38,229 nt of DNA, taken from contig DATLZI010000127.1 in the NCBI GenBank assembly GCA_035574075.1, positions 1 through 38,229 on the forward strand. Direction: 5' to 3'. This DNA comes from a bacterium (GTDB taxonomy: Bacteria > Sysuimicrobiota > Sysuimicrobiia > Sysuimicrobiales > Kaftiobacteriaceae). Shown here one piece after another: positions 1 through 38,229 of the stretch (position 1 is its first letter; each line of letters opens with the position of its first letter). The notes beneath the pieces are model-generated. The model saw nothing but the letters and a program-made list of their open reading frames with translations. It had not been told where the DNA came from and searched no databases. The translations under genes were made by a program, and so were the position numbers.

Positions 1-62
1 GCCGCCCGCGCCGAGACCTCGGCGCGCTTGTGGACCAGGATCTCGTCCAGGATCGCGGTCAT
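1..62 (-). CDS. trpC: indole-3-glycerol phosphate synthase, N-terminal fragment (gene runs off the left edge)
   Basis: ATG at 62..60 overlaps the trpD stop (ATGA). Hand translation MTAILDEILVHKRAEVSARA fits the usual TrpC N-terminus and the trpEGDC order. Confidence 0.7.
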   Translation of the reverse strand, partial: MTAILDEILVHKRAEVSARA

Positions 63-1096
63 GTCGTCGCCGCCCGGCTATGGGCGCGCAGGGCTTCGAG
101 CTTCTCGTAGGCCGCGCCGGAGGCGATGGCCCGGCGGGCCAGCGCCACTCCGGCACGGAGGTCCTCAGCCAGCTCCGCGGCGACGAGGGCCGCGGCGGCA
201 TTGGCCAGGACGATGTCCTGGCGGGGACCGCCCTCGCCCCGCAGCACCGCGGTGGTGATCGCCGCGTTCTCCTCCGGCCGGCCGCCGGCCAGCTGCTCGG
301 GGGTGGCCTGCGGCAGGCCGAAGTCTTCCGGCGTCAGCGTGTAGGTGCGCACCTCGCCCCCCCGCAGCTCGGACACGCGGGTCGGCCCGACCGTGGAGAT
401 CTCGTCGATCCCGTCCAGCCCGTGCACGACGAAGGCGCGGCGCGCCCCCATCTCGCCCAGCACGCGGGCCATCAGTTCGGTCAGCGCCGGGTCGTAGGTG
501 CCGACGACCAGGAAGGCGGCGTTGGCCGGGTTGGTCAGCGGCCCGAGGATGTTGAAGACGGTGCGGATGCCGATCTCCTTCCGCGGGCCGACGGCATGCT
601 TCATCGCCGCGTGGTAGAGGGGGGCGAACATGAAGCCGATGCCGATGTCCTCGATCGCGGCGCGCACGACGTCCGGCGGCACCTGGATCGCCACTCCCAG
701 CGCCTCCAGGACGTCGGCCGCCCCGGAGAGGCGGGAGACCGCCCGGTTCCCGTGCTTCGCCACGTAGCCGCCCGCGGCGGCGACGACGAACGCCGCGGTG
801 GTGGAGATGTTGAAAGTGCTCAGGCGGTCCCCGCCGGTGCCGACGATGTCGATCAGCGCCTCCGCGCGCGGGGTGATCCGCTGAGCCCGCTCCCGCATCG
901 CCCGGGCGAAACCCGCGATCTCCTCCACCGTCTCGCCCTTCATGCGCAGGGCCGTGATCAGGGCGGCGATCTGCGCCGGGGTGGCCTGGCCGTCCATGAC
1001 CTGCCCCAGCGCCTGGTGGGCCTGCGCCTCGCTCAGGTCCTCCCGGAGGACGACTCTCCGGATCGCTTCGCGCAGCGCCGCGGCGGGCTCCGTCAC
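59..1096 (-). CDS. trpD: anthranilate phosphoribosyltransferase
   Basis: ORF 59..1537 carries TrpD hallmarks (DIVGTGGD, AKHGNRAVSRLSGAADVLEALGV, NILGPLTNPA). The first 146 codons are Arg/Pro-rich and overlap trpG, so I start at GTG 1096..1094, which overlaps the trpG stop (GTGA). About 345 aa. Confidence 0.93.
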   Translation of the reverse strand: MTEPAAALREAIRRVVLREDLSEAQAHQALGQVMDGQATPAQIAALITALRMKGETVEEIAGFARAMRERAQRITPRAEALIDIVGTGGDRLSTFNISTTAAFVVAAAGGYVAKHGNRAVSRLSGAADVLEALGVAIQVPPDVVRAAIEDIGIGFMFAPLYHAAMKHAVGPRKEIGIRTVFNILGPLTNPANAAFLVVGTYDPALTELMARVLGEMGARRAFVVHGLDGIDEISTVGPTRVSELRGGEVRTYTLTPEDFGLPQATPEQLAGGRPEENAAITTAVLRGEGGPRQDIVLANAAAALVAAELAEDLRAGVALARRAIASGAAYEKLEALRAHSRAATT

Positions 1097-1695
1097 GACG
1101 CTCCCCCCACGGCGGTGGCGATCGGCACACCGGCCAGCTCCAGGAAGTTGCGCAGCAGCTGCCTTCCGGGCGCGGTGAGCACCGACTCGGGATGGAACTG
1201 CACGCCCTCGACGAGCGCTTGCCGGTGGCGCACGCCCATGATCGTGCCGTCGGCGAGCTGTGCGGAAACCTCGAGCGTCGGCGGCAGCGTGTCCCGGTCG
1301 ATGATCAGGGAGTGGTAGCGCGTGCCGACGATGGGATTGGGCAGCGCGCGGTAGATCGTGCGGCCGTCGTGGTGGATCTCCGAGACCTTGCCGTGCACCG
1401 GTGCGGGCGCCCGGACGATCCGCCCCCCGAAGGCCGCGCCGATGCACTGGTGGCCGAGGCAGACCCCCAGGATCGGCACCGCGCCGGCGAGACGCGCCAC
1501 CAGCGCGGTGGAGATCCCCGCCTCCGCCGGCGTGCACGGGCCCGGCGAGATGACGACGGCCTGCGGCCGCCGCCGGAGGAGGTCGTCGACGGACAGCGCG
1601 TCGTTCCGGAAGACCTGCACCTCCGCCGCCATCTCGCCCAGGTACTGCACGAGGTTGTAGGTGAAGGAGTCGTAGTTGTCGATGACTACGATCAT
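1093..1695 (-). CDS. trpG: anthranilate synthase component II (glutamine amidotransferase)
   Basis: MIVVIDNYDSFTYNLVQYLGE..., the GVCLGHQ nucleophile elbow and VQFHPES. ATGA overlap with the trpE stop. Confidence 0.95.
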   Translation of the reverse strand: MIVVIDNYDSFTYNLVQYLGEMAAEVQVFRNDALSVDDLLRRRPQAVVISPGPCTPAEAGISTALVARLAGAVPILGVCLGHQCIGAAFGGRIVRAPAPVHGKVSEIHHDGRTIYRALPNPIVGTRYHSLIIDRDTLPPTLEVSAQLADGTIMGVRHRQALVEGVQFHPESVLTAPGRQLLRNFLELAGVPIATAVGGAS

Positions 1696-3179
1696 CGCGT
1701 CACCCCCGCCCGTCCGACGCGCTCGACCGCCCGCACCAGCGCCTTCGCCTTGTTCACCGTCTCCACGTACTCGCGCTCCGGCACCGAATCGGCGACGATC
1801 CCCGCGCCGGCCTGGATGTAGGCGCGGTCGCCGGTCATCACGATCGTGCGGATCGTGATCGCCGTGTCCATGCTGCCGGAGAAGCTGAAGTAACCCACCG
1901 CGCCGGCGTAGGGTCCGCGGGCCACTGGCTCCAGCTCGTCGATGATCTCCATCGCCCGCACCTTGGGCGCCCCGGTCACGGTACCCGCCGGGAAGCAGGC
2001 CCGCAGCACGTCCACCGCGTCGAGGCCGGCGCGCAGCCGCCCCTGCACGTCGGAGACGATGTGCATAACGTGCGAAAAGCGCTCGACCTGCATCAGGTCG
2101 GTGACCCGCACCGTCCCGTAGTCGCAGACGCGGCCCAGGTCGTTGCGGCCGAGGTCCACCAGCATCACGTGCTCCGCGCGTTCCTTCTCGTCAGCCAGCA
2201 ACTGCGCCTCCATCGTCAGGTCGTCGGCCTCCGTCGCCCCGCGCGGCCGCGTCCCGGCCAGGGGGCGCGTCTCCACCACGCCGTTCTCCAGCCGCACCAG
2301 CAGCTCGGGGGAGGATCCGATGATCTTCACCCCTTCGAAATCCAGGAAGAACATGTACGGCGAGGGGTTGACCGTGCGCAGCGCGCGGTAGATGTCCAGG
2401 CCGTCCACCCCCTCCAGGCCCATCGAGAAGCGCCGGGAGAGCACGACCTGGAAGATGTCTCCGGCCTGGATGTAGGCCTTGGCCCGCTCCACCGCGCCGA
2501 GGAAGCCGGCCACCGGCAGGTCGGTATCCATCACCGGCTGCACCCGCCCGCCGCCGCCCGGAGCGACCAGCGGCGCGCGCAGCCGCTCGTACAGGCGCTC
2601 CACCTTCTCCACGGCCTGTCGGTAGGCGGCACCCCCGTCGTCGTCCACCAGGGCGTTGGCCACGATCTTCATCGTGTGCCGCACGTGATCGAAGATGACC
2701 ACGGTGTCGGCCACGACCAGGTAGCACGTCGGCAGGTGGAGATCGTCCGGCGGGCGGTGCGGCAGCCGCTCCCACGATCGCACCAGATCGTAGCCGAAGT
2801 AGCCGACCGCGCCGCCCGAGAAACGCGGCAACCCGGGGTCGGCGACCAGGCGATGCCGGCCGAGGATCGCCCGCGTCACCTCCAGCACGTCGGCCGGCCG
2901 CCGCTCCACCCGCCCGCCGTCGCGGATCTCCACCTCGTCCCCGCGGGCGACGATGGTCGTCGCTGGTCCGCTGCCGATGAAGGAGTAACGCCCGATGCGC
3001 TCGCCGCCCTCGACGCTCTCCAGGAGGAAGGCGTGGCCGTCGCCGCGCAGCTTGAGGAACGCCGAGATCGGCGTCTCCAGGTCCGCCGGCAGCTCGCAGG
3101 AGACCGGCACGAGGTTCCCCGCGCGCGTCCGGCTCAGGAACTCGGTCTTGCTCGGAGCGATGTCCAGCACCCAGGCCAT
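1692..3179 (-). CDS. trpE: anthranilate synthase component I
   Basis: The ORF 1692..3338 protein from MAWVLDIAPSKTEF... has LLESVEGGERIGRYSFIG and the chorismate-binding C-terminus (GGAVGYFGYD, GTVTGAPKVRAMEII). ATG at 3179 lies 2 nt after the tyrA stop. The upstream 53 codons are Arg-rich and overlap tyrA. Confidence 0.93.
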   Translation of the reverse strand: MAWVLDIAPSKTEFLSRTRAGNLVPVSCELPADLETPISAFLKLRGDGHAFLLESVEGGERIGRYSFIGSGPATTIVARGDEVEIRDGGRVERRPADVLEVTRAILGRHRLVADPGLPRFSGGAVGYFGYDLVRSWERLPHRPPDDLHLPTCYLVVADTVVIFDHVRHTMKIVANALVDDDGGAAYRQAVEKVERLYERLRAPLVAPGGGGRVQPVMDTDLPVAGFLGAVERAKAYIQAGDIFQVVLSRRFSMGLEGVDGLDIYRALRTVNPSPYMFFLDFEGVKIIGSSPELLVRLENGVVETRPLAGTRPRGATEADDLTMEAQLLADEKERAEHVMLVDLGRNDLGRVCDYGTVRVTDLMQVERFSHVMHIVSDVQGRLRAGLDAVDVLRACFPAGTVTGAPKVRAMEIIDELEPVARGPYAGAVGYFSFSGSMDTAITIRTIVMTGDRAYIQAGAGIVADSVPEREYVETVNKAKALVRAVERVGRAGVTR

Positions 3180-3181
3180 CG

Positions 3182-4015
3182 TCAGGCCCCTCCCCCGGCG
3201 CGCCGCTGGGCCTCGAGCAGCAGCAAGGCCAGGTCGTTGCGGGATTCGAGCGCCCGGTCCAGCTGGTCGAGCGCTGCGCGCAGTCGCTCCAGCGCGCCGC
3301 GGATGGCCTGCGCGTTCCCGGCGCAGATCTGGGTCCACAGCTCCACCGGGCTCTGGGCGAGCCGGGCGAAGCCGGCGAACCCCGGTCCCTGGATGCGCCG
3401 CGCCTCATCCGACGTGGCGAGCAGCGCCGCTGCGGCCAGGAGATAGGGCGCGTGGCTCACCTCTGCGACCAGCGCGTCGTGGTCGTGCGGCGCCAGGACC
3501 ACCGGTTCCATGCCGATTCCCCGCGCCAGGAACGTCACCATCTCGATCGCCGCCGCATCAGCCGCCGCCGTCGGCGTGATGATGAACGGCCGCCCGGCCA
3601 GCAGGGCGGGGTCGGCGGCCTGCGGTCCGCTCCGCTCCGCGCCGGCCATCGGATGGCCGCCCACGTAGCGGATCAGGGGCGGCAGCCGCTGCTCGAGGGC
3701 CGCCACGATCCCGGCCTTCGTGCTGGCGACGTCCGTGAGCACCGTCCCAGGTCGCAGCTCCGCGGCGGCCTGCAGCGCGGCTGGCACCACCGCGTCCGGG
3801 GGCACGGCCACGACCACCAGGTCCGCCTCCCGCAGGACCTCCATCGTCGTGCCGCCCTTATCGAGGGCGCCCCGCGTGCGCGCCGCCTCCACCGCCGCGG
3901 GGTCGACATCGACGCCGACGACGCGCTCGGCCACGCGCCGCTGGCGGATGGCCAGACCGATCGAGGTGCCGATCAGCCCCGTGCCGACGATGCCGACGGT
4001 GCGCGGGCCGATCAT
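3182..4015 (-). CDS. tyrA: prephenate (or arogenate) dehydrogenase
   Basis: N-terminal Rossmann motif VGIVGTGLIGTSIGLA, then GGHPMAG and a TyrA-like C-terminal domain. ATGA overlap with the aroF stop. Confidence 0.85.
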   Translation of the reverse strand: MIGPRTVGIVGTGLIGTSIGLAIRQRRVAERVVGVDVDPAAVEAARTRGALDKGGTTMEVLREADLVVVAVPPDAVVPAALQAAAELRPGTVLTDVASTKAGIVAALEQRLPPLIRYVGGHPMAGAERSGPQAADPALLAGRPFIITPTAAADAAAIEMVTFLARGIGMEPVVLAPHDHDALVAEVSHAPYLLAAAALLATSDEARRIQGPGFAGFARLAQSPVELWTQICAGNAQAIRGALERLRAALDQLDRALESRNDLALLLLEAQRRAGGGA

Positions 4016-5058
4016 CGAGGCCGCAGCGCCGCCGGCTGCTGCACCCGTCGGCCGAGGGCCGCCGCCAGCGGGGTGAGTTCAGCCATCAGCTGGCCGAAGA
4101 CGTCGGGGGTGATCTGCTGGGGCCCGTCGCTGAGGGCCTTCTCCGGCTCGGGATGCACCTCGATGATCAGGCCATCCGCGCCCGCGGCCGCCGCGGCCCG
4201 GGCCAGCGGGGGCACGTACCGCGCCTTCCCCGCCGCCTGGCTGGGATCGACGATCACCGGCAGGTGGGTGAGCTGCTTGAGCACCGGCACCGCGGAGAGA
4301 TCGAGCAGGTAACGGGTGTAGTTGTCGAAACCGCGGATGCCGCGCTCGCAGAGCACGACGTTGTAGTTGCCCTCGCTCATGATGTACTCGGCGGCGAGCA
4401 GCAGCTCCTGGATGGTCGCGCTGGGACCGCGCTTGAGCAGCACCGGATACTTCGCCCGGCCGACCTCGCGCAGCAGCGTGTAGTTCTGCATGTTCCGGGC
4501 GCCGATCTGCACCATGTCCGCGTACTTGATGACCAGCATGAGCTGGGCGGCGTCCATCGCCTCGGTGACCACCGGCAACCCCGTCTCGGCGCGGGCCTCG
4601 GCCAGGAGGCGCAGCCCTTCCTCCTCCAGCCCCTGGAAGCTGTAGGGGGAGGTCCGCGGCTTGAAGGCGCCGCCGCGGAGCATCACCGCGCCCGCCGCCT
4701 TCACGGCGTGCGCCGTGCGCACGATCTGCTCGCGGCTTTCCACCGAGCAGGGCCCGGCGATGACCGTGATCGCGCCGTCGCCGATCCGCACCCCCTGCAC
4801 GTCGATCACCGAGTCGTGCGGGCGGAAATCCCGGCTGACCAGCTTGAACGGCTGGAGGATGAGGACGACTTTCTCCACCCCCGGGGAGGCCTCGAGCGAC
4901 TGGCGCAGCAGCTCCTTGGTGTGGCTGTCGCCCACGACGCCGATGATCGTGCGCTCCACCCCGGCCGAGATGTGGCTGCTCAGCCCCGCGTCCTGGATGC
5001 GCTTCACGATGTCGTTGATCTGCTCGCGCGTCGCGCGAGGCTCCATGACGACGATCAT
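4012..5058 (-). CDS. aroF: 3-deoxy-7-phosphoheptulonate (DAHP) synthase, type I-beta with N-terminal ferredoxin-like regulatory domain
   Basis: Collinear with the Thermotoga maritima-type DAH7PS as I recall it: MIVVM.P..T...I, AGPCSVES, LRGGAFKPRTSPYSFQGL, IGARNMQN, KRG, DPSH-like VDPSQ, VHPEPEKALSDG. Confidence 0.93.
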   Translation of the reverse strand: MIVVMEPRATREQINDIVKRIQDAGLSSHISAGVERTIIGVVGDSHTKELLRQSLEASPGVEKVVLILQPFKLVSRDFRPHDSVIDVQGVRIGDGAITVIAGPCSVESREQIVRTAHAVKAAGAVMLRGGAFKPRTSPYSFQGLEEEGLRLLAEARAETGLPVVTEAMDAAQLMLVIKYADMVQIGARNMQNYTLLREVGRAKYPVLLKRGPSATIQELLLAAEYIMSEGNYNVVLCERGIRGFDNYTRYLLDLSAVPVLKQLTHLPVIVDPSQAAGKARYVPPLARAAAAAGADGLIIEVHPEPEKALSDGPQQITPDVFGQLMAELTPLAAALGRRVQQPAALRPR

Positions 5059-5071
5059 GCTCTATCCCCCC

Positions 5072-5109
5072 AAACACAAAACCTCTCACCCCGACTCTGG
5101 GGCGAGAGG
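5072..5109 (-). terminator. intrinsic terminator of the T-box leader (attenuator)
   Basis: Minus strand reads CCTCTCGCCCC-AGAGTC-GGGGTGAGAGG (11 bp stem with one G.U, 5109..5082) followed by TTTTGTGTTT (5081..5072). It sits directly 3' of the T-box sequence and 13 nt upstream of the aroF ATG. Confidence 0.85.
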
Positions 5110-5372
5110 TTCGTCACTCCCGCGGTGCCACCCGACTTCGGACCCTGACGGATCCGCGCTCGTCAGAGGACGGAGCCCTGGCTCGATCCTCTCCTCCGAA
5201 GGTCACGGCGGAGACAGCCGGCGGAGCCTGCTCCCGCGGGGGGGAGGTCGGTCCGCGCCTCCCGGGTCCATTCACCGCCCTGTAACTGCCGCGCTCTCAC
5301 CGCTGCGCGGCTCTCTCCGAGTCCTCGGAGCGGGTACTCCTCCCGGTCATCGGCCCTATGCGGTTGGATGTA
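5072..5372 (-). promoter_or_regulatory. T-box riboswitch leader, tryptophan specifier (UGG)
   Basis: Motifs seen on the minus strand: GA/K-turn GATGA (5351..5347), AGTA (5338..5335), AG-bulge GAGAGAG (5317..5311), distal-loop GGTGAGA (5301..5295), specifier loop GAA-TGG-A with TGG at 5270..5268, and the conserved T-box AGTCGGGTGGCACCGCG (5137..5121). The T-box overlaps the 5' side of the terminator. Confidence 0.85.
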
Positions 5373-5378
5373 GTGGCC

Positions 5379-5405
5379 ATTATAGCATACCCGCGGCGCC
5401 GTCAA
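5379..5405 (-). promoter_or_regulatory. sigma-A type promoter with extended -10 for the aroF-tyrA-trp operon
   Basis: Minus strand has TTGACG (5405..5400), a 15 nt spacer, TGC-TATAAT (extended TG 5387..5386, -10 at 5384..5379). The spacer is shorter than optimal, but the extended -10 is perfect. The -35 overlaps the stop of the upstream small ORF. Confidence 0.55.
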
Positions 5406-5635
5406 GCCCCCGGGGCCGCGCCGGCGCCCAGCTCGATGACCAGGCGGCCCGCCGCGGCGTGGCGGCTCTCCGACTGCAGCTCTCGGGTGATGAACCCGAC
5501 GGGGACGATGCCGAACTTCTTCGCCGCGTTCAGCAGGCGGCGCCGCGCCCGCTCCCGCGCCTCGTCGCCCTCGAACGCGGCCTGGTTGAAGCGGGCGAGG
5601 GCGTTGCGCACGTGCGCTGCGTCGTGGATGGGCAA
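5402..5635 (-). CDS. small conserved hypothetical protein (PIHDxxHVRNALARFNQ N-terminal motif)
   Basis: 77-codon ORF. The N-terminal motif resembles a small bacterial family I recall as DUF6582, which I cannot verify here. Its first codon is TTG, so the start is uncertain. Confidence 0.55.
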   Translation of the reverse strand: MPIHDAAHVRNALARFNQAAFEGDEARERARRRLLNAAKKFGIVPVGFITRELQSESRHAAAGRLVIELGAGAAPGA

Positions 5636-5733
5636 CCGCCGCCGGCCGCTCGGCTCGCCGGCGGGCGGAGAGCCTGGACAACCGAACAGCGGGTCAGCGC
5701 GCCCGCGGCCGGGCCGTCAGTCCCCACCCAACC

Positions 5734-7161
5734 TCACCCTCCTCCGCTCCTCTCGGGCGGCTCTCCCGCCGCGGCCGCCGCCCGGATCTCCTGGAGGTCG
5801 GCCTCCGCCTGCGCGATCTCCGTCGCATCGGGCTGGTGGCGCGCGTAGCGCACGCGCACATAGGCCTCCGTCAGCGCCGCGATGGGCAGGGCGGCCCGGG
5901 CGAGGCGGCCGCCCAGCCTGGGCCGGTACTCGTACGGGGTCTCGTCCGGCTGCCGCGGGACGCCGAGCCGCCGGCCCACGAGCAGCGCCTCGCGATACAG
6001 CGCGCGGATGGCGGACACCGCCGGCTCCTGGCGCGCCGCGGGAGCCGCCCGTCGCCACACCGCCCGCCAGGCTGCGCCGAGACCGCTCAGCACGGACCGT
6101 CTGTCCCACACCGACTCGTGCTCGTCCTCTCCCGGCCGAGGGGACCGGCGGCGGCCGCGGACCACGGCGATGGCGATCAGGAGAACGAGGAGGGCGATGA
6201 CCAGCAGCACGACGCCCCACCGCGCGCCGCTCACGACGTGCGGCGGCAACTCGCGGAGCAGGCTCCCCAGCGGCTGACGGACCATCGCCGGCGGCTCGAG
6301 CGCGCGCGGCTGGAACGGCAGCCGGGAGAGGACGGCGATGATGAGCCTGGCGATCACCAGGGCCACGGCGAAGAGCGCCAGGAAGATGTACTCCACGACC
6401 GGCGCGAGGGGCCGCAGCCACTGCAGCGCGACGGGGCGCAGCGGGAAGTTCAGCAGCCCCGCGACGAGCGTCGCGCCGGAGAGGATCGCGCCGACGACGC
6501 CGACGAGCAGCAGGACCCAGTGACGGTTCGCGGCCAGCGCCTGCGTCGGGTCAGGCCGCGTCTCTTGCCAGATCGCCAGCAGCCGCGTCACCGCCAGCAG
6601 GAACAGTCCGAGGGCGAAGAACGCCAGCAGGAAGCCCGGCGCCGCCGCGGCCGCCGCGAAGGCCCGGCTCCGACCGTAGAGGGCGGAGAGCAGGACGAAG
6701 GCCACCGTCCAGGCGACGCCGCGGCGGAATCCCCGCTCCGCCTCGAGGTGGGTGAACTCCCGCTCGCCGAGCGCCACTCCCCGCCACCAGAGCACGGTGG
6801 CGGCGAGGGCCGCCATCGCCGGCGGCAGTACGGCCGGCAGCGCATCGTGCGCCGAGCGGAGCAGGGCGGCGATCCAGCGCAGATCGTAGGCCGCCGCCCG
6901 GGGGAAGTACGCCGCCCTCACCACCCCCAAGCCGGCGATCGCGCCCGCGCCCACGACCACGACCCGTGCCATCTGCAATCTCCACGGCCGGGAGAGGGCG
7001 ACGCGCACGGTGATGAATCCGCCGCCCAGCATGAGGAAGACGGCCATGGGCCCGAGGAGCGGTCCGTCGCCATAGAAGGCGCCGCTGACGAGGAGCAGCC
7101 AGGGATACAACCAGGCGACCTCGAGAGCGGCGAGGGCCAGGGGCAGCGCCTCGCGCAGCAT
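5734..7161 (-). CDS. polytopic membrane protein with C-terminal DUF4129-like domain (no transglutaminase core)
   Basis: Multiple hydrophobic spans, then a cytoplasmic tail AIRALYREALLVGRRLGVPRQPDETPYEY...AYVRVRYA typical of DUF4129. The protein contains no Cys. ATG 7161 sits 6 nt after the DUF58 stop; the alternative start is GTG 7170. Confidence 0.8.
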   Translation of the reverse strand: MLREALPLALAALEVAWLYPWLLLVSGAFYGDGPLLGPMAVFLMLGGGFITVRVALSRPWRLQMARVVVVGAGAIAGLGVVRAAYFPRAAAYDLRWIAALLRSAHDALPAVLPPAMAALAATVLWWRGVALGEREFTHLEAERGFRRGVAWTVAFVLLSALYGRSRAFAAAAAAPGFLLAFFALGLFLLAVTRLLAIWQETRPDPTQALAANRHWVLLLVGVVGAILSGATLVAGLLNFPLRPVALQWLRPLAPVVEYIFLALFAVALVIARLIIAVLSRLPFQPRALEPPAMVRQPLGSLLRELPPHVVSGARWGVVLLVIALLVLLIAIAVVRGRRRSPRPGEDEHESVWDRRSVLSGLGAAWRAVWRRAAPAARQEPAVSAIRALYREALLVGRRLGVPRQPDETPYEYRPRLGGRLARAALPIAALTEAYVRVRYARHQPDATEIAQAEADLQEIRAAAAAGEPPERSGGG

Positions 7162-7166
7162 CGCGC

Positions 7167-8408
7167 TCACGATCCCCTCTCCGCCGGCTCGATCTCCAGC
7201 CCCTCCAGCGCCTGCCAACCGCGTTGGGCCGCCACGCGGTAGGCGGGCACCGGCAGCGCAGGCGGCGCCGCGTCATCGCCCACCAGGATGACGACCGCGG
7301 CGTGCCCGGCGTCGAGCAGGCGGCCGAGCCCGGCCTGCAGGGACGCGTCCGTCACCGCGGTGACCACGACCGCCGTGGTCCCCCAGGGCAGCGCCGAGGC
7401 CTCCAGCTGCAGCAGATCGCCCAGCGGCATCACCGGGGTGGGGAAGACCTGGGCCAGCGCCTCGAGCATCTGCGCGAGGTGCTCTGGGCCGGACGACGGC
7501 GGGATGCGGATCCAGCGCAGCCCGCGCGGGAGGTAGCCGTTAGCGTAGAGGCCGGTGAGGTACCCCTGGTCGATCGCCCAGGCGGCGATCGAGGCCGCGG
7601 TGAGGATGTTCAGCTCGAGCACCGCCCGCACGAAGCCGCGGTACTCGGCGTACCGGCCCAGGGTGTCGAGGTTGAGGAACACCGCCAGCCGGTGGGCGCT
7701 GGTCGGTTCGAAGAGCTTGCTGCGCAGTTGCTGCGTCCTCGCCGTGGCCTTCCAGTGGATGCGGCGGAGGGGATCGGTTGGCGCGTAGGGGCGGGCACCG
7801 ACGACGCGCGTCGGGTCGTCGAGGACGGCGCGGGGCGCGGTGACGTCGCCCCGCGGATGCAGGGCGGGCAGTCCCAGCGCCGCCAGCGGGACCAGCCGGG
7901 GATAGACGAGCAGATGGTCGGTATGCTCGAGATCGCGCCCCCGCACCGTGAAGCCGAAGACATCGCCCGAGCGCAGGCGCGCGGGGCCGAGCGGGAAGTA
8001 CCCCCGCGCCGCGCAGCGCACCGGGACGCGTCGGCGGACGCGCTCGTACCAGCGCAGGCTGAAGAGGTTGACGAGGTGCTGGCGCCTCTGGCGCGGGCTG
8101 GGGATGACCCGACCCGTCTGCACCTCCAGCTCGACCGGCAGCTCGTCGATCACCTCGAGCCAGGCCAGCGGCAGGATCTTGCGGTTCGTCACCTCCATCG
8201 TCAGCGTCACCGTCTCGCCGTAGAACGCGCGGCGCGGGGTGAACGACCGCCGGTACTCGACGCCGGCCAGGCAGAAGCGGTCCCAGAGGTAGGAGGCGCC
8301 GGCGCTGAGCAGCACCGCGCCGCCGAGGAGGAAGGCCACGCCGCTGCGCGCGGCGAGCCCAACGAGGAGCAGCAGCCAGCCGATGAGCAGCCAACCCTGC
8401 GTGTACAT
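7167..8408 (-). CDS. DUF58 domain protein (vWA-like partner of MoxR)
   Basis: Two N-terminal TM helices, then RRSFTP..., DVFG, RPY..GD.LRRIHWKATAR: the standard DUF58 layout immediately downstream of moxR. Confidence 0.88.
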   Translation of the reverse strand: MYTQGWLLIGWLLLLVGLAARSGVAFLLGGAVLLSAGASYLWDRFCLAGVEYRRSFTPRRAFYGETVTLTMEVTNRKILPLAWLEVIDELPVELEVQTGRVIPSPRQRRQHLVNLFSLRWYERVRRRVPVRCAARGYFPLGPARLRSGDVFGFTVRGRDLEHTDHLLVYPRLVPLAALGLPALHPRGDVTAPRAVLDDPTRVVGARPYAPTDPLRRIHWKATARTQQLRSKLFEPTSAHRLAVFLNLDTLGRYAEYRGFVRAVLELNILTAASIAAWAIDQGYLTGLYANGYLPRGLRWIRIPPSSGPEHLAQMLEALAQVFPTPVMPLGDLLQLEASALPWGTTAVVVTAVTDASLQAGLGRLLDAGHAAVVILVGDDAAPPALPVPAYRVAAQRGWQALEGLEIEPAERGS

Positions 8409-8422
8409 CGCCTCGGCCTCGA

Positions 8423-9367
8423 CTACCCCGCCTCGACCGGCGCGGGGACCGCGCGGAGGATCTCCGCGGCGATCTCGCGCGCGCCCCGCTCGCGCAGCCG
8501 CGCCTGGGCCGTGGTAATCAGGCGGTGCGCCAGCAGCGGCGGGGCGAGCTCTTTGACGTCATCTGGCAGGACGTGGTCCCGGTCGCGCACCGCGGCGAGC
8601 GCCTGAGCGGCGCGGTACAGCCCGAGGCTGGCCCGGGGACTGGCCCCCAGCTCGACCTCGGGGTGGGCGCGCGTGGCTCGCGCGATGGCCACGATGTACT
8701 CCTCCACCGCGGGGCTGACGTGCACGCGGCGCACCGCCTGCTGCAGACGCACCAGCTCGTCCGGCCCCGTCACCGGCTGCAGGTCGTCGAGGGGGTTGCC
8801 GCCGCGGAAGCGGCGGAGGATCTCGATCTCGTCGCCGGGCGACGGATAGCCCACCGGGAGCTGCAGGAGGAAGCGGTCGAGCTGCGCCTCGGGCAGCGGG
8901 AAGGTGCCCTGCAGCTCGACGGGGTTCTGCGTGGCGATGACCATGAAGGGGCGGTTCAGCGGGATGGTCCCCGTCTCCAGGGTGACCTGCCGCTCTTCCA
9001 TGCACTCCAGCAGCGCGGCCTGGGTGCGCGGCGTGGCCCGGTTGATCTCATCGGCGAGGAGGATGTGCGTGAACACCGGCCCGGGCCGGAACTCGAATGC
9101 CTGGGTCCGCTGGTTGAAGAAGTGCAGCCCGGTGACGTCTCCGGGCAGCAGGTCGGGCGTGCACTGCAGGCGGCGGAAGGTGCAGCCCAGCGCGCGGGCC
9201 AGCGATTTGGCCAGCAACGTCTTACCGATGCCGGGCACGTCCTCGATCAGGAGGTGCCCTTCGGCGAGCAGCGCGGCGAGGGCCAGCTCGATCACCGCCT
9301 CCTTGCCGACGATGACCCGACCGATGCCCTCGCGCAGCGCCCGCGCGACGGGGGCGACCTCACCCAC
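8423..9367 (-). CDS. moxR: MoxR-family AAA+ ATPase
   Basis: GHLLIEDVPGIGKT (Walker A), LLADEINRATPRTQAALLECMEE (Walker B/sensor), VIATQNP.E..GT.PLPEAQLDRF. The GTG start overlaps the aroA 3' end by 8 nt. Confidence 0.93.
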   Translation of the reverse strand: MGEVAPVARALREGIGRVIVGKEAVIELALAALLAEGHLLIEDVPGIGKTLLAKSLARALGCTFRRLQCTPDLLPGDVTGLHFFNQRTQAFEFRPGPVFTHILLADEINRATPRTQAALLECMEERQVTLETGTIPLNRPFMVIATQNPVELQGTFPLPEAQLDRFLLQLPVGYPSPGDEIEILRRFRGGNPLDDLQPVTGPDELVRLQQAVRRVHVSPAVEEYIVAIARATRAHPEVELGASPRASLGLYRAAQALAAVRDRDHVLPDDVKELAPPLLAHRLITTAQARLRERGAREIAAEILRAVPAPVEAG

Positions 9368-10661
9368 GGGACGACCCGGCGCCCGCGCCCCGCCCCCGCA
9401 GGCGCTCCAGGAGCTCGAAGAAGCCGGGGAAGGAGATGGCCACCGCCTCCGCGCCGCGCACCGTCACCGGCCCGTCCGCGAGCAATCCGGCCACAGCGAA
9501 GGCCATCGCCAGGCGGTGGTCGCCGGCGGCGTCGACGGTGCCGCCGCGCAGCCGGCCGCCGATGATGGTCAGCCCGTCCGGGCGCTCCTCGACCCGCGCC
9601 CCCAGGGCGCGCAGCCCCATGGCCAGCGCGGCGACGCGGTCCGACTCCTTGACCCGCAGCTCCGCGGCATCGGCGATCACGGTGCGCCCCTCCGCGCGGG
9701 CGGCGACGACGGCCAGCACCGGCAGCTCGTCGATCAGGCGGGGGATGATTGGACCGCGCAGCTCGATCCCGCGCAACGGGGCGCCGCGGACCGCCACCGC
9801 TCCCGCGGGCTCACCGATCTCGTCGGCGGGGCGGTCGCTCTCCACCATCGCGCCCATCGCGCGCAGGGCGTCGAGGATCCCGGTGCGGGTGGGGTTGATC
9901 CCGACGTCCTGCACCGTGAGCTCGGCGCCCGGCATCGCGGCGGCAGCGGCCAGGAAGAACGCCGCCGAGGAGATGTCGCCGGGGACGACCACCTCGCCGC
10001 CCCGGGGCAGCCCCGGGACCACCGTGATCTGCGACCCTGCCCGGCGGATCGCCACGCCCTGCTGGGCCAGGAGCCGCTCGGTGTGGTCGCGGGAAGGCGC
10101 GGGCTCGACGACCGTCGTGGGCGTCTCCGCGCGCAGGCCGGCGAGGAGGACGGCCGACTTGACCTGCGCGCTGGCCAGGGGCATCTCGTACCGGATGCCG
10201 CGCAATCGCGCGCCGGTCAGGCGCAGGGGGGGGTAGCGCCCGTCGCGCAGGTCCACGCGGGCGCCCATCGCCCGCAGCGGCGCGGCCACCCGGTCCATCG
10301 GCCGCGATCGCAGGGAGGTGTCGCCGTCGATCACCGCCGCGATCGGCTGCGCGGCCAGCACCCCGGCCAGCAGCCGCATCGTCGTCCCCGAGTTCCCGGC
10401 GTCCAGCGTTGCGGTCGGCTCCACCAGCCGTCCCGCGGTGCCGTGCACCGTCAGCACGTCGCCGTCATCGTCGATCCGCACGCCCAGCTCCCGCAGGCAC
10501 TCCAGCGTGCGCTGGCAGTCGTCGGCGCGCAGGAAGTTGCGGATCACCGTCCGCCCGCTGGCCAGCGCGCCGATGATCGCCGCGCGGTGGGAGATCGACT
10601 TGTCCCCCGGCACACGGATCCGCCCGTAGAGGGCGGCGGCGGGGACGATGGTCGCGTCCAT
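9360..10661 (-). CDS. aroA: 3-phosphoshikimate 1-carboxyvinyltransferase (EPSP synthase)
   Basis: VPGDKSISHRA, LDAGNSGTTMRLL, VKESDR, DHRLAMAFAVAGL. 433 aa. Confidence 0.95.
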   Translation of the reverse strand: MDATIVPAAALYGRIRVPGDKSISHRAAIIGALASGRTVIRNFLRADDCQRTLECLRELGVRIDDDGDVLTVHGTAGRLVEPTATLDAGNSGTTMRLLAGVLAAQPIAAVIDGDTSLRSRPMDRVAAPLRAMGARVDLRDGRYPPLRLTGARLRGIRYEMPLASAQVKSAVLLAGLRAETPTTVVEPAPSRDHTERLLAQQGVAIRRAGSQITVVPGLPRGGEVVVPGDISSAAFFLAAAAAMPGAELTVQDVGINPTRTGILDALRAMGAMVESDRPADEIGEPAGAVAVRGAPLRGIELRGPIIPRLIDELPVLAVVAARAEGRTVIADAAELRVKESDRVAALAMGLRALGARVEERPDGLTIIGGRLRGGTVDAAGDHRLAMAFAVAGLLADGPVTVRGAEAVAISFPGFFELLERLRGRGAGAGSSRG

Positions 10662-10668
10662 GACGCGG

Positions 10669-11040
10669 CTAGGAGCGCCGGGCCTGCAGGTCGGGCCGCA
10701 GCGTGGCGGCGCCGTGGAGGTAGATGTGCACGACCTGCTCCTGCGAGCGGGAGGTGTTCCAGAGCATCAGGACGCGGATGCAGCGCGCCACGGCGCGCGG
10801 CACGGCCATCTCCGTCGCGGACATCAAAGGCACCAGGGTCCAGTTCAGCCGGCGCGCCGCCTCGGCCGGAAACGCCGCGGTCAGGTCGGGCGTGGCGGTG
10901 AAGAGGATCGCCGCGATCTCGTCGGACTCTACGCCGTTCGCCTGCGCCATCTGCTGCAGCAGCTCGACGGTGGCGGAGAGGATGGCCTCCTCCGTGTTGG
11001 CCTCGCAGGTCGTGGCCCCGCGGATGCCCCGGACGTGCAT
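10669..11040 (-). CDS. aroH: chorismate mutase, AroH class
   Basis: MHVRGIRGATT...TEEAIL...ILFTATPDL...FPA...CIRVLM...HIYL..A..LRPDL is collinear with Bacillus subtilis AroH as I recall it. Confidence 0.9.
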   Translation of the reverse strand: MHVRGIRGATTCEANTEEAILSATVELLQQMAQANGVESDEIAAILFTATPDLTAAFPAEAARRLNWTLVPLMSATEMAVPRAVARCIRVLMLWNTSRSQEQVVHIYLHGAATLRPDLQARRS

Positions 11041-11089
11041 CCGCTACCGCGTCCCGACCATGTCGCGGCCGATCGACGCCGGCCCCCGC

Positions 11090-12709
11090 TCAGCGCGCCG
11101 AGGAAGGCCGGGAATGCCGACGAGGTGTTCCTGCTCCACCGATCACCTCCCGCAGCAAGGCCTCCGGGACTTCCTGTTCGCGCCGCACTGACCCGATGCC
11201 TACCAGCACCGGCCAGCGGAGGACGCCGTCCCTCGATTTCTTGTCCAGGGCCAGCGCCCGCCACACCGCGGTCCGACTCACCGGCCCCAATTTGATGGGG
11301 AGCCCGATGCGGGCGAGCAGGGCGTTCTGCCGTTCGACCGCGGCCGCGCTCGCCAACCCCAGGCGCTGGGCCAGACGCGCCTCCAGCGCCATGCCGATGG
11401 CCACGGCCTCGCCGTGCGTCAGCCCGCGGAATCCCGCCGCTGCCTCGACGGCGTGCCCCAGGGTGTGACCGTAGTTCAGGATCTGGCGCTCGGCGCGCTC
11501 CGCTTCATCCGCCTCCACCACGCGGGCCTTGAAGGCGGCGCAGCGCGCGATGACCTCGATCAGCGCCTCCGGCTCCCGGCGGAGCACCGCAGGCAGGTTC
11601 TCCTCCAGGAACTCAAACAGCTCAACGTCGCCGATGACGGCGGTCTTCACCACCTCCGCCAGCCCGCTGCGCAGCTCGCGCTCGGGAAGCGTCCGCAGCG
11701 CGCGGACATCGGCGACGACCGCCGAGGGCTGGTGAAAGGCGCCGATGAGGTTCTTCACCCCGGCATGATTGACCCCGGTCTTCCCGCCGATGCTGCTGTC
11801 GACCATGGCCAGCAGGGTCGTGGGAACATGCACCAGCCGGATCCCCCGCATGTAGATCGCGGCCACGAACCCGCCCAGATCGCCGATCACCCCGCCGCCG
11901 ACCGTGAGCAGCGTGCTGTGGCGGTCCAGCCGCGCCCGAGCCAGACGCGCGCAGAGCGCGCCGACGGTAGCCAGGCTCTTCGAGCTCTCGCCGACCGGCA
12001 CGTCGAGCACCGAGACGTCGAACCCCTGGCTCCTGAGCACCGGCAGGAGGGCGCCCACCGCGGACCGCATCACGCCGCGGTGACTGATGATCGCCAGCCG
12101 CCGGCCCGCGCCCAGCGCGACAAGATCGCCGGGCAGCAGCGCCAAGATCCCCTCGCCGATGTAGATGGGATAGTCGCGGCCGACCAGACGCACCGGCACC
12201 GTGCGGCGATCACGGCGGGCCAGGAAGGCGAGGATCGTCTCAGCCACGCGCTCGGGCGTGGCCACCGCCACGTCGATCAAGAGATCGGCATCGCGGTACA
12301 GCGGCCGACGCTGATCGAGCAGACGGACCACCTCGCCGCGCGCATCGCCGCGCAGCGGCCGTCGCTCGTCGTGGCCCAGCCGTGCGAGCAGGACGTCCAC
12401 GGGCGCCGTGAGCGAGACGATCCAGCCGTGCAGGCGGAGGCGCCGCATGTTCTCGGGACGGAGCACCGCTCCGGCGCCGGTGGCGATCACGAGGTCGCGG
12501 CGCCCGGCGAGCTCGGCGATGATCTGCGCCTCCACGTCCTGCAGGTACCGCTCCCCGCGGCGGGCCACGATCTGCGGAATCGTCGCCCGTTCCCGCGCCG
12601 CCACTCGCCGCTCGGTGTCCACGAAGGTCCACCCGAGGCGGCGGGCCAGGATCTGCCCCACCGCGCTCTTGCCCGTGCCCATGAAGCCGATCAGCACGAC
12701 GTTACGCAT
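11090..12709 (-). CDS. aroKB: bifunctional shikimate kinase-like / 3-dehydroquinate synthase fusion (copy 1)
   Basis: N-terminal domain has LIGFMGTGKSAVG (P-loop). C-terminal domain has canonical DHQS motifs GGGVIGDLGGF, SSIGGKTGVNH, LNYGHTLGHAVE, HGEAVAIGM. 539 aa. Confidence 0.9.
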   Translation of the reverse strand: MRNVVLIGFMGTGKSAVGQILARRLGWTFVDTERRVAARERATIPQIVARRGERYLQDVEAQIIAELAGRRDLVIATGAGAVLRPENMRRLRLHGWIVSLTAPVDVLLARLGHDERRPLRGDARGEVVRLLDQRRPLYRDADLLIDVAVATPERVAETILAFLARRDRRTVPVRLVGRDYPIYIGEGILALLPGDLVALGAGRRLAIISHRGVMRSAVGALLPVLRSQGFDVSVLDVPVGESSKSLATVGALCARLARARLDRHSTLLTVGGGVIGDLGGFVAAIYMRGIRLVHVPTTLLAMVDSSIGGKTGVNHAGVKNLIGAFHQPSAVVADVRALRTLPERELRSGLAEVVKTAVIGDVELFEFLEENLPAVLRREPEALIEVIARCAAFKARVVEADEAERAERQILNYGHTLGHAVEAAAGFRGLTHGEAVAIGMALEARLAQRLGLASAAAVERQNALLARIGLPIKLGPVSRTAVWRALALDKKSRDGVLRWPVLVGIGSVRREQEVPEALLREVIGGAGTPRRHSRPSSAR

Positions 12710-12721
12710 GGGGGGAGGGCA

Positions 12722-13846
12722 TCACAGGGCACGAAGACGGGCGCGATACGCCTGGTAGGCGGTTCGGATGTCGGCCATCGCATCTCCCCCGAACTTCTCG
12801 AGGAAGGCGTCGGCCAGCACAAACGCCACCATGGCCTCCGCCACGACCCCCGCCGCCGGCACGGCGCAGACGTCGCTGCGCACCACGGCGCCGCGAGAAG
12901 GCGCCTTGGTCTCCAGATCCACGGAGAGCAGGGGGGCCATCAGGGTGGAGAGCGGCTTCATCGCCCCGCGCACCACCACCGGCTCGCCGTTGGTGACGCC
13001 GCCCTCGGTGCCGCCGGCCCGGTTCGTCTCACGGTAGAAGCCGCGGTCTGGCAGGTACCGGATCTCGTCGTGCGCCCGCGACCCCGGGGTCCGCGCGATC
13101 TCGAATCCCGGCCCCACCTCCACGCCCTTCACCGCAGGAACCGACATCACGGCCTGCGCGAGCCGTCCGTCAAGTCTTCGATCCCAGTGCACATAGCTCC
13201 CGAGGCCGGGAGGCACGCCGAGCGCCACCACCTCGAACACGCCCCCCAGGGTGTCCCCGCCCTTCCGCGCCGCCTCGATCGCCTCGCGCATCCTGGCCTC
13301 CGCCTCGGCATCCACGCAGCGCAGCTCTGACCCTTCGGCGACGGGGGGGATATCCTCCCAGCGGGCGGGGCGGCGGGTGATCGCAACCGACCCGATCTCG
13401 ACGACGTGGCTGAAGATGGAAATCTCAAAAGCGCCCAGCAGCGCCCGGCACACCGCGCCGACGGCCACCCGCGCCGCCGTCTCCCGCGCGCTGGCCCGCT
13501 CGAGCGCCCGACGCGCGTCGCGGAAACCGTACTTCATCGCCCCGGCCAGATCGGCGTGTCCGGGACGCGGCCGTGTCAGCGGAGGCTCGCTCAGGCGCAC
13601 GTCTCGGTTCTCCACGCGCAGGGCGACCGGCGCGCCGATCGTCTCCCCGCCCATGAGTCCGGAGACGATCTCCACCCGGTCAGCTTCCAGCTTCATCCGG
13701 GGACTGCGCCCGTAGCCCACCTGACGCCGGGCCATCTGAGCGTTGATCTCATCCGCGCTCAGAGGCAACCCGGCGGGCAACCCCTCAAGGATCGCGGTGA
13801 GCGCCTGGCCGTGAGATTCTCCGGCGGTGAGGAAGCGCAGAGTCAT
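12722..13846 (-). CDS. aroC: chorismate synthase
   Basis: [16 protein letters not shown]..., [24 protein letters not shown], and a C-terminal FMN-binding region. Confidence 0.95.
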
Positions 13847-14733
13847 CAGGGCGGGGGTGGGCCGTCAACCGCGTGCCGCATGGCCGCAATGGGCGCGGGC
13901 CGGCCGGTCCACAGCTCGAAGCTCCGCGCCCCCTGGTAGACCAGCATGCTCAGGCCGTCCACGATCGTCGCCCCCGCGCGGGCCGCCGCGTTCAGCAACG
14001 CCGTCCGCCGCGGCGTGTACACCATGTCCAGGACGATCATGCCGGGACGCAGCACCGGATCGAGGGCCCGCAGCCAGGCCGGCGCCTCGCCGCGCCCGTC
14101 GGAGATCTCCGCGAGCATCGCGCTGGTCGCCTGGATGATCACGTCGGCCTCTTCCGCTGCTCGGACGACGGTCGCGGGATCAAGGGGCCCCGCCCGCACG
14201 GCGCAGGCCGGATGGGCATCGGCCACACGACCGGCCACCTCCTCCGCGCGCGACGTGGTCCGATTCAAGATCACCACCGACGCCGCGCCGGCGCTGGCGA
14301 GCGCGAACGCGGCGCTACGACCGGCGCCCCCGGCGCCCAGGACGAGGCAGCGGGCCCCGGCCAGGGTCCGACCGCCATCGCGCACCAGGGCGTCCAGCAC
14401 GCCCGGCGCGTCGGTGTTGTAGCCGACGAGCCGGTCGGCTTCGACGCGCACGGTGTTGACCGCGCCGATGGCGCGGGCCGATGGCTCGAGCTCGTCGAGG
14501 AGGCTCGTCACGGCCCGCTTGTGGGGGATGGTGACGTTGACGCCGGCCAGACCGAGCGCCCGGATGCCGCGCAGCGCATCCGGCAGGTGCTCCGCCGGGA
14601 CGTGAAAGGCGACGAACCGCCAGTCCATCCCCAGCGCCGCAAACGCCGCGGTGTGCATGCGGGGGGAAAGCGAGTGGGCCACGGGATCCCCGATGATCCC
14701 GACGATCCCTCCGTGCGCCCGCGGGGCGATCAT
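13846..14733 (-). CDS. aroE: shikimate dehydrogenase
   Basis: [37 protein letters not shown]. The stop shares one nt with the aroC ATG. Confidence 0.93.
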
Positions 14734-14740
14734 ACCCGGA

Positions 14741-14749
14741 ATGATAGCA
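14741..14749 (-). promoter_or_regulatory. possible extended -10 element (TGC-TATCAT) upstream of aroE
   Basis: Minus strand reads ATTATGCTATCATTCCGGGTATG, and the element closely resembles the aroF promoter (TATGCTATAAT). I saw no good -35. The -10 ends 7 nt before the aroE ATG. Confidence 0.3.
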
Positions 14750-14807
14750 TAATCTCCCTGCGATCCTGGGGAAGTCCGGAGGCGGGGGCGGCGCGGTGCG
14801 CGATCGC

Positions 14808-16433
14808 TCAGGACTGCGGCAGGCTATCCCCAGCGGTTTGCCCCGCCGCCGCTCCGTGGTCGCTGACCACACGGGCCACCAGGTCGAGCGGCACGTCGCT
14901 GTGCACCTCGCCACTGCCGAGGGCTGTGGGCAGCACGAACCGCAACCGGGCGCCCTGCTTCTTCTTGTCGCGCCACAAGGCCTCCACGAGGTGCGCCGCC
15001 GCCACCCCCGAGAAATCGCACGGCAGACCCAGCCGCCGCAAGAGGGCCGTCTGCCGATCCGCCAGCGTTCCAGCGGTGATCCCCATCGCCGAGCCCACCC
15101 GGGCGGCCAGGGTCATCCCGATGGCCACCGCCTCGCCGTGCGTGTAGCGACGGAAGCCCGTCGAAACCTCGATGGCATGCGCAAAGGTATGGCCGTAGTT
15201 GAGCAGCAGGCGGCGTCCCGTACCTTCCTCGTCTTCATCGACGATGGCGGCCTTGATCCGCAGGCACCACGCCACCAGGTCGGCAAGGCCCTCGCCGCGG
15301 AGCAGATCGCCCGCCCGTTCTTCCAGGAAGCGGAACAGCCCGGCGTCGGCGATCACCCCGTACTTCACGGCCTCGGCCAGTCCAGCGCGCAGCGCTCGAA
15401 GGCCGCCGGCCTGCGCCAGCTGGACGTCGGCGACAGCCAACCGCGGATGGTGGAGGAGGCCGATGAGATTCTTGGCGCGGGGATGGTTGAGCGAGACCTT
15501 TCCGCCGATGCAGCTGTCGAGCTGGGCGACCAGCGTCGTGGGCAGGTAGACTACCGGGACACCGCGCATATACGTCGCGGCGAGAAACCCGCCGATGTCC
15601 AGCGTCTCTTCTCCTCCCATGGCCACCAGACAGCCGGTCCGGTCGAGCTGCTCCTGGACCAGTCGGTCACAGAGCCAGCCGACGGACTCCCACGTCTTCG
15701 CGCTCTCCCCGGCCGGAATCTCGATCAGCACCGGGGAGAAGCCCGCGCCCTGCAGCGCGTCGCGGAGCTGGATGCCGTACGACCTGGCGGCGGCGGGAGA
15801 CGCCAGCACGGCGGCCCGCCCCTGGAGCCCGGCTTCCCGCGCGTAGTACCCCACCAGCCCCCGCACCCCATCGCCCACGATCGCCTGATAGGCCGGGGCA
15901 TGGCGGGGATGGACGGAGACGACCGCCGTGGGCTCTCGCTCGGCAAGGAAACGGACGATCCTCCGCACCACCGCGTCGACGTCCTCCTCCGCGACATCCA
16001 CCACGAGGTCGGCGGCGCGATATCCCGCCTCGCGCCGCTTCCACAGGCGCTCCAGGTTCTGAACGGCCCCGCCCTTGAGGAGCGGCCACTGGTCGGCCTG
16101 CCCGACCCGACGGGCCAGCACCTCGGGGGGCGCCACCAGGGCGATGACCCACCCCCAGGCCCGGAGGGTGGCCATGTTCTCGGGCCGCTCCACCACGCCG
16201 CCGCCGGTAGCGACAACGCCTCTCTGGCCGGTCACTTCGCTGATCGCCGCCTGCTCGAGGGCGCGGAAGTACGCCTCCCCGCGGGTCTCAAAGATCTCCG
16301 CGATGGACGCATCCTCGCGGCTCTCGATCATCTCGTCGGTATCGAAGAAGGGGAGGCCCAACGTGAACGCCAGGCGACGTCCCACAGCGCTCTTGCCCGT
16401 CGCGGGCATGCCGATCAGCGCGATGTTCCTCAT
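14808..16433 (-). CDS. aroKB: bifunctional shikimate kinase / divergent 3-dehydroquinate synthase-like fusion (copy 2)
   Basis: N-terminal domain has LIGMPATGKSAVG, FFDTDEMIE, YFRALE, ATGGGVV. C-terminal DHQS-like domain has GGEETLDIGGF, SCIGGKVSLNH, LNYGHTFAHAIE, HGEAVAIGM. ATG 16433 gives MRNIALIG...; the alternative is TTG 16469. Confidence 0.88.
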   Translation of the reverse strand: MRNIALIGMPATGKSAVGRRLAFTLGLPFFDTDEMIESREDASIAEIFETRGEAYFRALEQAAISEVTGQRGVVATGGGVVERPENMATLRAWGWVIALVAPPEVLARRVGQADQWPLLKGGAVQNLERLWKRREAGYRAADLVVDVAEEDVDAVVRRIVRFLAEREPTAVVSVHPRHAPAYQAIVGDGVRGLVGYYAREAGLQGRAAVLASPAAARSYGIQLRDALQGAGFSPVLIEIPAGESAKTWESVGWLCDRLVQEQLDRTGCLVAMGGEETLDIGGFLAATYMRGVPVVYLPTTLVAQLDSCIGGKVSLNHPRAKNLIGLLHHPRLAVADVQLAQAGGLRALRAGLAEAVKYGVIADAGLFRFLEERAGDLLRGEGLADLVAWCLRIKAAIVDEDEEGTGRRLLLNYGHTFAHAIEVSTGFRRYTHGEAVAIGMTLAARVGSAMGITAGTLADRQTALLRRLGLPCDFSGVAAAHLVEALWRDKKKQGARLRFVLPTALGSGEVHSDVPLDLVARVVSDHGAAAGQTAGDSLPQS

Positions 16434-16488
16434 GGAGGTTAGCCTAGGCCCTCCGCGGTAGCGGCGCAAGCATCACGGCCGGAGGGAG

Positions 16489-17310
16489 CTACGGCCGGGG
16501 GAGGAAGGGCCGAGGCGGAACCCCTGCGTAGGTGTAGCCGCAGCGCGGTGGCGTGGGCCCCTTGATGCGCTCCCCCTGCTGCATCTGCTCCCAGGCGTGC
16601 GCCAGGATCCCCACGGAGCGCGACAGGATGAACAGCCCCCGCCCCAGGGCCGGGGGGAAGTCGAGTTCGCAGAACACCACAGCGGTGGCCCCATCGATGT
16701 TCATGGGGATCCTCCGTCCGGCCCGCCGCTCCAGCGTAGCTTCCACGGCGCGCGCGATGCGCGCGAAGCGGCCGGAGACCGCCCCGGCGCCGACCGCCCG
16801 CTCGACCAGGTGGAGGAGCCGCACGGCCCGGGGATCGACGGGATGGAAGCGGTGGCCGAACCCGGGCACGTAGGCTCCAGGGCCAAGCCCGCTGAGGGCC
16901 GCCTCCACGGCCTCCTCCAGGGACATCCCCTGATCCCACCCCGCGGCCACGGCGTGCAAGACTTCCATGCACTGCTGGCCGGCGCCGCCGTGCACGTCCC
17001 CCAGCGCGTTCACCCCTGCGGCCACGGCGCCATTCAACGCCACCCCGCAGGTCGCCGTCATGCGCGCGATCGCGATGGACGGCGCCTGGGGCCCGTGATC
17101 CACGGCCGCGACCAGCGCGGCCTCGAGGAGCTGCGCCTGGGTCGTCGTGGGCAACTCTCCCCGCAGCATCAGCCAGACCATCGAGGGGAAGTTCAGGTTG
17201 CCGATGAGCTCTTCGATCGCGTAGCCCCGGATCCGGATGCTTCCCGGGGCGATATCGATGATGGCCGTCTGCCACCAATCCCGCACAGGGTCAGCCATCG
17301 GGTCGCTCAT
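16489..17310 (-). CDS. truncated citrate synthase family protein (citryl-CoA lyase-like)
   Basis: About 273 aa, from MSDPMADPVRDWW.... Citrate synthase family motifs are retained: GDVHGGAGQQ, VPGFGHRFHPVDPRA, PMNIDGATAV. ATGA overlap with the CoA-transferase stop. The upstream 96 codons of the tracked ORF are Arg-rich overlap. Confidence 0.85.
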   Translation of the reverse strand: MSDPMADPVRDWWQTAIIDIAPGSIRIRGYAIEELIGNLNFPSMVWLMLRGELPTTTQAQLLEAALVAAVDHGPQAPSIAIARMTATCGVALNGAVAAGVNALGDVHGGAGQQCMEVLHAVAAGWDQGMSLEEAVEAALSGLGPGAYVPGFGHRFHPVDPRAVRLLHLVERAVGAGAVSGRFARIARAVEATLERRAGRRIPMNIDGATAVVFCELDFPPALGRGLFILSRSVGILAHAWEQMQQGERIKGPTPPRCGYTYAGVPPRPFLPRP

Positions 17311-18509
17311 ATCGCCCCCCTGCGCCGGAGCGCCGCGATCTCTTCCGCCGTGAATCCCAGGCTCCGCAGCACATCGTCCGTGTGCTCCCCCAGGCGCGGC
17401 GGCGGCGCGGCGGCGGTCGGCCGGTGACCGGAGATCAAGACGCCGGTCGTGGTCACGTCGACATCGCGACCGATGCCCGCCACATCGCCAAAGTGCTGAA
17501 CCAGGCGGCGCGCGCTGACCTGCGGATGGGCGAGCACCTCGGGGACGGAAAGCACGCGGCCGGAGGGCACCCCGACTCTGTTCAGTCGCTCCTCCCATTC
17601 CGCCGCCGACCGCTGGGCCAGGCGGGCTTCGATCTCCGCCGTCAGGGCCTTCCGATGGCGCAGGCGGGCGTCCCGGTCAGCGAACCGCGGATCGGTGATG
17701 AGGTCCGGCCGCCCGATCTCACGACACAGCGCCTCGAACTGCTCCTGCTTGTTGGCGGCGATGTTCAGCACTCCGTCGCCGGTTCGAAACGTCCCCGAGG
17801 GACTGGCCGTGAAGTTCTCGTTGCCCGACCGGCGGGGGACTTCGCCGGCGATCAGGTAATTGGACACCACCCACCCCATGCTGACCAGCGTGGCCTCGAG
17901 CATCGACACGTCCAGCAGGCACCCCCGGCCCTCTTGCTGGCGCAGACGCAGCGCGCTGGCGATGGCGAAGGCCGCGGCCAGCCCGCCGATGGTATCGCAG
18001 ACCGGAAAGCCCACGCGCAGCGGCCCGCTCCGCTCGTCGCCGGTGACGTCCATCACCCCGGCCAGCCCCTGGATGATCTGATCGTAGGCCGGGTTGGGGC
18101 TGAGGGGGCCGTCCTGGCCGAACCCGGAGATCGCGCAGTAGATCAGACCGGGGTTGAGCGTGGAGAGGCGGTCGTATCCCAGGCCGAGCCTGGCCATGAC
18201 GCCGGGCCGGAAGTTCTCCACCAGCACGTCGGCGGTGACCACCAGCCGTTCGAACACCCTCTGTCCTTCCGGATCCTTGAGGTTGATGGTCACCGAGCGT
18301 TTCCCCGCGTTCTGCGCCAGGAACGAGGCCCCCATCAGGGCGCGGTTGAGGGCTGGGTCGGCGCCGAGTTGCCGGGCGAGATCCCCGCTGCCCGGGACTT
18401 CGACCTTGATGACATCGGCACCGAGCAGGGCCAGCTGAAAGGTGCAGAACGGCCCCGCCAGCACATTGGTGAGGTCAAGGACGCGGACGCCTTCAAGCGG
18501 TGCGGCCAC
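17307..18509 (-). CDS. family III CoA-transferase (CaiB/BaiF type)
   Basis: PLEGVRVLDLTNVLAGPF..., ADVLVENFRPGVMARLGLGY, LIYCAISGFGQDGP, AYDQIIQGLAGVM. GTG 18509 is preceded by AAGGA 9 nt upstream. The N-terminal 200 codons of ORF 17307..19154 overlap iclR in another frame and are rejected. Confidence 0.88.
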   Translation of the reverse strand: MAAPLEGVRVLDLTNVLAGPFCTFQLALLGADVIKVEVPGSGDLARQLGADPALNRALMGASFLAQNAGKRSVTINLKDPEGQRVFERLVVTADVLVENFRPGVMARLGLGYDRLSTLNPGLIYCAISGFGQDGPLSPNPAYDQIIQGLAGVMDVTGDERSGPLRVGFPVCDTIGGLAAAFAIASALRLRQQEGRGCLLDVSMLEATLVSMGWVVSNYLIAGEVPRRSGNENFTASPSGTFRTGDGVLNIAANKQEQFEALCREIGRPDLITDPRFADRDARLRHRKALTAEIEARLAQRSAAEWEERLNRVGVPSGRVLSVPEVLAHPQVSARRLVQHFGDVAGIGRDVDVTTTGVLISGHRPTAAAPPPRLGEHTDDVLRSLGFTAEEIAALRRRGAI

Positions 18510-19251
18510 GACGCTCGATCCTTTCGTCGAATGGCCGCCGGTCGCCGCCGAGATCGGCCGTGAGCTCCGCCGAGGCGACCAGGACCAGGGCCCTGATCCG
18601 CTCCGCGGTCCGGCTCCGGAACCGGTAGATCGGGCCGGAGACGGACAGCGCCCCGACCAGCTCCTGGCCGATCCGGAAGACCGGCGCCGCGACCGCGGCG
18701 GTTTCGCGGTCCCGCTCACCGAAGGTTGCCGCGACATACTGGCGGCGGATCCGCGCGTACACCTCCCCGGGCTCGCCGCTGAAGGCGAGCAACACCCGTC
18801 CGACGGCGCCCCGGTCCAGCGGCAGGTGGTCGCCCTCCCGCACGTGGTCGCGGATGGCTCGGGGGGAGTCCACGCGATGCAGGCAGACGCGCACGGTCCC
18901 CTCGCGCACGTAGAAGGACGCGCTCTCGCCGGTCTGCCGGACCAGTTTCCGCAACATCGGCACCACGAGGTCGCCCACCCGGAACGACCGCTGATACAGG
19001 CTGGCCAGACGCATCGGGGTCGGCCCCAGCCGGTACCCCGCGCCGTCGACGCGGTGCAGGTAGCCGTGGCGGGCCAGCGATTCGCACAGCCGCAGGATGG
19101 TGCTCTTGTACATGCCGGTGCGCTCGGCCATGTCGGCGAGGGTGAGCGTGGCATCCCCCTCGCGGAAGACCGTCAGCACCGTCAGCGCCCGGTCCACCGC
19201 CGCGACGCCCGCCTTTCGCCCTGTTCCGACCCAGCTTCTGCCCGCTACCAT
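18493..19251 (-). CDS. IclR-family transcriptional regulator
   Basis: VDRALTVLTVF...LTLADMAERTGMYKSTILRLCESLARHGYL (wHTH), then an IclR effector domain (LPLDRGAVGRVLLAF, VGALSVSGP). ATG 19251 overlaps the ThDP-enzyme stop. Confidence 0.9.
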   Translation of the reverse strand: MVAGRSWVGTGRKAGVAAVDRALTVLTVFREGDATLTLADMAERTGMYKSTILRLCESLARHGYLHRVDGAGYRLGPTPMRLASLYQRSFRVGDLVVPMLRKLVRQTGESASFYVREGTVRVCLHRVDSPRAIRDHVREGDHLPLDRGAVGRVLLAFSGEPGEVYARIRRQYVAATFGERDRETAAVAAPVFRIGQELVGALSVSGPIYRFRSRTAERIRALVLVASAELTADLGGDRRPFDERIERRGRTA

Positions 19252-20972
19252 TGGTAGATGTCGTTGATGTCCCAGTGCCCTCCCGTCGGTACGGGATCGT
19301 TGGTCATCGGCACATCCAGGACCGTCGGCCGCCGGCCCTGCAGCGCCCGCTCCAGCGCGGGGCCCAGATCCTCGGCGCGCTCGATGCGCACACCCTCCGC
19401 GCCGTAGGCTCGCGCCAGGGCGGCGAAATCGGGCGAGTACGGCCTGCCCTCGTGGCGGAACTCGCAGCCCAGGGTGTGGCCGAAGTGCTGGTTCATGAGG
19501 CCGGCGATCGTCCCGTGGGCGAAGTTGTTCATGACCACCCACGTGACGTTGATGCCCTGCTCCACCGCCGTGGCCAGCACGGAGGGGTTGGCGCTGAACG
19601 CCCCATCCCCGACCATCGCCACACAGGCGCGCTCGGGCTTCGCCAGCTTGGCGCCTAGCACGGCGGCCGGCCCGAACCCCATCGTAGCCAGCCCGCCCGG
19701 GGTCAGGTGCGTGCGTGGGAAGTAGATGGGAAACTGCTGCCCCACGCCGTTCTTGTTCCAACCGACGTCCGTCACCAGGATGCCGTCCCGGGGCAGGGCG
19801 GCGCGCACCTCGGCCAGGATGCGTTGGGGGGCGAGGGGGTACTTCTCCGACCGCATCGGGCCGGCAAGGCTCTCGCGCCACTTCGCCCGCTCGGCCTGGA
19901 TCTCCGCTAGATCGACATGCCCGCGGCCGCCGCGGGGCGCCAGCTCCATCATCGCCTCCAGGATCGCGCGCAGCGCCGCCCGGGCATCGGCGACGGCCCC
20001 GATCGCCACCGGGAAGGATCGGCCGAGCTCGGCCGGATCGACATCGATGTGGATCAGCTCGGTGGGCGGGATGGCGAAGGTGAATCTCGCGTCCCACGAA
20101 CTGGCATCGGCCTCGGCGAACCGCGTGCCCACGGCCAGGAGCACGTCGGCCTCCCGGGTCACGCGATTCGTCAGGTCCGTCCCCCAGAAGCCGGTCATCC
20201 CCAGGACCAGCGGGTGGTCGTCCGGGATCGCTCCCTTCCCCATCAGGGAGTAGGCGACGGGAGCGTTGAGGTGCTCGGCGAGCCGGGCCAGCTCTTCCGC
20301 GCCACCCGAACTGATGACGCCGCCGCCCACATAGAGCACGGGCCGTCGGGCCGCCAGCAGGCGTTCGGCGATGCGGTGTGCCGTTCCCGGTTCCAGTCCG
20401 GGCCGCGCCGCAGGGCGCGGAGCGGGGGGATCAGGATCCTCCGCCGGCCGGGACAGCACGTCCATGGCCACGTCCACGAGCACCGGCCCGGGACGGCCGC
20501 TCATGGCGAGCAGGTAGGCGCGTTCCAGGATCCGGGCCAGACCCCTGGGCTGCGTCACGCGCCAGACGCGCTTCACGAAGGGCCGGTAGATGGCGGACTG
20601 ATCGCCATCGTTGTGCACCTGAACCTCCTGGTGGGGGTGGCGGCCGAAGAAGTACGACGGAACATCGCCGGCGATGACGAGCAGCGGGACGGAATCCAGC
20701 GCCGCGTTGGCCACCCCCGTGACGGCATTGGTCAGCCCCGGCCCGACGTGGGTCAGCAGCACCCCGCACTCCCCGGAGGCGCGGGCGTACCCGTCGGCCA
20801 TGTGCGCGGCGATCTGCTCATGCCGGTTCATCACGAACTGGATCCGGCTGTCCCGGAAGGCGTCCAGCAGCGCGATCACGGTGTGCCCGCACAGGCCGAA
20901 GACGTACCGTGTCCCGATCGCCTCCAGGAACCGCGTGATCTGATGCGCAACGTTGTAGGGCTTGGCTCCCAT
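19245..20972 (-). CDS. thiamine diphosphate-dependent enzyme, acetolactate synthase-like (specific reaction unknown)
   Basis: Three-domain ThDP fold: N-terminal Pyr domain (HEQIAAHMADGYARASG, GPGLTN), middle domain, and a C-terminal PP domain with GDGAF...N (VGDGAFSANPSVLATAVEQGINVTWVVMNN). Confidence 0.88.
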   Translation of the reverse strand: MGAKPYNVAHQITRFLEAIGTRYVFGLCGHTVIALLDAFRDSRIQFVMNRHEQIAAHMADGYARASGECGVLLTHVGPGLTNAVTGVANAALDSVPLLVIAGDVPSYFFGRHPHQEVQVHNDGDQSAIYRPFVKRVWRVTQPRGLARILERAYLLAMSGRPGPVLVDVAMDVLSRPAEDPDPPAPRPAARPGLEPGTAHRIAERLLAARRPVLYVGGGVISSGGAEELARLAEHLNAPVAYSLMGKGAIPDDHPLVLGMTGFWGTDLTNRVTREADVLLAVGTRFAEADASSWDARFTFAIPPTELIHIDVDPAELGRSFPVAIGAVADARAALRAILEAMMELAPRGGRGHVDLAEIQAERAKWRESLAGPMRSEKYPLAPQRILAEVRAALPRDGILVTDVGWNKNGVGQQFPIYFPRTHLTPGGLATMGFGPAAVLGAKLAKPERACVAMVGDGAFSANPSVLATAVEQGINVTWVVMNNFAHGTIAGLMNQHFGHTLGCEFRHEGRPYSPDFAALARAYGAEGVRIERAEDLGPALERALQGRRPTVLDVPMTNDPVPTGGHWDINDIYQW

Positions 20973-20983
20973 CTCCCACCACC

Positions 20984-22012
20984 TTACTCCGCGATGCGCA
21001 CCACGGCTTTCCCCGCCAGCCGCCCCCCCGCGGCGTGCAGGGCGTCCTCCACGGCGGCGAGGGGGAATTCGGACTCCACCAGGTCGCCGATCCGCAGGAT
21101 CCCGCGACCGGTCACCAGACCGATGGCCCTGCGGAAGTCATCGGGGTGGTCGTAGATGATCGAGCTGGTGATGGTGATCCCTTCGCGCACGATGCGCAAC
21201 GGTTGCAGGGACACGGGATCGGTGGCCAGTCCCAGCAGGACCACGGTGCCTCCACGCGGCACCGCCTCCAGACACCAGCCCGCCCCGGAGGCTGTGCCGG
21301 AGGACTCGAAGATCACCGGCCAGGCAGCCCCGGTCTGGACGCGGCGCGCGAGCCCTGTCGCATCTTCGCGGGACATCACCACCGTCTCGGCGGCTCCGGC
21401 GCGTCGCGCGGCCTCGACCCGCCGCTCATCCAGATCGATGGCGCAGATGCGGACGCCCATGCCGGCCAGCAGGCGCGTCAGGACCAGGCCGATGGTGCCG
21501 CACCCCAGAACCAGGGCGGCATCCCCCGGCACCAGCTTGGAGACGGCGACGGCGTGGATGGCCACGGCCAGGGGCTCGATGAGCACTGCGTCCTGCCAGG
21601 ACAGAGCCGGCGGGATGGCCCAGGCGTGGGTGGCGGGAAGGGTCGCGTAGTCGGCCAGCACGCCGGGCACGTTCACGCCCAGGGAGCGCTTGTCGGGGCA
21701 GATCGCGCCGCGGCCGCGCCGGCACCAGAGGCATCGTCCGCAGGGCACGTTGGGCTCGAGGACGACGCGCTCGCCGACGCGCTCCGCGCCCACGCCAGGG
21801 CCCACCGCAGCGATCCGTCCCACCCCCTCGTGTCCCATGATGAGGGGATAGGGCGCCGTACGGTGCCCCTGGAAGAGGTGCACATCGCTGCCGCACACCC
21901 CCACGCGCTCGATGGCCACCAGCACCTCGCCGGCCTGGGGCACCGGTGGGGGAAGGCGGTCCACCCGCACCGTGCGCGGGGCATGGAGGCGCGCCGCCCG
22001 CATCAACATCAC
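20984..22012 (-). CDS. zinc-dependent medium-chain alcohol/polyol dehydrogenase
   Basis: GVCGSDVH, GHEGVG, structural zinc CGRCLWCRRGRGAIC, Rossmann motif VLGCGTIGL. ATGA overlap with the aroD stop. Confidence 0.9.
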   Translation of the reverse strand: MMLMRAARLHAPRTVRVDRLPPPVPQAGEVLVAIERVGVCGSDVHLFQGHRTAPYPLIMGHEGVGRIAAVGPGVGAERVGERVVLEPNVPCGRCLWCRRGRGAICPDKRSLGVNVPGVLADYATLPATHAWAIPPALSWQDAVLIEPLAVAIHAVAVSKLVPGDAALVLGCGTIGLVLTRLLAGMGVRICAIDLDERRVEAARRAGAAETVVMSREDATGLARRVQTGAAWPVIFESSGTASGAGWCLEAVPRGGTVVLLGLATDPVSLQPLRIVREGITITSSIIYDHPDDFRRAIGLVTGRGILRIGDLVESEFPLAAVEDALHAAGGRLAGKAVVRIAE

Positions 22013-22839
22013 GGCCCCTCCTCGCCGGGACCGCCGGCCAGACCCAGCGCCCGCAACCCCCGGCGCATCAGCTCCAGGTCCATCTGACCGGGGGCCGAGG
22101 CTTCCAGGCCCACCGCGAACGTCAGGTCGGATCCGAAGTGCCCCGCGAAGCGGCTCACCCCGCCCAGCGCTCCCATGGACATCAGGATGCAGGGGATCTC
22201 CAGGAACGTGCGGCGCGCCTCCAGGCCGGCGGTGAGCAGGGCAAGCACGTCCTCCGGCATCCGCGGCGTGACCGCGACCTTCGCCACGGCCGCACCGGCG
22301 CTCTGCATCGTCCGGAGCGTCCCCAGCAGCGTCTGCACGGCGGGGGTCGCGGTGAAGTCATGCCACGACCGAATCACCGCCACGCCCGCTCGCCCCGCCG
22401 CTTCGGTCACGCGCGCGGCCAGGGGTGGGGGGGTGGCCAGTTCCACATCGACCAGCGCCGGGGTACCGGTCGCTGCCGCCGCGGTGAGGATGGCCACCCG
22501 GCGATCCTCCTCCTGGATCCTGTGCCCGCCCTCGCCGGCCAGGCGGTTCGTGAAGATCAGCGGGATCGGCGCGGCGGCGGCCACGTCCTGGAGCAGCGCC
22601 GGGACGTCAGCGGGGGTCAGGTCGGCGACGAAGTCGGCACGCCACTCGATGCAGTCAGGCCGGAGCGCGGCCAGCGCGCGGGCCTGGTCGACCAGCGCGC
22701 CGCGATCGCGCGCCGTCAGGGGCACGCAGGTGAGCACCGTCGGCCCGCCCAGCAGGTGTCGGCCGACCTTGACCGGTCGTCTGGCAGAGAGACGGGACGG
22801 CGTGATGCTCCTACCTCCATCACCGGGTCGGGTTCTCAC
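22009..22839 (-). CDS. aroD: 3-dehydroquinate dehydratase, type I
   Basis: IEWRADF, SWHDF..TP, AKVAV (Schiff-base Lys region), MSMGALGGVSR. The only upstream start codon in frame is GTG 22839, which overlaps the cupin 3' end by 20 nt, so the start is uncertain. Confidence 0.88.
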   Translation of the reverse strand: MRTRPGDGGRSITPSRLSARRPVKVGRHLLGGPTVLTCVPLTARDRGALVDQARALAALRPDCIEWRADFVADLTPADVPALLQDVAAAAPIPLIFTNRLAGEGGHRIQEEDRRVAILTAAAATGTPALVDVELATPPPLAARVTEAAGRAGVAVIRSWHDFTATPAVQTLLGTLRTMQSAGAAVAKVAVTPRMPEDVLALLTAGLEARRTFLEIPCILMSMGALGGVSRFAGHFGSDLTFAVGLEASAPGQMDLELMRRGLRALGLAGGPGEEGP

Positions 22840-23215
22840 CCGGCGGCGTGTAGCACCACAGCAGCACGAGCGGCTCGGAGCCGGTATTGACGTGCTGGTG
22901 CGGCAGTCCCTTGGGCACGAACATCATGTCGTGGGGGCCGAAGGGCTGCCGCGAGCCATCGGCGCCGACCACTTCCCCGTGGCCGGCCAGGACCACATTG
23001 ATCTCTTCCGACTCGGGATGGCTGTGCAGCGAGCTCGCCTCTCCCTGGGGGAAGACGGTGATCCCCGCCACCAGGTGCTCCGAGCCGCACAGCTCTCTGT
23101 CCACCGTGCGGAACACCTTGCGGCGGAATCCCGGATTGTCCAGTCCGATCCAGTAGGCCTTCCCCTCCGTGTACGTCCGGACCACTCGGATCCCGGGCTG
23201 CGCCCTGACGCCCAC
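22820..23215 (-). CDS. monocupin metalloprotein
   Basis: Both cupin motifs are present: GEASSLHSHPESEEINVVLAG and GPHDMMFVPKGLPHQHVN (His/His/Glu/His ligands). 131 aa with a GTG start. Confidence 0.85.
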   Translation of the reverse strand: MGVRAQPGIRVVRTYTEGKAYWIGLDNPGFRRKVFRTVDRELCGSEHLVAGITVFPQGEASSLHSHPESEEINVVLAGHGEVVGADGSRQPFGPHDMMFVPKGLPHQHVNTGSEPLVLLWCYTPPGENPTR

Positions 23216-23218
23216 GTC

Positions 23219-24715
23219 TCACCCCTCCTCGGACAGTCCCACGAAGACGCTCTTCACTTCGCTGTACTCGAGCAGTCCCTCCAGGCCCAGTTCCCGACCC
23301 AGGCCGCTTTGCTTGAAGCCGCCGAAGGGCGCCTCGATGTAGGTCACGGGCACGCTGTTCACGCTGACCACCCCGGCACGCAGGGCGCGCGCCAGACGGT
23401 GCGCCCGCCCCACGTCGCGGGTCCACACGGTCGCCGCCAGGCCGTAGCGCGTCTCGTTCGCGATCCTGACCGCTTCCGCTTCTTCCGCAAACCGCATGAT
23501 GCACACCACCGGCCCGAAGATCTCCTCGCGGGCGATGGTCATCTCGTTGCGCACTTCGCCGAACGCCGTGGGGAGCAGGTAGTATCCCTCCGCCAGCGCG
23601 GGGTCGTCCGGCACCCGGCCGCCGCAGAGCAGCGCGGCGCCTTCCTCCAGGCCCTTCCGCACGTACCCCAGGATGGACGCGCGCTGCGCCTGTGAGATCA
23701 CCGGGCCCATCTCCGTCGCCGGATCCAGCGGATCTCCGAGCTTGATCGCCCGGGCGGCGGCGACGAATCGCTCGACGAACTCCTCATAGATCGCGTCGTG
23801 CACCAGCAGTCGGGAACGGGCTGTGCACCGCTGGCCGGCGTGGGAGTACACGGCGGTGATCGACCCGGGAACCGCCCGCTTAAGATCGGCATCGGGGAAG
23901 ATCACGTTGGGCGACTTGCCGCCGAGTTCCAGCGTCAGGCGCTTGACCGTGGCCGCGGCGGCGGCCATCACAGCGGTGCCGGTCTCGGTGTCGCCGGTGA
24001 GAGCGATCTTGTCCACCCCGGGGTGCCTGACCAGCGCCATCCCGAGCGTTCCCCCGGGCCCCGTGACAACGTTGACCACCCCCGGCGGTAGACCGGCTTC
24101 CAGGCAGATCTCACCCAGCAGGAGAGCGGTCACCGGCGTGGCGCTGGCCGGCTTGAGGATCACCGTGTTCCCGACAGCCAGGGCTGGGGCCGTCTTGTAG
24201 GCGGCCATGATGAAGGGACTGTTCCAGGGCGTGATCCCCAGGCACACCCCGATCGGCTCGCGCACTGTGTAGGCGAAGAGGCCCTCATCCACGGGCAGGG
24301 TTCGCCCCCAGAGCTTCTCGGCCAGTCCCGCGTAGTAGTGGAAGCACGCCGCGGCTTTAAGGATCTGGGCCCGGGCGTCGCGGATCGGCTTGCCCGAGTT
24401 CATGGTCTCCAGGCGCGCCAGTTCGTCCGCCCGCGCTTCGATCCGATCGGCCACGGCGCGAAGCAGCCGCGCCCGGGCGGCCCCGCTCATCCTCGGCCAG
24501 GGACCGGTCTCCAGGGCCTGCCGGGCCGCCGCCACCACGCGCTCCGCGTCGGCCGGACCGGCGCTGGCCACGCGGGCGACCACCCGGCCCGTAGCCGGGT
24601 TGTAGGTGTCCATCGTGGCTCCGGACTCAGCCGGAGTCCACCGGCCGCCCACCAGCAGGGCATACGTCGGCACGTCCTTCATCGCTGCGGATGTGGCACG
24701 CGGCACCGTTGCCAT
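23219..24715 (-). CDS. NAD(P)-dependent aldehyde dehydrogenase
   Basis: From MATVPRATSAAMKDVP...: ITPWNSPF, KPA, LELGGKSP, catalytic GQRCTA, EEIFGPV. ATG 24715 shares one nt with the tctA stop. The N-terminal 200 codons of the tracked ORF overlap tctA and are rejected. Confidence 0.92.
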   Translation of the reverse strand: MATVPRATSAAMKDVPTYALLVGGRWTPAESGATMDTYNPATGRVVARVASAGPADAERVVAAARQALETGPWPRMSGAARARLLRAVADRIEARADELARLETMNSGKPIRDARAQILKAAACFHYYAGLAEKLWGRTLPVDEGLFAYTVREPIGVCLGITPWNSPFIMAAYKTAPALAVGNTVILKPASATPVTALLLGEICLEAGLPPGVVNVVTGPGGTLGMALVRHPGVDKIALTGDTETGTAVMAAAAATVKRLTLELGGKSPNVIFPDADLKRAVPGSITAVYSHAGQRCTARSRLLVHDAIYEEFVERFVAAARAIKLGDPLDPATEMGPVISQAQRASILGYVRKGLEEGAALLCGGRVPDDPALAEGYYLLPTAFGEVRNEMTIAREEIFGPVVCIMRFAEEAEAVRIANETRYGLAATVWTRDVGRAHRLARALRAGVVSVNSVPVTYIEAPFGGFKQSGLGRELGLEGLLEYSEVKSVFVGLSEEG

Positions 24716-26295
24716 CACGCCACCTCCCTTCTGATCCGTCGGCGGCGCACCAGGTTCACGATCCCGCCGATGGAGAGACTCGGCGCGAAGGCCGAGAGCA
24801 AGATGACGGTCAGCACCAGGCTGATGGGATGACTGACCAGCTCCCAGAAGAACAGCGGCACGTTGCCCTGGACGGCGAGCATGGCCCGGCGGAAGTTGAT
24901 GTCGGCCAGCGGTCCGAGGATCACCCCCAGCACCATCGGCCCCACCGGATAGCCGCCCAGCTTCATGAAGTACCCCAGCACGCCGAACCCGATCATCCAG
25001 AAGACGTCGTAGATGTTGTTCTGGATGGCGTAGGTCCCGACGACCGAGATGAGCACGATGAGCGGCATCAGGATCTTCTTGTTGATGTTCACGACCTTGA
25101 CGAACGGGCGCACCGCCATCAGCCCGAAGAAGAAGAGGAAGATGTTCGCCAGGCCGTAGGAGCCGGCGATGAACCAGAACAGATCTCGCTGCTCCACCAT
25201 GAGCAACGGCCCGGGCCGCAGCCCGTGGATGAACAGCACGCTGATCAGCACCGCGGTCACGGCGTCGCCCGGAATGCCCAAGGTGAGCATGGGGATCATG
25301 TCCCCGCCGATGCACGCGTTGTTGGCCGTCTCCGGGGCGACCACCCCTTCCACCGCGCCCTGGCCGAAGGGACGCGATGGTTTCTTCACCGTCCGCTTGG
25401 CGTCCGCGTAGGCGAGCAGCGCGGCGATGTCGCCTCCCGCCCCGGGCAGCGCTCCCACGATGACCCCGATCACCGAGGCGCGGATGGTCACGGGCAGGTA
25501 CTTGAAGAAGTATCGGAACCCCGGGAGAACGCCGCCCACCTCGGCGATCCGGGCCTGCGGAACCCCACTCCGCACGATCCTCCCGATCTGATAGATCACC
25601 TCGGAAGCCCCGAAGAGCCCGATCACGGCGGCGATGAAGTGCACGCCGTTGATCAACACCGGCTGGCCGAAGGTGAACCTCCCCTCGCCGGTGATCGGGT
25701 CCATGCCGATCAACCCGACCAGGACGCCCACCGCCGCGCCGACCATCGACTTCGCCATCGATCCCCCCGCGAGGCGGCCGGTCAGCGAGAGGCCCATCGC
25801 CGCCAGCAGGAAGTAGTCTCTGGGCGCGAACTTCAGGGCGAGCTCGGAGATCGGCGGCGCGGCGAGGATCAGCGCCAGAAGGCCGATGAACCCACCCACC
25901 ACGGATTGGACGGTGGCCACCCCGATCGCCAGGCCGGCTTCCCCCCGCATCGCCATAGGGTGGCCGTCGAACGTCGTCGCCAGCGCGGAAGGGGTGCCTG
26001 GGATGTTGATGAGGATCGACGATCGCGACCCTCCGTACACCCCGCCGGCGTACACGCCGAGCATCAACGCCAGCGCCGTCTTCGTGTCCCAGGAATAGGT
26101 CATCGAGGCCAGCAGGGCCACAGCCATCGTCACGCTGAGGCCCGGAGTGGCGCCCACCAGGATGCCCGCGGCCACGCCGAGCGCGGACAGCGCAACGTTG
26201 AGCGGGGAGAGGAATTCGCCGAGCACGCGCAGGGCCAGGTCGATGGTCGGCCTCCTAGGGCAGGATGACGACGAACAGGTACCGGAACACGGCAA
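24715..26295 (-). CDS. tctA: tripartite tricarboxylate transporter, large permease
   Basis: TctA-type polytopic protein (GATPGLSVTMAVALL, INIPGTPSA, GALPGAGGDIAA). The start is uncertain: TTG 26295 lies inside tctB, while AGGAGG lies 6 nt before an in-frame ATC at 26244. Confidence 0.88.
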   Translation of the reverse strand: MPCSGTCSSSSCPRRPTIDLALRVLGEFLSPLNVALSALGVAAGILVGATPGLSVTMAVALLASMTYSWDTKTALALMLGVYAGGVYGGSRSSILINIPGTPSALATTFDGHPMAMRGEAGLAIGVATVQSVVGGFIGLLALILAAPPISELALKFAPRDYFLLAAMGLSLTGRLAGGSMAKSMVGAAVGVLVGLIGMDPITGEGRFTFGQPVLINGVHFIAAVIGLFGASEVIYQIGRIVRSGVPQARIAEVGGVLPGFRYFFKYLPVTIRASVIGVIVGALPGAGGDIAALLAYADAKRTVKKPSRPFGQGAVEGVVAPETANNACIGGDMIPMLTLGIPGDAVTAVLISVLFIHGLRPGPLLMVEQRDLFWFIAGSYGLANIFLFFFGLMAVRPFVKVVNINKKILMPLIVLISVVGTYAIQNNIYDVFWMIGFGVLGYFMKLGGYPVGPMVLGVILGPLADINFRRAMLAVQGNVPLFFWELVSHPISLVLTVILLSAFAPSLSIGGIVNLVRRRRIRREVA

Positions 26296-26704
26296 ATGTC
26301 ACCCCGGTCGCCACGGCCGCCACCAGCAGGGACTTCCACCAGGGCATCGCCCGCAGCCACAGGAACGACACCAGCAGGAAGACCAGGGAGGACCGGACGA
26401 ACCCCAACGGCCTGAGCAGGGCTCCGTAGCCGATGATCAGGGCGGCGTACAGCAGCGCCCACCCCGTCACCGGCTCAGCCGGTTCATCCGCAGATCGCTC
26501 CTGTCGCCAGATGGATACAGCGCAGGCCAGAAGGACGGCGGCGACCAGCGCCGGGAAAACGCCGGGCGAGCCGGGATCAGACCAGAAATCCGTGAACCGG
26601 CTCGCCCGCACGAACACAAACACACCCAGGGCCGCGATCCCCGCCGCCTGTGCGCGGGCCGACCACTTCGCCCGCGGCGCCGCCGGGGAGGGGTCCGCCG
26701 CCAT
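26255..26704 (-). CDS. tctB: tripartite tricarboxylate transporter, small permease
   Basis: 149 aa, four predicted TM helices, positioned between tctC and tctA. The ATG is 1 nt after the tctC stop. Confidence 0.8.
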   Translation of the reverse strand: MAADPSPAAPRAKWSARAQAAGIAALGVFVFVRASRFTDFWSDPGSPGVFPALVAAVLLACAVSIWRQERSADEPAEPVTGWALLYAALIIGYGALLRPLGFVRSSLVFLLVSFLWLRAMPWWKSLLVAAVATGVTFAVFRYLFVVILP

Positions 26705-26705
26705 C

Positions 26706-27742
26706 CTACTTCCCGGGCCGCGGAATCCCGAACGCCTGGGGCGACTTCTTCGCCGCGCCGGCGTCGTAGAGCAGCCAGGCGGTCACGGACTGCCACTGCT
26801 TCACGAACCGCACGGCCTCGTCCCCGGAGAGGTTCAAGGGAACCGCGCCCAACAGCTCGGCGAATTCCTTGAACTCCTCGCTGCCGACCGCCGCTTTGAA
26901 GGCCTCGGTGAGCTTGGCCACGGCCGGAGCGGGGGTGCCCTTCTTGACCCAGACCCCGAAGAACGGTCCCCAGGGGAGGTAGGGGCGTAGCGGGGGATCA
27001 TCTGCCCCAGGGCCGGCACGCCGGGCGCGCCGGCGTTCGGCACGTTGTCTACGACCGCGATCGCCCGCATGCGGCCAGCCCGCATATGCTCCGCCGCTGC
27101 CGAGAGGACCGAGACATGGAAGTCGATATGCCCCCCCAGCAAGGCGGCCAGAGCCGGCCCATCGCCGTCGAAGGGAATCGTGTTGAACTTCACGCCGCTT
27201 ACCGCGGTCATCATGGCGCCGACGACAAAGGGCACGCCCCCGATGCCCGTGCCGCCGGCCTTGATCTGGCCGGGGCGCTGCCGGGCGTCACGGATCAGGT
27301 CGTCGAGGTACCGATACTTCGAGTCGCTGCGCACGACGATTACCGGGATGCTGCGAGCGAACAGGTTGATCGGGATGAACTCGTCGAAGGTGCGCGGCGA
27401 GATGTCCAGGATGCCGTACAGCGTCGGGTTCTCGGCGGCGAACAGCAGGGTGTAGCCGTCCGCCGGCTGGTCGTAGACGTACTGCATGGCCGTGGCCCCG
27501 CTGGCCCCCGTCATGTTGTTCAAAACGATCCGCTGCCCCAACAGGCGATCCGCCAGCGGAGCCACCTTCCGCGACACGCGATCCGTGGTGCCGCCGGCGC
27601 CCCACTGGATGATGCCGATGATGTTGCGCTCGGGATACCCCTGCGCCGTCGACGGGGCGGCGGCGACCCCCAGCGCCAACATCACCCCCAGCAGGGCCAT
27701 CACGGACAGTCGCCGCGCACCGGACATCCTGGATCTACCCAT
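26706..27742 (-). pseudogene. tctC: TctC/Bug-family periplasmic substrate-binding protein, reading frame broken by a 1-nt frameshift
   Basis: The 5' part (frame of ORF 26834..27778) gives a signal peptide plus the Bug fold up to ...GVPALGQMIPRYAP. The conserved C-terminus YLPWGPFFGVWVKKGTPAPAVAKLTEAFKAAVGSEEF... continues in the frame of ORF 26706..26921. The switch is at the GGGG run 26982..26985, and the out-of-frame tail is Pro/Ser/Arg-rich. Confidence 0.7.
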
Positions 27743-27956
27743 GCCCTCTCCCCCCTCACGGTGATGCGCAGCCCCCACCCTCCACCCCCGATCGGGAGCC
27801 GCTACTGCGTACTGCCTGGTAGAACTTCGTTCTGAAATTACGCTCCTCCTCTCGCCCGGCAGGGGGAACGGTCCGCCCCGGCCGGCAGAGGAGGTCCCCC
27901 GCGCATCCTCTAATGGTGGCAGCGTCCACCCCGGGCCAGGGGGTGGAGGACCGCGC

Positions 27957-29252
27957 GTGCGGACGCAGATACTCTACGGCCTCGGCAGCTTCGGCGGCAG
28001 CCTGCTGCAGCAGACCGTGCTGCTGTGGGTCTTCTACTTCTACGCCCCGCCCCCGGGGCAGGGGTTGCCTGTGCGCGTGGCGGCCTCCCTGCTCGGCCTG
28101 GCGATGGGGGCGGGCCGCGTCGTGGACGCCCTGGCCGATCCGCCGATCGCCTACCTCAGCGACCGGCTGCGCTGGCGCTTCGGCCGCCGCCGGCCGTTCA
28201 TCCTCGTCGGCGCGCCGCTCCTCGCGCTGGTGTTCGCGCTGCTCTGGAACCCTCCGCACGCTCATCTCTCAACCGTGAACGTCCTCTACCTGACCGCTCT
28301 CCTGGGCGCGTTCTACTTCCTCTACACCGTGGTGATGAACCCCTACACCGCGCTATTGCCGGAGATCACCGCGGGCGGCGTGGGGCGTGTGCACACCGCG
28401 GCGTGGCAGGCGGGGTTCAGCCTGGCCGGGACGGCGGCGGCGTTCCTCGGCTCGTCCGCCCTGGCCAGCCGGTACGGTTTCCCGACGATGGGCCTCCTGC
28501 TCGCCCCGGTGGCCGCCGCGGCGATCTGGATCGCCGCACTCAGCGTGCGGGAGGATGCGGTCGGCCAATCGCCCGTGGCCTTCCTCCCCGCGGCCCGCGC
28601 CGTGCTGCTCAACCGGCCGTTCCGCACCTACCTGCTGGGGCTGGCGCTGCTGTGGTTCGGGCTGAGCATGGTCAACCTCGCGCTGGCCTTCGTCGTCACG
28701 GTGCTGATGGGGCTGCCGCGCGGGGCGGTGGGCACGGTGCTGGCCGCGACGATCGGCTTCTCCCTGCTGTCCTTCCCGCTCATCGCCCGCCTCGCGGCGC
28801 GCTACGGCAAGCGCACGGCGCTGCTCCTGGCGATGGCCATCGCCGCGCTCGTCGTCCCGCTCATCGGGCTGATCGGCCGCGTGCCGCTCCCGCTCAGCCC
28901 TGCCGTGCAGGGGTACGTCCTCGTCGGGCTGGCCGGCCCGCCCCTGGCCGCGCTGTTCGTGCTGCCCAACGCCCTGCTCGCCGACATCGCCGACGCGCAC
29001 ACCGCGGCTTACGGTCACCGCAGCGAAGCGCTGCTCTTCGCGCTGCAGGGGCTGATCTTCAACGGCACGACCAGTCTGGCCGCGCTCGCCCTGGGCGGGC
29101 TGCTGGAGCGCTTCGGCTACGCGGCCGGAAGAGACCTGGGGCTACGCCTCGTCCCGGCGGCGGCCGCCGCCGCGGTGGCGCTCGGGGCGCTGGTGTTCAC
29201 GCGGTTCCCCGCGCGGCTGCCCGCGCCACAGGACCTACCAGGTTTCCGGTGA
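27957..29252 (+). CDS. MFS transporter, glycoside-pentoside-hexuronide (GPH) cation symporter family
   Basis: DALADPPIAYLSDRLRWRFGRRRPFIL signature, about 12 TM spans, GTG start with GGAGGA 6 nt upstream. It is the only plus-strand gene. Confidence 0.88.
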   Translation: MRTQILYGLGSFGGSLLQQTVLLWVFYFYAPPPGQGLPVRVAASLLGLAMGAGRVVDALADPPIAYLSDRLRWRFGRRRPFILVGAPLLALVFALLWNPPHAHLSTVNVLYLTALLGAFYFLYTVVMNPYTALLPEITAGGVGRVHTAAWQAGFSLAGTAAAFLGSSALASRYGFPTMGLLLAPVAAAAIWIAALSVREDAVGQSPVAFLPAARAVLLNRPFRTYLLGLALLWFGLSMVNLALAFVVTVLMGLPRGAVGTVLAATIGFSLLSFPLIARLAARYGKRTALLLAMAIAALVVPLIGLIGRVPLPLSPAVQGYVLVGLAGPPLAALFVLPNALLADIADAHTAAYGHRSEALLFALQGLIFNGTTSLAALALGGLLERFGYAAGRDLGLRLVPAAAAAAVALGALVFTRFPARLPAPQDLPGFR

Positions 29253-29900
29253 GCGGACCGGGGCGGGGGGGGACGCGGACGGTGCCGCGCCGCGCAGGTG
29301 CGTGGTGTCGTTCATCGTCATGACCACTCCACGGTCGCCCGTGAAGTCGATGATGTTGATGCAGGCGTTGCCCTGACGGATGCGCCAGTAGGAAGCCAGC
29401 GGCGCGCCGAGCACGGTGAGCAGGATGGCTTTGTTCACGCCGCCGTGCGCCACCGCGGCCACCGCTTCTCCGGCGTGGCGTCGACGGAGGTCCGCGATCG
29501 CATCCCAGGCCCGGGCCCGCAGCTCTTCGAGCGTTTCCCCTCCCGGCAGGCGCATCTGGTGCGGCGCCTCGTGCCAGCGGCGCATCACCTCGCCGTGGCG
29601 GGCCTCGATCTCGCTCACGGTGAGTCCCTCCCACTCCCCGACGCGGATCTCGGCCAGCCCGGGGCAATGCAGGACAGGCAGGCCGTGCGGAGCGGCCACC
29701 GCAGCGGCTGTGGCGGCGGCCCGGGGGAGCGGACTGCTGTAGACCGCGCGCAGCGGCGCGCCGCGCAGCGCCTCGCGCAGGCGCAGGGTCTGCGCGCGAC
29801 CGGCCTCGCTGAGCGGGGAGTCGAGCGTACCCTGATACCGCCGGGCGAGGTTCCAGGTCGTCTCGCCGTGGCGGAGGAGGTAGAGACGGGTGGGCCTCAC
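29235..29900 (-). CDS. histidine phosphatase family protein (phosphoglycerate mutase-like)
   Basis: LYLLRHGETTWN (RHG catalytic motif), GEWEG, and the second catalytic His in VAHGGV. The GTG start overlaps the upstream stop (GTGA), and the 3' end overlaps the convergent MFS gene by 18 nt. Confidence 0.88.
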   Translation of the reverse strand: MRPTRLYLLRHGETTWNLARRYQGTLDSPLSEAGRAQTLRLREALRGAPLRAVYSSPLPRAAATAAAVAAPHGLPVLHCPGLAEIRVGEWEGLTVSEIEARHGEVMRRWHEAPHQMRLPGGETLEELRARAWDAIADLRRRHAGEAVAAVAHGGVNKAILLTVLGAPLASYWRIRQGNACINIIDFTGDRGVVMTMNDTTHLRGAAPSASPPAPVRSPETW

Positions 29901-30283
29901 CGGCCCTTCATCGCCGCCAGGTACTGCCGGTAGTAGCGCTCCACCGTGCGGTGGTTGATCGTCAGGGAGCGCGACCGCTCAGGCCGGATCCCGCCGCTGA
30001 AGGTCCGCGGGATGTGCAGCAGTTCGTGGATGATGACGCGGTCCTGCTCCTCGCGCGGCAGCTGGTCGAAGACCGGCACCATGAACTCGATCACGTACTG
30101 CGGCCGCAATCCCAGCGGCCCCTGGAACACCGGGGGGAGCCCCCAGATGCGGGCCAGCGCGTTGGCGCGGGAACCGCGCACCCGCACGCAGTGCACGCGG
30201 GCAGGATCGACGTAGCCCAGACCAAGCGCCTGCGCGATGGCGCGCAGCCTGGTGTGCACATCTGGGGCAGGCGTCCAGCGCAT
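29897..30283 (-). CDS. small putative zinc metallopeptidase (HExxH)
   Basis: 128 aa with IIHELLHIP. The overall layout (ARIWG....YVIEF...F..L.....VIIHELLHIP..F.GG) resembles the COG4900-type predicted metallopeptidases as I recall them. Confidence 0.7.
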   Translation of the reverse strand: MRWTPAPDVHTRLRAIAQALGLGYVDPARVHCVRVRGSRANALARIWGLPPVFQGPLGLRPQYVIEFMVPVFDQLPREEQDRVIIHELLHIPRTFSGGIRPERSRSLTINHRTVERYYRQYLAAMKGR

Positions 30284-30344
30284 GGGGATCCTCAGAATGC
30301 GAAGAGAACATTCGCATCCCGCGGGAACGAGTCCTGCGGGCTGG

Positions 30345-30575
30345 TCAGCCCTCCGTCGCTTCGCGGATCAGGCCGCGGCGCGGCGAGACGCGCTTCCAGC
30401 GGGGACGATCTTCGGGGTCGAGACGGCGATGGCAGTCGCCGCAGAGGTAGGAGCCGTCTTCCACGGCCGTCTCATCGGGGTCGAGGACGACGTCGCGGGT
30501 CGTGCCCTCGTACCAGGGCAACGGATCATCGAGGTTTCCGGCGCGTCCGCACGAGACACAGATGAGCTCCGCCAT
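30345..30575 (-). CDS. small zinc-ribbon protein
   Basis: MAELICVSCGR...YLCGDCHRRL (CxxC...CxxC). ATG 30575 is preceded by GGGGGTGGGA; the alternative is GTG 30584. Confidence 0.55.
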   Translation of the reverse strand: MAELICVSCGRAGNLDDPLPWYEGTTRDVVLDPDETAVEDGSYLCGDCHRRLDPEDRPRWKRVSPRRGLIREATEG

Positions 30576-30596
30576 CCGTCCCACCCCCGCGTTCCA

Positions 30597-31307
30597 TTAT
30601 CCCACGGCCAGGGCGATCTCCAGCCGCCGATTCAGGCGGCCCTTGTTCTCCGTCTTCGTCACCACGAGCCGGCCGATCTCCGCGGTGTTCGCGACGTGCG
30701 TCCCCCCGTCGGCCTGGGCGTCGAACCCCTCGATCTCGACGACCCGCACCTCGGCGATCCCCGGCGGTAGCAGGTTCTTCGCCAGCCGCAGAAGGTCGGC
30801 GCGCTCGAACTCCTCGCGCGGCAGGAAGCGCACGAGGATGCGGCGCCGCTCGGCGATGACGCGGTTTGCCTCTGCCTCGATCGCGGCCACGAGATCCCGC
30901 TCCAGGGTCTCCAGCGCAAAGTCCATCCGCGCGCGGTCGGGATAGATCGCGCCGCCCGTGACGCGCGCGTTGAACGACCGGTAGACCACGCCGACCAGGA
31001 CGTGCAGCGCAGAGTGGTGGCGCATGATCGCATAGCGCCGCTCCCAGTCCAGCTCGCCGCGCACCGCGGCGCCGGGCGGCGGCGGCGCGTCGGCGACGAT
31101 GTGCCACACGGTCTCGCCGTCTTTGCGCACGTCGGTGACGCGGCAGGCACCGCCGGCCCAGCGCAACATCCCCACGTCCACCGGCTGTCCTCCGCCGCCG
31201 GCGTAGAACGCGGTGCGATCGAGGGCCACCGCCGCGCCCTCCACGCGCGTCACTTCCGCGTCGAACGCCCGCAGGTAGCTGTCGTGCAGGTAGAGGAGGG
31301 TCGTCAT
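30597..31307 (-). CDS. alaX: alanyl-tRNA editing protein AlaX-type (Ser/Gly-tRNA(Ala) deacylase)
   Basis: From MTTLLYLHDSYL...: the HxxxH motif (MRHHSALHVL) and the tRNA_SAD motif DGGTHVANTAEIG. ATGA overlap with the GNAT stop. The upstream 260 codons of the tracked ORF overlap the GNAT gene and are rejected. Confidence 0.85.
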   Translation of the reverse strand: MTTLLYLHDSYLRAFDAEVTRVEGAAVALDRTAFYAGGGGQPVDVGMLRWAGGACRVTDVRKDGETVWHIVADAPPPPGAAVRGELDWERRYAIMRHHSALHVLVGVVYRSFNARVTGGAIYPDRARMDFALETLERDLVAAIEAEANRVIAERRRILVRFLPREEFERADLLRLAKNLLPPGIAEVRVVEIEGFDAQADGGTHVANTAEIGRLVVTKTENKGRLNRRLEIALAVG

Positions 31308-32170
31308 GAGGCGAGGGACTTCTGCACGATGACCAGGCCGTCCGGACACCAGGCGTGCGGCTGCCAGGCACGCACCTCCAGCGGTGCGAGCGCCTGGGGG
31401 TGCGGGGCGAAGACGACGAGCCGGCTCGCCCCGCGCTCCTGCGCTTCCTCCAGCAGTTCGCCGAAGATGGCCTGTGTCCCGGTCGGCGCGCCGTCGATGA
31501 ACCCGATGACCACGGCGCCCTCCGGACGGGCGTACAGCGCGACGGCCTGGGGATCGTCTGCGCGATCCGGCCGCGCGGCCAGGACCACCCGCCGGTCCTT
31601 GATCACTCCCCGCACCAGCTCCGGGACGATCCGCCGGAACCGCCAGCCCAGAGGCACCAGGTGATCCCAGGCGGCCAGCGTGGCGGTGCGCTCGATGAAG
31701 CGCAGCACGGCGGGCGTCTCCTCCGGCCGCGGGCGGCTCACCGGGGCCTCGTAGGGCACGTGCGCCGGCCCGGCGGCCACCGGTGTCTCCATCACGACGC
31801 ACGTCGCCACGCGCCGGTAGCCCGACCGCTCGGCCAGGACCAGCGCAGCGTAGTCGTGCGCGGGCACGGCGGTGCGCAGCACAGCAGCGCCGTACCGGCG
31901 CGCCAGCCGCTCCGCTTCCTGCACGAGCTGCCCGCCGATGCCGCGGCCCTGCGCATCGGGGTGAACGCGCAGCGCCTCCATCCACGCCTCGCTGCGCCCG
32001 ACGATCGCGACGTGGATGCCGCCGACGACCCGGTCGGCGTCCAGCGCCACGAGGTCCTGGCCCGGCTCTTCCGCCCAGGCCAGCCACTCCTCGGGCGCGG
32101 CCTGGCGGCCGGCCACGACGCGCGGCAGCTGCTCATGCTCCGCGCTGGCAGGACGAACCGTGATTGCCAT
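31304..32170 (-). CDS. GNAT-family N-acetyltransferase with C-terminal extension domain
   Basis: Acetyl-CoA motif LRVHPDAQGRGIGGQLVQEAERLAR in the N-terminal half. The C-terminal half of about 140 aa has no recognised motif. Confidence 0.8.
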   Translation of the reverse strand: MAITVRPASAEHEQLPRVVAGRQAAPEEWLAWAEEPGQDLVALDADRVVGGIHVAIVGRSEAWMEALRVHPDAQGRGIGGQLVQEAERLARRYGAAVLRTAVPAHDYAALVLAERSGYRRVATCVVMETPVAAGPAHVPYEAPVSRPRPEETPAVLRFIERTATLAAWDHLVPLGWRFRRIVPELVRGVIKDRRVVLAARPDRADDPQAVALYARPEGAVVIGFIDGAPTGTQAIFGELLEEAQERGASRLVVFAPHPQALAPLEVRAWQPHAWCPDGLVIVQKSLAS

Positions 32171-32175
32171 GCGCG

Positions 32176-32820
32176 CTAGGCAGCGACGCGCCGGCGGGCG
32201 GCGAGACGGCGGAGATCCGCGAGCATCGCGCTCTGCACGAGGAAGGCGAACGCCGCCGCGCTGAGGCGGACGAAGACGCCGCGGGTCCAGGGCGGAGCGC
32301 CCCGCGACTCCAGCACGCTCGCCACGATGTGCCCGCCATCCAGCGGGTAGATCGGCAGCAGGTTCATCAACCCCAGCCCAACGTTGATGCCGCCCGCCAG
32401 GCGGCCCAGGGCGCCGCGGCCGTGCTCGGCGGCCTGGAGGAGCGCGGCGAACGTGCCGATGACCCCGGTCAGGCCCACCGTCCTCCCCTCCTCGCCGAGC
32501 GCCACGGCGGGATGCCGGCGGAACCCGTACAGCAGAGGCAATCCGATGGCGATGTTCGCCAGGGGACCGGCGAGGAGCATCGGCAGGCGCCGCCGGGGCG
32601 GAAGGCGTTCAACGTCCACCGCGGCATACCCGCCGATGGGGAACGCGCGCAGGACGAGTGGCAGGGAGCGCACGCGCAGGCGCCAGAGCGCGGGGCCCAA
32701 GCCCACGCCCACCTCTCTCACCGCGCCGCCCCCGCGCCACGCGGCCAGGGCGTGCGCCGCCTCGTGCACGGCGACGGTGGCTCCGACGATGCCCAGGGCG
32801 GTCGCGATCCGGCGCCACAC
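32176..32820 (-). CDS. M50 (site-2 protease) family membrane metalloprotease, PDZ-less
   Basis: HEAAHALAA (HExxH) and NLLPIYPLDGGH (NxxPxxxLDG). 214 aa with a GTG start. Confidence 0.88.
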   Translation of the reverse strand: MWRRIATALGIVGATVAVHEAAHALAAWRGGGAVREVGVGLGPALWRLRVRSLPLVLRAFPIGGYAAVDVERLPPRRRLPMLLAGPLANIAIGLPLLYGFRRHPAVALGEEGRTVGLTGVIGTFAALLQAAEHGRGALGRLAGGINVGLGLMNLLPIYPLDGGHIVASVLESRGAPPWTRGVFVRLSAAAFAFLVQSAMLADLRRLAARRRVAA

Positions 32821-32849
32821 CGTCCTGACAGACGTTCCCCGCCGGCCGC

Positions 32850-35297
<2,448 letters not shown>

Positions 35298-35306
35298 GGG
35301 CGGCTC

Positions 35307-37397
<2,091 letters not shown>

Positions 37398-37418
37398 CGC
37401 AAAACCCCGCATCAGACC

Positions 37419-37697
37419 TCAGTTTTCTGCGTTCCAGGCCTTCGCACTCTGCCGCAGATGCGTCATCCGGCGGGCCAGCGTGGCTGCCGTCGCCGCGGAC
37501 GTGTAGACCCGCCCCGCCGCGGTGATGACCAGGGTGCGGCACTCCGGGCTGTCCGGCTCGCCGTGCAGCCGGCCCTTCGCCGCGGCGCGCTCCAGGAACT
37601 CGCGCAGCACCACCGACCCGCGCGCCGTGCGGGCGTCGAGGAGCGCCACGACCTCGCGGATGGGAAGAACCACTTCACCCCCCAGGTGGAGGTACAT
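37419..37697 (-). CDS. remB: DUF370 protein (RemB/YaaB-like)
   Basis: MYLHLGGEVVLPIREVVALLD...VYTSAATAATLARR matches the DUF370 pattern (start MYIHLG, end Y.S..S..TL.KR). Its position between recF and gyrB is the same as B. subtilis yaaB/remB. Confidence 0.8.
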   Translation of the reverse strand: MYLHLGGEVVLPIREVVALLDARTARGSVVLREFLERAAAKGRLHGEPDSPECRTLVITAAGRVYTSAATAATLARRMTHLRQSAKAWNAEN

Positions 37698-38166
37698 GCC
37701 GCTTCCGCCAGGCGACCTGGCTGCGCATCGCCCGGCGGGCCGCCTCGCGCACCTCCGGGTCGGAGATTTCCGCCACGATCCGCTCCACCGCCGCGAGCTC
37801 GTCCGCCGTCGCCTCGCCCGCCGCGGGGTCAGCCCCTCCCGGCGGCGCCGGCGCGGCCGGGAGGGGAGCGCCGGAGGGCCGCGGCCGGGGCGTAAAGCGG
37901 ATCTCCGTCACCACGCCGGCACCCAGACGCCGATTGATCTCTGCCACGAAACCGCCCCGCCGCGCGGAGAGCTCCTGGGACCACAACCCCGGATCCACGG
38001 CCGCGATGAGCACCCCGCCCCTGAGGTCCACCGGATGGCTGTGGGCGGCGGCCTCCGGGCCGACCACCGCTGGCCACAGATCCTCGATGAGCGCGGTGTA
38101 GGCCGCCCGTTCGACGCCCAGCGCCCGGGCCGCGCCGCGCAGCAGTTGCCTAAGCGCGGTGAGCAT
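37675..38166 (-). CDS. DUF721 domain protein (DciA-like)
   Basis: LWPAVVGPEAAAHSHPVDLRGGVLIAAVDPGLWSQELSARRGGFVAEINRRLG..VVTEIRF is the DUF721 core. It is followed by a Pro/Ala-rich linker and a helical tail. The 3' end overlaps remB by 23 nt. Confidence 0.8.
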   Translation of the reverse strand: MLTALRQLLRGAARALGVERAAYTALIEDLWPAVVGPEAAAHSHPVDLRGGVLIAAVDPGLWSQELSARRGGFVAEINRRLGAGVVTEIRFTPRPRPSGAPLPAAPAPPGGADPAAGEATADELAAVERIVAEISDPEVREAARRAMRSQVAWRKRHVPPPGG

Positions 38167-38229
38167 GCACGGCCTCCACGGCGCCGCCGGCGACGCGGTA
38201 GGACACCGCGCCCTCCGGCAGCGGCGGGG
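38150..38229 (-). CDS. recF: RecF C-terminal fragment (gene runs off the right edge)
   Basis: Hand translation gives ...PPLPEGAVSYRVAGGAVEAVHAHRA-stop (TAG 38152..38150), resembling the usual RecF C-terminus (..F.V..G.V..). The position upstream of DUF721/remB/gyrB supports the call. It is too short for firm assignment. Confidence 0.45.
   Translation of the reverse strand, partial: PPLPEGAVSYRVAGGAVEAVHAHRA

Follow-up and report, generated by a model that had tools for sequence, protein, structure and literature searches.

[quoted passage not shown] The citrate-synthase-like lyase (CCL) and HMG-CoA-lyase-like superfamilies condense acetyl-CoA with a 2-oxo acid or cleave 3-hydroxy-3-substituted acyl-CoA. 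The original prediction for the operon studied here had proposed an oxygen-independent hydroaromatic route that parallels the myo-inositol (iol) pathway of Bacillus subtilis enzyme by enzyme, and stated that its author knew of no described pathway with this composition. Consistent with the latter, no description of a quinate or shikimate route without oxygen and an aromatic intermediate was found in a literature collection that omits most subscription journals.

Our analysis supports the central idea of a hydroaromatic route; parts of the iol mapping and the inclusion of the AroK domain did not stand. We assign a probability of about 0.6 to the reading that 11 genes constitute one quinate/shikimate catabolic module, which would avoid protocatechuate and need no oxygen. 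If true, this anaerobic breakdown of quinate and shikimate without an aromatic intermediate is likely new. The Armatimonadota operon represents one version of a gene cluster spread over at least 10 bacterial groups.

Gene layout and extent of the conserved unit

All 12 close-packed minus-strand genes predicted from tctC to aroKB2 are present in the window (the whole stretch of 38,229 nucleotides analysed) where they had been placed, and their families were confirmed with Pfam and NCBIfam (Table 1). The gene run extends further than predicted: the same strand continues through aroE, aroC, aroKB1, chorismate mutase and aroA, and past aroA with MoxR/DUF58/DUF4129 genes followed by DAHP synthase, tyrA, trpE and trpD.

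Table 1. Features of the operon and its neighbours in the window
Feature	Position	Strand	Assignment
Candidate IclR operator palindrome AGAAC-N3-GTTCT	27821-27833	.	~80 nt 5' of tctC ATG
tctC	26706-27742	-	TTT importer solute-binding protein; frameshifted; Pfam TctC
tctB	26255-26704	-	TTT importer small membrane subunit; Pfam TctB 66.8 bits
tctA	24715 to ~26295	-	TTT importer large membrane subunit; Pfam TctA 472 bits
ALDH	23219-24715	-	NAD(P)-dependent aldehyde dehydrogenase; Pfam Aldedh 596 bits
cupin	22820-23215	-	131-aa metal-binding monocupin; Pfam Cupin_2
aroD	22009-22839	-	Type I 3-dehydroquinate dehydratase; TIGR01093 158 bits (cut-off 139)
Zn-ADH	20984-22012	-	Zn-dependent medium-chain dehydrogenase; Pfam ADH_N + ADH_zinc_N
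ThDP enzyme	19245-20972	-	Three TPP_enzyme domains
IclR regulator	18493-19251	-	Pfam HTH_IclR + IclR_C
CoA-transferase (CoAT)	17307-18509	-	Family III; Pfam CoA_transf_3 407 bits
CCL	16489-17310	-	Short citrate-synthase-like acyl-CoA lyase; NF004864 424 bits (cut-off 261)
aroKB2	14808-16433	-	SKI-DHQS fusion; Pfam SKI + DHQ_synthase
Downstream shikimate-pathway genes	9360-14733	-	Context; Pfam/NCBIfam assignments
aroE	13846-14733	-	Pfam/NCBIfam
aroC	12722-13846	-	Pfam/NCBIfam
aroKB1	11090-12709	-	Pfam/NCBIfam
AroH-type chorismate mutase	10669-11040	-	Pfam/NCBIfam
aroA	9360-10661	-	Pfam/NCBIfam

Direct reading of the junctions matched those predicted, with small corrections. At aroD/Zn-ADH the letters are GTGATG, an overlap of the GTGA or TGATG kind where ATGA had been predicted. 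The tctB/tctA junction, previously unlisted, is ambiguous, since one candidate start, TTG 26295, falls inside tctB and is followed in frame by GTG 26226; the tctA start codon is thus uncertain within 26226-26295. The start of tctB was read 1 nt past the tctC stop codon, and a TGATG overlap is shared by ALDH and tctA and by aroE and aroC. The aroD start is uncertain (276 aa here, 242-265 aa called in relatives). Gaps of 55 nt and 74 nt, the latter with an AT-rich stretch, follow CCL and aroKB2, respectively.

Close packing by itself is an ordinary operon trait; the non-chance element is conservation in relatives. The order tctCBA-ALDH-cupin-aroD-ADH-ThDP-IclR-CoAT-CCL is identical in five related contigs (L002, L003/L004, L087, L088 and L089; ThDP identity 76-93%), which bears out the prediction of a functional unit. 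The conserved unit comprises the 11 genes from tctC to CCL (16489-27742). aroKB2 is a neighbour outside it, since 1.4-3 kb of unrelated genes part it from CCL in L087 and L088. It scores 295.6 against TIGR01357, below the cut-off of 305, and carries the NAD motif GGEETLD, not GGGV(I/V)GD, which is kept in its orthologues. aroKB2 is an atypical shikimate kinase/3-dehydroquinate-synthase-like fusion heading an aromatic amino acid biosynthesis operon, to the head of which the catabolic module is fused in this Armatimonadota lineage. AroD therefore probably serves biosynthesis too, and imported shikimate could be salvaged via AroK.

Analysis of tctC revealed a Pfam match covering only profile positions 1-193 of 274, with the C-terminal part in another frame. 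The frameshift is real in the present sequence: a 1-nt deletion between 26988 and 26987, not within a long homopolymer, relative to the intact orthologues (332-346 aa) of L003 and L002. Identity of tctA in L002-L004 is 75-95%. The best NCBIfam matches of the IclR regulator, BhcR and PcaR/PcaU, are both below cut-offs, and its orthologues (50-54% identity) adjoin betaproteobacterial ALDH-CoAT-CCL-ThDP operons. The palindrome AGAAC-N3-GTTCT occurs once in the window, whereas shuffled sequences gave an expectation of 0. L003/L004 keep it upstream of tctC; L002 has changes in both half-sites that leave a palindrome (AGAATGGCATTCT). Pathway genes of Aromatoleum, Phycisphaerales, UASB270 and deltaproteobacterial loci are preceded by the same pattern. 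The palindrome is probably the operator of the operon's own IclR, judging from this sequence conservation.

Gene clusters around the ThDP enzyme across phyla

Orthologues of the ThDP enzyme at 55-60% identity were found as at least 586 matched stretches in species-representative genomes. The comparison set consisted of 82 loci around such orthologues, from Pseudomonadota, Bacillota, Acidobacteriota, Gemmatimonadota, Planctomycetota, Chloroflexota, Synergistota, and deltaproteobacterial and other MAGs. Clusters with equivalent steps span about 10 phyla and are present in Thermoanaerobacterium, Synergistia, Anaerolineae and one UASB-reactor bacterium. The predicted oxygen independence is plausible because strict anaerobes are among the carriers. 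Cultured candidate carriers are Bacillus safensis FO-36b, B. xiamenensis HYC-10, Brevibacillus panacihumi W25, Aromatoleum diolicum 22Lin, A. tolulyticum and Steroidobacter agaridevorans.

As expected for a hydroaromatic theme, 64 of the 82 loci contain at least one marker gene (dehydroquinase, shikimate/quinate-type dehydrogenase, shikimate kinase or QuiC-like). Dehydroquinases are of type I in 23 loci and type II in 19, never both. AroE-like dehydrogenases occur in 21 loci, PQQ dehydrogenases of the glucose/quinate/shikimate family in 19, QuiC-like proteins in 18 and shikimate kinase in 14. Zn-ADH shares one locus with AroE-like and none with PQQ dehydrogenases, the three types being almost mutually exclusive. 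Similar alternation was found at other steps, with p values that ignore phylogeny: CCL in 51 loci versus HMG-CoA-lyase-like in 17, both in 0 (p=1.6e-9); IolI-like TIM barrel (AP_endonuc_2) in 36 versus cupin in 13, both in 0 (p=2e-4); ALDH plus CoAT in 22 versus acylating ALDH without CoAT in 44, both in 1, CoAT accompanying non-acylating ALDH in 22 loci (p=1.7e-11) and occurring in 1 of 45 acylating-ALDH loci. Transport is by TTT or TRAP systems, and MFS carriers also replace TTT. The window carries one option per step, namely Zn-ADH, type I dehydroquinase, cupin, ALDH plus CoAT, CCL and TTT. Genes for ALDH, CoAT, cupin, aroD-like and ADH proteins recur around ThDP in varying orders; the cupin lies directly downstream of the ThDP gene in 10 loci.

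In a reciprocal set based on CCL, the ThDP gene was found in 7 of 17 metagenome loci with at least 5 kb on either side. The remaining loci combine an IclR-CoAT-CCL module with a distant TTT system; the lower module therefore also operates elsewhere, and its substrate may be something other than homocitrate. In two loci an acylating ALDH-CCL-TIM barrel set lacks a nearby ThDP gene.

Proposed route and alternative readings

Gene content and stoichiometry are the basis on which the substrate, ring-opening reaction and products are proposed here, and comparative genomics is that of the gene assignments. The acid would be imported by TctCBA and oxidised by Zn-ADH (no NCBIfam equivalog above its cut-off), the predicted first-step dehydrogenase, from quinate to 3-dehydroquinate (DHQ) or from shikimate to 3-dehydroshikimate (DHS). 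AroD would interconvert DHS and DHQ, and both substrates would end at DHQ with the tertiary C1 hydroxyl kept. AroD is ~40% identical to Geobacillus AroD, with the AKVAV (Schiff-base Lys) and WHDF (His) motifs aligned. It is best read as an ordinary DHQ/DHS interconverter, not as the suggested IolE counterpart, given that dehydroquinases of types I and II replace one another. The cupin, with no close solved homologue and no characterised close relative, is a predicted isomerase or dehydratase that would ready the 3-keto-4,5-diol for ring opening, as the IolI-like TIM barrel would in other bacteria; its alternation with that barrel places it in an IolE/IolI-like slot. The ThDP enzyme would then cut the C3-C4 bond, the net result being isomerisation of DHQ to 2-hydroxy-2-(2-oxoethyl)glutarate, that is, homocitrate semialdehyde.

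A homocitryl-CoA-like thioester would be formed by ALDH, which reached the cut-off of no NCBIfam equivalog and would oxidise the ring-opening aldehyde, and CoAT (60-66% identical to Betaproteobacteria cluster copies), predicted to activate the resulting tricarboxylic acid. A single CoA-acylating ALDH would do both elsewhere, and occupies the ALDH slot of the same Armatimonadota operon in L002, L087, L088 and L089; this replacement indicates the step order aldehyde, acyl-CoA, lyase. CCL, predicted to convert 3-hydroxy-3-carboxyacyl-CoA to acetyl-CoA and a 2-oxo acid, would yield acetyl-CoA and 2-oxoglutarate. Its catalytic His72, His153 and Asp206 are invariant, and it matches Hydrogenobacter citryl-CoA lyase 6hxp with 152 bits. 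The chemistry of both lyase superfamilies requires a tertiary hydroxyl, as in DHQ. No conserved enzyme following the lyase step was found across the ThDP loci, as would be expected if the products belong to central metabolism. A kinase is unnecessary to balance the pathway, and with aroKB2 outside the module the AroK domain does not correspond to IolC. The operon would be controlled by IclR, probably through the palindrome upstream of tctC.

It is unlikely that the same catabolic module has a different chemistry or substrate, such as ring opening at DHS, retention of the 5-hydroxyl to give 4-hydroxy-2-oxoglutarate and acetyl-CoA, or a different carbocyclic or branched hydroxy-acid as the substrate of dehydroquinase/AroE paralogues with shifted specificity. 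In favour of this reading, our reactions are deduced ones, CoAT-CCL modules occur also without ThDP, and the TIM-barrel alternative is nearest to inosose isomerase, not dehydratase. An RraA-like gene (HMG/CHA aldolase family) adjoins ThDP in an acidobacterial locus, but is limited to that one organism. Against it, opening at DHS would need a hydratase to reach a 3-hydroxyacyl-CoA, and none is conserved; the hydroxy-retaining route lacks a conserved second oxidoreductase, since Zn-ADH excludes other first-step dehydrogenases. Furthermore, the two mechanistically unrelated dehydroquinase types interchange, yet have only the DHQ/DHS reaction in common.

Chance juxtaposition in the aromatic operon of a citrate-use set (TctCBA, CoA-transferase, citryl-CoA lyase, IclR), a spare AHAS-like enzyme, generic ADH, ALDH and cupin, and a biosynthetic aroD is very improbable. 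In its favour, CCL scores above the cut-off of the NCBIfam family 'citryl-CoA lyase', citrate was the substrate for which TTT systems were originally described, IclR-CoAT-CCL with TTT stands alone in many metagenome contigs, and aroD is the sole dehydroquinase within the window's aromatic operon. Against this, CCL lies directly upstream of the ThDP gene across many phyla (33 of 82 loci), the same enzymes recur reordered around ThDP with analogues swapping almost mutually exclusively, TTT gives way to other carriers, and the ThDP enzyme lacks the scores and neighbours of AHAS. Tricarboxylate import, offered earlier as an alternative, is unlikely as the primary function. We give least credence to a module that is biosynthetic or turns an intermediate of the shikimate pathway into a specialised metabolite, for instance by intramolecular ThDP carboligation of a homocitrate-derived aldehyde to a carbocycle as an alternative dehydroquinate source. 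Its place within an aromatic biosynthesis operon, the carboligases that are the ThDP enzyme's nearest characterised relatives and the atypical AroB-like genes close by in five loci point in this direction. Solute-binding-protein-dependent TTT or TRAP importers in the cluster of most taxa, accompanying periplasmic/membrane PQQ dehydrogenases and catabolic-type regulators (IclR, LacI), and the effectively irreversible non-acylating ALDH step argue for catabolism instead; DAHP synthase and canonical AroB are already encoded in the window.

The ThDP enzyme and known ThDP families

The ThDP enzyme reaches no NCBIfam cut-off; AHAS TIGR00118 comes highest (424.7 versus 538). Its PDB matches are BbmA (290 bits), E. 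coli AHAS I (271), Gcl (240) and CDH (173). Neither Glu52, which activates the cofactor, nor the GDG...NN motif varies among its orthologues. No AHAS small subunit, ilvN or ilvC was found near the ThDP gene. AHAS, a possibility raised in the original prediction, is ruled out by scores below every AHAS cut-off, by the missing small subunit and by a context that is always catabolic; IolD and CDH are rejected by sequence. The enzyme belongs to a distinct, widely conserved clade and is predicted to open the ring, its gene serving as the pathway's signature. Its sequence is nearer to those of the carboligases AHAS, BbmA and Gcl than to either known ring-cleaving ThDP hydrolase. The likeness to IolD holds for the proposed role only, whereas the family is a different one.

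The proposed catabolic module and its genomic setting

Analysis of the window (G+C about 72%; nearest relatives among Armatimonadota metagenome-assembled genomes) with Pfam and NCBIfam upheld the family assignment of each of the twelve minus-strand genes listed in the table. TctC, TctB and TctA are encoded together, each with its Pfam match, and form a tripartite tricarboxylate transporter (TTT). All gene junctions were read and agreed with the original prediction, except that aroD and the Zn-dependent alcohol dehydrogenase gene (Zn-ADH) meet at GTGATG and not at ATGA; the start of aroD is uncertain and that of tctA ambiguous. The frameshift in tctC is a 1-nt deletion relative to intact orthologues (GCTA-CGCC against GTACCGC in the relatives L003 and L002), at a place with no long homopolymer. 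It truncates the solute-binding protein, leaves the remaining operon genes intact, and may reflect either an assembly error or a recent loss of function. The gene is intact in the five related Armatimonadota contigs (L002, L003/L004, L087, L088 and L089). A gene for an MFS_2 (GPH-type) transporter is divergent from tctC; its position is kept in L003 and L004, and an MFS_1 gene lies nearby in L002.

Comparison with these five contigs revealed that the gene order is kept outside this genome: all have the identical order tctCBA-ALDH-cupin-aroD-ADH-ThDP-IclR-CoAT-CCL (CoAT, family III CoA-transferase; CCL, citrate-synthase-like lyase), with 76-93% identity for the ThDP enzyme. Four of them (L002, L087, L088 and L089) have in the ALDH slot a CoA-acylating aldehyde dehydrogenase (SauS/EutE type), 67% identical to copies from Betaproteobacteria and Synergistia, while the CoA-transferase is retained. 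Unrelated genes spanning 1.4-3 kb, including hypotheticals, a gene for a PemK toxin and one for an alkaline phosphatase, separate CCL from the aroKB2-type gene in L087 and L088; hence the conserved unit ends at CCL. The shikimate kinase/DHQ-synthase fusion aroKB2, whose AroK domain had been proposed as the kinase of the pathway, lies beyond this unit, and AroK is no longer counted as part of it.

Coordinates of features in the window and in related loci
Feature	Location	Strand	Remark
TctC, TctB, TctA, ALDH, cupin, type I dehydroquinase, Zn-ADH, three-domain ThDP enzyme, IclR, family III CoA-transferase, short citrate-synthase-like lyase, shikimate kinase/DHQ-synthase fusion	14808-27742	minus	Twelve families, Pfam/NCBIfam
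tctC	26706-27742	minus	Deletion at 26988/26987
aroKB2	14808-16433	minus	SKI-DHQS fusion
Gap aroKB2/aroE	14734-14807		74 nt
aroKB1	11090-12709	minus	SKI-DHQS fusion, canonical
Aromatic amino acid operon and flanks	59-14733 and 30597-37268	minus	aroE, aroC, aroKB1, AroH chorismate mutase, aroA, DAHP synthase, tyrA, trpE, trpD
MoxR	8423-9367	minus	Interrupts aromatic amino acid operon
DUF58	7167-8408	minus	Interrupts aromatic amino acid operon
DUF4129 protein	5734-7218	minus	Interrupts aromatic amino acid operon
MFS_2 transporter	27957-29252	plus	Divergent from tctC
CoA-acylating ALDH	L002 6284-7690; L087 6298-7707; L088 6295-7707; L089		Otherwise syntenic operons
Split QuiC-like DHS dehydratase	L032 5750-7537; also L068		Inside ALDH-CoAT-CCL-ThDP operon
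Stand-alone IclR-CoAT-CCL modules	L107, L109, L111, L120, L125, L134, L147, L156, L162, L164		58-66% identical to window proteins
Acylating ALDH-CCL-TIM barrel	L090; L094 about 8285-12072		No ThDP gene nearby
Carboxylesterase-family gene	L075 11827-13500 and three other loci, including Steroidobacter L059		Adjoins ThDP gene

Beyond the module, the next genes on this strand are aroE, aroC, canonical aroKB1, one for an AroH-type chorismate mutase and aroA, followed by MoxR, DUF58 and DUF4129 genes, and then by genes for DAHP synthase, prephenate dehydrogenase (tyrA), trpE and trpD; gyrB, gyrA and an AlaX-like gene lie upstream. The operon as first delimited stopped too early, since the strand runs on into aromatic amino acid genes, and the module thus heads an operon for aromatic amino acids.

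The module aroD is the only dehydroquinase gene within the window. Its product exceeds the cut-off for type I 3-dehydroquinate dehydratase (TIGR01093, 158.2 against 139.3), and its AKVAV and WHDF motifs (catalytic Lys and His) line up with those of Geobacillus AroD (2yr1); judged by these matches, AroD is a bona fide type I dehydroquinase. The two fusions aroKB2 and aroKB1 are 43% identical. The C-terminal domain of aroKB2 scores below the AroB cut-off (TIGR01357, 295.6 against 305), with GGEETLD where the NAD-binding motif GGGV(I/V)GD would stand and DSCIGGKV at the position of DSSIGGKT. The orthologues of L002, L003, L087 and L088 share both changes. Atypical AroB-like genes (GG(T/A)VISE) also lie beside the clusters of two distant loci, L036 and L085, and in L036 a canonical AroB copy adjoins the atypical one. 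Stand-alone shikimate kinase genes accompany 14 of the 82 clusters compared in the next section, mostly beside LacI; in our reading, shikimate kinase salvages imported shikimate for biosynthesis rather than acting as a catabolic counterpart of IolC.

A single copy of the palindrome AGAAC-N3-GTTCT (0 expected) is present in the window; it lies upstream of tctC. Both half-sites are changed in L002 with the palindrome kept, and several distant loci with an IclR gene show the pattern ahead of pathway genes; we regard it as a candidate operator for IclR. A sigma-70 consensus promoter scan of 9000-28500 found none, and terminator-like matches there were at background level. The region's only AT-rich stretch, GATTATGCTATCATTCC, lies in the gap between aroKB2 and aroE and might serve the biosynthetic genes as an internal promoter, unflagged by the consensus scan.

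The ThDP enzyme and the alternatives found at each step

The ThDP enzyme possesses TPP_enzyme_N, M and C (Pfam) and belongs to the three-domain POX/AHAS-like superfamily; in 12 orthologues compared, the cofactor-activating Glu52 and the G455-D456-G457...N483 motif do not vary. Both its scores and its gene context set this enzyme apart from AHAS. It falls below every NCBIfam cut-off, the best model being AHAS TIGR00118 (424.7 against 538.35) and other AHAS equivalogs lying far below their own cut-offs (e.g. 403.8 against 976). The genes ilvN/ilvH and ilvC are absent from the window and are not among the recurrent families of 86 orthologue loci. IolD is missing from the 25 top-scoring NCBIfam families (all at least 299 bits and all below cut-offs), and the window annotation contains no iol genes; an IolD-like function is possible by analogy. 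[quoted passage not shown] By these scores the ThDP enzyme is a separate clade that is neither AHAS nor IolD nor CDH. A review of ThDP enzymes makes no mention of BbmA or CsmA (PMC12247030).

ThDP orthologues at 55-60% identity were found in many phyla. The first impression, from the distant orthologue P0039 with its PQQ-dehydrogenase/ThDP/RraA-like context, was of no conservation; this was reversed by a scan of species-representative genomes, in which at least 586 stretches matched and 80 loci with 10-kb flanks were kept. A tblastn search with the window proteins revealed that CCL, CoAT, ALDH, IclR, aroD-like, cupin, Zn-ADH, TctC/TctA and aroE-like genes recur around the ThDP gene in varying orders. 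De novo clustering of the ORFs of these loci, followed by annotation of the recurrent families, added an IolI-like AP_endonuc_2 TIM barrel (nearest solved relative IolI), TRAP transporters, type II dehydroquinase, LacI regulators, a PQQ dehydrogenase of the glucose/quinate/shikimate family, an HMG-CoA-lyase-like protein that passes the HMG-CoA lyase subfamily model, CoA-acylating ALDH, shikimate kinase and QuiC-like proteins. The RraA-like gene, considered as evidence for a 4-hydroxy-2-oxoglutarate product, is present only in the organism of P0039 and was dropped.

Analysis of 82 non-redundant loci revealed that these families pair off as alternatives whose co-occurrence is almost nil. The window contains exactly one gene per slot, and all 11 module genes are accounted for. 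Transporters alternate loosely (TTT in 12 loci, TRAP in 29). At least one hydroaromatic marker is present in 64 of the 82 loci. The commonest gene directly upstream of the ThDP gene is CCL (33 loci), and directly downstream it is the TIM barrel (17 loci) or the cupin (10 loci). The cluster occurs in Thermoanaerobacterium, Synergistia, Anaerolineae and a UASB-reactor bacterium. A carboxylesterase-family gene adjoins the ThDP gene in four loci; one may speculate that it encodes a chlorogenate-type esterase releasing quinate.

Alternative families per step in 82 non-redundant loci (Fisher tests; p values without phylogenetic correction)
Step	Alternatives (loci)	Both	p
Lyase	CCL 51 vs HMG-CoA-lyase-like 17	0	1.6e-9
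Aldehyde to thioester	ALDH + CoAT 22 vs acylating ALDH without CoAT 44	1	5e-11
Dehydroquinase	Type I 23 vs type II 19	0	7e-4
Ketol rearrangement	TIM barrel 36 vs cupin 13	0	2e-4
First dehydrogenase	Zn-ADH 20 vs PQQ 19	0	2e-3
First dehydrogenase	Zn-ADH 20 vs AroE-like 21	1	1e-2

In the opposite direction, metagenome contigs were scanned with an alignment of CCL. Of the 17 loci flanked by at least 5 kb on either side, seven have a ThDP gene; the others lack one within 10 kb and consist of IclR-CoAT-CCL, often accompanied by a distant TTT system. The lower module is thus used in other contexts too, and its substrate may be something other than homocitrate. The lower half of the pathway seems to be an independent module for some hydroxy-tricarboxylate. 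In L090 and L094, loci with acylating ALDH, CCL and the TIM barrel, two MFS carrier genes lie upstream of the set, and genes of uronate catabolism (UxaC, UxuA, a mannitol-dehydrogenase-family gene and GntR) adjoin it.

A proposed oxygen-independent route from quinate and shikimate

Two of the alternations bear on the chemistry. Type I and type II dehydroquinases are mechanistically unrelated yet interchangeable, which argues for the ordinary reaction between 3-dehydroquinate (DHQ) and 3-dehydroshikimate (DHS). Since acylating ALDH can replace ALDH plus CoAT, the order is aldehyde, acyl-CoA, lyase. This swap makes sense only if the aldehyde precedes the thioester, so the idea that the ThDP enzyme decarboxylates a 2-oxo acid downstream of the lyase step was rejected. 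Both lyase superfamilies carry out Claisen or retro-Claisen reactions of acetyl-CoA with a 2-oxo acid or ketone, and the thioester should thus be a 3-hydroxy-3-substituted acyl-CoA. Citrate was rejected as the ALDH product on its stoichiometry, one carbon lost and three oxidations with only one conserved oxidoreductase after ring opening. An oxygen-dependent dioxygenase role for the cupin is unlikely, as the gene is found in clusters of strict anaerobes and alternates with the non-oxygenase TIM barrel.

DHQ would satisfy the requirement for such a thioester: its C1 bears OH and COOH, C2 is CH2, and the C3 carbonyl would become the aldehyde and then the thioester. Shikimate would enter through DHS and the DHQ/DHS interconversion. 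The cupin or TIM barrel could catalyse a ketol isomerisation or beta-elimination on the 3-keto-4,5-diol, and ThDP-dependent cleavage between C3 and C4 would yield 2-hydroxy-2-(2-oxoethyl)glutarate, a net isomer of DHQ. One oxidation would lead to homocitrate or homocitryl-CoA, and the lyase would split homocitryl-CoA into acetyl-CoA and 2-oxoglutarate. The predicted net reaction is quinate + 2 NAD+ + CoA -> 2-oxoglutarate + acetyl-CoA + 2 NADH. The scheme would employ every conserved gene, require no extra ones and need oxygen at no step. The scheme is specific enough to be tested; all its substrates and products are what we infer from gene content and stoichiometry.

Overall, the central idea of the original prediction, a hydroaromatic pathway, has gained strong comparative-genomic support, and the clusters appear to represent a real, widespread and apparently undescribed catabolic pathway assembled from known enzyme families. 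The specific reading, an undescribed and widespread oxygen-independent quinate/shikimate pathway in which a new ThDP clade opens DHQ to homocitrate semialdehyde and homocitryl-CoA is cleaved to acetyl-CoA and 2-oxoglutarate by a reversed homocitrate-synthase-type reaction, is tentative, at a probability of roughly 0.45. No paper on a pathway of this kind was found in a search of the full-text literature outside most subscription journals.

Few plant alicyclic acids are more abundant in soil, litter, guts and fermentations than quinate and shikimate, whether free or released from chlorogenic acids. To our knowledge, the only established bacterial route for them runs via protocatechuate, with oxygen for ring fission. 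Fermenting isolates reportedly degraded both acids without aromatic intermediates in the work of Brune and Schink in the early 1990s; we know of no identification of the enzymes responsible. If the proposed route is true, it would be the missing non-aromatic route for hydroaromatic acids in fermenting and other anaerobic bacteria, and in Armatimonadota the module would be wired into an aromatic amino acid operon, combining salvage and catabolism. A conserved modular cluster with a clear signature gene would make the question of non-aromatic degradation testable in cultured Bacillus, Brevibacillus, Aromatoleum and Thermoanaerobacterium. The route would give a function to many genes annotated as 'acetolactate synthase' or 'citryl-CoA lyase', would add a third ThDP-dependent carbocycle opening after IolD and CDH, and would offer metabolic engineering a short, redox-efficient conversion of quinate to 2-oxoglutarate and acetyl-CoA.

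Comparison with known systems

The classical protocatechuate route (QuiA/QsuD, QuiB/QsuC and QuiC/QsuB, followed by the oxygen-dependent beta-ketoadipate pathway) has its first two steps and their families in common with the module: a quinate/shikimate dehydrogenase of NAD or PQQ type and a type I or type II dehydroquinase. Both also have an IclR-type regulator. Unlike the classical route, the module is found in strict anaerobes, and the window has ThDP, ALDH, CoAT and CCL genes instead of QuiC/QsuB/AsbF and a protocatechuate dioxygenase; tblastn of the window with QuiC-like and AP_endonuc_2 seeds found no DHS dehydratase, and no dioxygenase, ring-cleaving or other, is among its annotated ORFs. 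QuiC-like genes are present in the same locus in some Betaproteobacteria, which may run both routes. In L032 and L068 the QuiC-like DHS dehydratase is split into an HPPD-like Glyoxalase_5 protein and an AP_endonuc_2 protein, which suggests that the classical and proposed routes share one locus.

The window CCL passes the NCBIfam citryl-CoA lyase model (NF004864, 424.4 against a cut-off of 261), keeps the invariant His-His-Asp triad (His72, His153 and Asp206) and scores 152 bits to the Hydrogenobacter thermophilus enzyme (6hxp). Unlike Hydrogenobacter, where citryl-CoA is the substrate and citryl-CoA synthetase the partner, the window encodes no succinyl-CoA-synthetase-like citryl-CoA synthetase; the thioester would come from the family III CoA-transferase or acylating ALDH, in a hydroaromatic context. 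The predicted substrate, homocitryl-CoA, is one carbon longer than citryl-CoA, and its cleavage would be the homocitrate synthase reaction reversed. Claisen-type chemistry is common to the citrate synthase superfamily and to homocitrate synthase/HMG-CoA lyase (DRE-TIM).

CDH of Aromatoleum diolicum 22Lin is the one other well-studied ThDP enzyme that opens a cyclohexane ring hydrolytically, giving an omega-oxo acid that is then oxidised; it matches the window enzyme at only 173 bits. Apart from CDH, this strain encodes an orthologue of the window's ThDP enzyme (57% identity) in the L032 operon IclR/ALDH/QuiC-like/CoAT/CCL/ThDP/AroE-like/AroD-like.

The overall logic of the module is that of the B. 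subtilis iol system (IolG, IolE, IolD, IolB, IolC, IolJ and IolA, with IolI as accessory isomerase). In both, a polyhydroxylated cyclohexane would be oxidised to a ketone and rearranged by a xylose-isomerase-like TIM barrel or a cupin, a ThDP enzyme would open the ring without oxygen, a C-C lyase would follow, and an ALDH-family enzyme is involved. The enzyme-by-enzyme mapping onto iol originally drawn is not supported. The ThDP enzyme of the module stands outside the IolD family, with top scores against AHAS models; in the module an enzyme resembling citrate synthase or HMG-CoA lyase would cut the chain at the CoA thioester stage, with no kinase or aldolase needed; and its substrate would be a carboxylated carbocycle taken up by carboxylate importers.

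Follow-up and report, generated by a model that had tools for sequence, protein, structure and literature searches.

A family III CoA-transferase and a short citrate-synthase-fold protein as a candidate ATP-independent acyl-activation and cleavage module at the end of a larger gene array

Citrate is cleaved in three textbook ways, by ATP-citrate lyase, by CCS/CCL and by the carrier-protein enzyme CitDEF. Other hydroxy acids are handled by succinyl-CoA:malate and citramalate transferases together with malyl- and citramalyl-CoA lyases, as in itaconate degradation, in which a family III transferase is followed by a lyase of the CitE/HpcH type. We analysed a stretch of bacterial DNA of 38,229 nucleotides (contig DATLZI010000127.1, hereafter the window), in which a first-pass annotation had placed a CoA-transferase coupled by an ATGA overlap to a 273-aa mini citrate synthase. 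The pair has the following features.

17307..18509, minus strand: family III CoA-transferase (CaiB/BaiF type, SUGCT-like; Pfam CoA_transf_3), 400 aa, GTG start
17307..17310, minus strand: transferase stop and lyase start overlapping in ATGA, read in the sequence, with a GGGGGG Shine-Dalgarno sequence immediately 5'
16489..17310, minus strand: short citrate-synthase-fold protein of the citryl-CoA-lyase family, 273 aa (NF004864 and PDB 6hxp matches)

The transferase gene starts with GTG at 18509-18507 behind an AAAGGA Shine-Dalgarno sequence, shares 17 nt at its 5' end with an IclR-family regulator gene (stop codon 18495-18493) and ends with TGA at 17309-17307. The lyase gene runs from ATG at 17310-17308, downstream of the GGGGGG sequence, to TAG at 16491-16489, and both frames were backed as coding on the minus strand by a GC3 frame plot. 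The overlap claimed earlier could be read directly, and together with its Shine-Dalgarno sequence it predicts translational coupling of transferase and lyase.

The lyase matched Pfam Citrate_synt with 133 bits over positions 166-353 of the 357-position profile, with a weak additional match at the N terminus, and this partial coverage indicates a genuine "mini" citrate synthase, much shorter than true citrate synthases, as the first-pass annotation had stated. It scored 424.4 bits against NCBIfam NF004864 'citryl-CoA lyase' (cut-off 261), and its closest solved structure was 6hxp, a citryl-CoA lyase of 268 aa (E 2.3e-43; residues 13-268 aligned with residues 5-251 of the chain), which bears out the proposed likeness to the Hydrogenobacter enzyme. 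Also as claimed, the catalytic His/His/Asp is kept in the motifs VHGGA (H107), GFGHR (H153) and NID (D206), which are invariant in 81 of 81 relatives, and the same holds for H72, R154, R161, F227 and R231. H107, H153 and D206 align to the His/His/Asp of two canonical full-length citrate synthases that are also encoded in the genome. Measured against the E. coli GltA positions H229, H264, H305, R314, D362, F383 and R387 (as listed in PMC13147460), the 81 relatives keep all catalytic and oxaloacetate-binding positions of citrate synthase save the C-terminal 'RP' Arg. This Arg is replaced in the lyase family by an invariant R248-x-K250-G-P (K-P in 6hxp), and the keto-acid specificity of the lyase could differ given this replacement. 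Malate and citramalate, suggested earlier as substrates, look unlikely and were set aside because the positions at which citrate synthase contacts the distal carboxylate of oxaloacetate (R161 and the RxKGP motif at 248-252) are invariant among the relatives; citrate, homocitrate or a different tricarboxylate would be the predicted substrate. The label "citryl-CoA lyase" is carried over by homology at ~40% identity and the cleavage activity is predicted, the literature searched having yielded no assayed enzyme in the orthologous group of the lyase.

The transferase matched CoA_transf_3 over its full length (407 bits, positions 1-366 of 366), and its best PDB match was human succinate-hydroxymethylglutarate CoA-transferase (SUGCT; 9br7, E 1.1e-75), with whose Asp nucleophile D172, invariant in 25 orthologues, is aligned. 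The NCBIfam model for SUGCT function gave 299 bits, under its cut-off of 750, and the mesaconate transferase model gave 264 bits. The SUGCT substrate 3-hydroxy-3-methylglutarate is citrate with a methyl group replacing a carboxyl group.

The pair is no peculiarity of the window: it is a widespread and already auto-annotated gene pair, found in hundreds of species of at least eight phyla, with at least 541 relatives. Neighbourhoods were counted in the 80 closest loci, mapped by tblastn with annotated reference proteins, and a family III transferase adjoined the lyase in 66 of them, as an orthologous transferase directly upstream in 58 and as another family III transferase directly downstream in 8. 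In six of the 80 a CoA-acylating aldehyde dehydrogenase (acylating ALDH, SauS/EutE-like) lies directly upstream of the lyase, and in three of these six (L066, L075 and L082) the fetched flank contains no transferase; the position of the acylating ALDH shows the predicted substrate of the lyase to be a CoA thioester. Transporter genes (TTT, TRAP, DASS or MFS) and IclR regulators stand beside the pair in most loci, and minimal loci consisting only of a carboxylate transporter, IclR, transferase and lyase occur in Mesorhizobium, Cupriavidus, Bordetella, Paraburkholderia and Bradyrhizobium. A search in 1.84 billion proteins revealed no CoA_transf_3/lyase fusion among the 150 best representatives, and the only long form with extra domains that was checked, P0093, joins ATP-citrate-lyase-type CoA_binding and Ligase_CoA domains to Citrate_synt. 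Our literature search, which covered the pair, quinate with ThDP or CoA-transferase, and homocitrate catabolism, returned no functional study and one passing mention of the pair, and the exact sequence of the L009 lyase had no record.

As the first-pass annotation had it, tctCBA heads the same co-directional array, 6 kb and six genes from the pair. The remaining features of the array are as follows.

24715..27778, minus strand: tctC-tctB-tctA, tripartite tricarboxylate-type transporter (Pfam TctA, TctC, TctB)
23219..24715, minus strand: aldehyde dehydrogenase (ALDH), NAD(P)-dependent, non-acylating, 498 aa (Pfam Aldedh, 594 bits)
22820..23215, minus strand: small monocupin, 131 aa, perhaps an isomerase or dioxygenase (Pfam Cupin_2)
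22009..22839, minus strand: type I 3-dehydroquinate dehydratase (Pfam DHquinase_I, 181 bits; TIGR01093 above cut-off)
20984..22012, minus strand: Zn-dependent medium-chain alcohol dehydrogenase, Zn-ADH (Pfam ADH_N and ADH_zinc_N)
19245..20972, minus strand: ThDP-dependent enzyme of an uncharacterised subfamily of the acetolactate-synthase (ALS) superfamily (three TPP_enzyme domains)
18493..19251, minus strand: IclR-family regulator, co-directional (Pfam HTH_IclR and IclR_C)
14808..16469, minus strand: AroK-AroB fusion paralogue directly 3' of the lyase, likely ATG near 16433 (Pfam SKI and DHQ_synthase)

Among the transporter genes TctC spans 27778-26724, TctB 26704-26255 and TctA 26295-24715, and tctC is frameshifted near 26987-26996 in the assembly, the intact TctC of G048 mapping onto two frames of the window. 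The ALDH ATG and the tctA stop have one base in common, the IclR and ThDP genes share 7 nt, and a scan of the array revealed no promoter- or terminator-like sites beyond shuffle expectation. The reported absence of a citryl-CoA synthetase was confirmed for the window, where genes of the Ligase_CoA and ATP-grasp families are absent; three Ligase_CoA matches, on contigs C53 and C274, are all that the 86%-complete genome contains. None of the window's genes belongs to the CitD, CitE or CitF families, one HpcH_HpaI (CitE-like) gene being located elsewhere on contig C32, and AP_endonuc_2 is absent from the window, with four such genes on other contigs. The ThDP enzyme reached the cut-off of no NCBIfam model and had no IolD model among its top matches; its best PDB match was BbmA/ALS, and cyclohexane-1,2-dione hydrolase followed at only E 1e-49. 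The dehydroquinase of the cluster must be functional since it is the sole one found in the genome of the window (G000) and in G048, both of which lacked any detectable type II enzyme; in the taxonomic family, by contrast, 20 of 22 genomes encode type II alone. G000 and G048 also encode a PcaHG-like intradiol dioxygenase and several AP_endonuc_2 genes away from the array.

Phylogenetically, the lyase of the window sits in a well-supported clade of 36, 19 members of which are linked to a ThDP enzyme, and most of the others have an ALDH or Amidohydro_2 gene alongside. In 19 of the 80 loci the lyase adjoins an orthologue of the ThDP enzyme, with identities of 77-94% within the phylum and 53-59% outside it, and the identical 12-gene order recurs in three further genomes of the phylum. 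The AroK-AroB paralogue is kept with the array there (in synteny in G048, G027 and G009, on the opposite strand in G090), as are the Zn-ADH, which holds the same position in the phylum's copies and is found in G090 too, and the monocupin. G090 has the order ALDH-cupin-lyase, the monocupin standing immediately before the lyase, with neither transferase nor acylating ALDH within 20 kb, an arrangement that speaks against a two-gene module. In L006, G027 and G009 an acylating ALDH takes the position of the non-acylating ALDH in otherwise syntenic arrays. A clean swap of transferase for acylating ALDH was ruled out, as both occur in L006, G027, G009, L054 and L070. Dehydroquinase, shikimate-dehydrogenase-like or AP_endonuc_2 genes accompany 11 of the 14 ThDP-linked loci with enough flank, and three ThDP-linked loci have no hydroaromatic gene nearby. 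The Actinomycetota loci L066 and L082 contain exactly an acylating ALDH, the lyase, the ThDP enzyme, AP_endonuc_2 and an AroE-like gene, to which L082 adds an IolG-family GFO_IDH_MocA gene; a dehydrogenase, AP_endonuc_2 and the ThDP enzyme are all together in L066, L075 and L082. A cupin lies beside the lyase cluster in the window, L006, G027, G009 and G090, and an HPPD-like VOC protein in L009, L014, L020 and L075; neither was seen in L066 or L082.

On balance we lean towards the two genes forming a translationally coupled acyl-activation and cleavage module at the end of the larger array. The earlier two-step idea, CoA transfer followed by lyase cleavage without an ATP-dependent synthetase, is supported by the conservation of the pair, the intact active site and the acylating-ALDH loci. 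The SUGCT-like transferase would load CoA, most likely taken from succinyl-CoA or from the acetyl-CoA that the lyase yields, onto a 3-hydroxy-3-carboxy acid resembling citrate, at its -CH2-COOH arm. The lyase would then reverse the citrate-synthase condensation without hydrolysis to give acetyl-CoA and a 2-oxo-dicarboxylate (oxaloacetate in the case of citrate, 2-oxoglutarate in that of homocitrate), so that the thioester would be recycled and ATP not consumed. The module would act as the last step of the array of tctCBA, ALDH, cupin, type I dehydroquinase, Zn-ADH, ThDP enzyme and IclR, in which the ThDP enzyme would probably deliver an aldehyde and the ALDH would oxidise this aldehyde to the acid substrate of the transferase; in the sister arrays the acylating ALDH would form the CoA ester directly. 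In the window the pair probably ends a larger breakdown pathway by converting a citrate-like acid to acetyl-CoA and a keto acid without ATP. We infer the catabolic direction from context only, as the reaction is reversible in principle, and likewise infer which compound donates CoA, which acid is activated and that dehydroquinate or shikimate is involved. Organisms with a full TCA cycle have no obvious need for this form of citrate cleavage, which may be held against such a module, as may the two canonical citrate synthases of the genome.

The first-pass annotation had Tct import citrate and the pair split it, which ignores the ThDP enzyme, ALDH and hydroaromatic genes conserved in the clade. 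Taken strictly, with the pair alone splitting citrate into oxaloacetate and acetyl-CoA or acetate, as a citrate lyase that needs neither ATP nor a carrier protein, and the other array genes unrelated, this explanation appears unlikely. The conservation of the oxaloacetate-binding residues would suit it, as would the many minimal loci and a TcuA-like tricarballylate-dehydrogenase homologue that adjoins the pair in Azospirillum. It accounts poorly for the gene content of the 36-lyase clade and the 12-gene order found again in three other genomes, and for an acylating ALDH that can directly precede the lyase; moreover, the transporter of the Paraburkholderia locus resembles aromatic-acid:H+ symporters rather than citrate carriers, and tctC is frameshifted in the window. 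The co-occurrence of ThDP enzyme and ALDH, usually beside dehydroquinate/shikimate genes, suggests that the acid is made inside the cell; the acid cleaved by the module is thus likely a pathway intermediate, and import of citrate probably explains the array only in part. Still less credible is the condensing direction, in which acetyl-CoA and oxaloacetate would yield citryl-CoA and the CoA would then pass to succinate (a thioester-conserving citrate synthase), or a role of the lyase-like protein other than C-C cleavage; we give this very little weight. Although both reactions are reversible in principle, the catalytic residues are intact, two full-length citrate synthases are already in the genome, and transporters, an IclR regulator and an irreversible aldehyde oxidation surround the pair.

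As a tentative proposal, the pair may complete a so far undescribed breakdown of the plant hydroaromatic acids quinate and shikimate, in which a carbocycle is opened with the aid of the ThDP enzyme, an (acylating) ALDH gives a citrate- or homocitrate-like acid or its CoA ester, and the lyase yields acetyl-CoA and oxaloacetate or 2-oxoglutarate. One specific, non-aromatic form of such a route, which we consider rather improbable, would follow the logic of IolE/IolD or cyclohexanedione hydrolase: it would dehydrate dehydroquinate to a cyclic 1,2-dione, let the ThDP enzyme open the ring, and oxidise the aldehyde end to homocitrate or homocitryl-CoA for cleavage to acetyl-CoA and 2-oxoglutarate. 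On chemical grounds C1 of quinate (OH and COOH) would serve as the centre that resembles citrate, and quinate, like homocitrate, is a seven-carbon acid. Also consistent with it are the hydroaromatic or AP_endonuc_2 genes in 11 of 14 loci, the gene sets of L066 and L082 with the extra GFO_IDH_MocA gene of the latter, and the necessarily functional dehydroquinase. A further point in favour is the Amidohydro_2 lactonase-like gene that follows the lyase in Bradyrhizobium-type loci, as homocitrate readily forms a lactone. However, the ThDP enzyme is nearer to acetolactate synthase/BbmA than to cyclohexane-1,2-dione hydrolase, with no IolD among its top matches; we know of no member of the citrate synthase family that uses 2-oxoglutarate, and the oxaloacetate-type residues are intact; AP_endonuc_2 is missing from the window; the PcaHG-like and AP_endonuc_2 genes elsewhere in G000 and G048 leave the textbook aromatic route possible; and three ThDP-linked loci have no hydroaromatic gene nearby. 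An open-chain variant seems more doubtful: here the cupin or VOC protein would oxygenolytically cleave a dehydroshikimate- or gallate-type ring and the ThDP enzyme would decarboxylate a 2-oxo acid (e.g. 4-carboxy-4-hydroxy-2-oxoadipate) to a 'citrate semialdehyde', from which ALDH or acylating ALDH would make citrate or citryl-CoA for the lyase. Its merits are that the lyase would keep its canonical products, acetyl-CoA and oxaloacetate, that an ALS-like ThDP enzyme fits a decarboxylase, that many clusters contain a cupin or HPPD-like VOC protein, and that ALDH and acylating ALDH are interchangeable. Its steps have no known precedent, L066 and L082 have neither cupin nor VOC gene, and the detour is hard to rationalise given that a one-step aldolase for 4-carboxy-4-hydroxy-2-oxoadipate occurs in nature.

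A module of transferase or acylating ALDH with a citrate-synthase-fold lyase would be a fourth way of cleaving citrate, one that keeps the thioester and requires neither ATP nor a carrier protein. The annotation "citryl-CoA lyase" may lead pathway predictors to misread heterotrophs as having a reductive TCA cycle. Should the substrate derive from quinate or shikimate, a gap in the bacterial use of abundant plant acids would be closed, and the citrate synthase fold would gain its first catabolic role outside central carbon metabolism, as well as a wider known chemistry.

Of the described systems, CCS/CCL of Hydrogenobacter thermophilus shares with the proposed module a short citrate-synthase fold (273 vs 268 aa, aligned full length), the His/His/Asp and the citryl-CoA-type retro-Claisen step. 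It differs in the origin of the CoA ester, which would come from a family III CoA-transferase in the window and from an acylating ALDH in other loci, not from an ATP-dependent, succinyl-CoA-synthetase-like CCS; the setting of the pair is heterotrophic and catabolic rather than that of a reductive TCA cycle, and its substrate may differ from citrate. Citrate lyase CitDEF (EC 4.1.3.6) likewise combines an ATP-independent acyl exchange onto a thiol carrier with a lyase step to oxaloacetate, but through unrelated families (the CitF transferase, the HpcH-type lyase CitE and the acyl carrier CitD with its prosthetic group), whereas the pair would use free CoA esters without a carrier protein. Among solved structures the transferase is closest to SUGCT (PDB 9br6/9br7; E 1e-75 over residues 3-384, only ~40% identity), which has the same conserved Asp nucleophile and uses a 3-hydroxy-3-substituted glutarate, the type of compound to which citrate also belongs, but has no CS-fold lyase partner. 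The malate and citramalate modules with CitE/HpcH-type lyases also use a family III transferase to turn a dicarboxylate into its CoA ester, which then undergoes retro-aldol/Claisen cleavage, but the lyase of the window comes from the citrate synthase family and its conserved distal-carboxylate binders point to a tricarboxylate. Finally, the steps IolG/IolE/IolD of myo-inositol catabolism and cyclohexane-1,2-dione hydrolase may be compared with some sister clusters, which combine a GFO_IDH_MocA or shikimate-DH-like dehydrogenase, AP_endonuc_2 and a ThDP enzyme; the window, in contrast, combines a Zn-ADH with a ThDP enzyme closer to acetolactate synthase and has no AP_endonuc_2, and no kinase or aldolase comes after these genes, the array ending in a CoA module instead.

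The metagenome-assembled genome that holds the window as its contig C127 (2.5 Mb, 72% GC, 86% complete for the genome) has Candidatus Fervidifonticultor, of the phylum Ca. Sysuimicrobiota, as its nearest named relative. The first-pass annotation had described a family III CoA-transferase coupled to a mini citrate synthase (hereafter the lyase), and this observation was confirmed in all details, since gene coordinates, ATGA overlap and domains read as described:

17307-18509, minus strand: CoA-transferase; GTG at 18509, 17 nt within the preceding IclR gene, TGA at 17309-17307 (sequence read)
16489-17310, minus strand: lyase; ATG at 17310-17308, TAG at 16491-16489 (sequence read)

The ATGA is common to the transferase stop and the lyase start, a GGGGGG Shine-Dalgarno lies just 5' of the lyase ATG, and the frame plot revealed continuous minus-strand genes across the region. 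In Pfam, CoA_transf_3 spans the full length of the transferase, and the Citrate_synt match of the lyase is limited to the last two thirds of the profile.

Relatives of the lyase were sought in one genome per species, and at least 541 were encoded among the 600 stretches listed. The best 80 of these share 59-70% identity and come from Pseudomonadota, Gemmatimonadota, Acidobacteriota, Planctomycetota, Actinomycetota, Thermodesulfobacteriota, Binatota and Sysuimicrobiota. Mapping annotated reference proteins onto these 80 loci placed the orthologous transferase directly upstream in most:

58/80: orthologous transferase (58-74% identity) directly upstream of the lyase, same strand, median gap 42 nt
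8/80: different family III transferase directly downstream
6/80: CoA-acylating aldehyde dehydrogenase (ALDH; SauS/EutE-like) directly upstream
2/80: locus truncated upstream
6/80: other gene beside the lyase, 3 of these with a transferase elsewhere in the cluster

The strongest comparative case for a CoA thioester as the lyase's substrate, with transfer or acylation preceding cleavage, comes from loci L066, L075 and L082, because their acylating ALDH is the sole visible source of a CoA ester; a transferase was not found within the fetched flank. At E < 1e-30, a set of 1.84 billion representatives contains 191 clusters (50% identity) of the whole short citrate-synthase superfamily. In 30 further genomes of the phylum (e.g. 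G016:C88:41238-41966 and G046:C194:12043-12768) there is another, separate family of short citrate-synthase-like proteins, which scores 168-195 bits on the NCBIfam model NF004864, under its cut-off.

On the same model, "citryl-CoA lyase", the lyase scores 424 bits (cut-off 261), and the solved structure nearest to it is that of the 268-aa citryl-CoA lyase of Hydrogenobacter thermophilus (6hxp; E 2.3e-43, full length). It was aligned with 80 relatives and both full-length citrate synthases of its genome, using the E. coli GltA active-site residues listed in PMC13147460. The equivalents of H229, H264, H305, R314, D362, F383 and R387 are invariant in 81/81 lyase-family members, which bears out the earlier claim that the catalytic His/His/Asp are kept. 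Where citrate synthase has its C-terminal 'RP' arginine, the family carries an invariant R-x-K-G-P, whereas 6hxp has K-P. Taken together, the conserved residues point to an active site built for a keto acid bearing two carboxylates, which argues against malate or citramalate, suggested earlier as substrates, and favours a tricarboxylate. Among solved structures, the transferase is closest to human succinate-hydroxymethylglutarate CoA-transferase (E 1.1e-75); the aspartate nucleophile is conserved. Hydroxymethylglutarate is citrate with a methyl replacing one carboxyl.

The pair belongs to a longer array, ordered in the window as tctC (frameshifted)-tctB-tctA, ALDH, cupin, type I dehydroquinase, Zn-ADH, ThDP enzyme, IclR, transferase, lyase, an AroK-AroB paralogue and biosynthetic aro genes. 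This order is repeated in the same-genus genome G048, which is 99% complete (84-97% identity), and in two other genera of the phylum (57-83% identity), there with an acylating ALDH in place of the ALDH; overall the array is patchy (12/94 genomes of the phylum). The non-acylating ALDH of the window (23219-24715, minus strand) and of G048 is exchanged within otherwise syntenic arrays that keep the transferase:

L006:614-2026: SauS/EutE-like acylating ALDH at the ALDH position
L098 (genome G027), 4615-6000: the same
L100 (genome G009), 2606-3988: the same

The window's tctC (26724-27778, minus strand) is split across two reading frames, with the break near 26987-26996; in G048 it is a single intact frame of ~345 aa, to which the two pieces are 98% and 96% identical. 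Either recent pseudogene formation or a homopolymer error in the metagenome assembly would account for the split. A rearranged array at L099 (G090:C4, 3120-11543) holds ThDP enzyme, tctCBA, Zn-ADH, ALDH, cupin and lyase; CoA-transferase, acylating ALDH, IclR and dehydroquinase are absent within 20 kb. Two AroK-AroB fusion genes lie 2 kb apart:

14808-16469, minus strand: AroK-AroB fusion, directly behind the lyase
11090-12709, minus strand: AroK-AroB fusion

The copy behind the lyase accompanies the array in G048, G027 and G009, and in G090 on the opposite strand. Because it travels with the array, and an AroKB-like gene also lies upstream of the Microlunatus cluster (L066), the role of this paralogue may lie in the accessory pathway, not in biosynthesis.

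In the taxonomic family, 20/22 genomes encode a type II dehydroquinase without type I. The sole two array carriers, the window's genome and G048, lack type II and have the array's type I enzyme (22009-22839, minus strand, in the window). It seems that the ancestral aroQ was displaced by the acquired, catabolic-looking cluster, in which case the cluster's type I dehydroquinase must also serve aromatic amino acid synthesis.

The maximum-likelihood tree places the window's lyase in a clade of 36 with good support (100/94). This clade contains 19/20 ThDP-linked loci, as well as an Azospirillum type (ALDH, second transferase, TcuA-like flavoenzyme) and a Bradyrhizobium type with an Amidohydro_2 lactonase-like gene. 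Minimal loci (transporter, IclR, transferase, lyase) lie mostly outside it. Beyond the phylum, a four-gene core of ALDH, transferase, lyase and ThDP enzyme with a divergent IclR occurs in Aromatoleum, Burkholderiales, Steroidobacter and Gemmatimonadota. Type I dehydroquinase, shikimate-dehydrogenase-like, AP_endonuc_2 or QuiC-like split genes adjoin 11 of the 14 core loci with sufficient flank, and TRAP transporters, a porin or a carboxylesterase also lie nearby. In L007, L008, L013 and L019 (Azospirillum, Xanthobacter; ~6400-11650), the lyase is flanked by an ALDH and by another family III transferase (33% identity), followed by a flavoenzyme whose score on the TcuA tricarballylate dehydrogenase model is 359 bits (cut-off 369) and a Peripla_BP_6 binding protein, another tricarboxylate-flavoured context. 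In L009 (4674-6461), L014, L020 and L075, a QuiC-type dehydroshikimate dehydratase appears as two genes, an HPPD-like VOC and an AP_endonuc_2 protein. Their matches to the QuiC model are weak (127 and 157 bits) and cover one half each, so their reaction may differ from protocatechuate formation.

The simplest order covering all variants is one in which the ThDP enzyme would yield an aldehyde, ALDH plus transferase, or the acylating ALDH, would convert it to a CoA ester, and the lyase would split that ester. The substrate might be citryl-CoA, which agrees with the intact oxaloacetate site and with the minimal loci; the ThDP enzyme would then decarboxylate a 2-oxo acid, for example 4-carboxy-4-hydroxy-2-oxoadipate. 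The substrate might instead be homocitryl-CoA, arising after the ThDP enzyme opens a dione derived from dehydroquinate: quinate has a citrate-like centre at C1, and on this reading the five genes found together in Actinomycetota (acylating ALDH, lyase, ThDP enzyme, AP_endonuc_2, AroE-like) would form a complete set. However, the ThDP enzyme is acetolactate synthase-like, and no enzyme of the citrate synthase family is known to act on 2-oxoglutarate. PcaHG-like dioxygenase genes and several AP_endonuc_2 genes elsewhere in the window's genome and G048 also count against homocitryl-CoA, and the textbook aromatic route may operate instead. Another hydroxy-tricarboxylate might also serve. A quinate/shikimate link or a non-citrate substrate, if true, would give the module greater interest.

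Of the initial interpretation, cleavage after activation without ATP is supported by the acylating-ALDH loci and the conserved site; a stand-alone citrate lyase fed by citrate import is not, given the larger conserved array. Plain citrate import and cleavage is not the favoured reading in view of that array, the ThDP-linked clade and the dehydroquinase/shikimate neighbours. From comparative sequence evidence, the pair is predicted to be a widespread ATP-independent "activate then cleave" module in which a family III CoA-transferase works with a lyase of citrate-synthase fold, and which in the window's genome would complete a larger conserved catabolic array as its final step. No functional study of the pair was found in the literature searched. 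The nearest published mention is a 2012 genome paper reporting an adjacent "formyl-CoA transferase" and "citryl-CoA lyase" in the Delftia phn island, speculated, on annotation alone, to modulate acetyl-CoA and oxaloacetate (PMC3318190). The module would represent a new variant alongside ATP-citrate lyase, citryl-CoA synthetase/citryl-CoA lyase and CitDEF.
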